From NCBI GenBank assembly GCA_964577715.1, contig CAZOAA010000001.1, positions 13,396-77,395 of the forward strand: a stretch of 64,000 bases of DNA, given 5' to 3'. Positions within the stretch are counted from its first letter, which is position 1, and every line of letters starts with the position of its first letter. This DNA comes from an uncultured Candidatus Thioglobus sp. GTDB lineage: Bacteria > Pseudomonadota > Gammaproteobacteria > PS1 > Pseudothioglobaceae. The position numbers and the translations under genes are program-made. The notes under the pieces were generated by a model. It was not told the origin of the DNA. It saw nothing but the letters and a program-made list of their open reading frames with translations, and did not search any database. Of the stretch, positions 1-64,000 are shown piece after piece.

Positions 1-1
1 T

Positions 2-1375
2 AATTATTTCTATAAAAAAAATGCTTTATACAGTATATATACTCCCCCAAAAAATGTATTAGAGAAAGAAGTTTCAGCCTTTCCATACATAAGTTATAAA
101 GATGTTGAAAATGGTATTGATCTAGAAAGAAAAAAATTTGCCTTAAACAATAGATTGGGATTTAAAAAAACCTCTTGGAATTTATTTGTTGAACTGTATT
201 TTTCAATAATTAAAAACATCAAAACAGTTGGTTTTGGAGAAAACATACCGGTTAAGAATGAAATTGCTATAAATTTTTTAAAAAATAAAATTAAGGTAAA
301 GTTTTTAAGAAATAATGGGGTGGCGGTTAAAGAGGTGTATGCGCAACTACAAATTTTGAAAAAATATATAGGAGAAATTTGCTCTAATTTAGATGCAAAT
401 GAAGTATCTAATTCGTTATTTTTATTAATAGAGAGGCATATTAAAGGTCACGTCTCTAAATACGATCATAAGATTAAATGCGACCTTGTTGTTGTTGGGT
501 CATTATCGGAAAAAACAAATCAATTAAATGCAGTGATTGCAAATAGATTGAAAACCCCTGTATTAACTATGTTTCATGGTGAGGGGGACCAGTCTATATA
601 CGATGAGCCTAGATTTGGATATTGTGAAATGGTATTTGTTGACTATATATTAGGTCATGGATCATTAAATTCATACAATACAAAAAACTCTAAATATCTA
701 AATTCTGTAATTTTGAACAACCCAATTTATATACCTTCAAGCTCTGATTTTATTAAAAGCATTTATAATGGCGGCGCTATCCTCCCTATTGATAATTTAT
801 CTAAATTTCAGTGGATGTATGTCCCAGATTCACTTCAATTTGTTTCTCAATGGGGTCCTTATGGTGGTTATATTAATGACATGCTATATCTGAAATGGCA
901 AAAATCAGTTGTGTCTGCGTTTCCAAATTTAGTATACAAAAGACACCCAAAAGGTAATGTACTGTTTAGAGAGATGTCTAATAATGAGCTGGAAGAGTGG
1001 ATTAATCCCAATCATAGATTCAATGTAACAATTACTAGTGAAAATTTTTATAATATTTATAATGATTGTGATGGGTATGTTTTTGATACTGTTTCTACAG
1101 CATTTATGGTCGCAGTGGCTACCGATAAGCCTATAATTTATTTCAATATAGGTAAAAGGAATTTTAGAAAGGATGTAAAGAAAAAGATAAAAGAAAGGTG
1201 TTTATGGATTGATCATGATCCAGAAGATGATATAAATTTTGATGAAATTTCTAAGAAAATATTAAATTTTAATGGTATTAATAGGGTTACAGAATTATAT
1301 TCGCTTGACTTGCATAATGAATACAATGATAGGGGTGATGTGTTATTAAATTTTATCGATCATTTTGATCTATGA
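2..1375 (+). CDS. 5'-partial hypothetical protein; possible TagF/KpsC-like glycan transferase (function tentative)
   Basis: The frame of the 155..1375 ORF stays open back to nt 2 with no stop. The TTG at 155 is therefore probably not the start, and the gene enters from upstream of the window. The C-terminal YKRHPKGN ... DGYVFDTVSTAFMVAVATDKPIIYFN resembles the HP / S-T-rich / small-helix motif of TagF- or KpsC-type GT-B transferases. Confidence 0.4.
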   Translation, partial: NYFYKKNALYSIYTPPKNVLEKEVSAFPYISYKDVENGIDLERKKFALNNRLGFKKTSWNLFVELYFSIIKNIKTVGFGENIPVKNEIAINFLKNKIKVKFLRNNGVAVKEVYAQLQILKKYIGEICSNLDANEVSNSLFLLIERHIKGHVSKYDHKIKCDLVVVGSLSEKTNQLNAVIANRLKTPVLTMFHGEGDQSIYDEPRFGYCEMVFVDYILGHGSLNSYNTKNSKYLNSVILNNPIYIPSSSDFIKSIYNGGAILPIDNLSKFQWMYVPDSLQFVSQWGPYGGYINDMLYLKWQKSVVSAFPNLVYKRHPKGNVLFREMSNNELEEWINPNHRFNVTITSENFYNIYNDCDGYVFDTVSTAFMVAVATDKPIIYFNIGKRNFRKDVKKKIKERCLWIDHDPEDDINFDEISKKILNFNGINRVTELYSLDLHNEYNDRGDVLLNFIDHFDL

Positions 1376-3102
1376 TTAATCAGCTAAAGCAATTATGGAG
1401 TCACCTGGATGGTAGGCGGCATAGGCAATTTCTCGCATTACTATTGTTAATGGTTTTTTCCTCTGCACTGGAGGTTGTGAGTATTGGGGCGGTTGTTCCT
1501 TTTTTAGGAGTGTTGACATCTCCAGACGTAATTTTTAATCATTCACTTGCACAGCCTTTTGTAAATTTTTTCAATATAAACCATTCTGGAGAGTTGGTCC
1601 AGCCTTTAATTTTATTGTTTGTTGCACTGGTGGTTTTTTCTGGACTTATTAAGATATTATCGTTATATTTGACTACTAAATTTTCTTTTTCGATTGGTGC
1701 AGATATAAGTATAAAAATTTATCGTTTGACTTTGTATCAGGATTATTTGACTCATGCAAATAGAAATAGCAGTGATGTAATTAATGGCGTTATACAGAAA
1801 ACTAATCAGATTTCTGGTGGCGTATTTAGTTCATTTATAGCTATGCTAAATTCAAGCATCTTATTATTTGCAGTTATTTTGGCATTGATTATTGTTGATG
1901 CCGAGATTGCATTTGGAATTGCATCGATATTTTTTGTTTTTTATTTTGTGCTTATGCGTATTACCAGGAAAAGAATTAGAGAAAACAGTTTGTTTATAGC
2001 TAAACATACAACAAATATAATAAAATCTCTTCAAGAGGGTTTGGGCGGCATAAGGGATATTATTATTAATAATAGCCAAGAGTTATATTGTAAACTTTAT
2101 AGAAATTCTGACATCCCTGTGCGTCAAAAATCTGCAGAGAATGCATTTATTGGTGGAGCTCCTAAATATTTGATAGAAATGTTGGGAATGGCATTAATCG
2201 CATTAACAGTATTTTTTTTTAATTCTAGAGATGGTAGTCTTGGTGACTATATTCCAGTGGTTGGCGCTCTGGCTCTTGCGGCACAAAGAATACTCCCTGC
2301 GCTGCAACAAGTTTACAAATCTTACTCGACTGTAAAAAGTTTACAATATTCTATCGATGATGTTTTAGCCTTCCTAAGCCAAACACCTTCAGAGGATATA
2401 CACAGCACGGGAAAAGTGAGCGCACTTCCATTTGACACTGAAATACACTTAAAAGATATACGGTTTAAATATGACGATAAGAAAAAATGGATATTAAATA
2501 ATATTGATCTAACAATAGCCAAAGGTGATAAGGTTGGGTTTATTGGAGAAACAGGGTGTGGTAAGAGTACATTATTAGACATTGTTATGGGTCTGATCAC
2601 CCCGAAAAAGGGAGGGGTGTTTGTTGATGGTCAGTTGGTGAATGAAAAAAACAAAACCTTCTGGCAACGAAATATTGCACATGTTCCGCAAAGTATATTT
2701 TTATCTGATAGTAGTATTATGGAAAATATAGCATTTGGAGTGCCTGTGGGCGATATTAACAATGATCTTGTTAAGGATGTTGCAAAGCAAGCTGAGATTG
2801 ATTCGGTAATTGAGCAGTTGCCACAAAAATATCAAACAATAGTGGGAGAAAATGGCATGCGTCTATCTGGAGGTCAGAGACAGAGAATAGGTATTGCTAG
2901 AGCATTATATAAGCAAGCAAGTATTTTGATCCTTGATGAGGCGACTAGTGCGCTCGATCCAGATACTGAGAAGAGAGTGATGAATACTATTGACAATCTT
3001 AGTAAAGATTTGACTGTATTGATTATTGCGCACAGAATGTCAACTTTAAAAGAGTGTGATATGATTGTGAAGGTTCATCCTAATGGGATTAGATTTGAAT
3101 AA
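1372..3102 (+). CDS. Fused TMD-NBD ABC exporter (MsbA/PglK-like; candidate lipid-linked glycan flippase/exporter)
   Basis: Hydrophobic N-terminal half. Walker A GETGCGKST, Q-loop HVPQS, ABC signature LSGGQRQR, Walker B ILILDEATSALD, H-loop IAHR. ATGA overlap with the upstream ORF. Confidence 0.85.
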   Translation: MINQLKQLWSHLDGRRHRQFLALLLLMVFSSALEVVSIGAVVPFLGVLTSPDVIFNHSLAQPFVNFFNINHSGELVQPLILLFVALVVFSGLIKILSLYLTTKFSFSIGADISIKIYRLTLYQDYLTHANRNSSDVINGVIQKTNQISGGVFSSFIAMLNSSILLFAVILALIIVDAEIAFGIASIFFVFYFVLMRITRKRIRENSLFIAKHTTNIIKSLQEGLGGIRDIIINNSQELYCKLYRNSDIPVRQKSAENAFIGGAPKYLIEMLGMALIALTVFFFNSRDGSLGDYIPVVGALALAAQRILPALQQVYKSYSTVKSLQYSIDDVLAFLSQTPSEDIHSTGKVSALPFDTEIHLKDIRFKYDDKKKWILNNIDLTIAKGDKVGFIGETGCGKSTLLDIVMGLITPKKGGVFVDGQLVNEKNKTFWQRNIAHVPQSIFLSDSSIMENIAFGVPVGDINNDLVKDVAKQAEIDSVIEQLPQKYQTIVGENGMRLSGGQRQRIGIARALYKQASILILDEATSALDPDTEKRVMNTIDNLSKDLTVLIIAHRMSTLKECDMIVKVHPNGIRFE

Positions 3103-3187
3103 CTATTTAAATACTAGATGTTGATAATCAATGAGTCCTATAATAGAATACAATTGTCTTTTTAAATCATAAGTTGATGGATTTTTT

Positions 3188-3961
3188 ATGAAGGCGGTAA
3201 TATTGGCAGGTGGGCTGGGCACTCGATTAAGTGAGGAGACTGCACTTAAGCCCAAGCCAATGGTTGAAATTGGTAACATGCCAATTCTTTGGCATATTAT
3301 GAAAACTTACTCTTACCATGGTGTAAATGATTTTATTATTTGTTGTGGTTACAAAGGGTATGTCATAAAAGAATATTTTTCTAACTATTTTTTACATATG
3401 TCAGATGTTACATTTTGTATGAAGGATCAATCCATGAAAGTTCATCAAAATAACGCAGAACCTTGGACGGTTACCTTGGTTGATACAGGTGATAATACTT
3501 TAACTGGTGGACGTTTAAAACGTGTTTATGATTATATAAAAAATGATGACGCTTGTTGCTTTACCTATGGAGATGGTGTAAGTGATGTAGATATTTCCAG
3601 TCTAATTGAGTTCCATAAAAACCATGGTAAGTTAGCTACACTTACTGCTACACGTCCAACCGGAAGATTTGGCTCACTGAAAATATCTAAAGATAACACT
3701 GTTAACAGTTTTAAAGAAAAAATAAATAGTGACGAAAGTTGGATTAATGGCGGATATTTTGTCCTTTCCCCTAAAGTTATTGAATATATAGATGGTGATA
3801 ATATGGCATGGGAAGAACAGCCTTTAAGAAAGTTATCTAATGAAGGTAATTTAATGTCTTTTAAGCATGATGGATTTTGGCAGCCCATGGATACTTTATA
3901 TGAAAAAATAATGCTAAATAAATTATGGGATAGTGGAAAAGCGCCTTGGAAGGTTTGGTAG
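3188..3961 (+). CDS. rfbF: Glucose-1-phosphate cytidylyltransferase
   Basis: N-terminus MKAVILAGGLGTRLSEET..KPKPMVEIG..PILWHIMK, 257 aa, directly followed by a CDP-glucose 4,6-dehydratase homologue. Confidence 0.9.
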   Translation: MKAVILAGGLGTRLSEETALKPKPMVEIGNMPILWHIMKTYSYHGVNDFIICCGYKGYVIKEYFSNYFLHMSDVTFCMKDQSMKVHQNNAEPWTVTLVDTGDNTLTGGRLKRVYDYIKNDDACCFTYGDGVSDVDISSLIEFHKNHGKLATLTATRPTGRFGSLKISKDNTVNSFKEKINSDESWINGGYFVLSPKVIEYIDGDNMAWEEQPLRKLSNEGNLMSFKHDGFWQPMDTLYEKIMLNKLWDSGKAPWKVW

Positions 3962-5013
3962 TGGATTCAAAATTTTGGAAAGGGCGTAGAGTATTCTTAA
4001 CGGGCCATACTGGGTTTAAGGGGGGGTGGATTGCACTATGGCTTTCGCATATGGGGGCAAAAGTTTATGGGTATTCTTTGGCGCCATTAACAACGCCTAG
4101 CTTCTTTACTGAAACTAAATTGTCTGAACGAGTGGAGCGTTCGATAATGGGTGACATTAGGGATATAGAAAACTTAAAAAAATCTTTATTAGAGTCAAGG
4201 GCAAGTGTCGTCATTCATATGGCTGCACAGCCTCTCGTTCGAAAGTCTTATGCTGATCCAGTAGAAACATACTCTACCAATGTAATGGGTACAGTTAATA
4301 TTTTTGAGGCAATTCGACAAACAAATACAGTTAAAGCGGTTGTTAATATTACAACAGATAAGTGCTATGAAAATATGGAATGGGTGTGGCCCTATCGTGA
4401 AAATGATCGTTTAGGTGGCTATGACCCCTATTCATCTAGTAAGTCCTGCGCTGAAATAGTATCATCAGCTTATCGAAGTTCATTTCTTGCAAGTCAAAAT
4501 ATACATCTAGCGAGTGTTAGAGCGGGGAATGTTATTGGTGGAGGTGACTGGTCTGTTGATCGTTTAATACCAGATTTTTTAAGAGCTATTGAAGCAGGAG
4601 CCTCTCTTAAAATTAGATTGCCAAATGCTGTTAGGCCATGGCAACATGTGTTGGAGCCTTTATCTGGATACTTAATACTAGCTGAAAAGTTAGTTTTATG
4701 TGGTGAAAGATATGCTAGCGAGTGGAATTTTGGTCCAGATGAAAATGACACTAAGTCAGTATCTTGGATTGCCGACTATCTTTGTAGTAATCTTCCTAAC
4801 GCAAGTTGGAGGCATATTGAAACACCTCAGCCTCATGAATCTGGACTACTAAAATTAGATAGTAGCAAAGCAAAGTTGTATTTAGGGTGGTCACCAAAAT
4901 GGAATATAGAGGGCACATTAGATAAGACTATTGAGTGGCACAAGGCGTGGAAACAAGGTAAATGCATGACTGACTTTTCGATAGCTCAAATTGAAGATTA
5001 TCTTGCTATATGA
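3946..5013 (+). CDS. rfbG: CDP-glucose 4,6-dehydratase (a GTG at 3961 is an equally plausible start)
   Basis: FWKGRRVFLTGHTGFKGGW Rossmann N-terminus typical of RfbG/DdhB. Catalytic YSSSK (YxxxK). 355 aa. Confidence 0.88.
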   Translation: MEGLVVDSKFWKGRRVFLTGHTGFKGGWIALWLSHMGAKVYGYSLAPLTTPSFFTETKLSERVERSIMGDIRDIENLKKSLLESRASVVIHMAAQPLVRKSYADPVETYSTNVMGTVNIFEAIRQTNTVKAVVNITTDKCYENMEWVWPYRENDRLGGYDPYSSSKSCAEIVSSAYRSSFLASQNIHLASVRAGNVIGGGDWSVDRLIPDFLRAIEAGASLKIRLPNAVRPWQHVLEPLSGYLILAEKLVLCGERYASEWNFGPDENDTKSVSWIADYLCSNLPNASWRHIETPQPHESGLLKLDSSKAKLYLGWSPKWNIEGTLDKTIEWHKAWKQGKCMTDFSIAQIEDYLAI

Positions 5014-5570
5014 ATCATTTGACAATACATGATACTCATATTTCAGGGCTTCGTATAATTGAGCGTCATTCATTTGAGGATCGCCGAGGATATTTTGAAC
5101 GACTTTACTCCCATAAAGAGTTTGATAGTTTATTGCAGGATAGAATGATCAAGCAAATAAATCATACATTCACCCGTAAAAAAGGCACTGTTCGTGGGCT
5201 ACACTACCAACATCCTCCTTTCTCAGAGGTTAAAATTGTTTCCTGTTTGAAAGGTAGTGTTTGGGATGTTGCAGTTGATCTTAGAAAAAAATCACCAACT
5301 TTTTTGCAATATCATGCGATACGTATGTCAGAAGATGATTCTATTTCTTTCTGGATACCTGAGGGGTTTGCGCACGGTTTTCAAACATTAACCCATGATT
5401 GTAAAATGCTTTATCTACATACTAAAGAATACATGCCAAATTCAGAAGGTGCACTTAATGCAACTGACCCAAAAGTCAAAGTAGAGTGGCCATTAAAAAT
5501 TTCAGATATTTCTGATAAAGATAGAGGGCATCCATTTATCTCTAAGGGCTTTGAGGGAGTAGTTGTATGA
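5010..5570 (+). CDS. RmlC-fold NDP-4-keto-6-deoxyhexose 3,5-epimerase family protein
   Basis: Cupin-type RGLHYQ and WIPEGFAHGFQTL motifs, 186 aa, ATGA overlap with rfbG. Confidence 0.75.
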   Translation: MNHLTIHDTHISGLRIIERHSFEDRRGYFERLYSHKEFDSLLQDRMIKQINHTFTRKKGTVRGLHYQHPPFSEVKIVSCLKGSVWDVAVDLRKKSPTFLQYHAIRMSEDDSISFWIPEGFAHGFQTLTHDCKMLYLHTKEYMPNSEGALNATDPKVKVEWPLKISDISDKDRGHPFISKGFEGVVV

Positions 5571-6796
5571 ATTGCCGCCACTGTAAAAAAGAACTTGTAC
5601 ACACATTTTTAAACCTTGGGTTTTCACCGATATCCAATGCTTATTTGACAGAAGAAGATCTTTCAAAGCCAGAAAAATACTACCCTCTTAATATTAAAAT
5701 TTGCAATCACTGTTGGTTAGTACAAACTGAAGATTATCTCCATGAAGATCAGCTATTTGATTCAAATTATGCTTATTTTTCCAGTACTTCTAGTAGCTGG
5801 ATTGATCATTCTATGAAATATGTTAGAAAGATAACCAAAAAATTAGATTTAGATTCGGAAAGTTTGGTTATTGAAATTGCTTCTAATGATGGATATTTAC
5901 TTAAAAATTTTGTAGAAAATAAAATTCCATGTTTAGGAATTGAGCCTACAGACAGTACTGCAGATGCTGCAGAAGCTTTAGGAATTCCTGTGATTCGAGA
6001 ATTTTTTGTTGAAGATCTTGGTAAAAAGCTTGCTACTGAAGGTAGATTGGCAGATTTAATTATAGGGAATAATGTTTATGCGCATGTGCCTGAAATAAAT
6101 GACTTTACCGCAGGTCTTAAGGCAGTACTAAAAGAAAATGGAACTATTACTCTAGAATTTCCTCACCTATTGAATTTAATTGATCAGAATCAGTTTGATA
6201 CCATCTATCATGAGCATTTTTCATATCTGTCGTTATATACAGTTAGTAAAATATTTGCTATGCACGATCTAAGGATTTATGATGTAGAGCGGGTATTGAC
6301 ACATGGTGGAAGTTTGCGTATTTACGGCTGCCATTATAAGAGTCAATTAATAGAAAACTCAACTGTTCAAAAGATGCTGGAATTGGAAGAACAGTATGGG
6401 TTGAAACGATTAAATACTTATCAGAATTTTCAACAGCGAGTTGACAGGGTTAAAAATAGCTTGTTATATTTTTTAATTCAGCAGAAGCAGCTGGGAAAAA
6501 CCGTCTCAGCCTATGGTGCGGCGGCAAAAGGTAATACGCTACTAAATTATGCGGGTATTAAGCCTGATCTACTCCCTTTTGTTTGTGATGCAGCACCTAT
6601 TAAGCAGGGAAAATATATGCCTGGTAGTCATATACCAATTTTAAAACCTAATGCATTAGAAGTGCAAGCGCCTGATTATGTGTTGATTCTGCCATGGAAT
6701 ATTTCTGAAGAAGTAAAGCAGCAACTTATAAATGATCATTCATTTAAAGGAGATTTTGTAACAGTTATCCCCGAGTTGCAAATTATTAAACAATAG
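5567..6796 (+). CDS. NDP-hexose C-methyltransferase (TylC3-like class I SAM enzyme with N-terminal Zn-ribbon)
   Basis: N-terminal CRHC...CNHC zinc-ribbon pairs, SAM motif VIEIASNDGYLL, about 410 aa length and domain order typical of sugar C3-methyltransferases. Confidence 0.7.
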   Translation: MNCRHCKKELVHTFLNLGFSPISNAYLTEEDLSKPEKYYPLNIKICNHCWLVQTEDYLHEDQLFDSNYAYFSSTSSSWIDHSMKYVRKITKKLDLDSESLVIEIASNDGYLLKNFVENKIPCLGIEPTDSTADAAEALGIPVIREFFVEDLGKKLATEGRLADLIIGNNVYAHVPEINDFTAGLKAVLKENGTITLEFPHLLNLIDQNQFDTIYHEHFSYLSLYTVSKIFAMHDLRIYDVERVLTHGGSLRIYGCHYKSQLIENSTVQKMLELEEQYGLKRLNTYQNFQQRVDRVKNSLLYFLIQQKQLGKTVSAYGAAAKGNTLLNYAGIKPDLLPFVCDAAPIKQGKYMPGSHIPILKPNALEVQAPDYVLILPWNISEEVKQQLINDHSFKGDFVTVIPELQIIKQ

Positions 6797-7920
6797 TGAA
6801 ATCACGCATTCATTATACTAAACCCTCAATAACAGATTTAGAGGTTAAATATGCCGCAGATGCGGCAAAAAATGGTTGGGGTGAAGAATGCTATACTTAC
6901 ATAAGTAATTTTGAAAATCTTTTTAAACAGCACTTAGGTGTAGACTATGCGATAGCAACCTCCAGTTGTACTGGATCGCTTCACATGGGTATGGCTGCAC
7001 TTGGTATAGGGCCGAATGATGAAGTTATTATGGCTGATACCAATTGGATTGCCACAGCATCACCTATTGTTAACCTTGGTGCCAAGCCTGTATTTGTTGA
7101 CATTCTTCCTGATTCATGGTGTATTAATCCTGAGCTAGTAGAGGCAGCAATAACGCCAAATACTAAGGCAATTATTGCGGTACATTTATATGGAAATCTG
7201 TGTGATATGGATCGACTACTGGAAATTGGAAGTAAATATAATATTCCAGTTATTGAAGATGCGGCAGAGGCTATTGGCTCTATCTATCACGGAAAAAGAG
7301 CTGGCTCTATGGGGAAGTTTGGAGTTTTTTCATTTCATGGAACTAAAACTTTAACTACAGGGGAAGGGGGGATTTTTGTTACAAATGATGCAAATCTATA
7401 TGAACGAGTACTAACATTAAGTAATCATGGTCGTTCAAAAGAACAGGTAAAGCAATTTTGGCCTGACTTAGTAGGGTTTAAATATAAAATTTCAAATATT
7501 CAGGCTGCTATAGGTTGTGGCCAGTTAGAACGAATTGATGAGCTGGTTATGAAAAAAAGAGAAGTCTTTAAAATGTACCAGGAGAAATTAAATTCAATTC
7601 CTGGAATAAGCCTCAATTCAGAAGACAAAGGAACGGTAAATGGTGCGTGGATGCCAACTGTTGTTTTTTCTAAGGAATCGGGTGTAAAACGTGAGACTTT
7701 GCAAAGTGCCTTCAAAAGAGAAAATATTGATGCAAGAGTGTTTTTTTGGCCATTGTCTAGCTTACCAATGTTTCAAGCGAAAGAAAAGAATCTGAATGCA
7801 TATTCAATTCCTAAAAGATCTATCAATTTACCTAGTTATCACGATTTGAGCCTTGTAGAGCAACAAAGAGTTGTAGATGTCTTGTATTCTATTTCTTATG
7901 AGTTTGGCTTAAAAAAATGA
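6796..7920 (+). CDS. DegT/DnrJ/EryC1-family PLP-dependent sugar aminotransferase
   Basis: ATSSCTGSLHMGMAALGIGPNDEVI and FSFHGTKTLTTGEGG (PLP-lysine context). 374 aa. Confidence 0.85.
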   Translation: MKSRIHYTKPSITDLEVKYAADAAKNGWGEECYTYISNFENLFKQHLGVDYAIATSSCTGSLHMGMAALGIGPNDEVIMADTNWIATASPIVNLGAKPVFVDILPDSWCINPELVEAAITPNTKAIIAVHLYGNLCDMDRLLEIGSKYNIPVIEDAAEAIGSIYHGKRAGSMGKFGVFSFHGTKTLTTGEGGIFVTNDANLYERVLTLSNHGRSKEQVKQFWPDLVGFKYKISNIQAAIGCGQLERIDELVMKKREVFKMYQEKLNSIPGISLNSEDKGTVNGAWMPTVVFSKESGVKRETLQSAFKRENIDARVFFWPLSSLPMFQAKEKNLNAYSIPKRSINLPSYHDLSLVEQQRVVDVLYSISYEFGLKK

Positions 7921-8651
7921 GAATAATACTTATGGCAGATGGGATAGTTGGGTTTAAGATCGCCCAATACTTATCAAAACAATATCCAGGTGATTTATTT
8001 TTAATTGTTACTATTAAAAAAAATAATATATATAAGTTTTTTAAAAAAAATGGTTTTAATGTATTGGCTTTTGAATCAGAAGAGATTATTTTAAAAAAAC
8101 TTAACCATAAAGAGGTTGACCTTGGAATTCTAGCATGGTGGCCAAATATTATTAGATCACCTTTGATAGATTATCCAAAACAAGGCTTTTTGAACACCCA
8201 TCCAAGTTTCTTACCGTATAATCGCGGGAAGCACTTTAGTTTTTGGGCGATCGTTGAGCAGGCGCCATTTGGAGTATCTATACATTGTGTAAGCAATAAT
8301 ATTGATTCAGGTGATATAATAGCTCAAAAAGAAATAAACTACAACTGGTGTGATAATGGTGAATCTTTATATTATAAGTCCCAGGAAGAGATGTTAAATT
8401 TGTTTATTAAGACTTATCCATCTTTACACATGGGGTGTTTAAGTAAAAAAAAGCAAGATATGTCAAAGGGATCTTATCACCTGTCATGTGAAATTGAAGA
8501 GGCTAGCAAAATTAATCTTGATGATTTGTATACAGGGAGAGACATTCTAAACAAACTAAGGGCTCGAACATTTTCCGGGCATCCTAGTTGTTGGTTTGAG
8601 GATGAAAATATTGTTTATGATGTATCTATAGAAATTAATAAAAAAAAATAA
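7917..8651 (+). CDS. Sugar N-formyltransferase (Fmt/PurN-like formyl-transferase domain)
   Basis: NTHPSFLPYNRG (HxSLLPxxRG-type motif) and downstream IDSGDII. Sits directly after the aminotransferase. Confidence 0.72.
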   Translation: MRIILMADGIVGFKIAQYLSKQYPGDLFLIVTIKKNNIYKFFKKNGFNVLAFESEEIILKKLNHKEVDLGILAWWPNIIRSPLIDYPKQGFLNTHPSFLPYNRGKHFSFWAIVEQAPFGVSIHCVSNNIDSGDIIAQKEINYNWCDNGESLYYKSQEEMLNLFIKTYPSLHMGCLSKKKQDMSKGSYHLSCEIEEASKINLDDLYTGRDILNKLRARTFSGHPSCWFEDENIVYDVSIEINKKK

Positions 8652-8672
8652 TTTAAAAAAAAGTGAAATATT

Positions 8673-9638
8673 ATGGAAGCAAATAAAAGCTATTCCGACA
8701 GAAGTTCCGGATAGGATGTTGAGTCTGGAGTACGGAGTAATTCAGAAATATATGAATTTGACTTTTCAAATGAATCGTCTACCTCAGAAGAAATTAGTGT
8801 CAGTTGGCATTTAGATTCTTACTCAGGAATCCTTGAACATAATGAATTAAAAAGTCTTTCTGACAAAGATAAAGAGTTCGTAAAAGGTATTCAGTTATTA
8901 GAATTTGTCACTAAACAAACAATTTTTGAGATTGATTGTGTTAATTATGTAACTTCTAGACTAACGCATGGGAAATATAAATTTAATTTTTCTGAGTCTT
9001 TAAAGCTTGACGCTTTAAAAGTTTATACCGATGAAGGATATCATGCTTATTACACACAGAAAGTGGCCAATCAGATAAGGCATTATTACCATATTGGTGA
9101 GGACGATATTAGCCCATTTGTTAAAGACTATTATTCAAAGATCGAATTAATTATTTCCAAGTTTGATAAAAAATACAAAGATCTTTGTATGCTGGCATTT
9201 GTTATTGCTGGCGAGAATCAAATTGTCTCAGATCTTTCGAATGATATGCGAAAGATAGTCCATGAGCCTATTCGAAAGATGTTTAGAGATCATATGAAAG
9301 ATGAAGTATTTCATGCTAGATTCTTTAGTATAGTTTTTGAAAAAATTTGGCCTCAACTAAATGCTAAAGAGAAAGAAATTATGGGGTTGTGCTTTTGTGA
9401 CTCTATGGAAATATTAGGATCACCTCGTACTGATATCTATTATTTTTCTTTGGCCAAGCTGGGTTTTAACGAACAACAAATATCGCAATATATCAACGAT
9501 ATATATAATACAATTGAGTGGAAAACAACTAGAATTAGCGCTAGAATGGCTCCAACAATAAGCTTATTAAAATCAAATAATGTTTTTGATATTGAATCAG
9601 TTAAAAATGCGTTTCAGAGAAAAAATTATATAATATAA
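8673..9638 (+). pseudogene. Ferritin-like di-iron oxygenase (AurF-like fold) interrupted by an in-frame TAG at codon 14
   Basis: ATG at 8673 and the 9063..9638 ORF are in the same frame. The only stop between them is TAG at 8712..8714. The 116 codons between the TAG and the GTG at 9063 contain no ATG/GTG/TTG. Two ExxH motifs (DEGYHAYY at about 9030, DEVFHARFF) plus upstream and mid-protein Glu residues fit an E...ExxH...E...ExxH four-helix-bundle di-iron site. Confidence 0.5.
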
Positions 9639-9644
9639 GTAGCA

Positions 9645-9730
9645 ATGTCAAAATATTTAAAAGCAAATAGTGATTATTGGAGTCAGGCGGTTTATGATAA
9701 TCCAAACCCTGAGTCATATGTATTTAGAAT
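9645..9730 (+). pseudogene. 5' fragment (28 codons + 2 nt) of an IS-disrupted class I SAM-methyltransferase
   Basis: ATG 9645: MSKYLKANSDYWSQAVYDNPNPESYVFR, then the IS left end. The frame continues perfectly at 10475. Confidence 0.75.
9723..9730. repeat. Target-site duplication, left copy (TTTAGAAT)
   Basis: The identical 8-mer directly abuts the other IS end at 10467..10474. Confidence 0.85.
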
Positions 9731-9752
9731 GGGTCAAGATAACTTTAGAGGT
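9731..9752. repeat. IS terminal inverted repeat at the left window-side end (contains the transposase stop codon)
   Basis: See the mobile_element entry. 21/22 match to the reverse complement of 10445..10466. Confidence 0.85.
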
Positions 9753-10420
9753 TCATCTCTAAATATTTTAAGCAAATTTTGATACATATCTTCACCTCTA
9801 TTATTAAACCTAAATTCACATTCTTTTAGGTGTAAATTAAACATCTTTTTATCCATACCTTTAAACTTTACTAACCTTGTTTTGGCATAACCCCAGAATG
9901 ATTCAATTCCATTAATATGAGAGTTTCCTCTCACAAACTCATTCTTCCCATGGTGCACTCTAAAGTGCTTCTTATAGCCAAAATCTACTAAACCATTATA
10001 CCCACGCCAACCATCGGAATGAATAACACTACCAACATCAACTTTGCCCTTGATAACCTTCTGCAGCACAGCTGCAGAGCAATCAGGGACAATTTCAGTA
10101 TAAACCTTACCTTGTCTTTTTAACAAACCAAACACTATGGTTTTACCTCTGGCGCCACGGCCGCGTTTTCCGCGGACGCGCCGTGCACCAAAATAACTTT
10201 CATCAATTTCAATCTCACCTTTGAGTGGTGACTGATCTTGACAATACAAAAATATTCTAGACCTAATAGCTGTTAAATATTTGTTAATACTTGGTCTAGA
10301 TATTTTTGTTAAATGAGAGATTTGAGTTGCACTCAAATCCTCAGAAAACAAGTAAATTATTTCTCTAAATTTCTTCTCAGAAATGTGAGAACGAATTACA
10401 TACTTGTTTTTCATTGGCAT
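9734..10420 (-). CDS. IS1595-family (ISXO2-like) DDE transposase
   Basis: 228 aa. N-terminal HTH-like LSATQISHLTKISRPSINKYL, GRG-rich RVRGKRGRGARGK linker, HSDGWRGY and NGIESFWGYAKTRL motifs typical of IS1595 DDE transposases. Confidence 0.85.
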   Translation of the reverse strand: MPMKNKYVIRSHISEKKFREIIYLFSEDLSATQISHLTKISRPSINKYLTAIRSRIFLYCQDQSPLKGEIEIDESYFGARRVRGKRGRGARGKTIVFGLLKRQGKVYTEIVPDCSAAVLQKVIKGKVDVGSVIHSDGWRGYNGLVDFGYKKHFRVHHGKNEFVRGNSHINGIESFWGYAKTRLVKFKGMDKKMFNLHLKECEFRFNNRGEDMYQNLLKIFRDEPLKLS

Positions 10421-10444
10421 AGCAACATATTATCATGTTTTTAT

Positions 10445-10466
10445 ACCTCTAAAGTTATCTAGACCC
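10445..10466. repeat. IS terminal inverted repeat at the right window-side end
   Basis: See the mobile_element entry. Confidence 0.85.
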
Positions 10467-10474
10467 TTTAGAAT
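10467..10474. repeat. Target-site duplication, right copy (TTTAGAAT)
   Basis: Identical to 9723..9730. Confidence 0.85.
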
Positions 10475-11108
10475 ATATGGCCGTATTTTAAATTATCAGT
10501 TTGGCCTGAATGGAAAGAGAAATGATAATGTTCTTGATTTTGGTTGCGGTTCTGGGGGTAATTCTACATTTTTTGACTCTAAAGGTTTTAATGTTTTTGG
10601 TGTAGATCAAAGTGCTGGTGACATTGAAAGGTGTCACAAACGCTTACCAAATAAAGTCAATCAATTCAAAACTATAAGTCCAGAATGCTCTCAAGATGAT
10701 ATCTGGTTTCCTAGAGTAAAATTTAAAATTATTACTTCGTTCCAGGTTTTGTACTATCTCAATGATACAGATCTACAGAGAAGGCTTACATCGTTATACA
10801 ATATGCTTGAACCTGGCGGTATTTTTATTGCAACTATGATGCATACTAGCTCTTGGTATTATGGCATGAGTCATCCATCTGAAGATGGAATGAGGTTTGT
10901 CAAATTTTATCGTGAACAAGATGTTGGTAGGGGTAATCTTTCTATGAATGATCACTATATAAATTTTACTAATGATGAAAAAGATTTAATTGAAAAATTT
11001 AAAATCTTTCTCCCTCTGCATACCAAAGGTTATTATGATGGAGTGTATAGAGATGATCAAGGCTCTGAGAAGCATCTAGTTTTTATTGGTCAAAAACCCA
11101 AGATTTGA
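10475..11108 (+). pseudogene. 3' part of the IS-disrupted class I SAM-methyltransferase
   Basis: The track ORF 10404..11108 borrows its first 21 codons from IS sequence. From FRIYGRILNYQ onward it continues the 9645 fragment. SAM motif I VLDFGCGSGGN and post-I LEPGGIFIA are present. Joining 9645..9730 to 10475..11108 gives 720 nt, i.e. 239 aa plus stop. Confidence 0.8.
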
Positions 11109-11884
11109 AAAAAAATCAGAACCCCATAAGATTGATTGCTAGAATCGATGTTAGGAATGGCTATCATATTAAAACTATCAATGGTGAAGGGGTTAAGAAA
11201 CTACGAACAATTGAGGAGTCATTGGAGCGTTTCACAAAAGGTGTTAATGAGCATGATGAAATTCTTTTAATTGATGCTGTATCCTCTCTTTATGGTTTTG
11301 ATAATTGGTTAATTCGGCAGGATAATAAACATATGTATTGTCCAATACCTTTTTCTATTGGTGGTGGAGTGGCATCTGTTGATATGGCCATTTCCACTTT
11401 AGAAAAAGGTGCAGATAAAATTGTAGTTAATACTGCTGCCATTGCAAAGCCAAAATTATTATCAGATATTTCGAATATTTGTGGCAGGCAAGCAGTTGTG
11501 CTTCAGATTGATACAAGAAAAATTAATAACATTTATAGGTGTTTTATCAATGGATCGCGAGAGCTTTCCAATCTTACTGTGGAAAATTGGTTGCAGCAGG
11601 CCCAGGATAATGGGGTTGGTGAAATCCATGTAACTTGCATTAATTCTGAGGGTGTAGACGCTACTTTCCCTGATGATCTTGCAGATTTGTGCAGATCTAA
11701 TACACAACTCCCTTTGATTGTATCTGGAGGTATTAGAAGCGCCTTGGATATGAAAAATCTTAGATTAAAATTTGAAATTAATGCTTTCAGTTTTTCTTCG
11801 ATTACTAACCATTTGGGCCTAACCGTTGAACAAATCAGGCGCGACCTTTTGACGCTTGGAGAGAGTGTAAGGTGTCCACATTAG
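11105..11884 (+). CDS. wbuZ: HisF-like cyclase subunit of a glycosyl amidation system (WbuZ-type)
   Basis: HisF-type (beta/alpha)8 phosphate-binding motifs FSIGGGV and VSGGIRS. Followed by a HisH-like protein and an N-acetyl-sugar amidotransferase. Confidence 0.75.
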   Translation: MKKNQNPIRLIARIDVRNGYHIKTINGEGVKKLRTIEESLERFTKGVNEHDEILLIDAVSSLYGFDNWLIRQDNKHMYCPIPFSIGGGVASVDMAISTLEKGADKIVVNTAAIAKPKLLSDISNICGRQAVVLQIDTRKINNIYRCFINGSRELSNLTVENWLQQAQDNGVGEIHVTCINSEGVDATFPDDLADLCRSNTQLPLIVSGGIRSALDMKNLRLKFEINAFSFSSITNHLGLTVEQIRRDLLTLGESVRCPH

Positions 11885-12513
11885 TACATATTGTAAAACT
11901 TAAAAGTTCAAACTACAGATCTGTACAACAGGCGGTTATCGCAGGGGGAGGCGGAGTTACGCCAAAAATAATTGAAATAATTGAATTAAAAGATAGTTCA
12001 ATTTTAATTATTCCTGGAATTGGGAATATGGCTTCATTGGTAAGTGAAGTAAGTGAAAATCTTGATATAGAGCGGATTAGAAATTATATTATTTCTCATA
12101 ATATTAAGGTGATTGGGATTTGCTTAGGATTTCAATGGTTGTGCTCCAAGTCTTTTGAAAGCGAGCATTCTAAGTGTTTAAATTTAATTAATTGTACAGT
12201 TGAGTCGATCTTTACTCCAACAATGCCTTCTTTAGGATGGAAGAGGCTTAAAGAGTCTATTTTCAATAAAAATACTAGCTCATTATCGAATTATATTAAA
12301 GGTAAAGATTTCTATTTAACTCACTCTTTTGGGGTAGGCGATTTAGAGCTGAAGGGTGCAGAAGTTTATGTGTATTCTTCTGATGAAGCTAATAATTTGG
12401 TAGCTGCCGTTATAAGTAAAAATATTATTGGTTATCAGTTTCATCCTGAAAAGAGTGGCCAACACGGTGTAAAATTACTTCAGAAACCAATCTTATATTT
12501 GGAGAGTAATTGA
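11872..12513 (+). CDS. wbuY: HisH-like class I glutamine amidotransferase subunit (WbuY-type)
   Basis: Nucleophile elbow GICLGFQWL and C-terminal FHPEKS (His-Glu of the triad). Confidence 0.75.
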   Translation: MSTLVHIVKLKSSNYRSVQQAVIAGGGGVTPKIIEIIELKDSSILIIPGIGNMASLVSEVSENLDIERIRNYIISHNIKVIGICLGFQWLCSKSFESEHSKCLNLINCTVESIFTPTMPSLGWKRLKESIFNKNTSSLSNYIKGKDFYLTHSFGVGDLELKGAEVYVYSSDEANNLVAAVISKNIIGYQFHPEKSGQHGVKLLQKPILYLESN

Positions 12514-13742
12514 TAGTGAATAATTTACCTAAGGCGCCACCTTCTAAAACCGTTATCTTCTGTAAAACTTGTGTAATCTCAAATCAAAAACCTGTTTCAT
12601 CAATTGAATCTTCTCACTCGCAAGGAGATATAAAGAAAACGGTAAACTTTAAAGATGGAATTTGTGATGCTTGCCACTGGGCTAAAATTAAAGATCAAGA
12701 TATTGATTGGCAAGCTAGAGAGAGTGAATTAAAGAAACTACTTGACAAGCATAGAAAAAATAATGGTGAATATGATGTAATTGTCCCAGCTAGTGGGGGT
12801 AAGGATTCAATGTATGTGGCTCATATGTTGAAAGAAAAGTATAATATGAACCCTTTAACTGTAACATGGAAGCCCCATGTTTTTACACCTATTGGATTTG
12901 AAAACTTTATGAGTTTAATAGATAGTGGCCAAAGCAATCTAATGTTTTCTCCCCCTGGAGATATACAAAGGAGATTAACCTCTCTAGCATTTAAGAATCT
13001 AGGCCATCCATTTCAACCTTTTATTGTTGGACAAAGAGTTGTTGGTCCTAAGGCAGCACTAATGAACAATGTTAAGCTGGTCTTTTATGGTGAGAATGTT
13101 GCTGAATATGGTAATCAAATTAAAGATAATTACAGCCCCATTATGGATCCAGAGCTTTACACTTGTTTTAACCATGATAAAGATACTTTAGATTTATTTA
13201 AACTATCTGGTATTACTTTGAAAGACCTTATTGATAAACATGATTTCTCAATCAGTGATTTTGAGTCATATAAATCGCCATCATTGCTTGAAGTTGAGTC
13301 TGCAGGGATTCAAGTTCATTATATGTCTTATTATAAAAAATGGAATCCACAAGAAAACTATTATTATTCGGTTCAATATACAGGATTTAAGGCTAGTGAT
13401 AGGCGCAAAGATGGTAGTTACTCCAAGTACGCAGGAATTGATGATATTATGGAAGACTTGCATTTTTATATGCAAGTAATCAAGTTTGGTATGGGTAGAT
13501 GCACATGGGATGCTGCACAAGAAGTTAGGTCGGGTATGCTTGAAAGGCATGAAGAAGTGGCTTTGGTATCTAAGTATGATCAAGAGCAGCCAACTCAGTA
13601 TTTTCAAGAAATTCTTGAATATTTAAATATTTCTGAAAGTGAGTTTTGGTCAGTGATTGATTTTTTTAGACCTGAACATCTTTGGAGAGAGTTAGATGAT
13701 GGTAGTTTTTCTCTTAAACATCCTATAAGGTATGATACCTGA
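12510..13742 (+). CDS. wbuX: N-acetyl sugar amidotransferase (WbuX/PseA/LfnA-type PP-loop ATPase)
   Basis: N-terminal Cys pairs (CKTC..., CDAC), PP-loop VPASGGKDS, about 410 aa. Forms the canonical partnership with the HisH/HisF-like pair. Confidence 0.78.
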   Translation: MIVNNLPKAPPSKTVIFCKTCVISNQKPVSSIESSHSQGDIKKTVNFKDGICDACHWAKIKDQDIDWQARESELKKLLDKHRKNNGEYDVIVPASGGKDSMYVAHMLKEKYNMNPLTVTWKPHVFTPIGFENFMSLIDSGQSNLMFSPPGDIQRRLTSLAFKNLGHPFQPFIVGQRVVGPKAALMNNVKLVFYGENVAEYGNQIKDNYSPIMDPELYTCFNHDKDTLDLFKLSGITLKDLIDKHDFSISDFESYKSPSLLEVESAGIQVHYMSYYKKWNPQENYYYSVQYTGFKASDRRKDGSYSKYAGIDDIMEDLHFYMQVIKFGMGRCTWDAAQEVRSGMLERHEEVALVSKYDQEQPTQYFQEILEYLNISESEFWSVIDFFRPEHLWRELDDGSFSLKHPIRYDT

Positions 13743-13790
13743 CCCTTGTATTGGAAAATTCTATAATAGATTACATTTTTAATATTTAAT

Positions 13791-14579
13791 ATGACTACAT
13801 TTAAAAAACATCAACAATTCAAAGAGAAGTGCTTTTCAGAAATAAAAAAACAAGGAGAAGATGATGATTTATTGAATTCAACATCTATTTGGTTTGAAAA
13901 AGCAAACAGGTTGAATTATTCATATCACTTTGAATCTTTAGGACGCCCAATAATTCAATATCCACAAGATATGATTGCAATGCAAGAGTTAATATGGAAG
14001 GTTAAGCCCGATCTGATTATTGAAACAGGAATTGCGCATGGAGGGTCTTTAATTATGAGCGCATCCATGTTGGCAACATTGGATATGTGTGACGCGATTG
14101 AATCTGGAGAGACTTTTAACCCTATAGAATCAAAGCGAAAAGTTTTGGGTGTTGATATAGATATTCGTGCACATAATCGAAAAGCAATTGAGATGCACCC
14201 AATGTCGTCCCGTATTCAAATGATTCAAGGTTCTAGTATCGAATCAGAGACCATCGAACAAGTGTACCAGGTTGCAAAAAAATATAAACGCATTCTTGTG
14301 TGCCTTGACTCAAACCACACTCATGATCACGTACTAGCCGAACTCAAGGCATACGCTTTGTTGACAAGTATAGATAGTTACTGTGTAGTCTTTGATACAA
14401 TTATTGAGGATATGCCTGACAATATGTTTTTAAATAGGAAATGGTCTCAAGGTAACAATCCAAAGACTGCAGTATGGGAATATTTAAAAACTTGTTCAGA
14501 GTTTAAGATTGATAAAAGCATGCAAAATAAGTTGCTAATCACTGTGGCGCCAGATGGATATTTAAAGCGTGTAAAGTAA
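13791..14579 (+). CDS. CmcI (cephalosporin hydroxylase) family SAM-dependent O-methyltransferase
   Basis: LGRPIIQYPQDMIAMQELIWKVKPDLIIETGIAHGGS ... VLGVDIDIR matches the CmcI-family signature. Confidence 0.72.
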   Translation: MTTFKKHQQFKEKCFSEIKKQGEDDDLLNSTSIWFEKANRLNYSYHFESLGRPIIQYPQDMIAMQELIWKVKPDLIIETGIAHGGSLIMSASMLATLDMCDAIESGETFNPIESKRKVLGVDIDIRAHNRKAIEMHPMSSRIQMIQGSSIESETIEQVYQVAKKYKRILVCLDSNHTHDHVLAELKAYALLTSIDSYCVVFDTIIEDMPDNMFLNRKWSQGNNPKTAVWEYLKTCSEFKIDKSMQNKLLITVAPDGYLKRVK

Positions 14580-14586
14580 TATTAAA

Positions 14587-15591
14587 ATGAAGAATTTTAC
14601 AATATTGATACCTGTATACCATCAATATGAAAAGCTTTATAGGTTATTGAGTTTTTTAAAGGGTTTTAAAGAGAGTTTTGAGGTTATTATCCTTGATTCT
14701 AGTGTTAGAAAGGCTGAGGTTAGTTTTGATATTGATTTTAAATACTTGTCTTTTGATAGTGATACACCATTAATAGAAAAAATATACCAAGGCTTGGATT
14801 TCGTTAAAACAGAATATTCGGTTTTGTGCGCAGATGATGATTTTATCATGCCCTCTGCTGTGATGGAGTGTGTTGACTTTTTAAGTTTGAACAAAGACTA
14901 TGTTGTAGCTCATGGCCAGTATATTTCCTTTTTAACAACTACAATTAATGAAAAGGAAAAATTTTTCTGGGGGAAGAGGTATGACACTCCCTCTAACGAA
15001 GAAAACAACCCAATTTTACGAATTGAAAAATATTATAGCATCCCCATGTCTCCAAATTTTTACGGTGTATATCGTACTGTAGACCATAAAACTATAATGA
15101 AAATAACTAGAAAATCTGGTTATGATATAAGGTTTGAAGAGAGGCTGCAGGCATCTGTAGCTTTGCTTATTGGGAAAGAGAAAAGATTAGATTCTTTTTA
15201 CTATTCAAGAGAAAAGGTTAAAGAAAAAAAAATAATAGATGACATGGATAGTTATGTCAAATATAAAACTTTTGATGAAAAATATCAAAATTATAAAGCT
15301 GTTTTAGTAGATTTTATCAAGTCTAATAATTATTCTATGGCCAATGATTTTAACAATCAAATCGATGATATTTTTTTCGATTTTGTGGAAAAATTAACTG
15401 CTAGAAATAAAAAATCTCTTTCTTCCTTGGTTAAGGGGGTGATTATAAATACCACCCCATTATATAAATTTATTAATTTTGTGTTAAGAAGAAAGGACTT
15501 GTACGAAAGAACTATGTTGTCTGATGGTGAAATGTGTGACAAGTACAGAGATGTGCTTAAAGTGAAAACGCATTCCTTGGAAAAAAAGTAA
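14587..15591 (+). CDS. GT2-like glycosyltransferase domain protein
   Basis: FTILIPVYH ... VIILDSS ... CADDDF (DxD-like) in the N-terminal 100 aa. Confidence 0.5.
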   Translation: MKNFTILIPVYHQYEKLYRLLSFLKGFKESFEVIILDSSVRKAEVSFDIDFKYLSFDSDTPLIEKIYQGLDFVKTEYSVLCADDDFIMPSAVMECVDFLSLNKDYVVAHGQYISFLTTTINEKEKFFWGKRYDTPSNEENNPILRIEKYYSIPMSPNFYGVYRTVDHKTIMKITRKSGYDIRFEERLQASVALLIGKEKRLDSFYYSREKVKEKKIIDDMDSYVKYKTFDEKYQNYKAVLVDFIKSNNYSMANDFNNQIDDIFFDFVEKLTARNKKSLSSLVKGVIINTTPLYKFINFVLRRKDLYERTMLSDGEMCDKYRDVLKVKTHSLEKK

Positions 15592-15603
15592 ATTTTTGAC
15601 ATT

Positions 15604-17244
15604 ATGGAAAAATGTAATATCTTTATTTTTAGAGGCAAATGCACATTTTTTTTGAAAATATATAGCCGTATATCTAAAAATAAGATCTATTCATGGAATA
15701 AATGCAGATCTATAAAAAAAATACCTTATAGTCACTCCTGTTCTTTCTTCTCTAATAAGGAAAAGGCAAGGCGTATTTTTAATAATTATTTTGAAAATAA
15801 TATGCCTAATAAGGAGTGCCTATCTACTCAGTATATTAAAAAAATGCTGATTAGTGATTTTGATGAATATTATTCATTTACAGCGCAAGTACTGCAAATG
15901 AATAAGAAAATATATAAGATAATTGGCGCTGGAATATTTAAAAATATTTATGATAATAGAAAGATAAAAACAAGCTATTTTTTAATATTTGGATATACTG
16001 TTGCCATAGTTAAGATGTCCCTTGTCTTTTTGAGACTTTACCTCTTGTGTTATATGCAAAAAAGCAGTATTAAGGTTGGAGATGTTGTGTATTTAAGAAG
16101 AAAAGCTCTTCCAGATGCTTTTTTAAATTCTCATAAATTTTTTATAAAAAACAAAGTTTCATTTTCAGGTGTAATTTTTGATTTCAGCAACTCTATATCT
16201 AAATACGATCTTTATTTTTTAAGTAGTTTTGTAAATTCTTTTGCGGCATTGAAAAAAGCAGCAAGAATAGTTGTTAGATCTATTTTAAAAGATACAACTA
16301 CTTTTTATGCTTTATCAGTCTCTACCAGACAGTATTATAATTTTTTAAGGGAAACACTTTATGTTAATACTTTGTTAGAATTAAAGCCAAAGGTTATATA
16401 TGGATCTTTGACAGACCGACCTTACGGTGTTCTTTTGTATAAACATAAAAAACCTTTTCAAAAAATATGCATGCATAGTGATGGGTTTTATTTTGATCCG
16501 TTACCGGGCCCAGAATATGTGTATGCGGATGTATTTTATGGAATGAATGAGTTGGACTGTAATAATATAAACCGCCATGGCGGCGGTATTTTAAAAATAA
16601 TAGATGCAGGGTTTTATCGAAAAACTATTAGGGCTAAGTCTAAAGGGGTGCATAAAGATTTAAAAAGGTTGATTTTTGAATTTGAGCATATTGTGGTTAT
16701 TACCTTGGCAACGGTTAGAGTTAACAAGTATTTTCCAATTGATTTGGCATACTTTAAAGATTTTATTCTTGAAATAATAGAGCAAACAAGTGTTTTTGAT
16801 AAATCCCTCTTTATTCTAAAAGGAAAAAAGGGTGAGATAGAGTTGATTCCAGATGAATATGCTAAATTTTTATCACAAAAGGAAAATGTATACATAGTCC
16901 CATGTGATGTGCCATATTTGCTCGAGTACAATCATTATGAGGATCTTATTGATTATGCAGATTTAGTTGTATCTATGCACTATGCTTCTATGACAGTGTG
17001 GCAGTCAATAGCAAGTGAAATACCTACTATAGGATATAACTATTGTAATGATATAACTGAATTTTCAAACTCTCCATATTTTATTGTTAATAAGGGTGGG
17101 TTACTACAAGCAATTAAATATTGGAAGGGTTTGGATGAATGCACAAAAAAACATTTTTTCCAAAATATTAAAGGAAAGGCAAACTTACATCGCAAAGATG
17201 CGTTACACGATATGTATTCAAGCCTCTCTTCTATGGTTGGCTGA
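15604..17244 (+). CDS. Hypothetical protein; orphan TagF/KpsC-like transferase candidate
   Basis: 546 aa with no strong motif. C-terminal YADLVVSMHYASMTVWQSIASEIPTIGY resembles the terminal GT-B motif shared with the ORFs at 2, 27238 and 43086. Confidence 0.3.
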   Translation: MEKCNIFIFRGKCTFFLKIYSRISKNKIYSWNKCRSIKKIPYSHSCSFFSNKEKARRIFNNYFENNMPNKECLSTQYIKKMLISDFDEYYSFTAQVLQMNKKIYKIIGAGIFKNIYDNRKIKTSYFLIFGYTVAIVKMSLVFLRLYLLCYMQKSSIKVGDVVYLRRKALPDAFLNSHKFFIKNKVSFSGVIFDFSNSISKYDLYFLSSFVNSFAALKKAARIVVRSILKDTTTFYALSVSTRQYYNFLRETLYVNTLLELKPKVIYGSLTDRPYGVLLYKHKKPFQKICMHSDGFYFDPLPGPEYVYADVFYGMNELDCNNINRHGGGILKIIDAGFYRKTIRAKSKGVHKDLKRLIFEFEHIVVITLATVRVNKYFPIDLAYFKDFILEIIEQTSVFDKSLFILKGKKGEIELIPDEYAKFLSQKENVYIVPCDVPYLLEYNHYEDLIDYADLVVSMHYASMTVWQSIASEIPTIGYNYCNDITEFSNSPYFIVNKGGLLQAIKYWKGLDECTKKHFFQNIKGKANLHRKDALHDMYSSLSSMVG

Positions 17245-18146
17245 TGCGAGTGAATATTTTTTATAGAAAAATGGTAAATGTATTGTATTCTTTCAAAGAC
17301 TCGTTTTTTCTTTATAAAATTATATTGAAGTCTTTTTTTGGAGGGGGGGGGAGTAAGATAATTGTTACATCCATTCCAAAGTCTGGCACGCATTTAATTG
17401 AAAAGTTATTGGTTGATTTTTTTAGTTTTATTAAATTTGGTGATGGTATTAATAGAATGCATTATCCAAATAATGAGGGAAGGTTTAATAAAGTAAGAAA
17501 GAAAATCTCCCTCCTTCCTCGATCATGTTTTATTTCAAGTCATTTATTTTATGATGCTGAAATTGGCGAATTGATGGCCAAAAAAGATATAAAAATAATT
17601 TTAATGATTCGAGATCCGAGAGATATTGTTGCTTCAGCTGCAAGATACATCACTGAAAGTTCACATCCTTATTCTCCTCATTTTACAAATAAGTCGAAAG
17701 AAGAAGTTATAGAGATGATTATAACTGGAATTACAGGTCCAATATTAATGCACAGACCTAAAGATCCAAGTATGAGAGCTGAATATACTACGAACCATAA
17801 CATGTTTAGTGGTATTTTAGAAGCATACCGAAGGTTTTTACTGTGGAGTGAAGTTGGTGATGCTTTAGTAGTAAAATTTGAAGATCTTGTCGGGACTTCT
17901 GGAGGTGGTGACATAGGAAGGCAGCGAAAAATAATTTACAAAATAGCTAAATTGTGCAAGAGTCATGTGTCTGATAGTGATATGAGTAATATTATTGACA
18001 ATCTGTTCGGAGGAACGTCAACCTTTAGAAGGGGTAGAATCAACACCTGGAGTGATGAATTTACAGAAAAAAATAAAAAAACTTTTAAAATCAATACTGG
18101 AAGTTTACTTGTTGATTTGGGTTATGAAAAAGACAATAGATGGTGA
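17244..18146 (+). CDS. PAPS-dependent sulfotransferase
   Basis: 5'-PSB loop SIPKSGTHL and 3'-PB motif MIRDPRDIVAS. TGATG junction with the upstream ORF. Confidence 0.8.
   Translation: MRVNIFYRKMVNVLYSFKDSFFLYKIILKSFFGGGGSKIIVTSIPKSGTHLIEKLLVDFFSFIKFGDGINRMHYPNNEGRFNKVRKKISLLPRSCFISSHLFYDAEIGELMAKKDIKIILMIRDPRDIVASAARYITESSHPYSPHFTNKSKEEVIEMIITGITGPILMHRPKDPSMRAEYTTNHNMFSGILEAYRRFLLWSEVGDALVVKFEDLVGTSGGGDIGRQRKIIYKIAKLCKSHVSDSDMSNIIDNLFGGTSTFRRGRINTWSDEFTEKNKKTFKINTGSLLVDLGYEKDNRW
17343..17351 (+). repeat. Poly-G tract (G9) inside the sulfotransferase CDS
   Basis: gga ggg ggg ggg agt encodes GGGGS, lying between the start codon and the PAPS-binding loop. It is the longest G/C homopolymer I found in the window. 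Confidence 0.9.
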
Positions 18147-18156
18147 TCGGTAAAGA

Positions 18157-18659
18157 ATGAACATTAACAATATAGATTTATTTGTATTTGATTTTGACGG
18201 TGTGTTGACCAATAACCTTGTTTATACAAATGAGTTGGGAGAGGAATTTGTTGTTTGTAGTCGTAGTGATGGCTTGGGATTTGATTTGTTAAAGGCAATA
18301 AAAAAAGAGTCTTGTATATTGTCAACCGAAAAAAACCATGCTGTTTCAGCGAGAGCAAAAAACTTAATATCCCTGTAATTCAAGGGGCTGGGGATAAGGT
18401 TGATGTATTGAAAAATATTGCAAAAGAGCGAAATATTAGCCTTGACGGTATTTTTTATGTTGGCAATGATGTTAATGATTATTATGCTATGGATATTTGC
18501 GGTTATACAGCTTGCCCATCTGATAGTCATAGTTTAATTAAAAACAATGTGGACTACATACTTAAAGCTAAAGGTGGGCATGGAATTGTTCGTGAAATAT
18601 TAGAAGATGTTTTTCAATTAAATATACTTAAATTACTTAAAAAACTAAAAGATGAATAA
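18157..18659 (+). pseudogene. KdsC-family HAD phosphatase paralogue, frameshifted at an A6 run (18357..18362)
   Basis: ORF 18157..18378 (DFDGVLT ... STEKNHAVSARAKN) and ORF 18312..18659 (KKLNIPVIQG ... GNDVNDY ...) are the N- and C-terminal halves of one protein. Together they are colinear with the intact paralogue at 19499..20017. Adding one A to the A6 run restores ...ARAKKLNIPVIQG... Confidence 0.8.
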
Positions 18660-19491
18660 ACCAATATTTATTATTGCAGAGATTGGAATAAATCACAATG
18701 GAGATATGCAGATATGTAAAGACTTGATTGATGTTGCTATTGATGCTGGTTGTAATGCAGTAAAGTTTCAAAAAAGAGACGTTAATCAAGTTTATACACA
18801 AGAGTTCTTAGATTCGTCTAGAGAGAGTCCATGGGGTACTACACAAAGGGAGCAAAAGAGCGGACTGGAGTTTGGAGTTGATGAATATCGAGAAATTGAT
18901 CAATATTGTAAAGAAAAAGATATAGAGTGGTTTGCTTCGGCATGGGATTTAAACAGCCAAGTATTCTTGCAGCAGTTTGATTGTAAGTACAATAAAATTG
19001 CCTCAGCCATGATTGTCTGCGAAGACCTTTTAAGGCTGGTTGCCAAAGAAGGAAGGCACACCTTTATATCAACAGGGATGACAACCTATGATGACATTAG
19101 CAAAGCTGTTGACATTTTTAACGAGGAAGGTTGTTCGTTTGAGCTGATGCATACAGTATCTACCTACCCAATGAAAGATGAAAATGCAAATCTAAAAATG
19201 ATCGATACTCTCAAGCGGAAGTACCAATGCAATGTTGGTTATAGTGGACATGAAGTTGGCTTGGCAGTTTCATATGCCGCCGCTGCTTTAGGAATTTCCT
19301 CGCTAGAAAGGCATATTACCATGGACAGATCTATGTACGGTTCTGACCAGTCTGCTTCGGTAGAATCGGCAGGATTGAGAACTTTGGTGGGAGCGGTAAG
19401 AAAAATAGAAAAAGCAATGGGCGACGGTATTAAAAAAACTATAGAGGAAGAAGGGCCAGTGGCACAGAATTTAAGACAACATTTGAGTTAA
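18652..19491 (+). CDS. NeuB-family ulosonic acid (phosphate) synthase, short form without C-terminal SAF domain
   Basis: IIAEIGINHNGDMQICKDLIDVAIDAGCNAVKFQ, GYSGHE and LERHIT motifs. Only 279 aa, whereas typical NeuB is about 340-350 aa. Confidence 0.8.
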   Translation: MNKPIFIIAEIGINHNGDMQICKDLIDVAIDAGCNAVKFQKRDVNQVYTQEFLDSSRESPWGTTQREQKSGLEFGVDEYREIDQYCKEKDIEWFASAWDLNSQVFLQQFDCKYNKIASAMIVCEDLLRLVAKEGRHTFISTGMTTYDDISKAVDIFNEEGCSFELMHTVSTYPMKDENANLKMIDTLKRKYQCNVGYSGHEVGLAVSYAAAALGISSLERHITMDRSMYGSDQSASVESAGLRTLVGAVRKIEKAMGDGIKKTIEEEGPVAQNLRQHLS

Positions 19492-19498
19492 ATAATAA

Positions 19499-20017
19499 AT
19501 GGATAGATTTATATCTATAGACTGCATAGATGTCTTGGTTTTTGACTTTGACGGTGTATTGACTGATAATTCAGTCTATATTGATGAAAGCGGTAGAGAG
19601 CAGGTTAAATGCAGTAGATCGGATGGGTTGGCTTTCGATGTTTTGCGAAAGATTAACAAACCTGTTTGTATTATCTCTACTGAAAAGAATTCCGTTGTCT
19701 CTTCTAGAGCTGCAAAATTACGCATACCAGTAATTCAAGGTGTATCTGATAAAGCAAGAGAATTAGAGAAACTTGCAAATGAGCACTCTTATCAATTGTC
19801 AAAAATACTATTTGTGGGTAATGATTTAAATGATTATCCGGCGATGAACTTATGTGGTTTTACAGCGTGTCCGGGCGACAGTCATCAGGTAATTCAAGAG
19901 TTGTCCACTTTTGTACTTCGAACAGAGGGTGGCAAAGGGGTTGTTAGAGAGTTGATAGAAGAAATCTTCCAGTTAGATCCATTGAAGATATTATTTGAGA
20001 TTGAGAATAAGAGGTAA
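19499..20017 (+). CDS. KdsC-family HAD-IIIA ulosonate-phosphate phosphatase
   Basis: VFDFDGVLTDN (DxDGV), STEKN, GNDLNDY. 172 aa. Confidence 0.8.
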   Translation: MDRFISIDCIDVLVFDFDGVLTDNSVYIDESGREQVKCSRSDGLAFDVLRKINKPVCIISTEKNSVVSSRAAKLRIPVIQGVSDKARELEKLANEHSYQLSKILFVGNDLNDYPAMNLCGFTACPGDSHQVIQELSTFVLRTEGGKGVVRELIEEIFQLDPLKILFEIENKR

Positions 20018-20019
20018 TA

Positions 20020-20856
20020 ATGAAAAATGATTTTGGCGTAATGCAAGGAAGGCTGTTGCCTAAATACCAAGGAAGGTATCAAGCCCATCCGTTAGGGTAC
20101 TGGCAAGAAGAATTTCTTGTGGCATCAGAGTTGGGATTGGATTGTATTGAGTTTATATTGGATTTTAATGATGCCGAGAAAAACCCTTTGTTAGCGAAAG
20201 ATGGAGACTTAAAGATTGCAAATGTGGTCAATAAAACAGGTGTATCTGTTAAAACCATTTGTGCAGACTACTTTATGGAGGTGCCACTGCATACTGATGA
20301 TCAGTTAGTGGCTGATACAAGCTACAAGGTCTTAGAAACACTGGTTGATTCGGCTTCGAAGTTGGGTGTAACAGATATTGTAATACCTTGTGTTGATCAA
20401 TCTTCGTTGAACAGTGAGATTAAAGTCGAACGTTTTATTGGCCAAATAAAGCCCATAATACCAACTCTTAAGAGTAAGAATATTAACCTATCTTTAGAGA
20501 CAGATTTAGCACCAGATGCATTTTCTGCGTTATTAAGAGCAATCGGTTCAGAGAAAGTTACTGTTAATTATGATATCGGTAATAGTGCTGCATTAGGATT
20601 TAACCCAGTCGAGGAGTTGGAGGCCTATGGTGATAGAATTACCGACATACATATTAAGGATAGAGTACTGGGAGGGGGTCCGGTAACATTAGGCGAAGGC
20701 GATGCGGATTTTCAATGTTTTTTCCAAAAGCTAAAAGAGTTTGATTATAGAGGGCCCTTTATTATGCAGGCTTATCGAGATGATGAAGGTGTTGAGATCT
20801 TCAAAAAACAGCAACAGTGGATTTTAGAAATGATGCATAATTTTTATGAGGATTAG
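20020..20856 (+). CDS. Xylose-isomerase-like TIM-barrel sugar(-phosphate) isomerase/epimerase family protein
   Basis: 278 aa. Spaced acidic/His motifs (IEFILDF, LSLETD, NYDIGNS, HIKD) fit the AP_endonuc_2 fold. Confidence 0.55.
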   Translation: MKNDFGVMQGRLLPKYQGRYQAHPLGYWQEEFLVASELGLDCIEFILDFNDAEKNPLLAKDGDLKIANVVNKTGVSVKTICADYFMEVPLHTDDQLVADTSYKVLETLVDSASKLGVTDIVIPCVDQSSLNSEIKVERFIGQIKPIIPTLKSKNINLSLETDLAPDAFSALLRAIGSEKVTVNYDIGNSAALGFNPVEELEAYGDRITDIHIKDRVLGGGPVTLGEGDADFQCFFQKLKEFDYRGPFIMQAYRDDEGVEIFKKQQQWILEMMHNFYED

Positions 20857-21538
20857 TTGCATTATTCTCGCCCGAGGTGGATCAAAGGGTATACCTAAAA
20901 AAAATATTATCGATTTTTGCGGGAAACCGCTAATTGCTTGGACCATTCTACAAGCCTGTAAAGCTGAAGGGGTGAGTGATATCTGGGTAAGCTCTGACAG
21001 TGAAGAGATCTTGGAGGTTGCTGAACAGTATGGCGCTAATACTATTGCTCGACCTGAAGAAATATCAGGAGATTTAGATTCTTCTGAGTCAGCTTGGTTG
21101 CACGCAGTTGATTTTATTGAGCAAAGGTCAAACCATCCAATTGATTATATTCTAGCGCCACAAGCAACTTCCCCATTGCGACACCCTGAAGATTTTTCTG
21201 GCGCTATTAGACAGGTTATACAAGAGAGGTCAGATTCGTTGTTATCTGTATCCGAGATTGAAGATTTTTTTATTTGGAAAAAGGGACGTGAACATATAGA
21301 GTCGGTCAACTATGATTATAAAAATAGAAAGCCTCGACAACAGATTGAAGAAACGTATTTAGAAAATGGCTCTTTCTACTTATTTAAGCCTCAATTATTG
21401 CGCAATGAAAACAACCGATTGGGTGGTGATATTTCATTGTTTAAGATGGATAGATATAAAATGTTTCAGATAGACAATGTTGATGATATTAAACTTTCTT
21501 CGGTAATTATGAAAGGTTTTGGCCTAAATAACTTATGA
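20846..21538 (+). CDS. Acylneuraminate (NeuA-type) cytidylyltransferase
   Basis: IILARGGSKGIPKKN N-terminal motif, 230 aa. Confidence 0.8.
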   Translation: MRISCIILARGGSKGIPKKNIIDFCGKPLIAWTILQACKAEGVSDIWVSSDSEEILEVAEQYGANTIARPEEISGDLDSSESAWLHAVDFIEQRSNHPIDYILAPQATSPLRHPEDFSGAIRQVIQERSDSLLSVSEIEDFFIWKKGREHIESVNYDYKNRKPRQQIEETYLENGSFYLFKPQLLRNENNRLGGDISLFKMDRYKMFQIDNVDDIKLSSVIMKGFGLNNL

Positions 21539-22284
21539 CTGACTATCTTGAGAATCTTTTTTCTCTTAAAGGCAAGACAGCCATTGTAACTGGTGGCTCA
21601 AGAGGTATTGGTGCCGAGATCGCGCTAGCTTATGCTAACTGCGGAGCTAATGTGGTTTGTATTGCTAGATCAGAGTTGGCAGACGATGAGCGACTCCAAT
21701 CGCTTTATCGTCAGTGTGATATCTCCGATGAGAGACAGTTCCAAGAGCTCTGTGAATCAGTAAAATCTAACTATGGCGGCATTGATATTTTAGTAAATGC
21801 CGCTGGTATTAGCCTTTCCGAGGTTGATTCGAAAGATGAATTAGAGCGTTTTACAAAAACTCTTGAGGTTAATTTAATTGCAACCTACCAGTGCTGCAAT
21901 ACCGCCTCTAAATTTATGAAAAATGGAGGTTCAATTATTAACATTACCAGTATTGGTGCTATGCAAGGTTTTCCAAATAACCCGAGTTATGTGGCAAGTA
22001 AAGGCGGCGTTAAAATGTTGACCAAAGCGTTAGCAGTAGACCTAGGAGCTAAGGGTATTCGAGTCAATAATATTGCGCCCGGATATATTAAAACTGACAT
22101 GACAGCCAAGAGCTTTGCAAATCCGGTTGCAAATAAAGAACGAGTAGATCGAATGATCATTCCACGATGGGGCGAAACCATAGATTTGGTTGGAGCTGCG
22201 ATTTTTCTAGCATCGAAAGCCTCTTCTTATACAACAGGGTCAAGTCTAGTGATTGATGGTGGCTGGACCGCCAAAGGTATGTAA
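21535..22284 (+). CDS. Short-chain dehydrogenase/reductase (classical SDR)
   Basis: TGGSRGIGAEIA, NAAG, SYVASKGG (YxxxK). Confidence 0.85.
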   Translation: MTDYLENLFSLKGKTAIVTGGSRGIGAEIALAYANCGANVVCIARSELADDERLQSLYRQCDISDERQFQELCESVKSNYGGIDILVNAAGISLSEVDSKDELERFTKTLEVNLIATYQCCNTASKFMKNGGSIINITSIGAMQGFPNNPSYVASKGGVKMLTKALAVDLGAKGIRVNNIAPGYIKTDMTAKSFANPVANKERVDRMIIPRWGETIDLVGAAIFLASKASSYTTGSSLVIDGGWTAKGM

Positions 22285-22286
22285 AC

Positions 22287-23057
22287 ATGGATCTGCATTT
22301 GCTAAACAAGAGAGTGGTGATTACAGGGTCTTCTGGCGGTATCGGTAAAGCTATTGCAAAAGGATTTCTGGAAGAGGGTGCTAGTGTGATAATAGTGGCA
22401 AGAGACCAAGATAAGTTAAGCAAGACTGCAGCAGAGTTAAGTAAGGCCTATGGTGACGATAAGGTCTTTTTTGCCATCTGTGACTGTTCAAAGGAAGAGA
22501 GCGTGCAACAGTTGAGAGGCTTTGTTAGGAAAACTTGGAATGGTGTAGACATTGTTGTGGCTAATGTTGGCAGTGGTAGAAGCGTTCCAGACGCCATACC
22601 CTCAACCGCACAATGGAGCAGAGTATGGAGTAGTAATTTTGACTCCGCATTACATACTGCGCGTATTTTTACCCCTATGCTAGAAGAATCCAGAGGTAGT
22701 CTGTTGTTTATTTCCTCTATCGCTGGACTAGAGGCATTTGGCGCGCCTGTGGACTATTCAACTGCTAAAGCAGCCATTATCGCTTTTGCTAAGAATATGT
22801 CAAGAAAACTAGCGCATATTCGGGTTAATGTTGTTGCCCCGGGAAATGTTTACTTTGAGGGCGGCTCCTGGGATGAAAAAATTAAGCAAGACAAAGATCG
22901 TGTTGATAGTCTGATTCGCTCAACTGTCCCTGTGAATCGTTTTGCTTCACCAGAGGAGATTTCGGATGCGGTGGTTTTTTTATGCTCTGATAGAGCAAAT
23001 TTTATAACCGGCGCAACTCTAGTAGTTGACGGCGGCCAGACCGTAGGAGTTTATTAA
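22287..23057 (+). CDS. Short-chain dehydrogenase/reductase (classical SDR)
   Basis: TGSSGGIGKAIA, YSTAKAA (YxxxK). Confidence 0.85.
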   Translation: MDLHLLNKRVVITGSSGGIGKAIAKGFLEEGASVIIVARDQDKLSKTAAELSKAYGDDKVFFAICDCSKEESVQQLRGFVRKTWNGVDIVVANVGSGRSVPDAIPSTAQWSRVWSSNFDSALHTARIFTPMLEESRGSLLFISSIAGLEAFGAPVDYSTAKAAIIAFAKNMSRKLAHIRVNVVAPGNVYFEGGSWDEKIKQDKDRVDSLIRSTVPVNRFASPEEISDAVVFLCSDRANFITGATLVVDGGQTVGVY

Positions 23058-23885
23058 ATGTCAGATAATTTATTTCGATTAGATGGAAAGGTGGTGGTTA
23101 TTACTGGAGCTGCCGGCTTACTGGGAAGGCAGCATGCACAAGCAGTGGCGAGTCATGGCGGCACACCTATTTTGTTGGACTTGTCTCAACGCGATGTGGA
23201 CAGTATTGCAACTGAATTAAATGTTAAGTATGGCGTAAACGCATTAGGCTTCTCTGTCGACATTACGAACGAAGAGCAAGTCAAGGAAAATGCAGATTAT
23301 CTATTTAGTTTTTTCGGCAAAATCGATGGACTGGTTAATAATGCTGCCAACAACCCCAAAGTTGAAGACAGTGATGAGGTAAATTTCTCTAGATTGGAGC
23401 ACTTTCCTTTAGATGTTTGGCAGGATGACATAATGGTAGGGCTAACAGGTTCGTTTTTATGTGCAAAGCACTATGGAGCAAAAATAGCGCAAAGCCAAAG
23501 TGGCGGAACGATTGTTAATATTGCCTCAGATCTTGGGCTAATTGCGCCTGATCAGCGCCTTTATAGGCAGGAGGGTGTTGCCGATGATTTGCAAAATGTT
23601 AAGCCTGTCACTTATTCAGTTGTTAAGTCCGGCTTAGTTGGTTTAACGAGATATCTAGCAACATATTGGCCGGACAAGAATGTAAGATGTAACGCCATGT
23701 GTCCAGGCGGGGTAGAAAACGGCCAACCGGAAGACTTTCTGCAGGCTGTACATGCAAGAATACCCATGGGTAGAATGGCACAGCCTAATGAATATCAGAC
23801 TACGCTTTTATGGATGCTGAGCGATGCATCTGGCTACTTGAACGGGGCTGTTATTCCAGTAGATGGTGGCAGAACAACCTGGTAG
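23058..23885 (+). CDS. Short-chain dehydrogenase/reductase (classical SDR)
   Basis: TGAAGLLGRQHA, NNAA, YSVVKSG (YxxxK). Confidence 0.8.
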   Translation: MSDNLFRLDGKVVVITGAAGLLGRQHAQAVASHGGTPILLDLSQRDVDSIATELNVKYGVNALGFSVDITNEEQVKENADYLFSFFGKIDGLVNNAANNPKVEDSDEVNFSRLEHFPLDVWQDDIMVGLTGSFLCAKHYGAKIAQSQSGGTIVNIASDLGLIAPDQRLYRQEGVADDLQNVKPVTYSVVKSGLVGLTRYLATYWPDKNVRCNAMCPGGVENGQPEDFLQAVHARIPMGRMAQPNEYQTTLLWMLSDASGYLNGAVIPVDGGRTTW

Positions 23886-23957
23886 TATTGATAAGCAAAG
23901 AGAATTAGGGGTAAAGAATATGAAAAAAGTTAAGCCGATGCAGGCAAAAACGATGCA

Positions 23958-24200
23958 ATGGCCAGAAGATATGGTGATAACTATAGAATGCTACATGACA
24001 AGACACACGTATCTTTATTTTCTGATTTTGGTTTGAGTGATTTACTAGAGGATGAGGGATTTTTAGTAAAAAATATTAAATATCCATACTTTTATACTAA
24101 GTATTTTAATTCTAAAGAGATAGCAAAACTATTTAAAATGGTAAAACTTCTCCTGCATTTTATGGGAATATTTTTACAATTTACGCCTTAAAAAAATAAA
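23958..24200 (+). pseudogene. Probable 3' remnant of a class I methyltransferase gene (N-terminal SAM domain missing, frameshifted tail)
   Basis: The 77-aa ORF reads DKTHVSLFSDFGLSDLLEDEGFLVKNIKYPYFYTKYFN, typical of a methyltransferase C-terminal segment. A different frame at 24140..24200 reads GKTSPAFYGNIFTIYALKK-stop, which also looks like genuine protein. No SAM-binding motif lies upstream. Confidence 0.4.
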
Positions 24201-24204
24201 TTTT

Positions 24205-25275
24205 ATGAAAAGTTACACTACAGATGGAAAGGTTGTTCACCTCTCGAAAACAGAACAAATAAATGATAAATTGTCTAGAATTTTAGGCAGTAAATTTGTT
24301 GAATATAGGGACGAGTGGGATAGGGCTAACAGATTGGAGTTAGTTACTGAGTTTCCATTATTTTTACAATTAGATATGAATCAAGAGTGTAATTTTGAGT
24401 GTCCTCATTGTATTGTGGGGGATATGAGTGTAGCTAAAAAGTACTACAGTGGAGCTCCATTAAGCTGGGAAAAATATAAAATTATTGTTGATGAGGGTAG
24501 AGAGCATGGCTGTCCATCTATTTCTTTACAAGGAAATAATGAGCCTTTAATGATAAAAGACTTGGAAAAATATATTGAATATGCGCATAATAATGGTTTT
24601 ATGGATATTATGATAAATTCAAATGCTTCACCATTAACTGAAAAAAGAGCTAAATCCATATTAGATAGTGGATTGACAAGAATTAGATTTAGTTTGGATG
24701 CTGCGGATAAGTCTACATTTGAAAAAATTAGATTAGGTGGAAGATATGATCAAGTCATTAGAAATATTGATAGATTTTTGGAGATTAAAGAAAAGGGCGG
24801 GTACAATCTGCCAGTAACTGGCGTTAGTTTTTGCCATCAAAAAGACAATGAAAATCAAGTAGAGTCTTTTATTAAACAGTGGCAAGATAAGGTTGATATG
24901 GTAACAATACAGAAATATATGCCACCTGCTCCAGAGCCAGGATATGACAAGTTTTACCCATCTGCTCAAAAGGATAATGACCAGATTGTAAGTAAGGGTT
25001 TTAAGTGTCCACAACCATTTCAAAGGGTTACCATTAGAAATTCAGAGATAACTCCGTGTTGTGCAGCAATTAGTAGTCAGTTAAAGATAGGGGAAGTTGG
25101 GAAAACAACTATATATGAAGCTTGGAATTCAAAAGGAATGCAGAAGTTGAGAAAATTACATATTGAGGGTAGGTGGTACGATAACCCAGTTTGTAAGGTT
25201 TGTATAGAAATGTCAGACCCTAAGGCAAAATTTTACACCTCTAAAGCAATCGAGTTAGATATGGATTTGTCTTGA
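24205..25275 (+). CDS. Radical SAM enzyme with C-terminal SPASM/twitch-like Cys cluster
   Basis: CNFECPHC (CxxxCxxC) at about residue 62. C-terminal CPQPF ... TPCCA ... CKVC cysteines. Confidence 0.8.
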   Translation: MKSYTTDGKVVHLSKTEQINDKLSRILGSKFVEYRDEWDRANRLELVTEFPLFLQLDMNQECNFECPHCIVGDMSVAKKYYSGAPLSWEKYKIIVDEGREHGCPSISLQGNNEPLMIKDLEKYIEYAHNNGFMDIMINSNASPLTEKRAKSILDSGLTRIRFSLDAADKSTFEKIRLGGRYDQVIRNIDRFLEIKEKGGYNLPVTGVSFCHQKDNENQVESFIKQWQDKVDMVTIQKYMPPAPEPGYDKFYPSAQKDNDQIVSKGFKCPQPFQRVTIRNSEITPCCAAISSQLKIGEVGKTTIYEAWNSKGMQKLRKLHIEGRWYDNPVCKVCIEMSDPKAKFYTSKAIELDMDLS

Positions 25276-26249
25276 TAAATATAGTAATTGTAGGTTGTGG
25301 AGAGTTTGGAAGTAGACATTTACAAGCATTGTCTTATTTACAAGAATCATCAAATGTGTTTTTAGTTGATAGATCTGAACAATCTTTAACTGTTGCAATA
25401 GATAGATTTAATAGTGTTTATAATAAAAAATTACAATCATTAGTCAAGGTTGTTGGTGTTAAAAGTATAGATGAGATACAAGAAAATATTGACTTGGTTA
25501 TTGTTGCTACAAGTTCTAAAGATAGATTGTTAACTTTGTCTAATGTGTTGAGTGTTATTTCTCCAAAATATATTATTCTAGAAAAGTTTTTATTTCAAGA
25601 GTCGCAAGACTTTGTTGATGCTAAGTTGTTGATTGACGCGTCATCAACAGAGGTTTTTGTTAATCAATGGCTAAGTTCTAATTATTTGTTTTCTAGAATT
25701 AGAAGTTGGCTTGGAGAATTCAATAAATTAAAAATGACAGTTAGTGGTGGAAATTGGGGAATTTCATGCAACTCAATACATTTTGTGGATTATTTTGAAA
25801 CTCTTATTGGTAAGAGTATTGATACGGCAAGTGGAATGTTAAATAGAGTTTATGCAGCAAAAAGAGAGGGATTTTATGAGTTTAATGGATCCATTGTATT
25901 AAACAGTGGTACTAATTTCAATCTTGAGTTGATTTCGGAGGATACTCATGAGGTTGATGTGAATATTCTTATTGAAACCGAAGATAAAACAGTTAGTGCC
26001 AGCATAAAACCTAATCAACAGGTTTTTGTCAATTTTAAAGATTTTCAGCAAGATGTTGATGAAATTGGAAGTATTCCATTTCAAAGTAAAATTACTAATG
26101 TATTGGTGGAAGAGTTAATGATATTTGGATACTCAAGATTGCCAACATATGAAAAAGCATCAAGACAGCATATGTTATTATTGCCAATTTTTAATAAATA
26201 TATTAGAGAAAATTCTAGCTGGAACGGACAAGGCTGCCCCATTACATAA
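25272..26249 (+). CDS. Gfo/Idh/MocA-like NAD(P)-binding oxidoreductase (divergent)
   Basis: N-terminal IVIVGCGEFGSRHLQAL Rossmann motif, ILEKF in place of the EKP motif, 325 aa. Confidence 0.55.
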   Translation: MINIVIVGCGEFGSRHLQALSYLQESSNVFLVDRSEQSLTVAIDRFNSVYNKKLQSLVKVVGVKSIDEIQENIDLVIVATSSKDRLLTLSNVLSVISPKYIILEKFLFQESQDFVDAKLLIDASSTEVFVNQWLSSNYLFSRIRSWLGEFNKLKMTVSGGNWGISCNSIHFVDYFETLIGKSIDTASGMLNRVYAAKREGFYEFNGSIVLNSGTNFNLELISEDTHEVDVNILIETEDKTVSASIKPNQQVFVNFKDFQQDVDEIGSIPFQSKITNVLVEELMIFGYSRLPTYEKASRQHMLLLPIFNKYIRENSSWNGQGCPIT

Positions 26250-26270
26250 AATACAATTAAAAGATTAAAT

Positions 26271-27236
26271 ATGAAATTAGCATTGATAGGATGTGGAAAT
26301 ATTGCAGAATTACACGTTCCGGCTTTTAAGGCGGCAGGGTTTGATGTTTGTTGCGTTGCGGGCTCATTAAATTCTATAAATGTTGATGATTTTGCAAAGC
26401 GACACCAGATAGATAAAGTGTATAAAGATCCAGATGATTTGGTACATTCAAACCTATGGGATGCTATCTTAATTGTATCATCAATCGACTCTATACTTGG
26501 ATATATAAAAAAATCCAGTGTCTATAATAAGCCAATTTTAGTAGAAAAGCCTGTTTCGTTAAACTATAAAGAATTGGATAGCGTATTAGATTTTGATAAT
26601 GTTTATGTTGCCTACAATAGAAGATTCTATAGCACAACTAGTTATGCAAATGATTTTTTAAAAAATCATAAAAAGTCTTTAATAAAAATTACTATTCCAG
26701 AATCTAGTATGGGTGAGCTAGGGTTTAACAGTTTTCCGAATCTACTGCCATCAAGGGTTTACGAAAATTCTGTCCATGTAATTGACTTGGTTAATTACAT
26801 CGCTGGAAAGATTGAGTGGACGCATGTCGATCATTTATTAGATAAAGAAAAATATTTATCTGTATCTGCTCTTGGAATAAGCAAAGAAGGGCACAATATT
26901 ATTTTAAATGTGTGTTTTGACGCCCCTGATAATTTTTCTATAGATATTACAAATGGAAATGAGCGCATTGAAATGCGTCCGATTGAGATTGCTTATCATT
27001 ATAAAGGAATGAGAGTTGAGGAGCCAAGTGACGATATTCCGATTAGAAGATATTTGCCTTTGGTAAAAAATACTGTTATTAATTCTAGCTCACGGGAAGA
27101 ATTAAAACCCGGGTTTTATGAGCAAGCTAATGATTTTATGGATATATGCAAGGGTGAAAAAATAACAAATAGTGCAACATTAATAGATGCTAAAAATGCT
27201 CTTGAGGTAGTTCATAGGCTGCGAAATAATATCTAG
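26271..27236 (+). CDS. Gfo/Idh/MocA-family oxidoreductase
   Basis: LALIGCGNIAELHVPAF and ILVEKPVSL motifs. Confidence 0.7.
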   Translation: MKLALIGCGNIAELHVPAFKAAGFDVCCVAGSLNSINVDDFAKRHQIDKVYKDPDDLVHSNLWDAILIVSSIDSILGYIKKSSVYNKPILVEKPVSLNYKELDSVLDFDNVYVAYNRRFYSTTSYANDFLKNHKKSLIKITIPESSMGELGFNSFPNLLPSRVYENSVHVIDLVNYIAGKIEWTHVDHLLDKEKYLSVSALGISKEGHNIILNVCFDAPDNFSIDITNGNERIEMRPIEIAYHYKGMRVEEPSDDIPIRRYLPLVKNTVINSSSREELKPGFYEQANDFMDICKGEKITNSATLIDAKNALEVVHRLRNNI

Positions 27237-27237
27237 C

Positions 27238-28884
27238 ATGAAAAGCATATACATCTATTCTGGTGTAGACGCTAAAGAAGTAACAAATATTTCTGGAGTT
27301 TGTTATCATTTAGATACTGGAGAAGTGGCCTCAGATTCTTTAGTTAATGTGAACAATCAACAACGATTAAATGAAATTGCCAGAGATTACTCTTTAGAGT
27401 ATGCTGATTTTATTTTTTCTCAAAATAAGATATTTCTTGATAATAATATCATTCTCGATAAAGACTTGTCGTTATTTTTTTTATCTGATTTATCATGTAA
27501 GCGTACTGAAATTTTTAATACATATTCGAATTATTGCAATATTGTTTTAATAAAGGAAAGTATTGATAAATATAAAATTACCAATATTATTTTTGATGGA
27601 TGTCCAAAGGATTTTATCGAATCTTGTACAAGTGCTTTTGGTGGGATTTCATATAAAGCAATTAATATTAAAAAAAAAACAGAAAGAATTAAATATATTT
27701 TGATCAGAAATGCCTATTTTTTCTTATCCATAATTGTTGGTAGATTATTTGAAAGTTTATTGTTTTTAAATAAAAAATACACACACACAACCCCCTCTAA
27801 AAAATACTTTTTAACACGTTATCCGTTACACCTTGATGACGATTTTGTTGATGATAAATATGGTAATTTGATTACGAAAAATGATAGCTTGCTGGTAAAC
27901 ATAATGACCGATGGTATTCATCAGTGTGTAAGTCCAATAAGTTATATTAAAAATGTTAAGTATTTAAAGCGATCTTCAAGAGTATGCATTCTAGATAGCT
28001 ACATACAGCTGAAAGACGTGATTAAGAGCGTTAAACTTATGTTTAAAATTAGCCATAGCTTTAAACCGCTATATCAAAAAAGATACATATTTAATGGTGT
28101 TGATGTTTCAATTGGTATATGTAATGAAATTTCATTATCTGCTTTGAGAATTCCAAGATTGGTAATGATAGGTGAGTCCGTAAAAAAATTCGCCTCTTTG
28201 AACTGTATTAATGAATTGTATTACTATCTACATGAGTACAGCTATGGAAAATTGTTTACATATGTATTTTCCCGTTATTTTCCAAATGTTAGGCTTGTTG
28301 GTTATCAGCACGGGCCATCATCAAAGCGAAAAATGGTTTATTTACATGGAAAGGGGGAATTAAGAAGAGACAGTGATGGAGTTCATTCATTCTATCTACC
28401 TGATAAAATATTGGCAGAGGAAAGTTATTCTGCTAATTTATACAGAAAGTCAGGATATCTTAATGTTGAGCTGATGAGTAAAGTGTACAGGTTGTCATAT
28501 TTAAAACGCATACAGGTAAAAAAATCTAATCAAAATGTTGTGCTAATAGTGCCAGGATTGCACGACGGAAGATATTTACTTGAATCGATAAAATATAAGA
28601 TTTTAAATAATGGTGGTAATGCATATGTTTTAAAGCCACATCCTAGAGCTGATAATAGTTATGCAGATGAGTATGTATTTATAAAAAACTTAACCACTTC
28701 AAATGACCATATATCAGAGTTGCTAAAAATAGCAACAAAAGTGATCGCTACGTATAGTTCTGTTGCTATTGAAGCAAATATATTAGGAATTAATGTTGAA
28801 TTGGTGGAAATTCCTGGAAAGATCAATGAAAGCCCTTTAATTGATTCTGATTTTATATCTTGTGTGCAAGATATAAAGTACTAA
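27238..28884 (+). CDS. Hypothetical protein; orphan TagF/KpsC-like transferase candidate
   Basis: 548 aa. C-terminal VLKPHPRADN ... KIATKVIATYSSVAIEANILGINVEL. Confidence 0.35.
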   Translation: MKSIYIYSGVDAKEVTNISGVCYHLDTGEVASDSLVNVNNQQRLNEIARDYSLEYADFIFSQNKIFLDNNIILDKDLSLFFLSDLSCKRTEIFNTYSNYCNIVLIKESIDKYKITNIIFDGCPKDFIESCTSAFGGISYKAINIKKKTERIKYILIRNAYFFLSIIVGRLFESLLFLNKKYTHTTPSKKYFLTRYPLHLDDDFVDDKYGNLITKNDSLLVNIMTDGIHQCVSPISYIKNVKYLKRSSRVCILDSYIQLKDVIKSVKLMFKISHSFKPLYQKRYIFNGVDVSIGICNEISLSALRIPRLVMIGESVKKFASLNCINELYYYLHEYSYGKLFTYVFSRYFPNVRLVGYQHGPSSKRKMVYLHGKGELRRDSDGVHSFYLPDKILAEESYSANLYRKSGYLNVELMSKVYRLSYLKRIQVKKSNQNVVLIVPGLHDGRYLLESIKYKILNNGGNAYVLKPHPRADNSYADEYVFIKNLTTSNDHISELLKIATKVIATYSSVAIEANILGINVELVEIPGKINESPLIDSDFISCVQDIKY

Positions 28885-28892
28885 CTGTAAAA

Positions 28893-30041
28893 ATGACAAT
28901 AAAGGTTTCACATTTTGTAGGTTTATCTGGTATTGGAGGAGTTCAAAGGAATTTTTTTGAATACATGGGATTTGCAAAAGACGCGAATATAACTCATAAA
29001 GTCTACACAATTGGTGGTGTTGGTGAAGAGTATACTGCCGCTTTTAAAACATTTAATATATTGAATGTCATAAACTTATTAGTATTTATAAGGGATATTG
29101 TCTCTAATAATACTATAGTTCATTTCTATAATAATTTATCAAGTTTAAAACTACTTATATTCCTTTTCTTTCTGCCAACAAAAAAAATTATAATGCATGA
29201 GAGAGGGGGGGTATGGAACACGCCATTATCTAGATCCTTTGTTATAAGAAATATTGTAAAAAAAGTGGACATAATTATTGCCAATTCAAATGCAACAAAA
29301 GCAATTCTTAATCAGAAGTTTTACATATCTAATAATAAGATACAAGTTATCCATAATGGAATAGATATCACCACGTATTGTGTTAAAGATAAAGTAAATT
29401 CAGAAAAAAAATTTATTATTGGATTTCTTGGTAGGTTTGACACGCCGAAAGGCATAAAAATATTGATAGATGCAGTTAAGTACATCAATACTACTAAAGG
29501 TCTCCGAAATGATTTTGAGTTGCATATTGCTGGAGATGGCCCACTAAGGGGCTGCTTGAAAGCGATATCGAAGAATATAGATAATATTAAATTTATCGGA
29601 AGAGTTGACAATCCCTATGTTTTTTTAAGCAAGATAGATATATTAATCATTCCTTCAATTAGAGAACCTTTGGGAAATGTTAGTTTAGAGGCTGGACTGT
29701 GCAAGGTTGCTGTTATTGCGAGTAATATAGATGGAATACCAGAAATAATAGATGACAATGTAAGTGGAAAATTAATCACGCCGAAAGATGCGCTGGATAA
29801 AAGTTGCTATTCTAAAGAATCTGTTGCATTTCCAGAGGTGGTATTCTTTCCAGAACGTAAAAAAATAGACGCCCCTTTACAAGTCAATTTTAAAGAGCTA
29901 TCTGACGAAATTATCATACTTATGAATGATGATAAGTTGAGAGACTATTACGCAAATAACTTAAATAAAAGGGTTATAAAATACTTTAATATTAATCGAT
30001 ATGCGTCAGAGTTGCATGATTTATATAAAAGATTGTCATGA
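28893..30041 (+). CDS. GT4-family glycosyltransferase
   Basis: The ATG at 28893 is preferred over the TTG at 28860, which overlaps the upstream stop. IIPSIREPLGNVSLEAGLCKVAVIASNIDGIPEII (E-x7-E region). Confidence 0.85.
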   Translation: MTIKVSHFVGLSGIGGVQRNFFEYMGFAKDANITHKVYTIGGVGEEYTAAFKTFNILNVINLLVFIRDIVSNNTIVHFYNNLSSLKLLIFLFFLPTKKIIMHERGGVWNTPLSRSFVIRNIVKKVDIIIANSNATKAILNQKFYISNNKIQVIHNGIDITTYCVKDKVNSEKKFIIGFLGRFDTPKGIKILIDAVKYINTTKGLRNDFELHIAGDGPLRGCLKAISKNIDNIKFIGRVDNPYVFLSKIDILIIPSIREPLGNVSLEAGLCKVAVIASNIDGIPEIIDDNVSGKLITPKDALDKSCYSKESVAFPEVVFFPERKKIDAPLQVNFKELSDEIIILMNDDKLRDYYANNLNKRVIKYFNINRYASELHDLYKRLS

Positions 30042-31009
30042 ATAAGAGAAAAAATATTTTAGTATTAATAAAACTAATTATCACCATTGCGATATTTTTC
30101 TTTATTGCTGGCAATATTGAGGTAGATAAGACTATCGAAATACTAAAACAAGCAAGCGTTCTTTTTATCTTTTTTGCAATTTCTATACAGGTGTTACAAG
30201 TTTTCGTTGCGAATATTCGTTGGCGTATGATATTAAATTATATGTCAATTCATGTTAAATATTTCCAACTACTACGTTATTTATGGATTGGATTATTTTT
30301 TAATCAAACGTTGCCATCAAGCGTGGGTGGAGATGCCATGAGGGGTTACTGTCTATATAACTCTCATGGGTGTACAACTTCTGAATCTACAATCGTGGTA
30401 TTGCTCGATAGATTTGTAGGTTTGTTAGGGTTGGTATTTTTGATCTTATTACTTTTACCTCTCTCTTTGTATTTGTTAACCGGAGAATCTAGTAAGGAGT
30501 TAGTTCTAATAGCCATTTCTTTATTTTTTATTTTGACTGGAATTATTTTTACCTTAGACGTAAACCCTTTTGTGAAGCGACTAATCCCTCAGAAATTTGA
30601 AGCTTTATTTTCTTTTTCAAAGAATAGTAGAAACCTGATATTCAGTAAAAATCCAGGCATTGCCATGACAATTATATCTTTATGTATCCATATACTGTCA
30701 ATTGTTTCTGTTTATTTGTTAGCAATTAGTATGGGTTTGACTGTTACGTGGATGGACCTTTTATTAATTATACCCCTGGTGATTTTTTTTATAGCACTTC
30801 CTATTTCTATTGCTGGGTGGGGAGTCAGAGAAGGGGTTATGGTAATAGGTTTAGGGTATTTAGGTGTATCTTCTGAAGAAGCTTTAGCCTTATCAATAGT
30901 TTTTGGCCTTTCTAATTTGATTGTTTCTATCCCAGGAAGTGCTATATGGCTTTTAGAGTCTTTAAACAATCATAAGTTAAAGAATGATACTGACCCACCG
31001 ACCTTATAG
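30038..31009 (+). CDS. UPF0104 / LPG-synthase-TM-like flippase-like membrane protein
   Basis: Polytopic membrane protein. LPSSVGGDAMRGY signature of the UPF0104 family. Confidence 0.7.
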   Translation: MNKRKNILVLIKLIITIAIFFFIAGNIEVDKTIEILKQASVLFIFFAISIQVLQVFVANIRWRMILNYMSIHVKYFQLLRYLWIGLFFNQTLPSSVGGDAMRGYCLYNSHGCTTSESTIVVLLDRFVGLLGLVFLILLLLPLSLYLLTGESSKELVLIAISLFFILTGIIFTLDVNPFVKRLIPQKFEALFSFSKNSRNLIFSKNPGIAMTIISLCIHILSIVSVYLLAISMGLTVTWMDLLLIIPLVIFFIALPISIAGWGVREGVMVIGLGYLGVSSEEALALSIVFGLSNLIVSIPGSAIWLLESLNNHKLKNDTDPPTL

Positions 31010-31016
31010 AAAATAT

Positions 31017-32438
31017 ATGACACATAAAGAATTAATAAGAGAAAATTTTGACAACTTGGCTAAAGAGAGAGACAAGTGGATTGATAAGAATAGTTATTTT
31101 TATAAGAATGATTATAACTACATGAGGTTTTTAATTGGAAAGGGTGCTAGAGTGCTAGAGCTTGGGAGCGGTACTGGTCGTCTGTTGAAAGAATTAAACC
31201 CATCATATGGCGTAGGTGTTGATATAAGTGGAGAAATGATAGATATGGCAACAAAGCTATATCCCGACCTAAAATTTATTCAAGGTGATGTTGAAGATCG
31301 TAAATTAATTTCATCACTAGACGGGCCTTTCGATTTTATTGTTCTATCTGATGTTTTGGGATACTTGGAAGATATAGAGGCATTGTTTGATATACTGCAT
31401 AATCTTTGTCATGCTGATACTCGTATTGTAATTGCTTATTATTCATGGCGTTGGGCTCCAGTGCTTAAACTAGGTGAAAAGTTAAGATTAAAAATGCCGT
31501 CTGTAAATATGAGTTGGATTTCTACAGACGATACAATCAATTTTTTAAATCTTTCTGATTTTGAATTGGTAAAGCGAGAATGGAGGCAGTTGATTCCTCG
31601 TAGTATGTTTGGCATAGGTTCGTTCGTTAATAATTTCATAGGGTCGTTGCCTGCAATAAGGCGCTTAGCATTAAGAAATTATGTTGTGGCTAGACCAGTG
31701 AAAAATATTAAGACAAAAGGTCTGTCAGCTACGGTGCTTATCCCCTGTCGGAATGAAAAGGGTAACATAGAAAATGCAATAAAACGCTTACCTCAATTTT
31801 GTGATGATTTAGAAGTTATTTATGTTGAAGGAAATAGTCAGGATGGCACGCTAGATGAAATATATCGAGTGATAGATAAATATCCTGAAAAAGATATCAA
31901 AGTATTTGTCCAAGATGGCAAGGGTAAAGGAGATGCCGTGCGCAAAGGTTTTGATAATGCACGTGGAGATGTTCTGATGATTTTAGATGCTGATCTTACG
32001 GTTCCTCCTGAGGATTTGCCGAAGTTTTATAAAGCTATTGTTAATGGAAAGGGTGAGTATATCAACGGAACGAGATTAGTTTATCCCATGGAAGATGAAG
32101 CAATGCGTTTTTTAAACTTTTGGGCTAATCGCACCTTTTCAGTATTATTTACTTGGCTACTTAACCAAAGATTAACTGATACTTTGTGTGGTACCAAAGT
32201 ATTAACTAAAAAGAATTATGAAAGAATTGTGGCCAATCGTTCGTATTTTGGAGAATTTGATCCATTTGGTGATTTTGATTTAATATTTGGTGCATCTAAA
32301 TTGAATTTAAAAATGATTGAAGTTCCAATTCGTTATGCAGAGAGAAAATACGGAGAGACGCAAATATCACGCTTTCGACATGGTGTGCTATTATTAAAAA
32401 TGGTTTTGTTTGCTTTTAAAAAATTAAAAATTATATAA
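31017..32438 (+). CDS. Bifunctional class I SAM-methyltransferase / GT2 (polyprenyl-phosphate glycosyltransferase-like) fusion
   Basis: The ATG at 31017 is preferred over 30984. N-terminal domain VLELGSGTGR. C-terminal domain SATVLIPCRNEKGNIE ... ILDADLTVPPEDL ... CGTK. Confidence 0.78.
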   Translation: MTHKELIRENFDNLAKERDKWIDKNSYFYKNDYNYMRFLIGKGARVLELGSGTGRLLKELNPSYGVGVDISGEMIDMATKLYPDLKFIQGDVEDRKLISSLDGPFDFIVLSDVLGYLEDIEALFDILHNLCHADTRIVIAYYSWRWAPVLKLGEKLRLKMPSVNMSWISTDDTINFLNLSDFELVKREWRQLIPRSMFGIGSFVNNFIGSLPAIRRLALRNYVVARPVKNIKTKGLSATVLIPCRNEKGNIENAIKRLPQFCDDLEVIYVEGNSQDGTLDEIYRVIDKYPEKDIKVFVQDGKGKGDAVRKGFDNARGDVLMILDADLTVPPEDLPKFYKAIVNGKGEYINGTRLVYPMEDEAMRFLNFWANRTFSVLFTWLLNQRLTDTLCGTKVLTKKNYERIVANRSYFGEFDPFGDFDLIFGASKLNLKMIEVPIRYAERKYGETQISRFRHGVLLLKMVLFAFKKLKII

Positions 32439-33154
32439 TGAAACTTGAAGACTATCTTTATTCGTGGGAGAATAAGCCTGCACTCCGTAAAATATATAAT
32501 AATCTTTATCAAAAAATTTTATCAAAATCTACCGATGGCAAAACTTTAGAGATTGGTGCTGGTATCGGAAACTTTTATGCTAGTAGTGAAAAAGTTTATA
32601 AGATAGACATACAACTTTCTAAAGGTGTAGATGTTGTAGCTGATGCACACAAGCTGCCGTTTTTGGATGGGAGTTTCCCCAACATTGTATTGTTTGATAC
32701 TCTTCATCACCTTCAATGCCCTATGTTATTTTTTTTAGAAGCAGAACGTGTACTTGCTCCGGGGGGGCGTATTATTATGGTTGAACCAGGAATAACCCCT
32801 ATAAGTTGGTTGTTGTATAAATTAGGCCATGAAGAGCCTGTGAATATGAAGTGGAAGCCGAAGAAAAAGTGTGTATTAGATCCTAATAAAGATCCTTATG
32901 AATCTAATCAAGCAATACCTACAATTTTATTTAAAGTTAAACCTGTTTCTTTTGAGAAGTTTATTCCAGGGTTGTTAATTAAAGAATCTAAATGGCTAAG
33001 TATTTTTGCTTATCCAATGTCTGGTGGTTTTAAGAAATGGTGCCTTGTTCCATATAAATGGGTAGATAAAATACTAGCAGTAGAGGAAAAGGTGCTACCT
33101 TTTTTGGGACCAATTATGGCATTTAGGTTACTAATTGTATTAGAGAAAAAGTAG
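32438..33154 (+). CDS. Class I SAM-dependent methyltransferase
   Basis: LEIGAGIGN, FDTLHHL, LAPGGRIIMVEP. Confidence 0.78.
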   Translation: MKLEDYLYSWENKPALRKIYNNLYQKILSKSTDGKTLEIGAGIGNFYASSEKVYKIDIQLSKGVDVVADAHKLPFLDGSFPNIVLFDTLHHLQCPMLFFLEAERVLAPGGRIIMVEPGITPISWLLYKLGHEEPVNMKWKPKKKCVLDPNKDPYESNQAIPTILFKVKPVSFEKFIPGLLIKESKWLSIFAYPMSGGFKKWCLVPYKWVDKILAVEEKVLPFLGPIMAFRLLIVLEKK

Positions 33155-33162
33155 TATTAATC

Positions 33163-34758
33163 ATGCCATTTTTTAGAAAAATCCATATTAAGAATTTTCA
33201 CATGTATTTCGTTGTATTGTGTGTATTTATACTTCAATTTATAAATTCTGATTATGGCAATAAGGTGAATGACTTTCCTTATCTGCAAAACAGCATTGTA
33301 GATACATCTGATATTGGAAGTGCTATGAGTAGGAATGCTATCAATGGTTACGATGTTAGAAGCGAAAATACTAATAAATGGTTAATGCGTTTTCGTCTGT
33401 ATAGTATTGAAGCCGATGAAATGTTAAATATTATGGCACTTGGTAGAATGAAGCCTAACGAGTTGGAATTCGATCCTCATTATTATTCATATGGAGGTGC
33501 GTATTTATACCCATTAGGTGCATGGTATGCCATGTTAAAAAAAATTGGTGTTATAAAGGTTGGGGACATAAACTGGATGATAGATCATCCAGGTGAGATG
33601 GAGAATATATATCGTTATGGTAGAGTATTTTTACTATCATCATTTGTGTTATCGGCTTTATTGATGTTTTACACATTAAAGTCTTTTAGTTCACCTAAGT
33701 TTTCTTTTTTGGCAACAACGATTTATTTAATAATGCCGATAAATATTATGTTTTCAATTATTATGAAGCCATATATATATTCATTATTATGGATAAACCT
33801 TTCCTTATTTATTTTATCTGTTGCTTGGAGTAAAAAGAAATTAACAATAGGTTTGTCATTGGCAATGGGAGTTTCTCTAGGTATGATGGTTGGGTCAGTA
33901 ATTACTAATGGATTATTCGCCGTAATTGCTTGGCTTGTTATTGTTTATTTTTCTATACATTCAAAGATAAATTTTTCAAAAGTTTTTATGATACCAATTG
34001 TTGCTAGTTTGGTATTTTTTATTACAAATCCGTATATTCTTATTAATTATAATGCTTATGTTGAGGAATTTTCGAGGCAATCCGATTGGTTTTTGATTGG
34101 GACGCAGACCAAGTTTGTCATGGACTTTATAAATAATTCACTTATACCTGGATTTGGGATTGCTTTTACAGCTCTTATGTTATATGTTCTGCTATCTAGT
34201 ATCTTTAAAAGCTCACATGTAATAAATAAGATTGTTAGTTATGGTATTGTAGCAATTATTGTGTTTATATCGTTAATAAGTGCCTCAATAAGTGAGTGGC
34301 ATATTAATGCTAGATACGTGTTATATTTTATCCCTATTATATTTATTTTGTTTTCTTTCTCCCTAAATAGAAATAAAATAGGAGTCCTAAAAGCAGTCCT
34401 CTTTGCTACTTTAATTCAATCTGCACCGTTGGTTTTAGCTTATATTGACGAGAATAGTCATGAGTACTCTACCAGATTAAAATCTGCAGATTGGCTAAAC
34501 AAGCAAAATTTAAAAATATGCCCATACGGTGCCATTGCCCCATATGATACGCCACCATTCGATTTTATAAGATTGAATTCTGAGAAGGGTAAATGCAATT
34601 TAGTTGTAAAAGTTGATAGACAGCCTGATTTAGCAGTAGATAAGAAACCTGGAATGTATTTAATTAAAAGATTTGAGCCAAGATTTAATTTGAGTTATAT
34701 ACCGGTAGTATTTAGTCATATTAATCCACAAATATCAATATACAAAAGATATGAATAA
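33163..34758 (+). CDS. Polytopic membrane protein, possible GT-C-fold glycosyltransferase
   Basis: 531 aa with more than 10 hydrophobic segments and a soluble C-terminal tail. Sits in a polyprenyl-P glycosylation context. Confidence 0.35.
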   Translation: MPFFRKIHIKNFHMYFVVLCVFILQFINSDYGNKVNDFPYLQNSIVDTSDIGSAMSRNAINGYDVRSENTNKWLMRFRLYSIEADEMLNIMALGRMKPNELEFDPHYYSYGGAYLYPLGAWYAMLKKIGVIKVGDINWMIDHPGEMENIYRYGRVFLLSSFVLSALLMFYTLKSFSSPKFSFLATTIYLIMPINIMFSIIMKPYIYSLLWINLSLFILSVAWSKKKLTIGLSLAMGVSLGMMVGSVITNGLFAVIAWLVIVYFSIHSKINFSKVFMIPIVASLVFFITNPYILINYNAYVEEFSRQSDWFLIGTQTKFVMDFINNSLIPGFGIAFTALMLYVLLSSIFKSSHVINKIVSYGIVAIIVFISLISASISEWHINARYVLYFIPIIFILFSFSLNRNKIGVLKAVLFATLIQSAPLVLAYIDENSHEYSTRLKSADWLNKQNLKICPYGAIAPYDTPPFDFIRLNSEKGKCNLVVKVDRQPDLAVDKKPGMYLIKRFEPRFNLSYIPVVFSHINPQISIYKRYE

Positions 34759-35695
34759 TAATAAAAAAATAGCTGTAGTTATACCGTGCTATAACGAAGA
34801 AGCGTCAATTGAAAACGTTATTTCTTCATTTTCTGAATCGGTCTCTCAAGCAGAAATTTATGTATATGATAATGCATCGACGGATAATACCGTTGAGGTT
34901 GCTAAAAGAGCTGGAGCAGCTGTATACATGGAGCCAATTAAAGGAAAGGGTAATGTTGTTCGTAGAATGTTTGCAGATATTGAAGCAGAGATCTATGTAA
35001 TGGTAGACGGAGATGATACATATGATGCCTCTAAATGCTGCGATATGATTAATCAACTGATTGATAATAATCTAGATATGGTTGTAGCCACAAGATTGAC
35101 TGATAATCAAGATGGTGAATATCGTTGGGGACATGTTTTTGGAAACTGGATGTTGACAAATTGTGTATCATTTATTTTTGGTCGAGGCTTTACTGATATG
35201 CTTTCAGGGTATAGAGTGATGTCACGTCGTTTTGTTAAATCATTCCCTATAACGTCCGAAGGTTTTGAAATTGAGACAGAAATGACTGTGCATGCCCTTC
35301 AAATTGGAGCTTCCTATAAAGAAGTTGAGACTGTATATAATTCTAGGCCAGAGGGTTCGAAGAGCAAGTTAAACACATTTCGGGATGGTTTTCGGATTCT
35401 GAAAATGATTACAATACTCTTTAAAGAGGAAAAGCCTTTTCAATTTTTTGGCCTACTTTCAATATTATTTTTTATGGTTTCTGTAATCTTATCAATTCCA
35501 ATACTGATTACATATATAGAAACTGGACTGGTTCCTCGGATACCGACAGCAATTTTAAGTACTGGATTGATGATTTTGGCATTTCTTAGTTTAATGTCTG
35601 GAGTGATTTTAGATAGCTTGAGTAGGTCAAAATTGGAAGCAAAGAGATTTAATTATCTATCTTATAAGTCATTAAAGAACAATAATGATAAATAG
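34751..35695 (+). CDS. GT2 polyprenyl-phosphate glycosyltransferase (GtrB/ArnC-like, two C-terminal TM helices)
   Basis: AVVIPCYNEE, VMVDGDDTYD (DxD), C-terminal hydrophobic hairpin. Confidence 0.82.
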   Translation: MNNNKKIAVVIPCYNEEASIENVISSFSESVSQAEIYVYDNASTDNTVEVAKRAGAAVYMEPIKGKGNVVRRMFADIEAEIYVMVDGDDTYDASKCCDMINQLIDNNLDMVVATRLTDNQDGEYRWGHVFGNWMLTNCVSFIFGRGFTDMLSGYRVMSRRFVKSFPITSEGFEIETEMTVHALQIGASYKEVETVYNSRPEGSKSKLNTFRDGFRILKMITILFKEEKPFQFFGLLSILFFMVSVILSIPILITYIETGLVPRIPTAILSTGLMILAFLSLMSGVILDSLSRSKLEAKRFNYLSYKSLKNNNDK

Positions 35696-36893
35696 CTACA
35701 AAGACGTAATATTTATTCAATTGATTAAGGATAAGCCACTTATTGTAGTTCTTTTACTTTCACTTATTGTAAGGCTCGTAATTATGTTGGTTTATCCGGA
35801 TCAAAACTTTCCTGATGCTCGCGCCTATGGCGAGATAGGTAAAGAAATTTTTTCAGGTAATATAATTACAAATAATATCTATATGCCTTTATATCCTATT
35901 TGGAGTTATATAACGGGAAGTATGGGTTTGCAAATAATAATGGATATTGTGGTATCTGTAGCCAGCGTTTGGCTTATTTTTGTTTTGTCAATGCACATAT
36001 TTAATAACAGAACAGTAGCAATAATATCCTCTGTTATTGCTGCTTTTTATCCACATTTTATTTTCTATTCGGTAAGTGGATTGACAGAGATATTTTATAC
36101 TTTTTTATTACTTTTATCATTTTTATTTTTCTATAGAAAGAAGTTTTTGTTTGCAATTGTTCTTTTAATTGCGTCTATATTGGTCAGACCTACCTTAGAT
36201 TTTTTCAATCCAATTTTGGTATTTTTATTTATTGGCTTTGTTCATAAATTAGGATGGGAAAATGTTGCTAAATACATTGGTTTGTATATGATCTTATACA
36301 TTGTTATGTTGTCGCCATGGTGGGTTCATCAGTATCAGAAATATGGTGAATTTGTGCGATTAAATCTTGGAGATGGTATTGTACTTTACTCTGGAAATAA
36401 TAGTCTTAATAAGACTGGGGGAGGTATTGTTGGTCAAGATGTTGATATGAGTATTTTTAATAACGAAAAAAATCCTATATTAAAAAACAATAAAATGAAA
36501 GAACTGGCAACTGATTTTATTATAAATAACCCTCACCGTTTTGTTGAATTGGCAGGATTAAAGTTTTTACGTTTTTGGAGGCTTTGGCCACACACTGAGC
36601 ATTATCAACAATGGTATGTAATAGCAGCATCTCTTTTTAGTTACGGGGTTGTGTTGTTTTTCTCTATAGGTTTTTTTATTCGGCATACGAAAATTCATTT
36701 AAGAAAAGTATTGCCAATTTATGCATTAATGGGATATTTGACATTGGTTCATATGGTTACCATTGGGTCTATTAGGTATCGATTTCCCTTGGAACCTTTT
36801 TTGATTATTTTTGCAAGTTATTTTTTTGTCGATTTTGTAAAAAAATATCGGTGGTTCGACAAAGTTAAACGAAGCATAGAGGCAATCAATTAA
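35685..36893 (+). CDS. GT-C-fold membrane glycosyltransferase (ArnT/PMT-like, GT39/GT83-type)
   Basis: 402 aa polytopic protein. First-loop YPDQNFPDARAYGEIG acidic motif typical of ArnT/PMT-like enzymes. Confidence 0.55.
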   Translation: MINSYKDVIFIQLIKDKPLIVVLLLSLIVRLVIMLVYPDQNFPDARAYGEIGKEIFSGNIITNNIYMPLYPIWSYITGSMGLQIIMDIVVSVASVWLIFVLSMHIFNNRTVAIISSVIAAFYPHFIFYSVSGLTEIFYTFLLLLSFLFFYRKKFLFAIVLLIASILVRPTLDFFNPILVFLFIGFVHKLGWENVAKYIGLYMILYIVMLSPWWVHQYQKYGEFVRLNLGDGIVLYSGNNSLNKTGGGIVGQDVDMSIFNNEKNPILKNNKMKELATDFIINNPHRFVELAGLKFLRFWRLWPHTEHYQQWYVIAASLFSYGVVLFFSIGFFIRHTKIHLRKVLPIYALMGYLTLVHMVTIGSIRYRFPLEPFLIIFASYFFVDFVKKYRWFDKVKRSIEAIN

Positions 36894-36906
36894 TAAAGTT
36901 AGGCTT

Positions 36907-37899
36907 ATGAATAATTCAAAGAAAGTATTAATTACTACTGTTCCATTTGGTGAAAAAAATTCAGAGCCAATAGAGCTACTTGAATCTAATGATATTGAAT
37001 ATGTTATAAATCCTTTGAATAAAAAATTAACTGAAGAAGAGCTTTATGAGTTGGTTAGTGATTTTGATGTAATTATTGCAGGGACTGAACAAATAACAAA
37101 TAAAGTTATTAAAAAGGCGAAAAACTTAAAGTTAATTTCACGAGTAGGTATTGGATTGGATAGCGTGGATTTGTTGTCTGCAGAGAAATACGGTGTAAAA
37201 GTATCTTACACTCCAGATGCTCCAGCTCCAGCAGTTGCAGAGTTAACCATTGGAATGATGCTAATTCTTCTTCGCTCTGTGCATGTGTCGAACTCCCAGA
37301 TGCATTCTGGGAAATGGTATCGATTTTTTGGTAGAAGATTATCTAATATCACAATTGGAATTGTAGGTGCTGGAAGAATCGGGCAAGGTGTTCTTAAACA
37401 TTTACAGGGTTTTGGAGACCCTAATATACTTATTAATGATTTATCCATCAAAGACGATATTTCTGATAAATATAACGTTAAATGGACTGGGAAAGAAGAG
37501 ATTTATAAGCAAGCTGATATTATAAGTTTGCACTTGCCTTTAACAAGTGAAACAAAAAATATGATTAGAAAAGAACAACTTTTATCAATGAAGGAAGATG
37601 CTATTATTATTAATACATCACGTGGCGGAATTATAAATGAAAACGATTTATATGATGTTATGCAATCTGGATACTTAAGCGGTGCAGCAATTGATGTATT
37701 TAATCAAGAGCCTTATAATGGCCCATTGAAAGAAATAGAGCGCTGTCTGTTAACAGCACATATGGGGTCTATGTCTGTTGATTGTAGAGCCAGAATGGAA
37801 ATTGAGGCAACAGAAGAAGCTGTTAGGTTTTTAACTGGAGCAGAATTACAAAGCTCGGTACCGGAAGAAGAATATGAAGTTCAAAGAAAAGGATTGTAG
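36907..37899 (+). CDS. D-isomer-specific 2-hydroxyacid dehydrogenase (PGDH-like)
   Basis: IGIVGAGRIGQGV NAD motif, INTSRGG, TAHMGS (catalytic His region). Confidence 0.8.
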   Translation: MNNSKKVLITTVPFGEKNSEPIELLESNDIEYVINPLNKKLTEEELYELVSDFDVIIAGTEQITNKVIKKAKNLKLISRVGIGLDSVDLLSAEKYGVKVSYTPDAPAPAVAELTIGMMLILLRSVHVSNSQMHSGKWYRFFGRRLSNITIGIVGAGRIGQGVLKHLQGFGDPNILINDLSIKDDISDKYNVKWTGKEEIYKQADIISLHLPLTSETKNMIRKEQLLSMKEDAIIINTSRGGIINENDLYDVMQSGYLSGAAIDVFNQEPYNGPLKEIERCLLTAHMGSMSVDCRARMEIEATEEAVRFLTGAELQSSVPEEEYEVQRKGL

Positions 37900-37902
37900 G
37901 TA

Positions 37903-38799
37903 ATGAAAAAAGCTGTTGTTATAGGGGGAAGTGGATTTATTGGATCCCATGTTGCTGACTGTTTGAGTAATGACGGGTTTAACGTTGTTGTTTTTGATAA
38001 TAACGAATCGCCATGGATCAGAGAAGATCAAAGTATGATTGTTGGCGATATTCTGGATACTGATTTGCTTAATAAAACTATCAAGGATTCTGACATTGTA
38101 TACAATTTTGCCGCATTGGCTGATTTAGATCAAGCCGTTGACAAGCCTTTAGATACGGCGAAAATTAACATTATTGGCAATATCAATGTATTGGAGGCAT
38201 GCAGGATAAATAAAGTTAGTCGATTTGTATATGCCAGTACTATGTATGTATACAGTAGAGAAGGTGGTTTCTATAGATGTAGCAAACAATCATCCGAGCA
38301 TTATGTTGAAGAGTACCAAAAATCTTATGGGCTGGATTACACGATATTGAGATATGGATCGCTCTATGGTCCAAGAGCTGATAATAGCAATGGAATATAT
38401 AGAATAGTTAATAACGCCCTAACAACAGGAAAAATCCGATACAAGGGCGATATTGAATCAATGAGAGAATATATTCATGTTGAAGATGCGGCAAGAGCTA
38501 GTATAGCAATACTTGATGATAGTTATATAAATGAAAGCGTTATCCTTACCGGACAAGAGCCTATGCGTGTTTATCAAATGTTACAGGTATTAAGGGAAAT
38601 ACTAGGCTATGAAAAAGACTCTATTGAATTTTTAGAGGAAAGTTATGAGGCGCATTATATTAGAACACCATATGCATACCAACCAAAGTTAGGAAAAAAA
38701 TTTATCCCTCCGGTTCATGTGGATCTTGGCCAGGGATTGTTACAAGTTGTATCTGATATTGACAATAATATAAAAGCTGAAAAAAATGAACAAGAATGA
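37903..38799 (+). CDS. NAD-dependent sugar epimerase/dehydratase (extended SDR)
   Basis: VIGGSGFIGSHV and YRCSK (YxxxK). Confidence 0.8.
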   Translation: MKKAVVIGGSGFIGSHVADCLSNDGFNVVVFDNNESPWIREDQSMIVGDILDTDLLNKTIKDSDIVYNFAALADLDQAVDKPLDTAKINIIGNINVLEACRINKVSRFVYASTMYVYSREGGFYRCSKQSSEHYVEEYQKSYGLDYTILRYGSLYGPRADNSNGIYRIVNNALTTGKIRYKGDIESMREYIHVEDAARASIAILDDSYINESVILTGQEPMRVYQMLQVLREILGYEKDSIEFLEESYEAHYIRTPYAYQPKLGKKFIPPVHVDLGQGLLQVVSDIDNNIKAEKNEQE

Positions 38800-39442
38800 A
38801 CTGTTAAATTTAATGGTTAATATTCCATGTGTTTTTTGGGATTTTGATGGTGTAATTAAAGACTCAATTGAGGCAAAAACTAACGCATTTAGGTTTATAT
38901 TTTCAAACTCTAAAGAGGGTGTTATAAAAAAAATAATATCTCATCATCAAGAAAATGGTGGCATGTCAAGGTATGAGAAAATTCCACTTTATCTTCAATG
39001 GTCTGGATTAAGTTATGATACAAACAACGTGGAAAATTATTGTAATAAGTTTTCTGCATTTGCAAAAAAAATGGTTATTGACTCACCTTGGGTTGATGGT
39101 GCACGAGATTTTATAGAAAAAAGACATAACCAAGGCTTGTTGAATATAATTGTAACAGCCACACCTCAAAATGAAATAGAAGATATTATTGATACACTTC
39201 AAATAAAAAAAATGTTTACAGGGGTTTATGGTTCTCCATTGAATAAGACTAACTCATTAAAATTTGCTCTAGCAGAGAAAAAAATTGATTACGATAAATC
39301 AATAATGGTTGGCGATGCGAAAACTGATTATGGTGCAGCAAGAGATAACAAGGTTAAATTTATTTTAAGAGAGACTGAATTTAATAGAAATTTGCAAGAA
39401 TTATGCAAAGGAAGAATTATTAATAATTTTATCTATGAATAG
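38786..39442 (+). CDS. HAD-superfamily phosphatase
   Basis: VFWDFDGVIKDS (DxDG motif I), VTATP, VGDAKTD (motif IV). Confidence 0.72.
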   Translation: MNKNELLNLMVNIPCVFWDFDGVIKDSIEAKTNAFRFIFSNSKEGVIKKIISHHQENGGMSRYEKIPLYLQWSGLSYDTNNVENYCNKFSAFAKKMVIDSPWVDGARDFIEKRHNQGLLNIIVTATPQNEIEDIIDTLQIKKMFTGVYGSPLNKTNSLKFALAEKKIDYDKSIMVGDAKTDYGAARDNKVKFILRETEFNRNLQELCKGRIINNFIYE

Positions 39443-40199
39443 AATAGAAAAAATAAGATCTATAAGAAATACCCTTAAAAATGGGAAAGTATCTATAGGT
39501 AGTTGGATGCAAATCCCTAACGGATCTGTTGCAGAAATTTTGGGAAAATCTGGATATGATTGGGTTGCGGTTGATATGGAGCACGGTTCAATTTCAACGC
39601 ATCAGCTGCCTGATATATTTAGATCTCTGGAGTTGGGTGGGACATTGCCTTTGGTAAGGTTGTCAAACGGATCTGAACAGGAATGTAAAAAAGTTTTAGA
39701 TGCTGGGGCTGGAGGGGTTGTAGTCCCTATGGTAGAAAACGCTGAACAATTAATAGATGTTAGAGACGCATGTCGGTGGCCACCAGCTGGAAAAAGAGGG
39801 GTGGCATTTTCAAGAGCTAATTTATTTGGGAAGAATTTTGACCAATATATTGAAGAGGCGCAATCGCCAATTTTAGTAGCGATGATTGAAAGCATCAACG
39901 CAGTTAATAATTTAGATGAAATTTTACAAGTAGATGGTCTAGATGCTATATTAATTGGACCGTATGACCTATCTGCCTCTATGGGCACAACTGCAGAATT
40001 CAATGGTATTGAATTCCAAAAAACAATTGAAAAAATTAAAGAAAAAGCAGATAGAAAAAAAATTGCATGTGGTATTCATGTTGTAGAGCCTTCTGTTTCT
40101 GATTTAAATGAAAAAATTGACAATGGTTATAGATTGATAGCATATTCTATTGATGCTGTATTTCTTCACCACATTTCGCAGAATCCACTAAAAAATTGA
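39435..40199 (+). CDS. HpcH/HpaI-family class II pyruvate aldolase
   Basis: GSWMQIPN ... DWVAVDMEHG ... MIES ... IGPYDLS motifs characteristic of 2-keto-3-deoxy-acid aldolases. Confidence 0.78.
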   Translation: MNRIEKIRSIRNTLKNGKVSIGSWMQIPNGSVAEILGKSGYDWVAVDMEHGSISTHQLPDIFRSLELGGTLPLVRLSNGSEQECKKVLDAGAGGVVVPMVENAEQLIDVRDACRWPPAGKRGVAFSRANLFGKNFDQYIEEAQSPILVAMIESINAVNNLDEILQVDGLDAILIGPYDLSASMGTTAEFNGIEFQKTIEKIKEKADRKKIACGIHVVEPSVSDLNEKIDNGYRLIAYSIDAVFLHHISQNPLKN

Positions 40200-40208
40200 T
40201 TTATTAAA

Positions 40209-40961
40209 ATGAATATATTGGCATTAATTCCGGCCCGTATGGGCAGTAGTAGATTTCCAGGTAAACCAATGGCAGAGATTTTAGGCAAGCCTATGATTGG
40301 GCATGTTTATGATCGTGTGTCGGATTGCGAATTATTAACAAAAACTGTGGTTGCGACTTGTGATACCGAAATAGCAGACTATATTCTCTCTATCAATGGA
40401 GAAGCTGTTATGACCAGCAATAAGCATGAGCGTGCATCAGATCGTTGCGCTGAAGCATTAGAGATTGTAGAAAAGAGCGATGGTGTTATGTATGATATTG
40501 TTGTTATGGTTCAGGGTGATGAACCAATGACACATCCTGATATGATATCTGAAGCTGTAACACCAATGATAAGTGATCCAGATATATTGGTTACAAATCT
40601 GCTTGGAGATATTGAAAACATTCAAGAGTTTGAAGACAGAAACTGCATTAAAGTGGTCTGTGACTTAAATAGCAACGCATTGTTCTTTTCTAGAGAGCCT
40701 ATACCAACCAGGAAATTTGGAGACGTGCAAATGAAAAAGCAGGTTTGCATTATTCCTTTCAGAAGAGATTTTTTATTGAAATATACTAGTCTTGACCCAA
40801 CTCCACTAGAAATTGTAGAATCAGTTGATATGATGCGCATTTTAGAGCACGGTTTAAAAGTAAAGATGGTGCCTACTAAACACCAAACTCATGCTGTTGA
40901 TACAAAGGATGATTTGATTAAGGTCAGCAAAATTATGAATATAGGCTTTAGTGCAGAGTAA
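40209..40961 (+). CDS. KdsB-like 3-deoxy-ulosonate cytidylyltransferase
   Basis: ALIPARMGSSRFPGKPMAEILGKPMIGHV N-terminus, VQGDEP motif, 250 aa. Confidence 0.8.
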   Translation: MNILALIPARMGSSRFPGKPMAEILGKPMIGHVYDRVSDCELLTKTVVATCDTEIADYILSINGEAVMTSNKHERASDRCAEALEIVEKSDGVMYDIVVMVQGDEPMTHPDMISEAVTPMISDPDILVTNLLGDIENIQEFEDRNCIKVVCDLNSNALFFSREPIPTRKFGDVQMKKQVCIIPFRRDFLLKYTSLDPTPLEIVESVDMMRILEHGLKVKMVPTKHQTHAVDTKDDLIKVSKIMNIGFSAE

Positions 40962-42303
40962 AAACACTATATTTAAAAGCATCTTTCATCTTATTGGTGT
41001 TAATAGTATTAGCTACTTTGTTTTACTATTAATCTCTATTGTAATATTTAGAACAGTTGATAAAAGTCATTATGGATTATATGTAATGATGTTGTCTCTA
41101 TTTGCCATTATTGAGCTTTTAATGGCAGGTTTTAATGATTCTATCGTTCGTTTTTTAAAAGACAAAATAACGTTTAAAGACAAGCAAAATATTGTTTTAT
41201 TTGTGCTTATATATAAGTATTCACTCATATTTTTGTTTATTGCTATTACATACCTTGCTAGAAATTATGGCTTTTTCGAATATTTGATTGGAAATTACAA
41301 AGAGGTTTCTGATATTGTTGATAGCTTTTTAATAATTGCTATTTTAAACGGTATTCTTAGCGCCTTTATTGGTGTTAATAATTGTATTTTAAATGCACAT
41401 CACAAATATCACATAACTGCAAATATTGGACTGGCAAGAAATATAATTTATCTTTTTGTTGTTGTGGTGTTAAGTTTCTACACGCAAGATTATTTATATT
41501 ATCTTTATAGCAATATAGTTTTAAGTTTATTTTTATTACTATTTCTAGCGGTAATTATTTATAGGAAGTTTTATGAGTTTTCATTTTTTAGTCTTGTTAG
41601 AGCAAAATTTAGCATTGATACAGGAAAAAAATACATTTTTCCTTATTCTGCCCCCCTAACTGGATCATCATTACTTACCTATGTTAAAAATCACCTGCCA
41701 ACGCTAATTTTAGGTAAAGAATTTGCACTAGAGGACGTGGCTGTGTTCTCTATTATCAAAACATTTTTCAAAGCATTGCATTCAGTGTCAGGGTCTTTTA
41801 TAGATCCAATGATGTCAAAATTTTTGGTAATGAAGAATAATACTAAAGAATTTTCAAGAAATATGAATGGTATTTTTTATGGCGCGCTTGCTTTAAGAGT
41901 GTTTGCTTTTATTGTTTTGGCTTCATTGGCTCAATTTTTCTTCTTAATTTATAAAATAGAATTCAACATAACAAATCAGTTTGTATTCTATGTTTTAGGG
42001 GTTGAGTATGTTCTAGCAGGAATGATGTTGAGTTATGGCATTGTTTTAAGGTTAGAAAAAAATACCAAAAAAGTTCTAATTGCTAGCACAATCAGATTTG
42101 TTATAGAATTGTTGTTAATTTACCTTATATTATGGGATTACGGCATAATAGGTGCGGCGATAATATTGCTTTTGGCAAGATATGTAGAGACTGTTATTTC
42201 TTTTGGTTTTGTGAGCAAAACCGAAACATTTAAAGGAACATGGTTTGTGCTGATACTTTTTGCACTAGTTGCTGCCTTTTTGTTGATGGAGATGTATGTA
42301 TAA
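40951..42303 (+). CDS. wzx: Wzx-like oligosaccharide flippase (MOP superfamily)
   Basis: 450 aa with about 12 or more hydrophobic segments and no soluble domain. Polysaccharide-cluster context. Confidence 0.6.
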   Translation: MQSKNTIFKSIFHLIGVNSISYFVLLLISIVIFRTVDKSHYGLYVMMLSLFAIIELLMAGFNDSIVRFLKDKITFKDKQNIVLFVLIYKYSLIFLFIAITYLARNYGFFEYLIGNYKEVSDIVDSFLIIAILNGILSAFIGVNNCILNAHHKYHITANIGLARNIIYLFVVVVLSFYTQDYLYYLYSNIVLSLFLLLFLAVIIYRKFYEFSFFSLVRAKFSIDTGKKYIFPYSAPLTGSSLLTYVKNHLPTLILGKEFALEDVAVFSIIKTFFKALHSVSGSFIDPMMSKFLVMKNNTKEFSRNMNGIFYGALALRVFAFIVLASLAQFFFLIYKIEFNITNQFVFYVLGVEYVLAGMMLSYGIVLRLEKNTKKVLIASTIRFVIELLLIYLILWDYGIIGAAIILLLARYVETVISFGFVSKTETFKGTWFVLILFALVAAFLLMEMYV

Positions 42304-43081
42304 ATTCTTAAAACATATAGATAAAAATATTTTTAATGGCTTTATAAGAAAAATCTATAGTTATTTTTCTAATTTAAACCGATTTAGAGTGGAAAAAAAG
42401 TCGTTAAATGTGATTACAAATCAGTTTAGTGACAATTATTCCGTTTTATACAATAGAAGGCCAAACTTACTTGCAATTTTATGCGATAAATATGGCTCAG
42501 ATAAGGGTAATAATAATGCCGATGATAAGTCATATGATTGGGATCCTCATACATATACTGATTATTATTACAGCCTTTTTTCTCATTGCAGGAATAGTGT
42601 GTCAAGTGTTTTTGAATGTGGAATTGGAACCAATGATATAAGCTTAAGAGGTAATATGGGCATTAACGGAAATCCAGGCGCATCGTTAAGAGTGTGGAAA
42701 GATTACTTTCCTAATGCATTAATTATTGGTGCCGACATCGATAAAAATATTTTATTTTCTGAAGACAGGATTGAAACATATTATGTAGATCAAACATCTC
42801 AACAGTCAATAAAAAATATGTGGAACAAAGTAAGTGTTGATAAGTTTGATTTAATGATAGATGATGGGTTGCACACTTATGAAGGGGGGGTGAGTCTATT
42901 TGAAAATTCAATTAATTATTTGTCAGAATATGGTCTATACATAATTGAAGATGTAAAGGTTTCTGATTTATCAAGATATGAAAAATATTTCGAAGATAGA
43001 TTTTATATAGTAGAATTTGTTAATCTACATAGAAAAGGACAGATGCTTTTAGATAATTCTCTAATAGTAATTCGTAAATAA
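42296..43081 (+). CDS. Probable class I SAM-dependent methyltransferase
   Basis: VFECGIGTN, ASLRVWKDYFPNALIIGADID, DLMIDDGLH. Confidence 0.5.
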   Translation: MYKFLKHIDKNIFNGFIRKIYSYFSNLNRFRVEKKSLNVITNQFSDNYSVLYNRRPNLLAILCDKYGSDKGNNNADDKSYDWDPHTYTDYYYSLFSHCRNSVSSVFECGIGTNDISLRGNMGINGNPGASLRVWKDYFPNALIIGADIDKNILFSEDRIETYYVDQTSQQSIKNMWNKVSVDKFDLMIDDGLHTYEGGVSLFENSINYLSEYGLYIIEDVKVSDLSRYEKYFEDRFYIVEFVNLHRKGQMLLDNSLIVIRK

Positions 43082-43085
43082 TATC

Positions 43086-44699
43086 TTGGTCAAAAAGTGT
43101 TATATATGCAGTAGTTTTAATGATTGTATAAAAGAAGGAGAGCAAAAAGTATTCATTATTAATGATTTTATTAGTCAGGCTTCAGTAAAAAAAGCTAGAT
43201 ATTTGACTGATAAGATTTTTCAAAAAAATGCTAAGTTTGTCAAAGAATGTCAGATAAACGGATATCAAATAACCTGGGCATGGTATAGCGAGGTATTTCA
43301 GTTTTGCATGAAGTATCTGGAGATCGAATCACTGATAAAAGAAATTAAATTATTAAAGGTTGACAATATTGTTGTCAAAGATATTGATTCTCAATATAGT
43401 AAAGTTCTGCAAACTTATTTTTTCGATAAAAATATTGATGTTCTTCCAGAAAAAAATGGAGTGATTTTTGCCAAAATAAAGCAATTTCTGTTTAATACTG
43501 CAATGCTGTTTTTTTCAATGCTGTCTATATTGTTTTTTTTAAGTAGGCCTGGTAGAAATATAGGTACATATACGGGTGATTTTGTATATAAAGGTTCTAA
43601 GTCTGATTTTAGATTAAATCACCTTTATGATAAATATAAAGAAAACAATATTAAATATGTAGAATTCATACGAAGCACCAAAATAAGAAACTTTTTTGTC
43701 AATATTGTTAAGCGTAGGCGGTTTGCAATTTATTACACTTCGCTAATATACTTTATAAACTTATTTACCAGAATATCAACAAACCCAAAACCAAAAGATT
43801 TTTATCAATCTGTATTATTCAAATATTACTACGATAATATTGTTCTATATAGAAGTGTGGTTGTTATTGAGAAAATTTTAAAAGTTTTAAAAATTGATAA
43901 ATTTGTGATAATTTCATTTTCTTCTCGTAGTGCGCCTCTGTCTTTGGCTGCAAAGTCTTTAGGGATAAAAACTATAGGCATTATGCACGGTTTGCAGCAA
44001 AAAGAATATGCAGTGTATGAGTTTATGGAAAGCTATAACCACAGTAATAAGATAGGGTGCGATAAATATGGCGTATGGAGTCCGCACTATTTAGCGTATT
44101 TTAAGAAATATTCTAAAATATCATACACTGATGCTTTTGAATATAGTGGATTGTTAAGACCGGTTAAAAATTTCCGTAAGAAAAAATTTAAAAGGCTAAA
44201 TCCTAAAAAAGTTAAAGTGTTATTGATTACCGAGCCTTTGGTGTCAGTAGATGAGATCATTCCTTATATTGAGTCATTAAGTAAGTATAACGATATTGAG
44301 ATAGGGATAAAGATAAGACCTATGTATCAGGATATGTTTTTTGAAAATCTTAAGAAAAAACTACCGATTGTTAATTCGTATAAAGTTTATGATGGAAAAA
44401 TAGAAGACGCAGTCAAAGGCTATGATGTTTTGTTAGGTAGTAATAGTACAGCAGTTATCGAAGCCAGTTTGTATGGAAAATTGTCAATATTGTTAAATAC
44501 AGTTAAGTTTGGTGATTATTTTGAAATAGATTCTCTTTTTCCTGGGCAAAATTTACTTGTAAATAATCCTGAATCACTATACGAAAATATATTGTTTCGA
44601 ATAAACAATGAGGATGCATTAGATACAATTGGCAAAATTCAATACAATTTCTTTGGCGATAATAAAGATGGCGCTGAGTGGATTGTTAAGCAACTGTAA
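43086..44699 (+). CDS. Hypothetical protein; orphan TagF/KpsC-like transferase candidate (TTG start)
   Basis: 537 aa. C-terminal VKGYDVLLGSNSTAVIEASLYGKLSILL. Confidence 0.35.
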   Translation: MVKKCYICSSFNDCIKEGEQKVFIINDFISQASVKKARYLTDKIFQKNAKFVKECQINGYQITWAWYSEVFQFCMKYLEIESLIKEIKLLKVDNIVVKDIDSQYSKVLQTYFFDKNIDVLPEKNGVIFAKIKQFLFNTAMLFFSMLSILFFLSRPGRNIGTYTGDFVYKGSKSDFRLNHLYDKYKENNIKYVEFIRSTKIRNFFVNIVKRRRFAIYYTSLIYFINLFTRISTNPKPKDFYQSVLFKYYYDNIVLYRSVVVIEKILKVLKIDKFVIISFSSRSAPLSLAAKSLGIKTIGIMHGLQQKEYAVYEFMESYNHSNKIGCDKYGVWSPHYLAYFKKYSKISYTDAFEYSGLLRPVKNFRKKKFKRLNPKKVKVLLITEPLVSVDEIIPYIESLSKYNDIEIGIKIRPMYQDMFFENLKKKLPIVNSYKVYDGKIEDAVKGYDVLLGSNSTAVIEASLYGKLSILLNTVKFGDYFEIDSLFPGQNLLVNNPESLYENILFRINNEDALDTIGKIQYNFFGDNKDGAEWIVKQL

Positions 44700-45917
44700 A
44701 TGAATATTTTAATTTTAAGTGATTTTTTTCCACCGCAGTTAAGTGCGGGCGCTGAAAACATTGCTTTTGAAATCTCCAAATCATATGTGAGAAAGAGCCA
44801 CAATGTTAGTGTTATAACCATTAACAAACTGTTAAATAAAGGTGAGGTTGTGGTTGAAAACTATGAAGGTATTAAGATTTACCAAATAGGCTTTAGCTAT
44901 AATGAAAAATTATCTGCATTTGTTTGTTTATACAATCCATTTGTTTTGAATATCATTAAAAAAATAATAAAAAATAAAAATTTTAACGTTGCACATATCC
45001 ACAATATACATACTTATATTTCATACAGTGCAATAGGTTTGTTAGCAAAGTACAATATTCCATCTGTTTTGACAGCGCATGATGCTATGTCTATTGCTTA
45101 CGGCAAGTATGACCAAGGTGTTTCGCCTAACAATAAATCTATAGATGCGCATGTTGATTATCGATTAAATTATTTAAAAACTTGGAGGGACAACTGGAAA
45201 AGATTTAATCCAATTAGAAATTTTTTTATTAGATACCAGTTTAAAAAGTTAAAAAAAATTGTATGTGTATCTAAAGAATTGGAAAAGCTTTTAAATGCCA
45301 ATAGCATTAAGAATACAACCGTAATTCACAACGGTCTTTGTCAAATTGGTCAGCCCGATGCAAATAGTATTGTTGAATTTAGAAATAAGCTAGGCATTAA
45401 AAACAATGACAAAGTTGTCTTATTTGCAGGTCGTTTATCCAATCTTAAAGGATTTTCTCAGGTGCAAAAACTTATGATAAGACTGGTGCAGAAAGATAAC
45501 AATATTAAGTTATTAATTGTTGGTAAAAGGGTTTCTGTTGATGAAAAAATCATAAATAACGTTGTAAACACTGGATGGCTTTCTAAAGAAGAGATGGGAT
45601 TAGCATATAGAATTTCTAAATTAAGCTTAGTTCCTTCTATTTATCTTGACCCTTTTCCTACAGTTGTTCTAGAGTCTATGCAGTCTGGAACCCCTGTGAT
45701 AGCAACTTGTTTTGGCGGTGCAAAAGAGGCTATTGTTAATGGTAAAACTGGTTTTGTGGTCAATCCATTTAATATTGATTATTTTTACAATAGAATTACA
45801 GAAATTTTGGATAACGATGAATTGTCTAGTGATATGGGAAAAGAATCAAAAAAGAGATTTGATAATTTATTTACTATTGACAACTGCATTAAACAATATG
45901 CAAAGTTCGTTTATTAG
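44700..45917 (+). CDS. GT4-family glycosyltransferase
   Basis: VPSIYLDPFPTVVLESMQSGTPVIATCFGGAKEAIVNGKTGFVV. Confidence 0.85.
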   Translation: MNILILSDFFPPQLSAGAENIAFEISKSYVRKSHNVSVITINKLLNKGEVVVENYEGIKIYQIGFSYNEKLSAFVCLYNPFVLNIIKKIIKNKNFNVAHIHNIHTYISYSAIGLLAKYNIPSVLTAHDAMSIAYGKYDQGVSPNNKSIDAHVDYRLNYLKTWRDNWKRFNPIRNFFIRYQFKKLKKIVCVSKELEKLLNANSIKNTTVIHNGLCQIGQPDANSIVEFRNKLGIKNNDKVVLFAGRLSNLKGFSQVQKLMIRLVQKDNNIKLLIVGKRVSVDEKIINNVVNTGWLSKEEMGLAYRISKLSLVPSIYLDPFPTVVLESMQSGTPVIATCFGGAKEAIVNGKTGFVVNPFNIDYFYNRITEILDNDELSSDMGKESKKRFDNLFTIDNCIKQYAKFVY

Positions 45918-45920
45918 TTT

Positions 45921-46874
45921 GTGAATATTAAAGAATTAGTTGTAAAAACTCTCAAACATCCCTTGAGTAATGCTGTTAATTACTTGCTTAAGAGTTTTAA
46001 TATATTTGTTATTTATCGAATTGGCAATGCAATTGGCGATCAATTATGTATGAGCGCAATTGTGCGTTTAATTGATAAGCAATATCCATATAAAATAGTG
46101 GTGATTTCATCTTATCCAGAAATTTTTTATAATAATCCAAGAATTTGGAAAAATATAAACATTAATAAAAGCGATTCACCCCTTTTAAGAATCATTAGAT
46201 TCTTAAAAGGGTTTCAAATAGAGCACTTTTTCCCAACTTTTAAAAATATTGTGTTTGAAGACTATATGCGTCAAACAAAATCAAGCATTCACCTTATCGA
46301 AGCACATTCGCAGCATTTTTTTCATAAAATTAAAAAAGATAATTTTAAAAATGAAATATTTTTTTCCAAGGATGAGGTTGAGCAATATCGATCAAAATTT
46401 AAACTGTTAAGTCGATTTTCATTAATTAACCCTGTAGGTAAAGATTCTTATACTCCAAATAAAAATTGGGGGTTTGATAATTTTCAGCAGATAGTTGATT
46501 CGAGTGACAACATTAATTGGATTCAAGTTGGAATTTCTAATGATAAGAAATTATTGGGAGTATTGGATTATCTAGGGGCAACAACTTTGAGAGAATTATT
46601 TTATTTAGTTTCAAAGGCGGAATTTATTCTTGCTAATGAGGGGCTACTAAATCATATTGCCTCAGCGTTTAACGTTAAGTCATATGTAGTACACTCTGGC
46701 TTTTCACAAACTGAATTGTCCAAGTATGGCAATACTACTTTTTTTAGTAATAATATTGCTTGTGAGTATAGCCCGTGTTGGAAGTTAGATGAATGTGGTA
46801 TAAAGAACAAGCCGTGTATTAATAGCATCACTCCGAATAAAGTTTTAGAAAGGATAATTAAAGATAAAGCATGA
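45921..46874 (+). CDS. Possible GT9 (heptosyltransferase-like) glycosyltransferase
   Basis: N-terminal IGNAIGDQLCMSAIVRLIDKQYP and C-terminal ANEGLLNHIASAFNVKSYVV resemble GT9 motifs. GTG start. Confidence 0.4.
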   Translation: MNIKELVVKTLKHPLSNAVNYLLKSFNIFVIYRIGNAIGDQLCMSAIVRLIDKQYPYKIVVISSYPEIFYNNPRIWKNININKSDSPLLRIIRFLKGFQIEHFFPTFKNIVFEDYMRQTKSSIHLIEAHSQHFFHKIKKDNFKNEIFFSKDEVEQYRSKFKLLSRFSLINPVGKDSYTPNKNWGFDNFQQIVDSSDNINWIQVGISNDKKLLGVLDYLGATTLRELFYLVSKAEFILANEGLLNHIASAFNVKSYVVHSGFSQTELSKYGNTTFFSNNIACEYSPCWKLDECGIKNKPCINSITPNKVLERIIKDKA

Positions 46875-47524
46875 AATATATTTTTTTGTTAGTAAAAAGA
46901 TTTAGCAGAAGAAACTGGCATAAATTTTTTTTGAAAAGTCTTACCGAAATTAAATCGGTAGAGAATTTAAAAGTATTAAATATCGGGTCTGGTGGTCCCA
47001 TTCAAGCAATAATAGAGTCATCTTTGCAGGGCAGTATAATTAATATAGACATTGATCCTGGCAGAAAGCCGGATATTGTGATGGATGTTACTAGTTTAGA
47101 GTTTGACAACAATTCTTTTGATTTGGTTATTATGATGGAGGTTCTTGAGCATGTGAAAGAGCCTAAAAAAGCATTATCTGAGATAAGTCGTGTTTTGAGT
47201 CATGATGGTAGGTTAATAATGAGCACCCCTTTTATTTTGGGAATTCATGATGAGCCGTATGATTATTACAGGTTTACAAAATACGGATTAAAATATTTAT
47301 TGAGTGATTTTAAAATTAAGATTCAAGAAACTAATGATTTTGCACACACTATTGTGGTTTTGGTTGGTCGATTACTTAAATCGAAATTAAGAAAAGATAA
47401 GATTATAGGATTGGCGATATTAACACCGATCTTATTAGCATACCCAATAGTTTTTATTATTTCAAAATCTATAAGTTGTAATAATATTACAACGGGTTAT
47501 TTTGTTGACGCTAAAAAGAAGTGA
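46871..47524 (+). CDS. Class I SAM-dependent methyltransferase with C-terminal hydrophobic tail
   Basis: VLNIGSGG, FDLVIMMEVLEHV, LSHDGRLIMSTP. Confidence 0.75.
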   Translation: MKYIFLLVKRFSRRNWHKFFLKSLTEIKSVENLKVLNIGSGGPIQAIIESSLQGSIINIDIDPGRKPDIVMDVTSLEFDNNSFDLVIMMEVLEHVKEPKKALSEISRVLSHDGRLIMSTPFILGIHDEPYDYYRFTKYGLKYLLSDFKIKIQETNDFAHTIVVLVGRLLKSKLRKDKIIGLAILTPILLAYPIVFIISKSISCNNITTGYFVDAKKK

Positions 47525-48663
47525 GATTAATTTATATTACTAATACTCGATTACCCTCTGAGAAGGCTAATAGTTATCAATCTATGCAAATGTGCTATAG
47601 CTTTTCTAAAGTATTTGACGAGGTGGAGTTATGGACTGGAAAGGCAAGGAACACCAAAGAGCTGAAAGAAGTTAAAGATATTTTTGGATATTATGGACTT
47701 AATAAAACTTTTAAGATAAGGCGTTTTTTTCAATATGATTCTTACATACTAGGGCATACAAATGAATGGTTGTGGGCAAATTTAAGAGGTGTGGTTTTTT
47801 CAATAAACACTTGTATACATTTAATCAAGTATAGAAAGTCTAATGATTTGATTGTTTACACAAGAGTATGGAATGTGCTGTTTATTTTTAATCTACTTAA
47901 AAAGTTAAAAATACTTAATGTGCCAATATTTTATGAAGCTCACCGTTTTTCTAAAAGACTTGTCAATCAGCAAAAAAAGACCAACGGCCTGGTTGTTATT
48001 AATCAATATTTAGCAAATTTGTATAAAAAAAACAATATAAAAAGCATTTTTGTCGCCCATGATGGGGTTAATATTGATTTATATGAAAAGATTGGCGATT
48101 ATCAGTTTGATAGCAATAAAACAGAAATTAATATATTGTACACAGGCAGTTTATTTGCCTGGAAGGGAGTTGAGACTTTGGTAGATGCAATGGAGTTTCT
48201 GCCAGAAAAGTATAGGTTGGTATGTATTGGCGGCAGCGGAAAATATTTGCAAGATTTTAAAGAGTATGTTGGTGATAAAAAAGAATGTGACCGTATAAAA
48301 ATTATTGGGCATATGCCTAAGATAGAGCTGCTTAAGTTTGTAGAAAAGGCTGATGTTTTGGTTCTTCCGAATTCGGCAAAAGACAAAATGAGTTTATACA
48401 CATCACCGATCAAACTGTTTGAATATATGGCCTCAAAAAGACCGATAGTTGCATCAGATCTACCCTCTATTAAAGAGGTGCTATCGGATAATAATGCATA
48501 TTTTTTTACACCAGATAACGCAAGAAAATTGGCAATAAAGATTGAAGAAGCTACTGGAAAAGATTGTGGGAGTAAGGTTGAGAATGCATACAAATCAGTA
48601 GAACAATACACTTGGAATAATAGAGCCAAGAATATTGCAAAATTCTTAACTAACAATGCCTGA
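47521..48663 (+). CDS. GT4-family glycosyltransferase
   Basis: VLPNS...TSPIKLFEYMASKRPIVASDLPSIKEVL. GTGA overlap with the upstream gene. Confidence 0.8.
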   Translation: MRLIYITNTRLPSEKANSYQSMQMCYSFSKVFDEVELWTGKARNTKELKEVKDIFGYYGLNKTFKIRRFFQYDSYILGHTNEWLWANLRGVVFSINTCIHLIKYRKSNDLIVYTRVWNVLFIFNLLKKLKILNVPIFYEAHRFSKRLVNQQKKTNGLVVINQYLANLYKKNNIKSIFVAHDGVNIDLYEKIGDYQFDSNKTEINILYTGSLFAWKGVETLVDAMEFLPEKYRLVCIGGSGKYLQDFKEYVGDKKECDRIKIIGHMPKIELLKFVEKADVLVLPNSAKDKMSLYTSPIKLFEYMASKRPIVASDLPSIKEVLSDNNAYFFTPDNARKLAIKIEEATGKDCGSKVENAYKSVEQYTWNNRAKNIAKFLTNNA

Positions 48664-48672
48664 ATATAATTT

Positions 48673-50469
48673 ATGTGTGGTATAGCTGGAATTATCCATA
48701 ACCGCGACGCAGATTATGCGCCTTATGTGGAAAGTATGAACAAGGTTCAGCACCATAGAGGTCCTGATGATAGGGGTGTTGTATCAGTCAAGGGTGCGAC
48801 TTTAGGGCATACCAGATTAAGTATTGTAGATATAGATTCTGGTAACCAGCCCATGTTTTCTAGCGGTCAAGATTCAGTAATCACTTTTAACGGAGAGATT
48901 TACGGATATAAAAAAATAAGACAAGATCTTAATTATGATTTTGCTACTAATAGTGATACTGAGGTCGTTATTGCTTTATACAAGCAGCATGGCATCGATA
49001 TGTTTTCTAAACTTACAGGCATGTTTGCTTTTGGTATTTGGGACTCAAAGAAGCAATCTCTTCTGTTAGGGCGTGATAGGTTTGGCGAAAAGCCTTTATA
49101 TTATGCTTATGGTGAGAATGGTGAGTTTATTTTTGCTTCTGAAATTAAAGCAATTATTACCACAAATTTAGTCAAGCCAAAAGTTTCAAAAAAAGCAATC
49201 AGTCATTATTTTAAATATCTTTATATAGATCCATTGGAAACGATTTATGAAAATATTTACATTTTAGAGCCGGGTTTTTTTCTCGAATTTGCTAATGACA
49301 AAGTTAACATTAATAGGTATTACAACTATCCAGCGACACAAGATGCATCGATAGATGATGCTGTAAATATATTCAGGGAGAAGTTTGAAAAATCTGTTGA
49401 GAATCAATTAGTAGCGGATGTTGATGTCGGTGCTTTTTTAAGTGGGGGGTTGGATTCTAGCACCATAGTTGCCGTTGCGAGCAAATACAAGGCAAATTTA
49501 AAAACTTTCTCGTTTGGTTTTGAGGGATCAAAAAGTGAGTTGAGTTATGCAAGAGAAATTGCAAAAAAATACAACACTGACCATTATGAGTTGTTTGCCA
49601 GAAATATAGATATTGCAGAAGTGTTACTTAAAATGGCAGAAGTTTATGATGAGCCTTTTGCTGACTCATCGAATATCCCGACATATTTAATTTCTAAGTT
49701 AGCCGGAGAGCATTCTAAAGTTATTCTAACAGGTGATGGTGCGGATGAGTTACTTGGAGGGTATGAATGGTGGTATTCTGCGCTTTTAGGCGTTGGAAAT
49801 CCTCACAATGTTGTTAAAGAGGTGGTTTTGAAGGTTTTAGCAAAAAGTTTTTTTAAGGGAAGCAATATAAATGCAAATAGGTTGAAATACGGAAGAAAGT
49901 ATTCGACAGTAAAACAAGCGCATACAAACCGACCAACTTTTTTTACTGATAAAGATGTTAAGGATTTGCTTGATATAGATAATGACGACATTAGAAGCTA
50001 TATTTTTAAGGAAGAAAATACTATTAATGATGCCTTAAATATGGATTTGCAAGAGTATATGGCCGGAGATATTTTGGTTAAAACTGACAGAGCATCTATG
50101 GCTAATTCGCTAGAACTGAGATCGCCTTTTCTTGATGCAGATTTCGCATCATTTTGTATTTCATTGCCACACAGCTTAAAAATAAACAGTAATTCAGATA
50201 AGTTAATTTTAAGAAAAGCATACCAAGACATGTGGACCGAAAGTATTAGAAATAGAAACAAACAAGGTTTTGGATCTCCGGTTAATAAATGGCTAAAACA
50301 AAAAAATGTTCAAGCATTAAAAGACATATATTTCAATCAGTGTAGAAATGTGTTTTCGTGTATTTCTTTTGATGTTGCCAAACAATTCTTTTATAAAGAC
50401 AATTACCAGACTTGGGCATTATTGGTATTGTCTATCTGGTTTGAAAAGAATGCGAGTGATATTAAATGA
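48673..50469 (+). CDS. AsnB-type glutamine-hydrolysing amidotransferase (asparagine synthase family)
   Basis: N-terminal nucleophile MCGIAGI. PP-loop SGGLDSS. 598 aa. Confidence 0.88.
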   Translation: MCGIAGIIHNRDADYAPYVESMNKVQHHRGPDDRGVVSVKGATLGHTRLSIVDIDSGNQPMFSSGQDSVITFNGEIYGYKKIRQDLNYDFATNSDTEVVIALYKQHGIDMFSKLTGMFAFGIWDSKKQSLLLGRDRFGEKPLYYAYGENGEFIFASEIKAIITTNLVKPKVSKKAISHYFKYLYIDPLETIYENIYILEPGFFLEFANDKVNINRYYNYPATQDASIDDAVNIFREKFEKSVENQLVADVDVGAFLSGGLDSSTIVAVASKYKANLKTFSFGFEGSKSELSYAREIAKKYNTDHYELFARNIDIAEVLLKMAEVYDEPFADSSNIPTYLISKLAGEHSKVILTGDGADELLGGYEWWYSALLGVGNPHNVVKEVVLKVLAKSFFKGSNINANRLKYGRKYSTVKQAHTNRPTFFTDKDVKDLLDIDNDDIRSYIFKEENTINDALNMDLQEYMAGDILVKTDRASMANSLELRSPFLDADFASFCISLPHSLKINSNSDKLILRKAYQDMWTESIRNRNKQGFGSPVNKWLKQKNVQALKDIYFNQCRNVFSCISFDVAKQFFYKDNYQTWALLVLSIWFEKNASDIK

Positions 50470-51494
50470 AGTTTGATGTCATTATTGCAACCTATAACCG
50501 TGGAGAAAGTCTACGTACTTTGGTCGAACAGATTCTAGAGTGCAGTATATTGCCTGAGAATATTATTATTGTTGACTCTTCCACAGACAAAAATAAGGAC
50601 ATTTTAGATTTTGATAGGGTTTTGTATATTCACTCGAATTATGGTAACCAGCCATATCAGAGGTATGTTGGATATTTAGCATCGAAACAAGATATATTGT
50701 TTTATTTTGACGATGATATGCGTATTACTGACAAGGATTGTTTCAATAAGGTATTGGAATATTACAATGTTGGTAATGTTGTTGCTGTGCAGCCAAATTT
50801 TGACTATAAACATAAGTTCTTAGATCAAGGTGTGCCAAAGTCTAAACTTAGAGAATTGAGTAGAAAAAATCTTTTTTTTAGGTTTGCTAAGTCTGTATCG
50901 GGCATTCCAAGAATTAAAGAGGGCGGTTTTTGGCTGGCCGGTTTAAGGGGTGCTAGGCCAAAAGATACCGGATATATGGAATATTTCAATGGTCCGGTTT
51001 TTTCAGTTAAAAGAGCAGTGCTTTATCAAAATTTTAACTTTAATTTATTTAATCTCTATCAAAAAAAATACGGCAAGGCGGAGGATGCAATATTGGGATT
51101 TAGTGTTTCAAAACAAGGCAATATTGCTTTTTGTGAAAAAAAATATTTTTATCATGAAGATCAGAATGACTCTAGTTATGCTGTCAATATTTACACATAC
51201 AATAAAAGGGTTGCGTATTCAAGACTATACTTATCTTTTGAATATGCCAGATTACAAAAAAAATCAAAATTTATTGCTTTTTTACATTTCAATGTTTATT
51301 CGATAGGGCGAATGTTGTCTATGTTGATAAATCAGCTAATTTGCTTAGAAACAAAACGTTTTCAAGCATTTAAAGGATATTTATCAGGGTATCTTATGGC
51401 TTTATTTGATTTGCACAATATTAACAATGTTATATCAGCTTCATTTTGGAATGATAGATCGTTGGTAGATATTGGCAATAAAGAAGGTAGTTAA
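50466..51494 (+). CDS. GT2-family glycosyltransferase
   Basis: FDVIIATYNRGESL ... IIVDSS ... FYFDDDM. Confidence 0.7.
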   Translation: MKFDVIIATYNRGESLRTLVEQILECSILPENIIIVDSSTDKNKDILDFDRVLYIHSNYGNQPYQRYVGYLASKQDILFYFDDDMRITDKDCFNKVLEYYNVGNVVAVQPNFDYKHKFLDQGVPKSKLRELSRKNLFFRFAKSVSGIPRIKEGGFWLAGLRGARPKDTGYMEYFNGPVFSVKRAVLYQNFNFNLFNLYQKKYGKAEDAILGFSVSKQGNIAFCEKKYFYHEDQNDSSYAVNIYTYNKRVAYSRLYLSFEYARLQKKSKFIAFLHFNVYSIGRMLSMLINQLICLETKRFQAFKGYLSGYLMALFDLHNINNVISASFWNDRSLVDIGNKEGS

Positions 51495-51496
51495 AA

Positions 51497-52765
51497 ATGT
51501 TGAATGCAATTGCACCACTAATCGCCATCGGGTATTTTTTATTTTTTATAAAAAATAACAAGCTTAATCCTCCTTTAGTTGGGCTAATATTCTTATCTTT
51601 CTTGTTTTTTGCAACCAACTATTCACACTATGGTTTAGAAGTCGATATTTATCGATATTTGCATAGATTTATAGGGGCAATAATTGCAGTTTCCTTAGTT
51701 GTTAAAATCATTAAACAAAAAATACCAATCTATAAAGACCCTGTTGCTATTCTTCTAAGTTTGTTCTTAATGGTATTGTTGTTAAGTTCTGTAGGTAATG
51801 ACTTAAACTTGCCGCACTATACTCATTATGTGAGAAATTTTATTTTTATTGGCTGTATAGTGATGTATTTGTATTTGCAGCTTGATTCAGAAGACAAGTT
51901 AGGCGAGCTTTATAGGCTTGTTATTGGATTAACAGCTATTCTTGCTTTTTTTGTTTTAATTGAGGTTTTTCAATCAGAGTGGAGTAGAACTCAATTGTTT
52001 TATTCCAATCCGAATTATTTAGGTTATGCATTATTGCCTGGATTTATTTTAAGTATTTATAGCAAAATAAAATACAAGTGGTTTTTTGTTGTTTCAATAT
52101 TGATTGCGATTTTTGCCACAGGTTCAAATTCTGCAGAAATTGGTGTTATATTTGCTATATTGACACTTGCTATAAGTCATAGAAATCAAATAAATAAAGT
52201 TCACATATTCATAGCAAGTGTTTTAGTTGTTGTATTTGGCATGTTTTTTAATAAGATTGTTTTAAATCTGGATATTAACTCTACTCGTTATGCATTAAGC
52301 AAAATTGCTATAAATGCCTTTGAAGAAAATCCAGTTAATGGCATAGGCTATGGTCAGTTTAGAACCAAGCTTATCAATTATATTGATAATGATGTGTTAA
52401 GTTTAGATAACCATGAAATCAATGATGTGGTATTAAGTTATGATAACAGTCTCAGTGATAAATATTTAAGGAGTCGGGGCATAGATAGATACTTAGAAAA
52501 AATGACCCACAGTGATTTATTGACAATAATTTCTGAATTGGGTCTTTTGGGTGTTTTGTTTGTTTTCTGGGTTTTTTATAGATTATATTTTTCTCTAAAA
52601 AGAATTAAATTAAATTGTAATAATGCATACTTTTTATCTATAAGTCTTATCGGCGCATCATTATTGTTTTCACTATTTCATAACAATTTAACATCTTTTG
52701 TTTTTTGGTTTGTTCTACTGCTTCCTTTTATAATTATTCGAAATATTGAAAAAACACAATTATGA
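51497..52765 (+). CDS. O-antigen polymerase/ligase-like (Wzy_C-type) membrane protein
   Basis: 422 aa polytopic protein with one larger loop (residues about 270-330) between hydrophobic blocks. Confidence 0.55.
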   Translation: MLNAIAPLIAIGYFLFFIKNNKLNPPLVGLIFLSFLFFATNYSHYGLEVDIYRYLHRFIGAIIAVSLVVKIIKQKIPIYKDPVAILLSLFLMVLLLSSVGNDLNLPHYTHYVRNFIFIGCIVMYLYLQLDSEDKLGELYRLVIGLTAILAFFVLIEVFQSEWSRTQLFYSNPNYLGYALLPGFILSIYSKIKYKWFFVVSILIAIFATGSNSAEIGVIFAILTLAISHRNQINKVHIFIASVLVVVFGMFFNKIVLNLDINSTRYALSKIAINAFEENPVNGIGYGQFRTKLINYIDNDVLSLDNHEINDVVLSYDNSLSDKYLRSRGIDRYLEKMTHSDLLTIISELGLLGVLFVFWVFYRLYFSLKRIKLNCNNAYFLSISLIGASLLFSLFHNNLTSFVFWFVLLLPFIIIRNIEKTQL

Positions 52766-53925
52766 AGATCTGCTATGTTCTGCCCCAATACTATAAAAAC
52801 AGCGCAGAGAATTTTTATCATATTGTTAACTTTTTAAATAAGCTTGGGGAAAAAGTTGAGCTCTATGTTATTGTTGAGAGAAGTGATACAGAAGTTGTCA
52901 TTGATAGTGCCAAACAAATTTTTTTATTAAAACCACAAACTCATCTTTTTAACATATCAAGATTTTTTCAATTAATAAAAATTTATTTTCTTCTTTATAG
53001 AAAAGGAATAAATTTATTTTTTATTCGAGCTTCATTGACTGGTGTTTTGCCAATGATTTTCGCAAATAGATTAATAAATTTCAATCGTGCCCAAGTTGTC
53101 TTTTGGAGTTGTGGGCAAGATGTTGTTCCGTTATCCTTTAGACCAACAAAAAAGAATTTAAAAAGGCTTTTGTCAAAATTTTTATCTAAGGTAGTTTTTA
53201 AAGGTATTAATCACTTGGCTACTGGCCCAGAGATTATGTCTGACTACTATCATAATCACTATGGCATTGGTCAAAGCAAGATTATTACACTTTATAATGA
53301 CATTTCTCCTGAGAGATTTTACCCAATCAAAAAACCCAAAGAAAAATCCCAGCTAAAGCAAGAATTGTTAGGTGCAGATAAAAAAGTTATGCTTTTTGTG
53401 CATACTTTTAATCGGTGTCGTGGAACAGATCTGCTACCTGCGATTGCTAAAAAGATTAAAGAATTAAATATGGATGCAATGGTTGTTGCCATTGGAAGAG
53501 ATGGAGATTATTCTGAGAAACTGAATGCGGAGACAGTGTCCAAAGGCCTGACAGGCTATTTGTTAAATTTAGGAGAAGTTGCAAATCGAAAAATCGAAAA
53601 ATATTACCAATTGGCAGATTTATTCTTAATGCCATCCAGAGGTGAGGGTTTTCCAAGAGTGTTATTAGAATCTATGGCATGTGGCTGCCCGCCATTATCG
53701 TTTGATGTCGGAGGCGTGAAAAATATTTTGCCAGAAGATACGCTGGATGATTTAGTTATATCTTCAATTGAAGACAGTAAGTTTATAGATCGAAGTCTTG
53801 AGATTATTGATAATAAGAAGTTGTTATCACAACTGTCTAACTCAGTTTTAGAGAAGGTTAAAACATATGAAACACAGAATATTGTTGATATGTATGTTGA
53901 GCAATTAGATAGAATTAACAAGTAA
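52762..53925 (+). CDS. GT4-family glycosyltransferase
   Basis: MPSRGEGFPRVLLESMACGCPPLSFDVGGVKNIL. Confidence 0.85.
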   Translation: MKICYVLPQYYKNSAENFYHIVNFLNKLGEKVELYVIVERSDTEVVIDSAKQIFLLKPQTHLFNISRFFQLIKIYFLLYRKGINLFFIRASLTGVLPMIFANRLINFNRAQVVFWSCGQDVVPLSFRPTKKNLKRLLSKFLSKVVFKGINHLATGPEIMSDYYHNHYGIGQSKIITLYNDISPERFYPIKKPKEKSQLKQELLGADKKVMLFVHTFNRCRGTDLLPAIAKKIKELNMDAMVVAIGRDGDYSEKLNAETVSKGLTGYLLNLGEVANRKIEKYYQLADLFLMPSRGEGFPRVLLESMACGCPPLSFDVGGVKNILPEDTLDDLVISSIEDSKFIDRSLEIIDNKKLLSQLSNSVLEKVKTYETQNIVDMYVEQLDRINK

Positions 53926-54611
53926 TGATTGTATCGATACATCAACCGAACTTTTTCCCGTGGATGGGGTATTTTGACAAAATTAACAGAAGTGATGTAT
54001 TTGTATTACTAACATCGTCCACGCGCTCAAAAAATGATAAATATCTAACAAGAACAAAAATATTGAATAATAATTCGACTTCACAATATCTATCAATTCC
54101 ATTAGGCACAAAACAAATACCAATCAATCATCTTAAGATGCCAATAGATAAAACATGGAAACAAAAGTCACTAAATAGAATCCAAGAATCCTATAGAAAC
54201 GCAAATTTTTTTGATGAGGTTTATGATGATATTGAAAGGCTTTTTATGTTTGAGTCTGAACAATTCTCGGACTATAGCGCCAACATAATTAATTTTTTTA
54301 TCACTAAGTTTAATATTGATACTAAACTGTATGTAGATACCAGTTTTAATCAGGATTTTGGCACGTCAAATCAAAGAAATATTGCAATTTGTAATAAGCT
54401 AGGGGCGGATATCTATTTGTCAGGCAATGGTGCAAAAACCTATAATGACGAGCGACTCTATAAACAAAACTCAATCAAACTAATGTATCAAAACTATACG
54501 CCTGTATCTTACCAACAGGCTTCTAATGATTTTATTGCTGGCCTTTCGATTATTGATGCTATTTTTAACTGTGGCTATAAAGCTACAGAGAGCTTAATTA
54601 AACAACCTTAA
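53925..54611 (+). CDS. WbqC-family protein (function unknown)
   Basis: N-terminal IHQPNFFPWMGYFDKI is the family signature. 228 aa. Confidence 0.8.
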   Translation: MIVSIHQPNFFPWMGYFDKINRSDVFVLLTSSTRSKNDKYLTRTKILNNNSTSQYLSIPLGTKQIPINHLKMPIDKTWKQKSLNRIQESYRNANFFDEVYDDIERLFMFESEQFSDYSANIINFFITKFNIDTKLYVDTSFNQDFGTSNQRNIAICNKLGADIYLSGNGAKTYNDERLYKQNSIKLMYQNYTPVSYQQASNDFIAGLSIIDAIFNCGYKATESLIKQP

Positions 54612-54613
54612 AA

Positions 54614-55651
54614 ATGAAAGAGCAGTTAGTTGCAAAGCCGTTCCAAAAATTTACCAATAGCGAGTGGGATAAGTTACTAGATGATTTTAATGCAACAGTT
54701 AATTACACCTCGTGGTTTATTGATTACCTTGAGGTTTTAAATACCCAAACCCAAATAAAAAATTTTACATTTACACTTATTGATAATACTAAGGTTGTTG
54801 CTATCGTTCCCCTATATATTGAAAAAATTAGTAATCGTTGGCAGATGTCTACAGGACAGGAGCCAATTTTTGCCCCAATCTTTTCAAAAAACATATCTAA
54901 TGATAGGGTTTTGGACTATTATCAATTTATTATTGAGCAAATAGACGACACCGCTAATAAACATAAATGTATTTTGGCGCGTTTTCAGTATTCTCCCTTG
55001 TTGCACACTAAATTTAGTCGTAATTATTTTGTGGAGCTAGGATATAAAAAACACATTCTACACCCTGATTGGTATATGTTTAAGGCTAGTAATAGTTATG
55101 TGATTGATTTAAAACAGCCAAAAGACCAACTATTTAAAAAAATTCGAAAGGGTCATAGAGCCAATATTAACCGAACAAAAAAGATTGCGAAGTTGATTAT
55201 ATTGGATGCTTCAACCTTTGATCAAAAAATATTCAAACAATACATTGAATTGTTTTATCAAGTAAAAGGTAACAAAAGAACCAAAGAAGCATTTGCACAA
55301 GATTTAAATGCAATTAAATTTGGACATGAGATTGTGATGATATGCGAATATAATGAATTGTTAGTTGGTGCGATAGCAATACATATACACAATAAAAAAG
55401 CAAGATATAATTCATCTATACAACTTTATGGACTTAGTAAAGATTTATATCCAAATCATTTTTTATTAAGTTCGGCAATTAGTTATTTAAAAGATAGGGA
55501 ATTTGAGTTATTTGAAATTGGAGAACAGGTGCAAGAAAGTAATTTATACAAGGTTTCAAAAAAAGAAAAGAACTTATCGCATTTTAAGTCTGGCTGGGGT
55601 GGCGATTTACATCCTTGCATGAAAGCTCAAAGGGAGTTTATGCATGTTTAA
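54614..55651 (+). CDS. FemAB-like / GNAT-fold acyl(aminoacyl)transferase
   Basis: 345 aa. KIRKGHRANINRTKK motif and tandem-GNAT length typical of FemAB-family proteins. Confidence 0.45.
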   Translation: MKEQLVAKPFQKFTNSEWDKLLDDFNATVNYTSWFIDYLEVLNTQTQIKNFTFTLIDNTKVVAIVPLYIEKISNRWQMSTGQEPIFAPIFSKNISNDRVLDYYQFIIEQIDDTANKHKCILARFQYSPLLHTKFSRNYFVELGYKKHILHPDWYMFKASNSYVIDLKQPKDQLFKKIRKGHRANINRTKKIAKLIILDASTFDQKIFKQYIELFYQVKGNKRTKEAFAQDLNAIKFGHEIVMICEYNELLVGAIAIHIHNKKARYNSSIQLYGLSKDLYPNHFLLSSAISYLKDREFELFEIGEQVQESNLYKVSKKEKNLSHFKSGWGGDLHPCMKAQREFMHV

Positions 55652-56306
55652 AACGGATAAAAGATTAAAAATTTTAGCAATAGGTGCACATGGAGATGAT
55701 ATTGAATTAGCCTGCGGTGGAACGCTTGCAAAAGCCACAGAAAATAACCACGAAGTTGAAATGGTATTGGTGACTGGTAATGGCTCAAGTGATCATAATG
55801 ATGTAACAATTAGAGCAGATGATGTAGCTGAACAAGAGGCAAAAACTGCAGCCGAAGTTTTAGGTGTTTCAAACTTGCATATTCTTGGTTATCAAGATAC
55901 CTGTGTGCCATACTCGGTTGATTTGGTTGCTGAGCTGGATGGGATTATTAGTAGATTTGAACCGGACATTATCTTCACTCATTTTGTATTTGATACACAT
56001 CAAGATCATATTCGCACTGCACACTCTACTATTTCAGCAGCTAGACGTCAAAACACAATTTTTTTATATGAACCTATCAACCCATCGGGGCAAGGGTATG
56101 TGCCGTTTAGGCCACAAACATATGTAGACATTACCAAAACCATAGATAAAAAAGTCGAGTCGTTAAAGGCGCACAAATCCCAATACGAAAAATATACAGA
56201 TAAATGGATAGATGCTGTTGTTGCTAGGGCGCAATTTAGAGGGTTCGAGATGGGAGTTAATTATGCTGAGTGTTTCGAGGTGGTGCGCTCTGAGCTAAGG
56301 TTGTAG
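55644..56306 (+). CDS. PIG-L/LmbE-family N-deacetylase
   Basis: ILAIGAHGDDIELACGGTLAK and THQDH metal-binding motifs. Confidence 0.82.
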   Translation: MFKTDKRLKILAIGAHGDDIELACGGTLAKATENNHEVEMVLVTGNGSSDHNDVTIRADDVAEQEAKTAAEVLGVSNLHILGYQDTCVPYSVDLVAELDGIISRFEPDIIFTHFVFDTHQDHIRTAHSTISAARRQNTIFLYEPINPSGQGYVPFRPQTYVDITKTIDKKVESLKAHKSQYEKYTDKWIDAVVARAQFRGFEMGVNYAECFEVVRSELRL

Positions 56307-56312
56307 AAAAGC

Positions 56313-57029
56313 ATGTCTGAGTGGAGAAAACAAGCCATAACGCTATTTAACGAGTTGGTGTCAGAGCACCAGATTAAATCAGTTTTTGAGGTTGGTTGTG
56401 ATGATGCGGGAATATCGAGGCAATTGGCAAAAAGGTATCCTAATATTTATTTTGATGGTATTGACTATAGAGAAGATAAAATCAACGAAGCCAATCAGTT
56501 ACGCAAACAAGATAATTTGACCAACACCCATTTCTCCTTTGATTATTTTTTAGATATCAAAAATATTGACAAGCAATATGACGTGGTAATTTTTACTGAG
56601 GTTTATGAGCATTTGGTTGCCGAAAATCAAATATACGCACTTAGACTGTTAGGTAATTTATTATCTGACAATGGGTTGATTATTTTTACTTGTCCAAATG
56701 GAGACTATTTATTGTCGTATTTAGAAAAGGGAAAGGACTTTAATAGTAGATATGACCAAGGTTTTTTTGATAACATGCACCAAACAGAGCACTGGTTGGA
56801 ACCAACACATAAGGAGCTAAAAAAAATATTTATATCATTAGGTTTTGATATTGTAAAGTCTGGGTATTTTAATTTGCCCAAAAGACGTTTTCTATTAATA
56901 GAAAAAGTTGAATTAATATTCAATAAAATCCCGTTTTTTAGAGATTGGCTATTTAAAAGCCAGTATCTACTGGCGCGAAAAAATCCCAATAGCCCTCTGT
57001 TAAAGCGACTAAATCTTTATGCAAATTGA
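56313..57029 (+). CDS. Class I SAM-dependent methyltransferase
   Basis: VFEVGCDDAG, DVVIFTEVYEHL, LSDNGLIIFTCP. Confidence 0.75.
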   Translation: MSEWRKQAITLFNELVSEHQIKSVFEVGCDDAGISRQLAKRYPNIYFDGIDYREDKINEANQLRKQDNLTNTHFSFDYFLDIKNIDKQYDVVIFTEVYEHLVAENQIYALRLLGNLLSDNGLIIFTCPNGDYLLSYLEKGKDFNSRYDQGFFDNMHQTEHWLEPTHKELKKIFISLGFDIVKSGYFNLPKRRFLLIEKVELIFNKIPFFRDWLFKSQYLLARKNPNSPLLKRLNLYAN

Positions 57030-58093
57030 GAGGTTTATTGCACATGATCTATAATAGGCCTTTAAAAGATTATTATGTCGATTACGACAGTAAGAATATC
57101 GGTAGCTACGTTCCATTTTTACTTGGCCGGAACGCGATAAATTATGTGATCGAGTCGTTATCAGTCAAATCAATTTTGTTGCCTGCCTTTATATGCCCTA
57201 TGGTTGTTGATATTTTTAAGCATCATAAGATTGAGGTTTTTTTTTATGATGCGCTGGATAAAAAATTATCTATTCCAATTGATGCGATAGTAAATGAACT
57301 GAGCAAAATAAAAAGCAATAATCAATTATTTTTTCTATGGCATGATTATCTTGGCGTTGTTGGCGATATGCCAATTGAAATATACGATTATTTATCAACA
57401 AATAATATAAAAGTGATTATTGATGCCACACATTCCTTGCCCAATGAAAAATATAAGTCTGAAGTTGTGATTTATGGCTATAGAAAATTATTGAATGAAC
57501 CTTTTGGCGCGCTTTTAAAGATGGAATCCGACCCTGGCATTATTGCAAAAAATAACAAGCCTTGGTTAAAATTATGGATCATTTTTTTAGTGTATAAATT
57601 AAAGTCAAATTTGTTATATACATTTGGTTTCTTTAGTAATATCACTATTGTCAGTAAAATACTAAAAAGGCTTTCTGTAATTGACAAAACTTTAAGCTTT
57701 GATAGCAACAATCTTTTTTTAATAGATAGTTTTAAGCATAATAAAATTCTTGCTAAATATAAGAGGCTGGATTATCGAAAGATTTGTTCGCAAAGACAAA
57801 AAAATTTTCTCAGATATGCTGAAAAACTGTCCATGCCAATCGGTTTAGACAAAAATCACATATCATGTCCATATGGGTTTCCATTTTTTACTAAAAACAG
57901 TAGAGCTTTAAGAAAAAAATTGTGGGATGGTAATATCCATTCATTTATTTTGTGGAAAGACCTTCACAATGATATTCCTAGCAAAAATAAAGAGTGCGCA
58001 CATTTTTTATCAAATTCCATTATTGTGTTGCCAGTCAACCATGATTTGTCAAGTAAAGATATTGACAAAGTTATAGAGGTGGTTAGTGGCTGA
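57026..58093 (+). CDS. Divergent DegT-like PLP-fold protein (aminotransferase-like)
   Basis: GRNAINYVIESLSVKSILLPAFICPMVV, IIDATHSL, YGYRKLL (possible PLP-Lys). Confidence 0.4.
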   Translation: MRGLLHMIYNRPLKDYYVDYDSKNIGSYVPFLLGRNAINYVIESLSVKSILLPAFICPMVVDIFKHHKIEVFFYDALDKKLSIPIDAIVNELSKIKSNNQLFFLWHDYLGVVGDMPIEIYDYLSTNNIKVIIDATHSLPNEKYKSEVVIYGYRKLLNEPFGALLKMESDPGIIAKNNKPWLKLWIIFLVYKLKSNLLYTFGFFSNITIVSKILKRLSVIDKTLSFDSNNLFLIDSFKHNKILAKYKRLDYRKICSQRQKNFLRYAEKLSMPIGLDKNHISCPYGFPFFTKNSRALRKKLWDGNIHSFILWKDLHNDIPSKNKECAHFLSNSIIVLPVNHDLSSKDIDKVIEVVSG

Positions 58094-59240
58094 TTACAAT
58101 ATTTGTTTGGTTAGTCGATCAATCTACCCCTATCCAATTGAAAAGCACACTCAAAATATGCAAACATTTGAGGGTTGGTTGCGTTTTTTTAACAATGTTG
58201 TCGTTGTTTCTCAGTGTAGATCTAAAACAATTAAAAAAAGTCAGTATAAAAATATTTTTGGCACCTTGCTGCCACTTATCAAGAATAGGTATATCAACGT
58301 TGTGTATTTTAATATTTATGGCTTAATTCAAGCATTAAGACTTGATAAAATTTATCGATTCGATATTTTTCAAGCAAGCGACGCAGGTGGGGCTTTTTTA
58401 GCATATCTAGCAAGCCGTGCAACTGGAGCTAAGTTTGTTTTTGAGGTGCAGGGCGATATTTTTGGTTATCCAAACCATGTAGGCGGAAGAATACATTCTT
58501 CTTTGGTTAAATTTTTCAGCAAATTGATTGTTAAAAAAGCAGATTATGTCCGGATTGTATCCCCCTTTTTGTATGATTATTTAGATAAATATAACATCAG
58601 CAGATCAAAAGTATTTCTTGTTCCCCCGAGGTGTGATAGTTTGTTGTTTAATCCAAACAATGCGGGCGATATGCCAGATGCCCTAAGAAATAATCAATTT
58701 AATATTTTATTTGTGGGAAATCTGCTTATCGCCAAAGGTGTTGATATTTTATTAGAGGCATTTGCATTAATTGTTGCTGAAAATGCTAATGTCGGTTTGG
58801 TATATATTGGCGATGGCGAGGAATTGGATCAACTTAGGTCAAGAGCCAAAGAGTTGCATGTAAGTGAAAAAGTTTTTTTTGAAGGTAGGGTAGATTACAA
58901 ACGCATTGTGGATTATATGCACTACGCCAATATTTTGGTTTTACCCTCAATAGAAGAGGGTGTTGGGCGAGTTCTACTTGAAGCGATGTCAATGAAACTG
59001 CCTATAGTTGCCAGCAATGTTGGCGGAATACCATTGGTTGTTGATGATAATATAAGTGGGTTATTATTTGAAGTTGGTGACATAAGATCTTTAAAGAAAA
59101 AAGTTCTTATGCTGATTAACAATCAAGATTTTTCCAAACATTTGGTCAAAAATGCCAATATTAAATTTATGAAAAATTATGATTACGAAGTTTCAATGGA
59201 TAAGTTTATTAAGATGTATCAATCAATATTGGAGTCATAA
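58086..59240 (+). CDS. GT4-family glycosyltransferase
   Basis: VLPSIEEGVGRVLLEAMSMKLPIVASNVGGIPLVV. Confidence 0.85.
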   Translation: MADYNICLVSRSIYPYPIEKHTQNMQTFEGWLRFFNNVVVVSQCRSKTIKKSQYKNIFGTLLPLIKNRYINVVYFNIYGLIQALRLDKIYRFDIFQASDAGGAFLAYLASRATGAKFVFEVQGDIFGYPNHVGGRIHSSLVKFFSKLIVKKADYVRIVSPFLYDYLDKYNISRSKVFLVPPRCDSLLFNPNNAGDMPDALRNNQFNILFVGNLLIAKGVDILLEAFALIVAENANVGLVYIGDGEELDQLRSRAKELHVSEKVFFEGRVDYKRIVDYMHYANILVLPSIEEGVGRVLLEAMSMKLPIVASNVGGIPLVVDDNISGLLFEVGDIRSLKKKVLMLINNQDFSKHLVKNANIKFMKNYDYEVSMDKFIKMYQSILES

Positions 59241-59242
59241 TT

Positions 59243-60292
59243 TTGGCCAAGATACTAAGGTTATATACACGTCTGCCACCACTGCCAGGAGGTATGGAAA
59301 AACATATCTCGCAGCTAAGCCAGGAGCAAAGAAAATTAGGACATGGTGTTAGTATTTTTTTTAACCATGGGGAGAAGGTAAGTGATGCCGATGTTAGGGT
59401 GAGCAATATCCCTTTATGGCGTATAAAGCCTCAATCTATAGCAATTTTGTTGTTTCATATTTTTGTTATTTTTAAGTTGATTTTAAGGCGTGAACAATTT
59501 GATATTGTCCACATTCATGGAGATTGGAGCGGGTTGATTTTGGCGTCGTTAATAAAATCATTTGCCCAAGCAAAAAAGATTTTTCTTTCAGTGCACGATG
59601 AGATTATTGATCGAAAACTAACCAACCTTTTTTTTAAAATATTGCTGAATCGTGTAGATATAGTTTTTGCCACGGGAGCAAAGGCTTGTGGACAGTTGCA
59701 AGAGCTAACAGATAAGAAAGTGGTATTGCAACCAAGTGGTATTAATAATATCTACATTACAGAATGCGAAAAATTAACAAAATCAGGCAAACAGATTCTC
59801 ACAGTTGCAAACTTAGTTGAGAGTAAAAATTTAGATCTGGTGTTAGATGTTGCCAAAAAACTACCCAATATAAATTTTTTGATAGCAGGTGATGGCCCTG
59901 AGCGAGATAGACTTATAAATAGAATTCATAATGAGAAAATTGATAACATTAAAATTTTAGGGTATAAAAAAGATTTTGAATTATGGCAGTTGTATTGTGG
60001 TAGTGATATTTTCTTACTGACATCCACTAGAGAAGGGACACCTACTGTTATTCTAGAGGCGATGGCATGTGGCTTGCCAATTGTTAGCACTGATGCAGGA
60101 GGTATTGATAATATAGTTGGTGAGAATAATTGTGTAACTTCGTCTAGAAATAAAGATCAATTAATTGAGTGTATTAATAAAATAATTGCAGATTCTAAGC
60201 TGAGAGCTAAAATTACAAGAGAAAATAAAATATTCGGCAGGGGGTGCAGTTGGCCTACAGTTGTAAAAAATATCAATCATTTTTTTACATAA
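59243..60292 (+). CDS. GT4-family glycosyltransferase (TTG start)
   Basis: LLTSTREGTPTVILEAMACGLPIVSTDAGGIDNIV. Confidence 0.85.
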   Translation: MAKILRLYTRLPPLPGGMEKHISQLSQEQRKLGHGVSIFFNHGEKVSDADVRVSNIPLWRIKPQSIAILLFHIFVIFKLILRREQFDIVHIHGDWSGLILASLIKSFAQAKKIFLSVHDEIIDRKLTNLFFKILLNRVDIVFATGAKACGQLQELTDKKVVLQPSGINNIYITECEKLTKSGKQILTVANLVESKNLDLVLDVAKKLPNINFLIAGDGPERDRLINRIHNEKIDNIKILGYKKDFELWQLYCGSDIFLLTSTREGTPTVILEAMACGLPIVSTDAGGIDNIVGENNCVTSSRNKDQLIECINKIIADSKLRAKITRENKIFGRGCSWPTVVKNINHFFT

Positions 60293-60295
60293 ATT

Positions 60296-61360
60296 GTGAA
60301 CAGGGTTTTTGATTTGAAAAAGATATTAATTTTATTTTCAAGTTCGGATATTGGCGGCGCTGAGCGCTCGTTAAGTAGAATGGCGTTAGCAAATTCCGAC
60401 TCAAAAATTCAATACCAGTTATCCACATATGGGAATGTTGGCACTTGGTCTGAATGGATATTAGATCTAGGTCATAAACCCATATGTTTTAATTTTAAAC
60501 TTAGTGAGTTAATTAAATACATTCTATCTGAAAAGCCGGATATTGTTTATGTTTGTGGATTTAGAATTTCTTTATTTTTAAGGTTTATTTTGCTATTAAT
60601 TAAGGATGTTGATCTTGTTCAAGGGGTTCGTTGGAATCCTAATTCTGATACTAAATTAGACAGAGTATTTAGATTTTTTGAGCGTTACACACAACACTTT
60701 GTGAAAGGTTATATTGCCAATTCTAAATCTGCCAGTGATACATTGAGAAAATTTGTTAAAAATGATGAAAAAGTAATGCTTATATATAATGGTATTGAGC
60801 CAAAGAAGCTGATACCTCAGGCGAATGGGAATAGAGTAACCACCATTGCCAATCTTAGTGTTAGGAAAGGCTATAAGGAGTATCTTAAAGTTATAAAGAT
60901 CGTGGTGAAAAAAATCCCAAATGCGCAGTTTTTTTTTATAGGCAAGGATAGACTCAATGGAGAAATTCAACAGTTAATTAAAGAATATGAATTATCAAGT
61001 AATATTGAATATGTGGGTTTTCAAGAAAACGTGAATAGTTATCTTGCTGAAAGTTTGATTTTTGTTTTGCCGTCACTCTATGGAGAGGGGTGCCCTACAA
61101 GTATTTTAGAGGCTTTTATGCATCAAATACCGGTCGTTGCGTATAAGATTGACGGGATACCAGAATTGGTAACTGATGGTATTGATGGATATTTATCTGA
61201 TGTTGAGGATGTAGAAAGTATGGCTGGGCATATTTTTGCCTTGTTATCAAATACCAATCAGGCAAAAAATATGGGAGAGAGTGGTCGGCAAAAAGTCATT
61301 CATCATTTTTCATTAGAAAAAATGACCAAATTACACAATAAATATTTTTTAGGAGCTTAA
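60296..61360 (+). CDS. GT4-family glycosyltransferase (GTG start)
   Basis: N-terminal SSSDIGGAERS. VLPSLYGEGCPTSILEAFMHQIPVVAYKIDGIPELV. Confidence 0.85.
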   Translation: MNRVFDLKKILILFSSSDIGGAERSLSRMALANSDSKIQYQLSTYGNVGTWSEWILDLGHKPICFNFKLSELIKYILSEKPDIVYVCGFRISLFLRFILLLIKDVDLVQGVRWNPNSDTKLDRVFRFFERYTQHFVKGYIANSKSASDTLRKFVKNDEKVMLIYNGIEPKKLIPQANGNRVTTIANLSVRKGYKEYLKVIKIVVKKIPNAQFFFIGKDRLNGEIQQLIKEYELSSNIEYVGFQENVNSYLAESLIFVLPSLYGEGCPTSILEAFMHQIPVVAYKIDGIPELVTDGIDGYLSDVEDVESMAGHIFALLSNTNQAKNMGESGRQKVIHHFSLEKMTKLHNKYFLGA

Positions 61361-61361
61361 C

Positions 61362-64000
61362 GTGTGCGGTGTTGCTGGTCTGATTAACTTCAAAAATGAT
61401 TATATTGAAACCATAAAAAAAAGCCTTTATCACCGAGGGCCAGACGCACAAACACATTATCAATATAAAAATCTTAGTTTAATACACACACGTTTATCTA
61501 TACAAGATGTTAAGCATGGCGACCAGCCTTTTATTATTGGCAACCATGTGATTGTATTTAATGGCGAGATATACAACCATCTATCACTTAGAAGAAAGGT
61601 AAAAAGACACCAATTTAAAACCCAATCGGATACTGAAACCCTTTTGGCTTTATATATTGAATATGGATCTAAGGCTCTGGAGATGTGTGATGGTATGTTT
61701 GCATTTGTTATTTTTAATAAAGAAAATAACTCTATAACCCTTGGTAGAGATCGAATTGGTAAAAAACCACTTTATATACACAAAAATAAAAATAAAATTT
61801 TTATCGCCAGTGAGCTTAATGTTTTTCTTCAGGTATTGCCAGATTTATCTATTAATGAACAGGCAATAGAGTCTTATCTGCGATGTGGTTTTTTCTATTC
61901 TGGAATCACACCTTATAAAAATACACAGGAGATATTACCAGGCCATGTTTATCAAATTGATATTCACTCAATGGTAATTAAAAAACAATGTTATTTTGAT
62001 ATAGCTAAACAATACAACACCAAAATATCGATTAATCATAATGAGGCTGTTGAAGAGTTAGATAGTCTTTTACGAAAAAGTATTATAAATCGACTAATTT
62101 CTTCCGATCTTAAAGTTGGTGCTTTTCTTAGTGGCGGTGTCGACAGCTCGTTAATTACTGCAATAGCAAGTGAATACACAGATAACTTGAAAACATTTAC
62201 GGTTAAATTTGATAAGGGTATTGATGAGTCTTATCTTGCTAGAAAAACCGCACAACTTCTTTCAACACAACACCATGAACTTGGTATCGCAATGGATTTA
62301 AAAAATGATGTGGAAAATATACTTACTTCCTATGGCGAGCCATTTATGGATAGTAGTGCAATCCCTAGTTATTATGTAAGTCGTGAGGCAAAAAAACACC
62401 TGACAGTTGTGCTTAATGGCGATGGCGCAGATGAGTTATTTGCTGGATATAGACGCTATGTTCCAAGTTATAACAATTGGCACAGTTACGCAAAAAAAAT
62501 TCATTTAGTCAGAAAAATTCTCCCCATTCCTAAAGATAAACAAACTTACTATAATTATTTTTATAGATTGTTGATGATGTCAAATAAGGAAGGGTTGGAT
62601 TATTATCTTTCTTCAACCACAGACATATTCGAAGATTTTTACAGATTCAATACCAATAATACAGTTCTGCTAGAAATAGAGTCGCTGATAAAGCGTATTA
62701 ACAATCAAAATATTTCTAATTTATCCAAATCATTGATTATGGATTCCAAACTTATTTTGCCAAGTGATTTGTTAAAAAAAATGGATATTGCGACTATGGC
62801 AAACTCGGTTGAGGCAAGGAGCCCTTTTCTGAGTAAATATTTACTAGAATGGGTGCCGAAATTACCTGATCGTGAAAAGATCAGTGGTATAAATACAAAA
62901 TATATTTTAAGGGAATTGCTTAAGAAATATTCTCTTAACTATCTTGCTTTAGAGCCTAAAAAAGGTTTTGAGGTGCCTCTAAATTTTTGGGTCAACAATG
63001 ATTTGAAAGAAAATATTTATGACAGAGTGGGGAACAATTCTTATGCTACTCAATTTATAGATACTGCATTTGTTAACAAGCTATTAAGTAATAAGGAGTA
63101 TTTTCCACAAGAGAAACGTGCAAAGATGCTATGGAGCTTATATGCATTAGAAGTTTGGCACAGTAATTATCTACATTGTGCCAAAAATATCAAAACAGAT
63201 GTGCCGATTCTCTCATCAACTCGAGTAAACATATTATTGCTAACAACTGGTTTAGGTTTGGGCGGCGCTGAAAGAGTTGTGCTTGATATTTGTAAGAATA
63301 TTAATAAAAATAAATTCAAACCAATGGTTATTAGTATTTCAAGTCAGGATGAGATGTTAGATGATTTTATCAATTCAAAAATAGACGCAGAAGTGCTAAA
63401 CCATAAAAAAACCATAACCAACTTTATAGTTTCGATACGACATATTTATAAAAAAGTAAAAATAAATGACATAAAAATTATTCATGTGCATATGTTCCAT
63501 GCATTGTTGATCTCCAGTGTCATTAAATTTATTCGACCATCAGTAAAAATTATTTTTACACCTCATAATAGCTTTAAAGCAATGAAGATAAGGCGCTGGT
63601 TACTTTGGATGTTAAAACCATGGCGTGATTTAGATACCGTTTTTTCAAATGGTGCACTTAGTTATTTTCATAAATTAAACAACAAAATTATTCCGAACGC
63701 CATTAATATTTATGAATACAACCCTAACCCTAACCCTAACTCTCTTTTCACTTTTATTATTATTGGCCGTTTAGAAAAAATGAAAAACCATCAGTTTTTA
63801 ATTTCTGTAGTTAGTCGATTAAAGCAATATAACTTTCAGTTGCTCATTGTGGGATCTGGCATTCTTGAGAAGTCATTAAAAATACAGGTCAAGTCTTTAA
63901 ATTTAGATGACAGAATAAAATTTTTAGGTGCGAGAAGGGATGTGCCAGATTTGTTAGAAAAATCTGATTGTTTGTTGCTGCCTTCGCTTTGGGAGGCTTT
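61362..64000 (+). CDS. AsnB-type amidotransferase fused in frame to a GT4 glycosyltransferase domain (3'-partial, runs off the window)
   Basis: This ORF is not in the supplied track because it has no stop in the window. GTG at 61362 gives MCGVAGLINF (Ntn Cys). PP-loop SGGVDSS at about 62130. I translated the frame by eye to 63998 and found no stop. At about 63220 it continues as RVNILLLTTGLGLGGAERVVLDI, then IIIGRLEKMKNH ... LLLPSLWEA, i.e. GT4 N- and C-domain motifs. Confidence 0.7.
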   Translation, partial: MCGVAGLINFKNDYIETIKKSLYHRGPDAQTHYQYKNLSLIHTRLSIQDVKHGDQPFIIGNHVIVFNGEIYNHLSLRRKVKRHQFKTQSDTETLLALYIEYGSKALEMCDGMFAFVIFNKENNSITLGRDRIGKKPLYIHKNKNKIFIASELNVFLQVLPDLSINEQAIESYLRCGFFYSGITPYKNTQEILPGHVYQIDIHSMVIKKQCYFDIAKQYNTKISINHNEAVEELDSLLRKSIINRLISSDLKVGAFLSGGVDSSLITAIASEYTDNLKTFTVKFDKGIDESYLARKTAQLLSTQHHELGIAMDLKNDVENILTSYGEPFMDSSAIPSYYVSREAKKHLTVVLNGDGADELFAGYRRYVPSYNNWHSYAKKIHLVRKILPIPKDKQTYYNYFYRLLMMSNKEGLDYYLSSTTDIFEDFYRFNTNNTVLLEIESLIKRINNQNISNLSKSLIMDSKLILPSDLLKKMDIATMANSVEARSPFLSKYLLEWVPKLPDREKISGINTKYILRELLKKYSLNYLALEPKKGFEVPLNFWVNNDLKENIYDRVGNNSYATQFIDTAFVNKLLSNKEYFPQEKRAKMLWSLYALEVWHSNYLHCAKNIKTDVPILSSTRVNILLLTTGLGLGGAERVVLDICKNINKNKFKPMVISISSQDEMLDDFINSKIDAEVLNHKKTITNFIVSIRHIYKKVKINDIKIIHVHMFHALLISSVIKFIRPSVKIIFTPHNSFKAMKIRRWLLWMLKPWRDLDTVFSNGALSYFHKLNNKIIPNAINIYEYNPNPNPNSLFTFIIIGRLEKMKNHQFLISVVSRLKQYNFQLLIVGSGILEKSLKIQVKSLNLDDRIKFLGARRDVPDLLEKSDCLLLPSLWEA
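63720..63740 (+). repeat. (AACCCT)x3.5 hexanucleotide tandem repeat inside the GT4 domain
   Basis: aac cct aac cct aac cct aac encodes NPNPNPN between the two Rossmann halves of the GT4 domain. Confidence 0.9.

What the first reader, a model, noticed from the sequence alone, without database searches (positions are those of the whole stretch)
3188..8651. CDP-hexose route predicted to end in a C-methyl-branched formamido sugar
Seen: six contiguous, mostly overlapping genes encode RfbF (G1P cytidylyltransferase), RfbG (CDP-glucose 4,6-dehydratase), an RmlC-fold epimerase, a TylC3-type C-methyltransferase with Zn ribbon, a DegT aminotransferase and an Fmt-like N-formyltransferase.

Established:
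- RfbF/RfbG give CDP-4-keto-6-deoxy-D-glucose.
- TylC3-type enzymes methylate carbon adjacent to the keto group of NDP-ketohexoses.
- DegT enzymes transaminate the keto group.
- Fmt-like sugar formyltransferases use N10-formyl-THF on NDP-amino sugars.

Inference: the product is a CDP-activated, C-methylated, epimerised formamido-dideoxyhexose. To my knowledge, characterised formamido sugars and C-methyl branched deoxysugars are dTDP- or GDP-linked, and CDP routes are known mainly for 3,6-dideoxyhexoses. This combination may therefore define a new nucleotide sugar.
Basis: partly seen in the sequence, partly recalled or inferred. Interest (0 to 1): 0.6.

Follow-up and report, generated by a model that had tools for sequence, protein, structure and literature searches.

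The report
CDP-linked methyl-branched formamido sugar cassette
Six intact, overlapping genes in a marine sulfur-oxidising (SUP05/Thioglobus) bacterium belong to a gene cassette, usually seven genes long and scattered across at least ten bacterial phyla, that most likely makes a CDP-activated, methyl-branched, N-formylated amino sugar whose structure nobody has determined.

Summary
Six co-directional, overlapping genes at 3188-8651 encode a glucose-1-phosphate cytidylyltransferase, a CDP-glucose 4,6-dehydratase, an RmlC-type epimerase, a zinc-ribbon sugar C-methyltransferase, a Lys-containing DegT aminotransferase and a WbtJ-like sugar N-formyltransferase. All are full length, and the catalytic residues I checked are present.

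They form one functional unit. Among 69 species genomes carrying the formyltransferase orthologue, 50 hold all six genes within 20 kb, 29 of them in this exact order.

- A seventh gene, a CmcI-type O-methyltransferase, directly follows the formyltransferase in 58 of 69 loci. Here it lies 5 kb downstream (13791-14579).
- The block between them holds a nonsense-mutated AurF-like oxygenase, an IS-split methyltransferase and a WbuZ/HisH/WbuX amidotransferase set.
- CDP-linked 3-C-methyl sugars are already known (CDP-vinelose; Bacillus cereus CDP-cereose; both from my own knowledge).

The most likely product is CDP-4-formamido-4,6-dideoxy-3-C-methyl-hexose, probably L-series and 2-O-methylated. That would be the N-formyl relative of kansosamine and the 4-amino relative of vinelose.

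I found no description of the pathway in the searchable literature. I rate it a new variant of a known kind, of moderate interest.

The parts
3188..3961 (+). rfbF/ddhA: glucose-1-phosphate cytidylyltransferase (257 aa)
   Evidence: TIGR02623 scores 434 bits against a cut-off of 300. It aligns with 1TZF over residues 2-257, E 6e-121.
3946..5013 (+). rfbG/ddhB: CDP-glucose 4,6-dehydratase. The likely true start is GTG 3961, which gives MDSKFWKGRRVFLTGHTGFKG.
   Evidence: TIGR02622 scores 491 bits against a cut-off of 278. The junction sequence was read.
5010..5570 (+). RmlC-type NDP-4-keto-6-deoxyhexose epimerase (186 aa). It is distinct from a second RmlC homologue on contig C23.
   Evidence: PF00908 at 1e-56, and TIGR01221 at 161 bits against 155.75. 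Catalytic His, Lys, Tyr and Asp align with 1DZR. The paralogue is 36% identical.
5567..6796 (+). Zinc-ribbon SAM-dependent NDP-hexose C-methyltransferase (409 aa), TylC3/MtmC/TcaB9 type
   Evidence: PF08421 plus PF08484. MtmC 4rv9 at 9e-68, KijD1 at 2e-62, TcaB9 at 1e-56. The Cys pairs and the IYHEHF motif are conserved.
6796..7920 (+). DegT-family PLP aminotransferase (374 aa), predicted C4 transaminase
   Evidence: PF01041 at 6e-122. The lysine in SFHGTK is present. The best solved relatives are 7b0m, perosamine synthase and ArnB. RfbH/E1 scores only 171 bits against a cut-off of 423.
7917..8651 (+). Sugar N-formyltransferase (244 aa; an alternative start gives 239 aa)
   Evidence: PF00551 plus PF18216. 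Best solved relatives are WbtJ 4nv1 at 3e-19, Rv3404c and VioF. Asn93, His95 and Asp130 are invariant.
8673..9638 (+). AurF-like di-iron oxygenase pseudogene, with an in-frame TAG at 8712-8714 where the intact relative has TGG
   Evidence: The intact 322-aa orthologue lies directly after the formyltransferase in L006-L008.
9645..11108 (+). Class I SAM methyltransferase gene, split after about codon 28 by an IS element. The N-terminal piece is 9645-9730 and the rest runs to 11108.
   Evidence: Alignment to intact L006. tblastn gives two pieces at 90% and 81% identity. Pfam methyltransferase domains are present.
9731..10466 (-). IS1595-family insertion sequence (transposase 9734-10420). The 8-bp target duplication TTTAGAAT lies at 9723-9730 and 10467-10474.
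   Evidence: NF033547 scores 186 bits. Terminal inverted repeats are 9728-9752 and 10445-10469. The duplication is visible. It is the only full copy in the genome.
11105..13742 (+). WbuZ-like (HisF-type), HisH-type and WbuX N-acetyl-sugar amidotransferase genes, lying between the formyltransferase and CmcI
   Evidence: TIGR03572 at 136 bits (below its cut-off), TIGR01855 at 121 bits, and TIGR03573 at 317 bits against a cut-off of 203.
13791..14579 (+). CmcI/rhamnosyl-O-methyltransferase-family methyltransferase (262 aa). This is the displaced seventh gene of the cassette.
   Evidence: PF04989 at 3e-94. It is 50-72% identical to the gene that directly follows the formyltransferase in 58 of 69 loci.
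1372..3102 (+). PglK/MsbA-type ABC exporter directly upstream (context)
   Evidence: A 48% identical homologue sits upstream of the cassette in L011.

Best explanation
The genes form one nucleotide-sugar pathway. None of the steps below is shown biochemically; steps 1, 2 and 7 rest on close or equivalog-level homology, and steps 3-6 and 8 are inferred from family, synteny and chemistry.

1. RfbF makes CDP-D-glucose from CTP and glucose-1-phosphate.
2. RfbG dehydrates it to CDP-4-keto-6-deoxy-D-glucose.
3. The zinc-ribbon SAM methyltransferase methylates a carbon next to the 4-keto group through an enolate. This is most likely C3, giving a tertiary alcohol.
4. The RmlC-type enzyme epimerises C5, and C3 too if it acts before methylation. 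This puts the sugar in the L series.
5. The order of steps 3 and 4 cannot be told from sequence.
6. The DegT enzyme transaminates the 4-keto group.
7. The WbtJ-like enzyme transfers formyl from N10-formyl-tetrahydrofolate to the new 4-amino group.
8. The CmcI-type methyltransferase at 13791-14579 probably O-methylates the free 2-OH, either on the nucleotide sugar or after glycosyl transfer.

The predicted product is CDP-4-formamido-4,6-dideoxy-3-C-methyl(-2-O-methyl)-hexose. It would be incorporated into the surface polysaccharide encoded by the surrounding glycan locus, which fills the whole 64-kb window.

The first four genes are a shared core that other bacteria continue differently. Some use a 4-ketoreductase, which gives vinelose- or cereose-type sugars. 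Others use the aminotransferase plus N-acylation genes.
For: Translational coupling is seen.

Synteny:
- The formyltransferase orthologue occurs in 69 GTDB species loci. Fifty hold all six genes within 20 kb: 29 in this order, 10 in a second fixed order, and 11 in other arrangements. CmcI is present in 62 and lies directly after the formyltransferase in 58.
- The loci span Alpha-, Beta- and Gammaproteobacteria, Campylobacterota, Spirochaetes, Cyanobacteria, Fibrobacter, Bacteroidota, Planctomycetes, Acidobacteriota, Chloroflexi, Nitrospirota, Firmicutes and Verrucomicrobia.
- In Rhodopirellula (L004) the seven genes sit between housekeeping genes, accompanied only by a predicted metallophosphatase, one GT2 and a sulfotransferase. 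None of these is a nucleotide-sugar-modifying enzyme, so CDP-4-keto-6-deoxyglucose has no other consumer there.

Modularity supports amination at C4, the position the reductase would otherwise reduce:
- The same RfbF-RfbG-RmlC-methyltransferase core, with the methyltransferase 67-68% identical to the window's, is followed by an SDR reductase in Rhodoferax.
- In Polynucleobacter it is followed by DegT plus acyl-activation genes.

From my own knowledge:
- B. cereus CDP-cereose biosynthesis shows a homologous-type C-methyltransferase acting at C3 of CDP-4-keto-6-deoxyglucose.
- Vinelose and kansosamine both combine 3-C-methyl with 2-O-methyl on an L-6-deoxyhexose.
Against: - There is no biochemical or glycan-composition data for any carrier of the cassette.
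- C3 versus C5 methylation, the epimerisation pattern and the C4 stereochemistry cannot be read from sequence.
- One locus (Cyanobium, L040) has RmlC-methyltransferase-DegT-formyltransferase-CmcI without RfbF/RfbG in 20 kb, next to RmlA-like and RmlC genes. The nucleotide carrier may therefore not be CDP everywhere.
- In this genome CmcI is separated from the formyltransferase by 5 kb that contains two dead genes. The local end product may therefore differ from that of the canonical cassette.
Confidence: 0.7

Rival explanations
1. The pathway is the same, but the methyltransferase methylates C5 (noviose/NovU-like, giving a 5,5-gem-dimethyl sugar) instead of C3.
For: C3 and C5 are both alpha to the 4-keto group. 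From my own knowledge, the noviose pathway uses the same enzyme set on a 2,3-dihydroxy substrate: NDP-glucose synthase, 4,6-dehydratase, an RmlC-like enzyme (NovW), a TylC3-family methyltransferase (NovU), then a C4 tailoring step. Family membership does not fix the regiochemistry.
Against: All solved relatives are C3 methyltransferases. From my own knowledge, the only CDP-linked examples known (cereose, cillose, vinelose) and the C-methyl sugars I recall from Gram-negative glycans are 3-C-methyl, whereas 5-C-methyl is known only from aminocoumarin antibiotics.
Confidence: 0.1
2. There are two separate pathways. RfbF/RfbG feed another CDP sugar, while RmlC, the methyltransferase, DegT and the formyltransferase work on dTDP-4-keto-6-deoxyglucose supplied by RmlA/RmlB elsewhere.
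For: All characterised relatives of the last four enzymes are dTDP- or GDP-sugar enzymes. The Cyanobium locus L040 lacks RfbF/RfbG and lies next to RmlA-like and RmlC genes. The window's genome has a second RmlC on contig C23.
Against: RfbF/RfbG abut the other four genes, with overlaps, in the same operon position in 39 loci of distant phyla, and lie within 20 kb in 50 of 69. No E1/E3 or other CDP-hexose tailoring enzyme accompanies them. In the near-minimal Rhodopirellula locus nothing else could use their product. The same RfbF-RfbG-RmlC-methyltransferase core recurs with other tails.
Confidence: 0.07
3. The DegT-like protein is a PMP-dependent 3-dehydrase (E1/ColD type), so the route leads to a 3,6-dideoxy sugar as in classical CDP pathways.
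For: CDP pathways are best known for E1 chemistry. E1 (3bb8) appears among the weaker hits.
Against: The active-site lysine is present in SFHGTK, whereas, from my own knowledge, E1 and ColD carry His at that position. The RfbH model scores 171 bits against a cut-off of 423. No E3 reductase gene is present. An N-formyltransferase needs an amine to act on.
Confidence: 0.02
4. The cassette is a decaying remnant in this genome and makes no final product here.
For: Two adjacent tailoring genes are dead, one by a nonsense codon and one by an IS insertion. The cassette is absent from the 121 other species genomes of the family.
Against: All six genes, CmcI and the WbuX, WbuZ-like and HisH-type genes are intact and full length compared with their orthologues. 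The two lesions are single recent events.
Confidence: 0.08

Closest known systems
Bacillus cereus CDP-cereose / CDP-cillose four-gene operon (Li et al. 2017, J Biol Chem; recalled from memory, paper not retrievable)
   Same: It has a CTP:glucose-1-phosphate cytidylyltransferase, a CDP-glucose 4,6-dehydratase and a SAM C-methyltransferase that makes a CDP-3-C-methyl-4-keto-6-deoxyhexose.
   Different: The B. cereus route ends with a 4-ketoreductase and has no RmlC-type epimerase. The window's route adds an epimerase and replaces reduction with C4 transamination, N-formylation and probably O-methylation. Homology between the two methyltransferases was not tested here.
CDP-vinelose (6-deoxy-3-C-methyl-2-O-methyl-L-talose) of Azotobacter vinelandii (Okuda, Suzuki and Suzuki 1967-68; own knowledge)
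   Same: It is a CDP carrier of an L-series 6-deoxyhexose with a 3-C-methyl branch and a 2-O-methyl group. This matches the predicted action of RfbF, RfbG, RmlC, the methyltransferase and CmcI.
   Different: Vinelose has a hydroxyl at C4; the window's sugar is predicted to carry a formamido group there. To my knowledge the vinelose genes have never been assigned. The reductase-type cassette seen in Rhodoferax is a candidate.
dTDP-4-formamido-4,6-dideoxy-D-glucose pathways (WbtJ of Francisella, VioF of Providencia, Rv3404c of Mycobacterium)
   Same: They use a C4 transamination of an NDP-4-keto-6-deoxyhexose followed by N10-formyl-THF-dependent N-formylation. The enzyme has the same fold, the Asn-His-Asp triad and the small C-terminal dimerisation domain.
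   Different: They use a dTDP carrier (RmlA/RmlB), with no C-methylation, epimerisation or O-methylation. Sequence similarity is only distant (E 1e-12 to 1e-19).
Kansosamine (4-amino-4,6-dideoxy-3-C-methyl-2-O-methyl-L-mannose), the N-acylated terminal sugar of Mycobacterium kansasii lipooligosaccharides
   Same: It has the same predicted carbon skeleton and substitution pattern: 3-C-methyl, 2-O-methyl and 4-amino on an L-6-deoxyhexose.
   Different: Its N-acyl group is 2-methoxypropionyl, not formyl. Its nucleotide carrier and genes are not established, and the stereochemistry of the window's product is unknown.
CDP-3,6-dideoxyhexose pathway (RfbF/RfbG/DdhC/DdhD of Salmonella and Yersinia)
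   Same: The first two enzymes and the intermediate CDP-4-keto-6-deoxy-D-glucose are the same. RfbF aligns end to end with the Salmonella enzyme (E 6e-121).
   Different: There is no E1 dehydrase or E3 reductase, and C3 is methylated rather than deoxygenated.

Membership tests
Glucose-1-phosphate cytidylyltransferase (RfbF/DdhA, TIGR02623) | Full-length match above the equivalog cut-off and close similarity to the characterised Salmonella enzyme | tested here: met
   434 bits against a cut-off of 300. Aligns with 1TZF over residues 2-257 at E 6e-121. RmlA, GalU and GlgC models score below 35 bits.
Glucose-1-phosphate cytidylyltransferase (RfbF/DdhA, TIGR02623) | Use of CTP rather than dTTP or UTP | not testable with these tools
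   Needs an enzyme assay.
CDP-glucose 4,6-dehydratase (RfbG/DdhB, TIGR02622) | Full-length match above the equivalog cut-off | tested here: met
   491 bits against a cut-off of 278. The dTDP-glucose dehydratase model scores 97 bits against 365.
RmlC-type NDP-4-keto-6-deoxyhexose epimerase (PF00908) | Cupin fold family match plus the catalytic His/Asp dyad, Lys and Tyr | tested here: met
   PF00908 at 1e-56, and TIGR01221 at 161 bits against 155.75. RGLHYQ, VKIV, LYLHT and SDKD align with the catalytic positions of 1DZR.
RmlC-type NDP-4-keto-6-deoxyhexose epimerase (PF00908) | Double (3,5) versus single (3 or 5) epimerisation | not testable with these tools
   From my own knowledge, mono-epimerases such as EvaD, NovW and ChmJ share the same residues. 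They appear as weaker hits.
TylC3/MtmC/TcaB9-type NDP-hexose C-methyltransferase | N-terminal Cys4 zinc domain, class I SAM fold and C-terminal PF08484 domain | tested here: met
   PF08421 at 1e-22, PF13489 and PF08484 at 3e-57. The CxxC...CxxC cysteines are conserved.
TylC3/MtmC/TcaB9-type NDP-hexose C-methyltransferase | Active-site Tyr-x-Glu-His motif (TcaB9 Y222/E224/H225, numbering from my own knowledge) | tested here: met
   IYHEHF aligns with MtmC IYHEHL and KijD1 IYDEHF.
TylC3/MtmC/TcaB9-type NDP-hexose C-methyltransferase | Methylation at C3 of a 4-keto sugar | not testable with these tools
   Inferred from relatives only. NovU-type C5 methylation is not excluded.
DegT/DnrJ/EryC1 sugar aminotransferase | PLP Schiff-base lysine (His in dehydrases) | tested here: met
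   SFHGTK is present. PF01041 scores 408 bits.
DegT/DnrJ/EryC1 sugar aminotransferase | Action at C4 | tested here: inconclusive
   The closest solved enzymes with a known substrate are C4 enzymes (perosamine synthase, ArnB). No 3,4-ketoisomerase is present. A 4-ketoreductase occupies the same slot in Rhodoferax.
Sugar N-formyltransferase (WbtJ/VioF/Rv3404c type) | Formyl_trans_N core with the Asn-His-Asp triad, a small C-terminal dimerisation domain, and no tRNA-binding domain | tested here: met
   PF00551 plus PF18216, 244 aa. N93, H95 and D130 are invariant in 28 homologues. Best PDB hits are 4nv1, 4pzu and 4yfv.
B. cereus CDP-cereose operon | Terminal NADPH-dependent CDP-3-C-methyl-6-deoxyhexose 4-reductase and no epimerase | tested here: not met
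   DegT and the formyltransferase follow the methyltransferase, and an RmlC-type gene precedes it. It works like the first three steps of that operon but is not a member.
CDP-3,6-dideoxyhexose pathway | E1 (DdhC/RfbH) 3-dehydrase and E3 (DdhD) reductase | tested here: not met
   The RfbH model scores 171 bits against a cut-off of 423 on the DegT protein. No E3-like gene is found in 1-22000.

The most novel reading that the evidence does not exclude
The seven-gene cassette makes a nucleotide sugar never described: CDP-4-formamido-4,6-dideoxy-3-C-methyl-2-O-methyl-L-hexose, or 'CDP-N-formylkansosamine'. This sugar would serve across many phyla as the non-reducing-end cap of ABC-transporter-exported polysaccharides, read by a co-inherited Wzt C-terminal domain.

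In the SUP05 lineage an add-on block (AurF-like di-iron oxygenase, methyltransferase, WbuXYZ-like amidotransferase set) would once have converted the formamido group further, for example to an amidine or an N-oxygenated derivative. The oxygenase and the methyltransferase have since been inactivated.
Probability: 0.2. Interest if true: 0.7.

Novelty: new variant of a known kind. Interest (0 to 1): 0.5.

Why it matters
N-formylated and branched-chain sugars are rare and strongly antigenic surface decorations. Until now N-formylated sugars have been tied to dTDP or GDP carriers.

If the prediction holds:
- It adds a CDP-linked amino/formamido branch to nucleotide-sugar biochemistry.
- It gives a gene signature for a kansosamine-like sugar in dozens of environmental and plant-associated genera. 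These include Bradyrhizobium, Agrobacterium, Cupriavidus, Synechococcus, Rhodopirellula and SUP05.
- It supplies enzymes that accept CDP-sugars, which would be useful for glycoengineering.

The co-travelling Wzt domain offers a testable case of a conserved cap-and-reader pair for polysaccharide export.

Tried and rejected
- I found no description of a CDP-linked formamido, 4-amino or C-methyl sugar in the open-access library.
- 'Vinelose' returned nothing.
- The B. cereus cereose paper could not be fetched by DOI.
- Absence from this library is weak evidence, because most sugar-enzymology papers are in subscription journals.

Hypotheses rejected:
- An E1-type dehydrase role for DegT, because the lysine is present and the RfbH score is low.
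- A methionyl-tRNA formyltransferase role for the formyltransferase. It is 244 aa with the sugar-formyltransferase C-terminal domain, and scores 65 bits against the fmt cut-off of 201.
- The IS as part of the pathway.
- A compositional island signal. The cassette is 35.6% GC against 36.8% for the genome.

Searches with no result:
- Homologues of the window's downstream GT2 (14587-15591) and of the 546-aa unknown protein next to other cassettes: none found.
- A Wzm/Wzt pair with the conserved C-terminal domain in the window's own genome: none found.

The organism's name was not returned by the exact look-up. It was inferred from RpoB homologues instead.

Full report
**1. What is there.** The window carries one long array of co-directional glycan-biosynthesis genes.
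- At 3188-8651 six ORFs follow each other with overlaps of 1-16, 4, 4, 1 and 4 nt.
- The first two pass NCBI's equivalog models for glucose-1-phosphate cytidylyltransferase (434 bits, cut-off 300) and CDP-glucose 4,6-dehydratase (491 bits, cut-off 278). Models for dTDP-, UDP-, GDP- and ADP-sugar enzymes score far lower.
- The cytidylyltransferase aligns end to end with the solved Salmonella enzyme 1TZF (E 6e-121).
- The third protein is an RmlC-type cupin with the catalytic His, Lys, Tyr and Asp in place.
- The fourth has the Cys4 zinc domain, the SAM fold and the C-terminal domain of sugar C-methyltransferases. It matches MtmC, KijD1 and TcaB9 over its full length and keeps the Tyr-x-Glu-His motif.
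- The fifth is a DegT aminotransferase with the Schiff-base lysine. Its nearest solved relatives of known substrate are the C4 enzymes perosamine synthase and ArnB.
- The sixth is a 244-aa sugar N-formyltransferase with the Asn-His-Asp triad and the small C-terminal dimerisation domain. Its nearest solved relatives are WbtJ and Rv3404c, which are 4-amino-sugar formyltransferases.

**2. One pathway, and a mobile one.** I used an alignment of formyltransferase homologues to scan one genome per GTDB species and kept 80 loci. I then located homologues of each window protein in them.
- Of 69 loci with a formyltransferase orthologue (at least 37% identity), 50 contain all six genes within 20 kb.
- 29 have exactly the window's order and nearly identical spacing. 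Ten have a second fixed order (RfbF-RfbG-methyltransferase-RmlC-formyltransferase-CmcI-DegT). Eleven have other arrangements.
- Most of the 19 remaining loci lie on short or truncated contigs.
- The carriers are Alpha-, Beta- and Gammaproteobacteria, Sulfurimonas, Spirochaetes, Synechococcus/Cyanobium, Fibrobacter, Bacteroidota, Planctomycetes, Acidobacteriota, Chloroflexi, Nitrospirota, Desulfotomaculum and Verrucomicrobia.
- Independent look-ups gave the same picture in Methylotenera, Paraglaciecola and Rhodopirellula.
- In Rhodopirellula the cassette sits between housekeeping genes, accompanied only by a predicted metallophosphatase, one GT2 and a sulfotransferase. RfbF/RfbG have no other possible client there.
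- Within the window's own family (SUP05/Thioglobaceae; RpoB is 94% identical to Candidatus Thioglobus MAGs), the formyltransferase is found in no other of 121 species genomes.
- The cassette is therefore phylogenetically broad but sparse, as expected for a horizontally exchanged surface-antigen module. Its GC content (35.6%) does not stand out from the genome (36.8%).

**3.
- *A seventh gene.* A CmcI/rhamnosyl-O-methyltransferase-family gene is present in 62 of the 69 loci and directly follows the formyltransferase in 58. The window has its orthologue (50-72% identity) at 13791-14579, 5 kb downstream.
- *The block in between.* It is shared, at least as far as its first three genes, with the closest relatives (L006-L008, formyltransferase 76% identical; their short contigs end in the WbuZ-like gene). 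It encodes an AurF-like di-iron oxygenase, a class I methyltransferase, and WbuZ-like, HisH-type and WbuX amidotransferase proteins.
- *Two dead genes.* In the window the oxygenase gene carries TAG at 8712-8714 where the relative has TGG. The methyltransferase gene is split after about codon 28 by a complete IS1595-family element with inverted repeats and an 8-bp duplication. Earlier notes of this scan (e1-3070755, e1-3070753) say the same, and I re-derived both.
- *The core is modular.* The methyltransferase has thousands of homologues at 65-72% identity. In Rhodoferax the same RfbF-RfbG-RmlC-methyltransferase core is followed by an SDR reductase. In Polynucleobacter it is followed by DegT plus AMP-ligase, LuxE, LuxC, a small 78-aa protein that may be a carrier protein, KR and FabA genes.
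- Amination therefore replaces reduction at C4, and formylation is one of several N-acyl options.

**4. Mechanism.** The best-supported route has these steps:
1. CDP-glucose formation.
2. 4,6-dehydration.
3. Enolate C-methylation next to the 4-keto group, most likely at C3.
4. C5 (and possibly C3) epimerisation.
5. C4 transamination.
6. N-formylation.
7. Probably 2-O-methylation by the CmcI-type enzyme.

- Steps 1 and 2 rest on equivalog-level homology.
- Steps 3 to 7 are inferred from family, catalytic residues, synteny and chemical logic.
- Stereochemistry and the order of methylation and epimerisation are open.
- The predicted sugar is the N-formyl analogue of kansosamine and the 4-amino analogue of vinelose.
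- A rival I cannot exclude is C5 methylation as in noviose biosynthesis.
- A two-pathway reading is unlikely given the synteny. However, the Cyanobium locus L040 lacks RfbF/RfbG and sits by RmlA-like and RmlC genes, so the carrier nucleotide may not be universal.

**5. Comparison with the known.**
- CDP-vinelose was isolated from Azotobacter vinelandii in the 1960s.
- A four-gene B. cereus operon was shown biochemically to make CDP-3-C-methyl-6-deoxygulose and -allose (Li et al. 2017).
- Both points are from my own knowledge.
- The window's cassette works like that operon for three steps. It fails its defining last step (a reductase) and adds an epimerase, an aminotransferase, a formyltransferase and an O-methyltransferase.
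- It works like the dTDP-Qui4NFo pathways for the last two steps, but on a CDP carrier.
- Ten literature searches found no CDP-linked amino or formamido sugar. The library lacks most subscription journals, so this is weak evidence.
- I class it as a new variant of a known kind.

**6. A lead beyond the finding.**
- In 19 loci a Wzm/Wzt exporter pair lies upstream of the cassette, in most of them immediately before RfbF.
- The Wzt C-terminal extension of the Cyanobium locus finds homologues at 26-39% identity (E 1e-12 to 1e-35) beside the cassette in 18 other loci, from Proteobacteria, Acidobacteriota, Chloroflexi and Spirochaetes.
- From my own knowledge, that domain binds the chain-terminating cap in the studied O-antigen systems and is normally serotype-specific.
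- This suggests the cassette's sugar is a terminal cap. I had no negative control for it.
- The window's genome has no such Wzt. It has a PglK/MsbA-type ABC protein upstream and a Wzx-like flippase in the locus.

**7. Verdict.** The pathway is uncharacterised, widespread and directly testable in cultured carriers. Interest is moderate (0.5).

Noticed in passing
L020, L033, L040, L044, L048, L053, L054, L056, L057, L061, L072 and others (Wzm/Wzt just upstream of RfbF): A Wzm/Wzt ABC-2 exporter pair travels with the cassette in 19 of 69 loci. The Wzt C-terminal extension of the Cyanobium locus finds homologues at 26-39% identity beside the cassette in 18 other loci of several phyla. This hints that the sugar is a chain-terminating cap read by that domain.
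   Followed up: partly
window 8673-9638: The AurF-like di-iron oxygenase gene is inactivated by a single TGG-to-TAG change at codon 14. An intact orthologue directly follows the formyltransferase in the closest relatives (L006-L008). A di-iron N-oxygenase-like enzyme inside an amino-sugar module is unexplained.
   Followed up: partly
window 9645-11108: A class I methyltransferase gene is split by a complete IS1595-family element (9731-10466, TSD TTTAGAAT). This is the only full copy of the IS in the genome, and a degenerate remnant lies on contig C3.
   Followed up: yes
window 11105-13742: A WbuZ-like, HisH-type and WbuX N-acetyl-sugar amidotransferase trio sits between the formyltransferase and the CmcI methyltransferase. 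It might amidinate the formamido group, or it might serve the nonulosonic-acid modules further downstream.
   Followed up: no
window 3946-6796 compared with L001-L077: The cassette looks mosaic. The window's RfbG is 56-62% identical to one set of loci (for example L001, L010-L012, L029, L072) whose methyltransferase is only 50-53% identical. Loci with 60-66% identical methyltransferases have 45-49% identical RfbG. In L006 the RmlC is only 43% identical while its neighbours are 72-80%.
   Followed up: no
L091 (Polynucleobacter paneuropaeus) 4593-15224: The same RfbF-RfbG-RmlC-methyltransferase-DegT core is followed by AMP-ligase, LuxE, LuxC, a small 78-aa protein with no Pfam hit (possibly a carrier protein), KR and FabA genes. 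This predicts an N-(hydroxy)acyl version of the branched amino sugar, reminiscent of N-acyl kansosamine.
   Followed up: no
L040 (Cyanobium sp. CACIAM 14) 2613-11490: RmlA-like, RmlC, Wzm and Wzt genes are followed by RmlC-methyltransferase-DegT-formyltransferase-CmcI, with no RfbF/RfbG within 20 kb. This may be a dTDP-fed version of the cassette.
   Followed up: partly
window 14587-18146: A GT2-like glycosyltransferase, a 546-aa protein with no family and a sulfotransferase follow CmcI. A GT2 plus a sulfotransferase also flank the near-minimal Rhodopirellula cassette (L004), but they are not detectably homologous to the window's.
   Followed up: partly

What the first reader, a model, noticed from the sequence alone, without database searches (positions are those of the whole stretch)
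8673..9638. Di-iron (AurF-like) oxygenase gene in a sugar pathway, broken or recoded by a single in-frame TAG
Seen:
- ATG 8673 and the ORF 9063..9638 share one frame. The only interruption is TAG at 8712..8714 (codon 14).
- The 116 codons after the TAG contain no ATG/GTG/TTG, yet they encode protein-like sequence. That sequence includes the first ExxH motif (DEGYH) and an upstream helix with Glu (LLEFVTKQTIFE).
- The second half carries GENQ and DEVFH.

Established: E...ExxH...E...ExxH is the ligand pattern of ferritin-like di-iron oxygenases such as the arylamine N-oxygenase AurF.

Inference: the gene is a very fresh nonsense pseudogene, a sequencing error, or depends on TAG read-through.

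The gene sits immediately after an aminotransferase and a formyltransferase. A di-iron N- or C-oxygenase acting on an NDP-amino sugar would be unusual, because the amino-sugar N-oxygenases I know of are flavoenzymes.
Basis: partly seen in the sequence, partly recalled or inferred. Interest (0 to 1): 0.65.

Follow-up and report, generated by a model that had tools for sequence, protein, structure and literature searches.

The report
Recently broken di-iron oxygenase sugar gene
A gene for an AurF/CmlI-type di-iron oxygenase, part of a conserved module that builds a decorated surface sugar, has been knocked out here by one Trp-to-stop mutation, and its partner methyltransferase by a mobile element; the breakage is ordinary gene loss, but the sugar-linked enzyme family is uncharacterised.

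Summary
ATG 8673 to TAA 9638 is one frame with a single stop, TAG 8712-8714 (codon 14). No ATG/GTG/TTG follows for 116 codons.

The read-through protein matches Pfam AurF (51.7 bits, cut-off 29.6). Its model (pLDDT 90) is closest to CmlI and AurF (TM 0.65-0.78). It keeps the invariant 3-His/4-Glu metal site: E86, E121, H124, E181, H207, E211, H214.

All 24 aligned homologues are full length (314-329 aa) and have Trp at codon 14. The closest orthologous DNA reads TGG, so this is a TGG>TAG nonsense mutation.

- It is not recoding: 13 of 59 long ORFs in the window end in TAG.
- It is unlikely to be an assembly error: a separate assembly of run SRR8146441 is identical over 3,720 bases, TAG included.
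- It is recent: identity to the orthologue (77%) matches most neighbouring module genes (72-84%), with no second lesion.

The methyltransferase that follows this gene in every comparable locus is split by a 736-bp IS1595 element with intact 8-bp target duplications. The oxygenase/methyltransferase step pair is therefore lost.

Across about 25 related loci the subfamily always sits in C-methyl amino-sugar clusters, between a formyl- or carbamoyl-transferase and a methyltransferase. Its chemistry is unknown; N-oxygenation is favoured.

The parts
8673..9638 (+). AurF/CmlI-type di-iron oxygenase gene, 321 codons, now a nonsense pseudogene
   Evidence: Single frame with one internal stop. Pfam PF11583, 51.7 bits against a cut-off of 29.6. 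40 homologues; most are 314-329 aa and cover 95-100% of the frame. Model pLDDT 90; best PDB folds are CmlI and AurF.
8712..8714 (+). Premature TAG (codon 14), derived from TGG (Trp)
   Evidence: Trp in 24/24 aligned homologues. Orthologous DNA in L001/L002 reads GAA TGG GAC where the window reads GGA TAG GAT.
9063..9638 (+). Residual 191-aa ORF from the first in-frame start (GTG) after the TAG. It lacks E86, E121 and H124, so it cannot form the metal site.
8928..9314 (+). Span holding the seven metal-ligand codons: E86 (8928-8930), E121 (9033-9035), H124 (9042-9044), E181 (9213-9215), H207 (9291-9293), E211 (9303-9305), H214 (9312-9314)
   Evidence: All seven are invariant columns in A1. The stretch holding six of them aligns to AurF; E136, H139, H223, E227 and H230 were counted from that alignment and E196 was read by eye. 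E86 is assigned from its 35-residue spacing to E121. The same 3-His/4-carboxylate pattern is reported for DnfA, AurF and CmlI (PMC9478400).
9645..9730 (+). 5' fragment of the partner class-I SAM methyltransferase gene (28 native codons, then IS sequence)
9731..10466 (-). IS1595-family insertion sequence, 736 bp. Terminal inverted repeats at 9731-9752 and 10445-10466; transposase ORF at 9734-10420 on the minus strand.
   Evidence: NCBIfam NF033547, 186 bits. Pfam DDE_Tnp_IS1595. The inverted repeats occur only at these two places, with 0 expected by chance.
9723..9730 (.). Left copy of the 8-bp target-site duplication TTTAGAAT (right copy at 10467-10474)
   Evidence: Removing the IS plus one copy restores a 239-aa ORF that is 83% identical end to end to the orthologous methyltransferase.
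10467..11108 (+). 3' part of the split methyltransferase gene (its first 8 bases are the duplicated target)
   Evidence: Pfam Methyltransf_23/25/11
3188..8651 (+). Intact upstream part of the sugar module: Glc-1-P cytidylyltransferase (3188-3961), CDP-glucose 4,6-dehydratase (3946-5013), RmlC-type epimerase (5010-5570), C-methyltransferase (5567-6796), DegT aminotransferase (6796-7920), N-formyltransferase (7917-8651)
   Evidence: NCBIfam TIGR02623 434 bits, TIGR02622 491 bits, TIGR01221 161 bits. Precomputed Pfam for the products of 5567-6796, 6796-7920 and (from a later start) 7917-8651, and for their syntenic orthologues.
11105..14579 (+). Intact downstream part of the module: HisF-like (11105-11884), HisH-like glutaminase (11872-12513), WbuX-type N-acetyl sugar amidotransferase (12510-13742), CmcI-like methyltransferase (13791-14579)
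   Evidence: TIGR03573 317 bits for WbuX. For the CmcI-like gene NF045824 scores only 80 bits (cut-off 400); its family name rests on Pfam RMNT_CmcI on the orthologue. HisF/HisH names come from Pfam on the syntenic orthologues; co-occurrence.

Best explanation
The locus once encoded a 321-aa ferritin-like di-iron oxygenase of the AurF/CmlI type. It was a fixed component of a CDP-hexose tailoring module. The inferred steps of that module are: CDP-glucose, 4,6-dehydration, epimerisation, C-methylation, transamination, N-formylation, then oxygenase plus methyltransferase, with a HisH/HisF/WbuX amidotransferase and a CmcI-like methyltransferase.

In this genome a single G>A transition changed the invariant Trp14 codon TGG to TAG. 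Translation from ATG 8673 stops after 13 residues. There is no in-frame start for the next 116 codons. The only remaining ORF (GTG 9063, 191 aa) lacks three of the seven metal ligands. No functional enzyme can therefore be made by standard decoding.

The methyltransferase gene that immediately follows the oxygenase in every comparable locus is independently destroyed by an IS1595 insertion. The oxygenation/methylation step pair has thus been lost, while the genes of the rest of the module remain intact.

Shown: the lesion, its ancestry, family membership, synteny and the IS insertion.

Inferred:
- The strain now makes a less decorated sugar.
- The loss is recent.
- The intact enzyme N-oxygenates a sugar-bound nitrogen (amine, formamide/amidine or carbamoyl N) or glutamine amide, with the neighbouring methyltransferase capping the product. 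I put about 0.6 on N-oxygenation of some kind, with no sub-route above about 0.3.
For: Lesion and ancestry
- Frame and stop.
- Trp at codon 14 in 24/24 homologues.
- TGG in the orthologous DNA.
- Full-length homologues of 314-329 aa.
- No canonical in-frame start, and only six near-cognate codons, none preceded by a good Shine-Dalgarno sequence by eye.

Not recoding, not an artefact
- TAG ends 13 of 59 long plus-strand ORFs, and the other 58 long ORFs are uninterrupted.
- Identical sequence, TAG included, in the Logan assembly of SRR8146441.

Recency
- The read-through product is 77% identical to its orthologue, against 72-84% for CMT, DegT, FT, MT, HisF, WbuX and CmcI; HisH is 60%.

Family
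- Pfam AurF above threshold.
- AurF is the only PDB sequence hit, with the metal-binding motifs aligned.
- Model pLDDT 90, pTM 0.89.
- CmlI and AurF have TM 0.59-0.78, against at most 0.46 for RNR R2, desaturases and other ferritin-like folds.

Partner gene
- IS1595 with perfect 8-bp duplications; clean in-silico excision restores the ORF.

Module conservation
- In the 8 distinct type-A loci with enough flank, the class-I methyltransferase lies directly downstream; HisF/HisH/WbuX, CmcI, FT, DegT and CMT are present wherever the contig reaches.
Against: - Raw reads could not be inspected. The second assembly may derive from the same read set, so a shared consensus error is not formally excluded.
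- The rest of the genome could not be searched for an amber-suppressor tRNA; the window holds no tRNA.
- No close strain (>90% identity) with an intact allele was found (singleton clusters). 'Recent' therefore rests on the absence of further lesions, not on a dated comparison.
- The enzyme's substrate is not established by anything here.
Confidence: 0.85

Rival explanations
1. The TAG is a sequencing or assembly error, and the real genome has TGG and an intact, functional oxygenase gene.
For: A single-base difference is all that separates the two states. The rest of the gene is undamaged. Another lesion in the window, a 1-bp loss in an A6 run at 18357-18362, is of a type that sequencing errors can produce.
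Against: An assembly of run SRR8146441 made by a different pipeline is 100% identical over window 6063-9782, including the TAG. The change is a substitution, not a homopolymer indel. The adjacent partner gene carries an unambiguous biological lesion, an IS with target-site duplication, so loss of this step pair is independently evident.
Confidence: 0.07
2. The TAG is decoded (amber suppression, pyrrolysine, or programmed read-through), so a full-length enzyme is still made.
For: The downstream 307 codons are fully open and conserved. The genome outside the window could not be searched for a suppressor tRNA.
Against: TAG terminates 13 of 59 long ORFs in the window, several of them overlapping or abutting the next gene. 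No other gene shows an in-frame TAG. The homologous position is an invariant Trp, which has the single codon TGG one transition away. No tRNA and no Rfam element is present in the window.
Confidence: 0.04
3. The real gene is the short ORF 9063-9638 (191 aa), and the upstream open frame is a remnant or coincidence.
For: Gene callers report this ORF; P0007 is in the protein database.
Against: Thirty-six of the other 39 homologues are 314-329 aa, and those cover 95-100% of the read-through frame. The Pfam domain starts at residue 92, upstream of 9063. Three invariant metal ligands (E86, E121, H124) lie upstream of 9063. No purine-rich Shine-Dalgarno motif precedes GTG 9063.
Confidence: 0.01
4. 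Concerning function only: the intact enzyme is a C-H hydroxylase, for example of the 3-C-methyl branch. The new hydroxyl is then O-methylated (class-I or TylF-like methyltransferase) or O-carbamoylated. It is not an N-oxygenase.
For: The subfamily always co-occurs with a sugar C-methyltransferase. In type-B loci it is flanked by a carbamoyltransferase (PF02543) and a TylF-like methyltransferase. From my own knowledge, members of those two families usually act on hydroxyl groups. The subfamily is only 12-14% identical to AurF/CmlI.
Against: The 3-His/4-carboxylate site is the one reported for the N-oxygenases AurF, CmlI and DnfA (PMC9478400). From my own knowledge, ferritin-like C-H hydroxylases and desaturases typically have 2-His/4-carboxylate sites. 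All characterised PF11583 members met in the literature search act on nitrogen. Aminotransferase genes co-occur as consistently as the C-methyltransferase.
Confidence: 0.2

Closest known systems
AurF (Streptomyces thioluteus p-aminobenzoate N-oxygenase) and CmlI (chloramphenicol arylamine oxygenase), Pfam PF11583
   Same: Pfam match above threshold. Best structural matches, TM 0.59-0.78. Same HxxxExxH, ExxH and single-Glu ligand motifs, with almost the same spacing. Similar size, about 320 aa.
   Different: Only 12-14% identity in structural alignment. The N-terminal 60 residues, including the invariant W14, V20 and R21, are specific to this subfamily. The genomic context is nucleotide-sugar tailoring, not aromatic natural products, so an arylamine substrate is unlikely. 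The copy in this window is inactivated.
TsnB7/TsnB8/TsnB9 (trichostatin and benzohydroxamate) and DnfA/DnfC: a PF11583 'amidooxygenase' that N-hydroxylates the amide of L-glutamine, followed by a glutamine-amidotransferase-type enzyme that releases or transfers NH2OH
   Same: An AurF-family oxygenase is encoded next to a methyltransferase and an amidotransferase. The TsnB7-TsnB8(MT)-TsnB9 order is described in PMC13418202, and here the order is oxygenase, MT, HisF, HisH, WbuX. The DnfA ligand numbering E88/E123/H126/E182/H209/E213/H216 is almost superimposable on E86/E121/H124/E181/H207/E211/H214.
   Different: The amidotransferase here is a WbuX/HisH/HisF trio, not an AsnB-like TsnB9 or a stand-alone DnfC. 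No TsnB6-like accessory subunit or DnfB-like reductase was seen. Type-B loci of the same subfamily lack any amidotransferase.
Flavin-dependent amino-sugar nitrososynthases (ORF36, RubN8, KijD3, DnmZ) and the P450 CalE10 (recalled from my own knowledge)
   Same: These are the known enzymes that oxidise the nitrogen of NDP-amino sugars. This is the kind of reaction that would fit the position of this gene after an aminotransferase.
   Different: Unrelated folds and cofactors (acyl-CoA-dehydrogenase-like flavoenzymes, haem P450), and they act on dTDP-sugars of actinomycete antibiotics. No sequence relation was tested or expected.
Ordinary nonsense and IS-mediated pseudogenisation in surface-polysaccharide loci
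   Same: A TGG>TAG transition in an AT-rich genome. An IS insertion with target duplication in the neighbouring gene. A homopolymer frameshift in a third gene of the same locus.
   Different: Nothing unusual. The only notable point is that the two adjacent lesions hit genes that are always encoded as a pair.

Membership tests
AurF/CmlI-type ferritin-like di-iron oxygenase (PF11583) | Profile match above the curated threshold | tested here: met
   51.7 bits against a gathering score of 29.6, E 8.9e-14, residues 92-262. All 40 homologues carry PF11583.
AurF/CmlI-type ferritin-like di-iron oxygenase (PF11583) | Helical-bundle fold superimposable on AurF/CmlI | tested here: met
   AlphaFold model pLDDT 90, pTM 0.89. 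Foldseek top nine hits are CmlI 5HYH/5HYG and AurF 2JCD/3CHH/3CHU/3CHI, TM 0.59-0.78. The next class (RNR R2, desaturases) scores at most 0.46.
AurF/CmlI-type ferritin-like di-iron oxygenase (PF11583) | Seven metal ligands: four carboxylates and three histidines, including the extra His four residues before the second ExxH | tested here: met
   E86, E121, H124, E181, H207, E211 and H214 are invariant in 25 sequences. The stretch holding six of them aligns to AurF; E136, H139, H223, E227 and H230 were counted from that alignment, E196 read by eye. E86 is placed by spacing only (inference). The pattern is the one described in PMC9478400.
AurF/CmlI-type ferritin-like di-iron oxygenase (PF11583) | O2-dependent N-oxygenation activity with bound iron | not testable with these tools
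   Needs purified protein from an intact orthologue.
AurF/CmlI-type ferritin-like di-iron oxygenase (PF11583) | Intact coding sequence in this genome | tested here: not met
   TAG at codon 14 and no in-frame restart.
Nonsense pseudogene | Premature stop at a position that is a sense codon in orthologues, with full-length orthologues | tested here: met
   Trp in 24/24 homologues; TGG in L001/L002 DNA; orthologues of 314-329 aa.
Nonsense pseudogene | The stop codon is a genuine terminator in this organism | tested here: met
   13 of 59 ORFs of at least 120 aa end in TAG.
Nonsense pseudogene | The mutation is real rather than a consensus error | tested here: inconclusive
   Identical in a second assembly of SRR8146441. 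Reads were not inspected, and the independence of the data is unknown.
Stop-codon reassignment or programmed amber read-through | In-frame TAGs recur in other genes and TAG is rare or absent as a terminator; or a suppressor tRNA or recoding signal is present | tested here: not met
   No other interrupted long ORF, and TAG is a common terminator. No tRNA and no Rfam element in the window. The genome-wide tRNA set is not available.
IS1595-family insertion sequence (the element in the partner gene) | DDE transposase of the family, terminal inverted repeats, 8-bp target-site duplication | tested here: met
   NF033547 at 186 bits and PF12762. 22-nt inverted repeats with one mismatch. TTTAGAAT duplicated. 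Excision restores the ORF.
Glutamine amide N-hydroxylase / hydroxylamine-transfer cassette (TsnB7-9, DnfA/C) | AurF-family oxygenase genetically coupled to an amidotransferase that handles Glu gamma-hydroxamate | tested here: inconclusive
   HisH/HisF/WbuX are seen in the type-A loci whose contigs reach far enough (L001, L019-L022, L024, L043 and the window) and are absent from type-B loci. No sequence comparison with TsnB7 or DnfA was possible.

The most novel reading that the evidence does not exclude
The intact subfamily is the first di-iron (AurF-type) N-oxygenase dedicated to a nucleotide-sugar pathway. It installs an N-O function on a CDP-4-amino-4,6-dideoxy-3-C-methyl-hexose. Two routes are possible. 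It may hydroxylate the sugar-bound formamide, amidine or carbamoyl nitrogen directly. Or it may hydroxylate glutamine, so that the HisH/HisF/WbuX amidotransferase delivers NH2OH instead of NH3, by analogy with TsnB7/TsnB9 and DnfA/DnfC. The adjacent methyltransferase then caps the product. This would give N-hydroxy or N-methoxy amidine, hydroxamate or hydroxyurea groups on cell-surface glycans of aquatic bacteria such as Synechococcus sp. MU1617. The window would record a natural loss of exactly that oxygenase/methyltransferase step pair.
Probability: 0.3. Interest if true: 0.7.

Novelty: new variant of a known kind. Interest (0 to 1): 0.4.

Why it matters
The broken gene itself is routine: a Trp-to-amber mutation and an IS hit in a variable surface-polysaccharide locus. 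Variation of this kind could change surface antigens and phage receptors.

What has wider value is the family it belongs to. It is a small, tightly conserved clade of AurF-type di-iron oxygenases: 78 representatives at E<=1e-30 among 1.84 billion proteins. It is found only inside C-methyl amino-sugar gene clusters, always between a formyl- or carbamoyl-transferase and a methyltransferase.

The known N-oxygenases of amino sugars are flavoenzymes or a P450 (from my own knowledge). A di-iron route, possibly linked to an amidotransferase as in hydroxamate biosynthesis, would be new sugar chemistry. It can be tested with intact orthologues (P0001, or the Synechococcus sp. MU1617 protein P0026).

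The paired loss of oxygenase and methyltransferase here is circumstantial genetic evidence that the two act as one functional unit.

Tried and rejected
- **Genome-contig scan** with the family alignment: returned only distant relatives (18-30% identity). These lie in non-sugar contexts such as MFS transporter, GATase and nitroreductase neighbours. They did not help with orthology or with naming the organism.
- **Organism identification**: exact-sequence cluster look-ups gave singleton, unnamed clusters. The transposase's best plasmid hit is only 64% identical, in Trichlorobacter. The organism stays unidentified. I ran no further search on it, because it would not change the verdict.
- **Literature**: searches for AurF plus O-antigen, di-iron N-oxygenase plus nucleotide sugar, AurF-like plus polysaccharide, nitrososynthase plus AurF, and the formyltransferase/C-methyltransferase/CDP-glucose combination found nothing on a sugar-linked AurF homologue. 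The PF11583 search led only to phosphonate clusters and the Dnf system.
- **NCBIfam**: no model matches this protein.
- **Rescue by reinitiation**: the ATG at 8717 just after the TAG is out of frame and, read by eye, closes after about 31 codons. In-frame near-cognate codons (ATA26, ATT41, ATC53, ATT73, ATT84, ATT87) would delete the invariant V20/R21 or more. Rejected.
- **RNA elements**: no Rfam family or tRNA in the window.
- **dN/dS** against the 77%-identical orthologue was not attempted, because synonymous sites would be saturated. Protein identity relative to neighbours was used instead.
Full report
**1. Observation**

Window 8673-9638 translates as one frame of 321 codons, closed by TAA 9636-9638. 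It is interrupted once, by TAG at 8712-8714 (codon 14). The mechanical ORF list puts the first in-frame start after that stop at GTG 9063 (191 aa). A script confirmed that the 116 codons in between contain no ATG, GTG or TTG. With local base composition, 116 stop-free codons are expected by chance with probability about 4e-5.

**2. What the gene is**

- The read-through protein matches Pfam AurF (PF11583) at 51.7 bits (gathering score 29.6). The match covers residues 92-262, so it begins well upstream of the short ORF.
- A search of 5.8 billion protein clusters returned 40 homologues. Most are 314-329 aa, cover 95-100% of the read-through sequence, and all carry PF11583.
- In a 25-sequence alignment, E86, E121, H124, E181, H207, E211 and H214 are invariant.
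- A profile search of PDB sequences found only AurF. It aligns DEGYH to AurF D135-E136-x-x-H139, GE to the AurF single-Glu ligand E196 (position read by eye from the alignment, not counted), and HMKDEVFH to H223-x-x-x-E227-x-x-H230.
- This is the 3-His/4-carboxylate site reported for AurF, CmlI and DnfA. DnfA's ligands are E88/E123/H126/E182/H209/E213/H216 (PMC9478400).
- An AlphaFold model built on the alignment is confident (pLDDT 90, pTM 0.89).
- Its best PDB neighbours are CmlI and AurF (TM 0.59-0.78). Other ferritin-like proteins score at most 0.46.

Family membership is therefore established by sequence, ligand set and fold. Activity cannot be tested here.

**3. What the TAG is**

- All 24 aligned homologues have Trp at codon 14.
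- The closest orthologous loci (L001/L002, 77% protein identity) read GAA TGG GAC where the window reads GGA TAG GAT. Trp has one codon, so the lesion is a single G>A transition.
- TAG is an ordinary terminator here. It ends 13 of 59 plus-strand ORFs of at least 120 aa, and the other long ORFs are uninterrupted and tightly packed.
- The window holds no tRNA and no Rfam element.
- The Logan assembly of run SRR8146441 contains a contig that is 100% identical to window 6063-9782, TAG included. A consensus substitution error is therefore unlikely. Independence of the underlying reads is unknown.
- The read-through product is as similar to its orthologue (77%) as most neighbouring module genes are to theirs (72-84%; HisH is 60%). 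It carries no second lesion. This points to a recent event.
- Rescue by reinitiation is not credible. The ATG two bases after the TAG is out of frame and, read by eye, closes after about 31 codons. In-frame near-cognate codons would remove invariant residues. The 191-aa ORF lacks E86, E121 and H124.

**4. The neighbourhood**

- Upstream lie Glc-1-P cytidylyltransferase (TIGR02623, 434 bits), CDP-glucose 4,6-dehydratase (TIGR02622, 491 bits), an RmlC-type epimerase, a Methyltransf_13/14 C-methyltransferase, a DegT aminotransferase and an N-formyltransferase.
- Downstream, a gene starting at 9645 encodes 28 residues of a class-I SAM methyltransferase and then runs into a 736-bp IS1595-family element (9731-10466).
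  - The transposase scores NF033547 at 186 bits.
  - The 22-nt terminal inverted repeats have one mismatch.
  - The flanking TTTAGAAT duplications are perfect 8-bp copies.
- Removing the element and one duplication in silico restores a 239-aa ORF. It is 83% identical over its full length to the methyltransferase that follows the oxygenase in L002.
- The Logan contig ends 52 bases into the IS. This is what a repeated element does to a short-read assembly.
- Next come HisF-like, HisH-like, WbuX-type amidotransferase (TIGR03573, 317 bits) and CmcI-like methyltransferase genes, all intact.

**5. Conservation of the module**

I fetched about 60 loci encoding relatives. I scored them with tblastn, using the window's module proteins as queries. 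Homologues of at least 40% identity fall into two locus types.

- **Type A** (window, L001-4, L019, L020/28, L021, L022, L024, L026, L042 and short fragments).
  - The order is formyltransferase, oxygenase, class-I methyltransferase, with HisF/HisH/WbuX, the CmcI-like methyltransferase, DegT and the C-methyltransferase nearby.
  - In all 8 distinct loci with enough downstream sequence, the methyltransferase follows the oxygenase directly.
- **Type B** (L023/34/35, L029, L033, L036-L041, L046).
  - A carbamoyltransferase lies next to or near the oxygenase, and in six distinct loci a TylF-like methyltransferase directly follows it.
  - There is no WbuX/HisHF. The longer contigs again show a C-methyltransferase, DegT and a CmcI-like gene.

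Relatives below 35% identity have none of these neighbours. A full HMMER scan of 1.84 billion representatives found only 78 proteins at E<=1e-30, with a steep score drop after a handful of clusters. This is a small, sugar-cluster-specific clade. One named carrier is Synechococcus sp. MU1617.

**6. How it most likely works**

- Shown: the oxygenase gene is dead, and so is its obligate neighbour.
- Inferred: the two encode consecutive steps (oxygenation, then methylation). The strain therefore produces the sugar without that decoration.

For the intact enzyme I favour N-oxygenation, for three reasons.
- The 3-His site is the one reported for the N-oxygenases AurF, CmlI and DnfA.
- Every characterised PF11583 member met in the literature acts on nitrogen: arylamines (AurF, CmlI, AzoC), hydroxylamine or glutamine amide (DnfA), and glutamine amide (TsnB7).
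- The gene is always flanked by an enzyme that acylates or carbamoylates, and by a methyltransferase.

Two routes fit type A. One is direct hydroxylation of the sugar-bound amine, formamide or amidine nitrogen. The other is hydroxylation of glutamine followed by NH2OH delivery through HisH/HisF/WbuX. The second route parallels TsnB7-TsnB8(methyltransferase)-TsnB9 and DnfA/DnfC (PMC13418202 and PMC11160463). Type B lacks an amidotransferase, which argues that at least there the substrate is sugar-bound. Hydroxylation of the C-methyl branch remains a live rival at about 0.2.

**7. Comparison and novelty**

The lesion is textbook pseudogenisation. The protein is a bona fide PF11583 member. It is very divergent from AurF/CmlI (12-14% identity) and sits in a context not described in the searchable literature. 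The known amino-sugar N-oxygenases are flavin nitrososynthases and a P450 (from my own knowledge). I rate it a new variant of a known kind, on the strength of the conserved sugar context. The copy in this window is inactive, and the chemistry is unproven.

**8. Verdict**

- Sequencing error (0.07), read-through (0.04) and 'the short ORF is the real gene' (0.01) are unlikely.
- Interest is moderate (0.4): an ordinary lesion, but a pointer to an uncharacterised di-iron step in surface-sugar biosynthesis.

Noticed in passing
window 9731-10466 (IS), 9645-9730 and 10467-11108 (split gene): A 736-bp IS1595-family element with a perfect 8-bp target duplication (TTTAGAAT) splits the class-I methyltransferase that always follows the oxygenase gene. 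In-silico excision restores the ORF. A short-read contig of the same strain ends 52 bases inside the IS, which suggests several copies in the genome.
   Followed up: yes
window 18157-18659 (A-run 18357-18362): A HAD/KdsC-like phosphatase gene is split into two frames (18157-18378 and 18312-18659). Adding one A to the A6 run restores a 167-aa ORF similar to the intact paralogue at 19499-20017. This is either a real slippage frameshift or a homopolymer sequencing error. It is the third lesion in this locus.
   Followed up: partly
L023, L029, L033, L036-L041, L046 (metagenome loci): A second locus type for the same oxygenase subfamily (40-49% identity). A carbamoyltransferase lies next to or near the oxygenase, usually with a TylF-like methyltransferase directly downstream, in place of formyltransferase, class-I methyltransferase and WbuX/HisHF. 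The longer contigs still lie within C-methyl amino-sugar clusters.
   Followed up: partly
window 5010-5570 versus L002 191-739: The RmlC-type epimerase is only 43% identical to its syntenic counterpart, while the next genes (C-methyltransferase, DegT, formyltransferase) are 72-80% identical. HisH (60%) and the sulfotransferase (51%) also stand out. This suggests mosaic exchange of individual genes within the module.
   Followed up: no
window 1-64000: Apart from the IS transposase, every predicted gene in the 64-kb window is on the plus strand. The genes whose products I scanned (all before 20,100) belong to glycan biosynthesis (sulfotransferase, NeuB-like synthase, amidotransferases). By eye, three of the last ORFs also look like glycosyltransferases, and the last one, asparagine-synthase-like from 61362, appears fused to a glycosyltransferase-like region and runs off the end. 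GC is about 0.30-0.37, with one richer block (0.44) at 22-24 kb. There is no tRNA or Rfam RNA. The organism was not identified.
   Followed up: partly
L006 9947-12802, L007 8842-12089: The nearest relatives outside the sugar clade (24-28% identity) sit next to an MFS transporter plus a class-I glutamine amidotransferase (L006), or next to a nitroreductase plus an MFS transporter (L007, Pseudomonas rubra). The L006 arrangement is reminiscent of the dnfA/dnfC pairing.
   Followed up: no

What the first reader, a model, noticed from the sequence alone, without database searches (positions are those of the whole stretch)
9645..11108. Intact IS1595-family element inserted at codon 29 of a SAM-methyltransferase gene
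Seen in sequence:
- The 22-bp terminal inverted repeats at 9731..9752 and 10445..10466 match at 21/22 positions.
- An identical 8-bp direct repeat, TTTAGAAT, sits at 9723..9730 and 10467..10474.
- Deleting 9731..10474 (the IS plus one repeat copy) joins the orphan ATG at 9645 in frame to the ORF ending at 11108. This gives a 239-aa protein with an intact VLDFGCGSGGN SAM motif.
- This is the only minus-strand gene in an otherwise unidirectional 64-kb array.

Established: IS1595-family elements are about 0.7-1 kb, carry a single DDE transposase and make 8-bp duplications.

Inference: perfect target repeats and an unbroken transposase ORF point to a recent event. It inactivates one methylation step and may be polar on the WbuZ/Y/X genes immediately downstream.
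Basis: partly seen in the sequence, partly recalled or inferred. Interest (0 to 1): 0.6.

Follow-up and report, generated by a model that had tools for sequence, protein, structure and literature searches.

The report
Insertion sequence splitting a sugar-pathway methyltransferase gene
A small, intact mobile element (an IS1016-type member of the IS1595 family) has recently jumped into a methyltransferase gene in the surface-sugar gene cluster of a marine sulfur-oxidising (SUP05-type) bacterium; this is real but ordinary gene loss.

Summary

- **The element.** 9731..10466 is a 736-bp element with 22-bp terminal inverted repeats (21/22). It is flanked by a perfect 8-bp duplication, TTTAGAAT. It carries one 228-aa minus-strand transposase, which scores 186 bits on the NCBIfam IS1595 model (cut-off 75).
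- **The subgroup.** The conserved D73/D136/E173/K180 residues, the absent zinc finger and the AT-rich 8-bp duplication place it in the IS1016 subgroup.
- **The host gene.** Joining the flanks gives a 239-aa class I SAM methyltransferase. It aligns end to end with 236-239-aa homologues, up to 84% identical.
- **The empty site.** Four syntenic metagenome contigs carry the uninterrupted site with one copy of the target, TTTAGGAT.
- **Timing.** The split gene has the lowest dN/dS (0.07) of nine cluster genes, so the hit is recent on that scale.
- **Copy number.** The genome holds this one full copy plus a 277-bp internally deleted derivative. Copies 94-95% identical sit in several contexts in marine metagenomes.

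Two additions. The adjacent AurF-like oxygenase gene carries a TGG-to-TAG stop at codon 14. The methyltransferase sits beside the amidotransferase triad in all four contexts examined.

The finding is correct but routine, so interest is low.

The parts
9731..10466 (-). Complete 736-bp IS (IS1595 family, IS1016 subgroup), oriented opposite to the surrounding operon
   Evidence: Boundaries are set by the IRs and the duplication. They are confirmed by the syntenic empty site, where both flanks abut with an 8-bp overlap. Relatives are 733-755 bp.
9731..9752 (.). Inverted repeat at the transposase-stop end (IRR); the last codons and the stop of the transposase lie inside it
   Evidence: GGGTCAAGATAACTTTAGAGGT. 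The transposase ORF ends at 9734.
10445..10466 (.). Inverted repeat at the transposase-start end (IRL)
   Evidence: Reverse complement is GGGTCTAGATAACTTTAGAGGT, 21/22 to the other arm. The same A/T difference at position 6 is seen in related copies L024, L027 and L111-L115.
9734..10420 (-). Transposase gene, 228 aa, intact
   Evidence: Pfam PF12762 at 1.3e-29, with no zinc-finger domain. NCBIfam NF033547 at 186 bits, profile positions 1-215 of 215. D73, D136, E173 and K180 are conserved in 49-51 of 51 homologues.
9723..9730 (.). Left copy of the 8-bp target-site duplication, TTTAGAAT
   Evidence: Relatives have a single TTTAGGAT at this position.
10467..10474 (.). Right copy of the 8-bp target-site duplication, TTTAGAAT
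9645..9730 (+). 5' fragment of the methyltransferase gene (codons 1-28 plus two bases of codon 29); as it stands it reads into the IS and stops at 9782 (45 aa)
   Evidence: The N-terminus MSKYLKANSDYW matches homologues, MSDYLKANSDYW.
10475..11108 (+). 3' fragment of the methyltransferase gene (third base of codon 29 to the stop), including the SAM-binding motif
   Evidence: Pfam Methyltransf_23/25/11. Full-length alignment after joining.
10404..11108 (+). Chimeric ORF (234 aa) starting at a TTG inside the IS and running into the methyltransferase 3' fragment; probably not functional
   Evidence: It keeps only F27 and R28 of the 13 N-terminal positions that are at least 90% conserved in 42 homologues.
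8673..9638 (+). Adjacent AurF-like di-iron oxygenase gene, with TAG at codon 14 (8712..8714) where homologues have Trp (TGG)
   Evidence: tblastn gives one 315-aa in-frame hit at 77% identity. Sequence. Homologues have TGG/W at this position.
11105..13742 (+). Downstream HisF-like / HisH-like / WbuX-like amidotransferase triad, whose expression could be affected
   Evidence: NCBIfam: WbuX 317 bits against cut-off 203; HisH 121 against 105; WbuZ 136 against 300, which is below cut-off. The same triad sits beside the methyltransferase in every context examined.

Best explanation
A single, complete, apparently transposition-competent insertion sequence of the IS1016 subgroup of the IS1595 family is inserted at codon 29 of a 239-aa class I SAM-dependent methyltransferase gene. 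The insertion followed the usual DDE mechanism: staggered cleavage of an AT-rich target, then repair that duplicated 8 bp. The gene lies in a large, one-directional surface-polysaccharide gene cluster of a small-genome (1.6 Mb) member of the SUP05/Thioglobaceae group.

The insertion separates the conserved N-terminal 28 residues from the SAM-binding core, so it most likely abolishes the enzyme (inferred). On the scale of divergence from the nearest known relatives the event is recent (shown). Together with an amber mutation in the adjacent AurF-like oxygenase gene, it removes a two-gene decoration step that is genetically linked to an acetamidino-forming amidotransferase triad. The linkage is shown; the chemistry is inferred. 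Whether it also lowers expression of the downstream triad is unknown.
For: Shown:
- The IRs (21/22) and the perfect 8-bp duplication sit at the stated coordinates.
- The transposase is full length, passes the curated IS1595 cut-off and keeps the D-D-E-K residues.
- The motif DESYFG...HINGIESFW..AK...KECEFRFN matches the IS1016 signature quoted for ISApl4 in PMC12561309. The absent zinc finger is the IS1016 hallmark (PMC8101967; Pfam result).
- Of 62 related elements (733-773 bp, nearly all 733-755) with GGGTC-type termini, 32 have perfect 8-bp AT-rich duplications and several have 7-bp ones.
- The joined ORF aligns at 99-100% coverage with homologues up to 84% identical.
- Four syntenic contigs (formyltransferase, AurF-like, methyltransferase, HisF-like, HisH-like, WbuX-like) carry the uninterrupted gene. 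Both window flanks align to them with exactly 8 shared bases.
- dN/dS of the split gene against L104 is 0.071, the lowest of nine cluster genes, which range from 0.07 to 0.21.
- The genome holds only one full copy plus a 277-bp deleted derivative with its own 8-bp duplication, TAAATTAT.
- Copies 94-95% identical at the nucleotide level, all exactly 736 bp, occur with at least four different left flanks in marine metagenomes.
Against: - No sibling-strain or same-species empty-site allele could be found. The nearest empty site is only about 78% identical in DNA.
- No reads could be examined, so heterogeneity in the source population and assembly support are untested.
- Transposase activity is inferred from intactness only.
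- Loss of methyltransferase function is inferred from conservation, not measured. A chimeric ORF from a TTG inside the IS (10404..11108) retains the catalytic core.
Confidence: 0.93

Rival explanations
1. The insertion is old and fixed, not recent. The methyltransferase has long been a pseudogene and the IS is a resident relic.
For: There is only one full copy in the genome, and no identical copy anywhere in the collections searched; the nearest is 97% aa and about 94.5% nt. The neighbouring gene is also broken. No empty-site allele was found in the same species.
Against: The duplication is perfect and the transposase keeps every position that is at least 95% conserved. The IR mismatch is shared with relatives, so it is not decay. 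The joined ORF has no stop or frameshift, keeps every invariant column of the 13-sequence alignment, and has the lowest dN/dS of the cluster.
Confidence: 0.08
2. The insertion does not inactivate the enzyme. Read-through transcription plus the in-frame TTG at 10404 yields an N-terminally replaced but working methyltransferase.
For: An open chimeric frame of 234 aa exists. It retains F27 onward, including the whole Rossmann core. No convincing terminator was found on the plus strand within the IS.
Against: Thirteen of the first 28 residues are at least 90% conserved across 42 homologues (N8 and R28 are invariant), and eleven of them would be lost. In a confident model of the closest intact homologue (pLDDT 93), residues 3-13 and 24-37 form two helices, and the break lies inside the second. 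No recognisable promoter or ribosome-binding signal above chance precedes the TTG.
Confidence: 0.06
3. This is an assembly artefact: a repeat placed wrongly into the contig.
For: The assembly is a draft of 80 contigs. Ends of a second, related IS do break contigs C26, C36, C39 and C53.
Against: A misjoin would not create an exact 8-bp duplication of the host gene's own sequence at both IR tips. It also would not leave two gene halves that rejoin in frame and match the syntenic empty site base for base in register.
Confidence: 0.02

Closest known systems
IS1016-subgroup elements of the IS1595 family (for example IS1016 of Neisseria/Haemophilus; ISApl4 of Actinobacillus pleuropneumoniae, PMC12561309)
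   Same: About 0.7 kb (ISApl4 is 712 bp; this element is 736 bp). One transposase of about 220-230 aa without the N-terminal zinc finger. Catalytic signature DESYFG ... HINGIE.FW...K ... KECEFRFN. Short terminal IRs. AT-rich 7-9-bp (here 8-bp) duplications.
   Different: IRs are 22 bp with a GGGTC tip, against 14 bp in ISApl4. Named relatives reachable here are at most 50% identical in protein: the Francisella plasmid copy is 50% and ISAcra1-type is 48%. The closest relatives are unnamed copies in SUP05/Thioglobus, Ruthturnera, Sulfurovum and other marine or sediment MAGs. ISfinder itself could not be queried.
IS inactivation of O-antigen, capsule or glycan-modification genes (a general, well-documented way in which surface polysaccharides vary)
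   Same: A single IS disrupts one tailoring gene inside a long co-directional polysaccharide operon, with possible polar effects.
   Different: The host is an uncultured-type marine chemoautotroph lineage, and the affected chemistry (the AurF-like + methyltransferase + amidotransferase module) is uncharacterised.
Small-molecule class I SAM methyltransferases (phosphoethanolamine N-methyltransferases, CcbJ, DesVI, glycine-sarcosine N-methyltransferase)
   Same: Rossmann-type fold and a GxGxG SAM motif. The best sequence and fold matches are E about 1e-11, TM 0.55-0.68.
   Different: Only 12-19% identity, so no substrate can be assigned. The family is defined here by its genomic link to the WbuX-type amidotransferase triad.

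Membership tests
IS1595 family | Transposase carries the DDE_Tnp_IS1595 (ISXO2-like) catalytic domain | tested here: met
   Pfam PF12762 at 1.3e-29, profile positions 1-153 of 153. NCBIfam NF033547 at 186 bits against a cut-off of 75.
IS1595 family | Single transposase ORF bounded by short terminal inverted repeats | tested here: met
   One 228-aa ORF. The 22-bp IRs match at 21/22.
IS1595 family | 8-bp target-site duplication | tested here: met
   TTTAGAAT on both sides. The deleted derivative on C3 has TAAATTAT on both sides. 32 of 62 related elements have perfect 8-bp duplications.
IS1016 subgroup | No N-terminal Zn_Tnp_IS1595 zinc finger (PMC8101967) | tested here: met
   The Pfam scan at E up to 0.01 returns only PF12762. 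The definition was read.
IS1016 subgroup | D-D-E(-K) triad with the DESYFG / HINGIE.FW / KECEFRFN signature (PMC12561309) | tested here: met
   D73 lies in EIDESYFG and D136 in HSDGW. E173 and K180 lie in HINGIESFWGYAK, and KECEFRFN is at 199-206. All are conserved in 49-51 of 51 homologues. The signature was read.
IS1016 subgroup | Small size (about 0.7 kb) and AT-rich 7-9-bp direct repeats | tested here: met
   736 bp with an 8-bp AT-rich duplication. Relatives are nearly all 733-755 bp with 7-8-bp duplications. The 7-9-bp range is quoted in PMC12561309.
IS1016 subgroup | Demonstrated mobility of this copy | not testable with these tools
   Indirect evidence only. The ORF is intact, near-identical copies have different flanks in metagenomes, and a deleted derivative lies elsewhere in the genome.
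Class I SAM-dependent methyltransferase | Rossmann-type methyltransferase domain with a glycine-rich SAM loop | tested here: met
   Pfam Methyltransf_23/25/11/12/31 are above cut-off. The motif VLDFGCGSGGN is present. The AlphaFold model of homologue P0002 has pLDDT 93 and matches methyltransferase folds.
WbuX/WbuY/WbuZ acetamidino triad (downstream genes) | Each of the three proteins reaches its curated family score | tested here: inconclusive
   WbuX scores 317 bits against cut-off 203, which is met. The HisH model scores 121 against 105, which is met. WbuZ scores 136 against 299.7, which is not met; AglZ/HisF2 scores 105 against 310.

The most novel reading that the evidence does not exclude
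The two independent knock-outs side by side are the IS in the methyltransferase and the amber codon in the AurF-like oxygenase. They may mark selected switching-off of one surface-glycan decoration in a SUP05 population, for example to escape phage or grazers. The conserved module (AurF-like + methyltransferase + amidotransferase triad), found from SUP05-like bacteria to Synechococcus and in a flagellar locus, may make an undescribed N-oxygenated and methylated acetamidino sugar.
Probability: 0.12. Interest if true: 0.5.

Novelty: new member of a known kind. Interest (0 to 1): 0.17.

Why it matters
In itself it matters little. IS insertions into glycan-tailoring genes are a textbook route of surface variation and gene loss. 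Three modest points of value remain.

1. It documents a clean, datable example of an active-looking IS1016-type element in the SUP05/Thioglobaceae lineage. That IS clade is shared with Sulfurovum, Ruthturnera and many sediment and marine MAGs, which suggests horizontal spread in these habitats.
2. It gives correct annotation: two ORF fragments and a chimeric ORF should be called one disrupted gene.
3. It points to a conserved, uncharacterised oxygenase + methyltransferase + amidotransferase module. The product of that module would be worth identifying.

Tried and rejected
- **Read evidence.** Mapping reads for empty-site alleles and RNA-seq for polarity were therefore impossible.
- **Conspecific alleles.** Exact-word scans with the left and right flanks found nothing in the metagenome and genome collections. 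A DNA search with the joined site in 40 relatives found nothing. A protein search in 121 family genomes found the gene only in this genome. A back-translated pattern scan of genome contigs for the methyltransferase also found nothing.
- **Identical transposase.** The exact-protein look-up found no identical copy elsewhere.
- **Promoter and terminator scans.** These gave chance-level counts: 11 promoter-like sites against 8.4 ± 3.4 expected, and 1 terminator-like site against 0.9 expected. Nothing can be concluded about polarity or outward promoters.
- **Duplications around the 94-95% copies.** The metagenome contigs show no matching repeats. L113 and L115 share a left flank but differ on the right, so those short contigs are probably assembly chimeras across IS copies. 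They were used only to show several contexts.
- **Plain Zn-finger IS1595-group element.** Rejected, because no zinc-finger domain is present and E rather than N is the third catalytic residue.
- **The repeat finder and the duplication.** The tool did not list the 8-bp duplication among its direct-repeat families. It was verified by direct reading instead.

Full report
**The observation**

The sequence was read directly and checked by script.
- 9731..9752 reads GGGTCAAGATAACTTTAGAGGT. The reverse complement of 10445..10466 reads GGGTCTAGATAACTTTAGAGGT. They match at 21 of 22 positions.
- Complementarity stops abruptly after position 22.
- TTTAGAAT lies at 9723..9730 and again at 10467..10474, touching the outer tip of each repeat.
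- The repeat finder returns this pair as the longest inverted repeat of the region.
- The 21-nt IR consensus occurs exactly twice in the 64-kb window and never in 100 shuffles.
- The element is 736 bp and 34.9% G+C, against 33.1% for the window and 36.8% for the genome.
- Among ORFs of at least 120 aa, the transposase is the only free-standing minus-strand ORF in the window. The other two minus-strand ORFs lie inside longer plus-strand ORFs.

**The element**

The single ORF (9734..10420, minus strand, 228 aa) was scanned against two family libraries.
- It matches Pfam DDE_Tnp_IS1595 over the whole profile (1.3e-29) and no other domain.
- It matches NCBIfam NF033547 'IS1595 family transposase' at 186 bits against a cut-off of 75, over profile positions 1-215 of 215.

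In an alignment with 50 non-identical homologues, D73, D136, E173 and K180 are conserved in 49-51 of 51 sequences. The blocks EIDESYFG, HINGIESFWGYAK and KECEFRFN are also kept. This is the signature quoted for the IS1016 subgroup element ISApl4 (PMC12561309). The IS1016 subgroup is the one group of the family without the N-terminal zinc finger (PMC8101967). I therefore place the element in the IS1016 subgroup. The transposase stop codon lies inside the IR next to it, and 46 bp separate the start codon from the other tip.

**Relatives of the element**

A pattern scan of one genome per species found 482 relatives.
- The best hits are in Candidatus Ruthturnera (78% aa), uncultured SUP05 cluster bacteria (81-82%) and Sulfurovum (75%).
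- Lower hits lie in many sediment and marine MAGs of several phyla.
- This, with the genome's size (1.6 Mb, 80 contigs), identifies the host as a member of the SUP05/Thioglobaceae group.
- It is not a pathogen of animals or plants as far as these data show.

I located both ends in 62 of the fetched relatives.
- Lengths run from 732 to 773 bp, nearly all between 733 and 755 bp, and 736 bp is the commonest.
- The tips are GGGTC or GGTTC.
- 32 have perfect AT-rich 8-bp duplications, and several others have 7-bp ones.
- The A/T difference at IR position 6 is the same in the closest relatives (L024, L027, L111-L115). The one 'mismatch' is therefore a lineage feature and not decay.

The large protein collection holds transposases 95-97% identical. 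Their contigs carry 736-bp elements 94.4-94.8% identical in DNA, without gaps. These have at least four different left flanks, and the flanks resemble this genome at 73-84%. Those short contigs look chimeric across IS copies, so I draw nothing from their missing duplications.

**Copies in this genome**

- There is one full copy, the one in the finding.
- There is one 277-bp internally deleted derivative on another contig (C3:81452..81728). It has both ends and its own 8-bp duplication, TAAATTAT.
- Four contig ends (C26, C36, C39, C53) carry the tips of a second, related IS. Its interior is not in the assembly.

**The interrupted gene**

Joining 9645..9730 to 10475..11108 gives 720 nt and a 239-aa protein without stops.
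- It finds 48 other proteins at E up to 1e-5. The top ones are 236-239 aa, 68-84% identical and cover 99-100% of the query.
- In the alignment the junction region (ESYVFR|IYGRIL) is colinear and conserved.
- The closest homologue, P0002, is encoded on four metagenome-assembly contigs. Their gene order matches the window: aminotransferase, N-formyltransferase, AurF-like, methyltransferase, HisF-like, HisH-like, WbuX-like, CmcI-type methyltransferase, glycosyltransferase.
- blastn aligns those contigs to the window up to 9730 and again from 10467. Exactly 8 query bases are shared between the two alignments.
- At that point they read ...TATGTATTTAGGATATACGGG..., which is one uninterrupted copy of the target.

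This is the empty site, although it comes from a relative only about 78% identical in DNA.

**Timing**

- Nei-Gojobori dN/dS between the window and L104/L106 is 0.071 for the joined methyltransferase. That is the lowest of nine cluster genes, which range from 0.07 to 0.21.
- Synonymous sites are near saturation (dS about 0.8-1.5), so this only says the gene was under purifying selection for nearly all of that divergence.
- With the perfect duplication and the intact transposase, 'recent' is justified on that scale and no finer.

**Consequence for the enzyme**

- Thirteen of the first 28 positions are at least 90% conserved in 42 homologues; N8 and R28 are invariant.
- A confident AlphaFold model of P0002 (pLDDT 93.3) puts residues 3-13 and 24-37 in two helices ahead of the Rossmann core. 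The break lies in the second helix.
- The upstream fragment now ends after 45 codons.
- The only frame that still contains the SAM motif is a chimeric ORF from a TTG inside the IS (10404..11108). It would keep only F27 and R28 of the conserved N-terminal positions.
- I infer loss of function and give the chimera a small chance of activity.
- The fold and sequence relatives are small-molecule methyltransferases, many of them N-methyltransferases, at 12-19% identity. No substrate can be named.

**Context and likely role**

The methyltransferase lies next to the HisF-like / HisH-like / WbuX-like triad in every context examined:
- the SUP05-like contigs;
- Synechococcus sp. MU1617;
- a Logan contig;
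- a Tara contig, where it follows flagellar genes and has no called AurF-like gene upstream.

An AurF-like gene immediately precedes it in the first three of these. In 121 species-representative genomes of the host's family the gene occurs only in this genome, so the module is accessory. NCBIfam supports WbuX above cut-off, but the WbuZ model only below cut-off. A role in methylating the product of the amidotransferase, or an oxygenated form of it, is an inference from linkage only.

**A second lesion next door**

The AurF-like gene (8673..9638) is colinear with 314-322-aa homologues over 315 residues in one frame. It has TAG at codon 14 (8712..8714), where four close homologues have TGG and more distant ones also have W. 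Its dN/dS is 0.10. I checked it independently. Two adjacent, functionally linked genes are thus both freshly broken.

**Polarity**

This was not testable.
- Consensus scans give chance-level numbers and no convincing plus-strand terminator inside the IS.
- The transposase is transcribed away from the downstream genes, so it cannot drive them.
- A long untranslated stretch after 9782 would allow Rho-dependent termination. This rests on established knowledge and is inferred, not shown.

**Verdict**

The refinements are the subgroup, the second lesion and the module linkage. This is a new, unnamed member of a well-known kind of element doing a well-known thing, so interest is low.

Noticed in passing
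window 8673..9638 (TAG at 8712..8714): The AurF-like di-iron oxygenase gene directly upstream of the split methyltransferase has an in-frame amber codon at position 14, where homologues have Trp (TGG). Otherwise it is colinear at 77% identity with dN/dS 0.10. The next in-frame start is at 9063.
   Followed up: partly
own genome, contig C3:81452..81728 (outside the window; L002/L003): A 277-bp internally deleted, MITE-like derivative of the same IS. It retains both ends (84-92% identity) and is flanked by its own 8-bp duplication, TAAATTAT.
   Followed up: partly
own genome, ends of contigs C26, C36, C39, C53: Four contig ends stop about 50 bp inside the termini of a second, related IS1016-type element (GGGTCAAGACAACTTAAG...). 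Its interior is missing from the assembly, so there are probably at least two collapsed copies.
   Followed up: partly
L104-L110 and window 8673..13742: The methyltransferase is linked to a HisF-like / HisH-like / WbuX-like amidotransferase triad in four independent contexts, including Synechococcus sp. MU1617 and a flagellar locus. An AurF-like gene precedes it in three of the four. This is a conserved but uncharacterised sugar-decoration module.
   Followed up: partly
window 1..64000: About 60 consecutive ORFs of at least 120 aa all lie on the plus strand, many overlapping by a few bases. This is an unusually long one-directional polysaccharide-type gene array for a 1.6-Mb genome.
   Followed up: no
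L024-L103: The same IS clade (54-82% aa; 733-755 bp for nearly all copies; GGGTC tips) is spread across Gammaproteobacteria, Campylobacterota, Desulfobacterota, Nitrospirota, Acidobacteriota, Bdellovibrionota and Bacteroidota-like MAGs. It is often present in many copies per genome, which suggests frequent horizontal transfer.
   Followed up: partly
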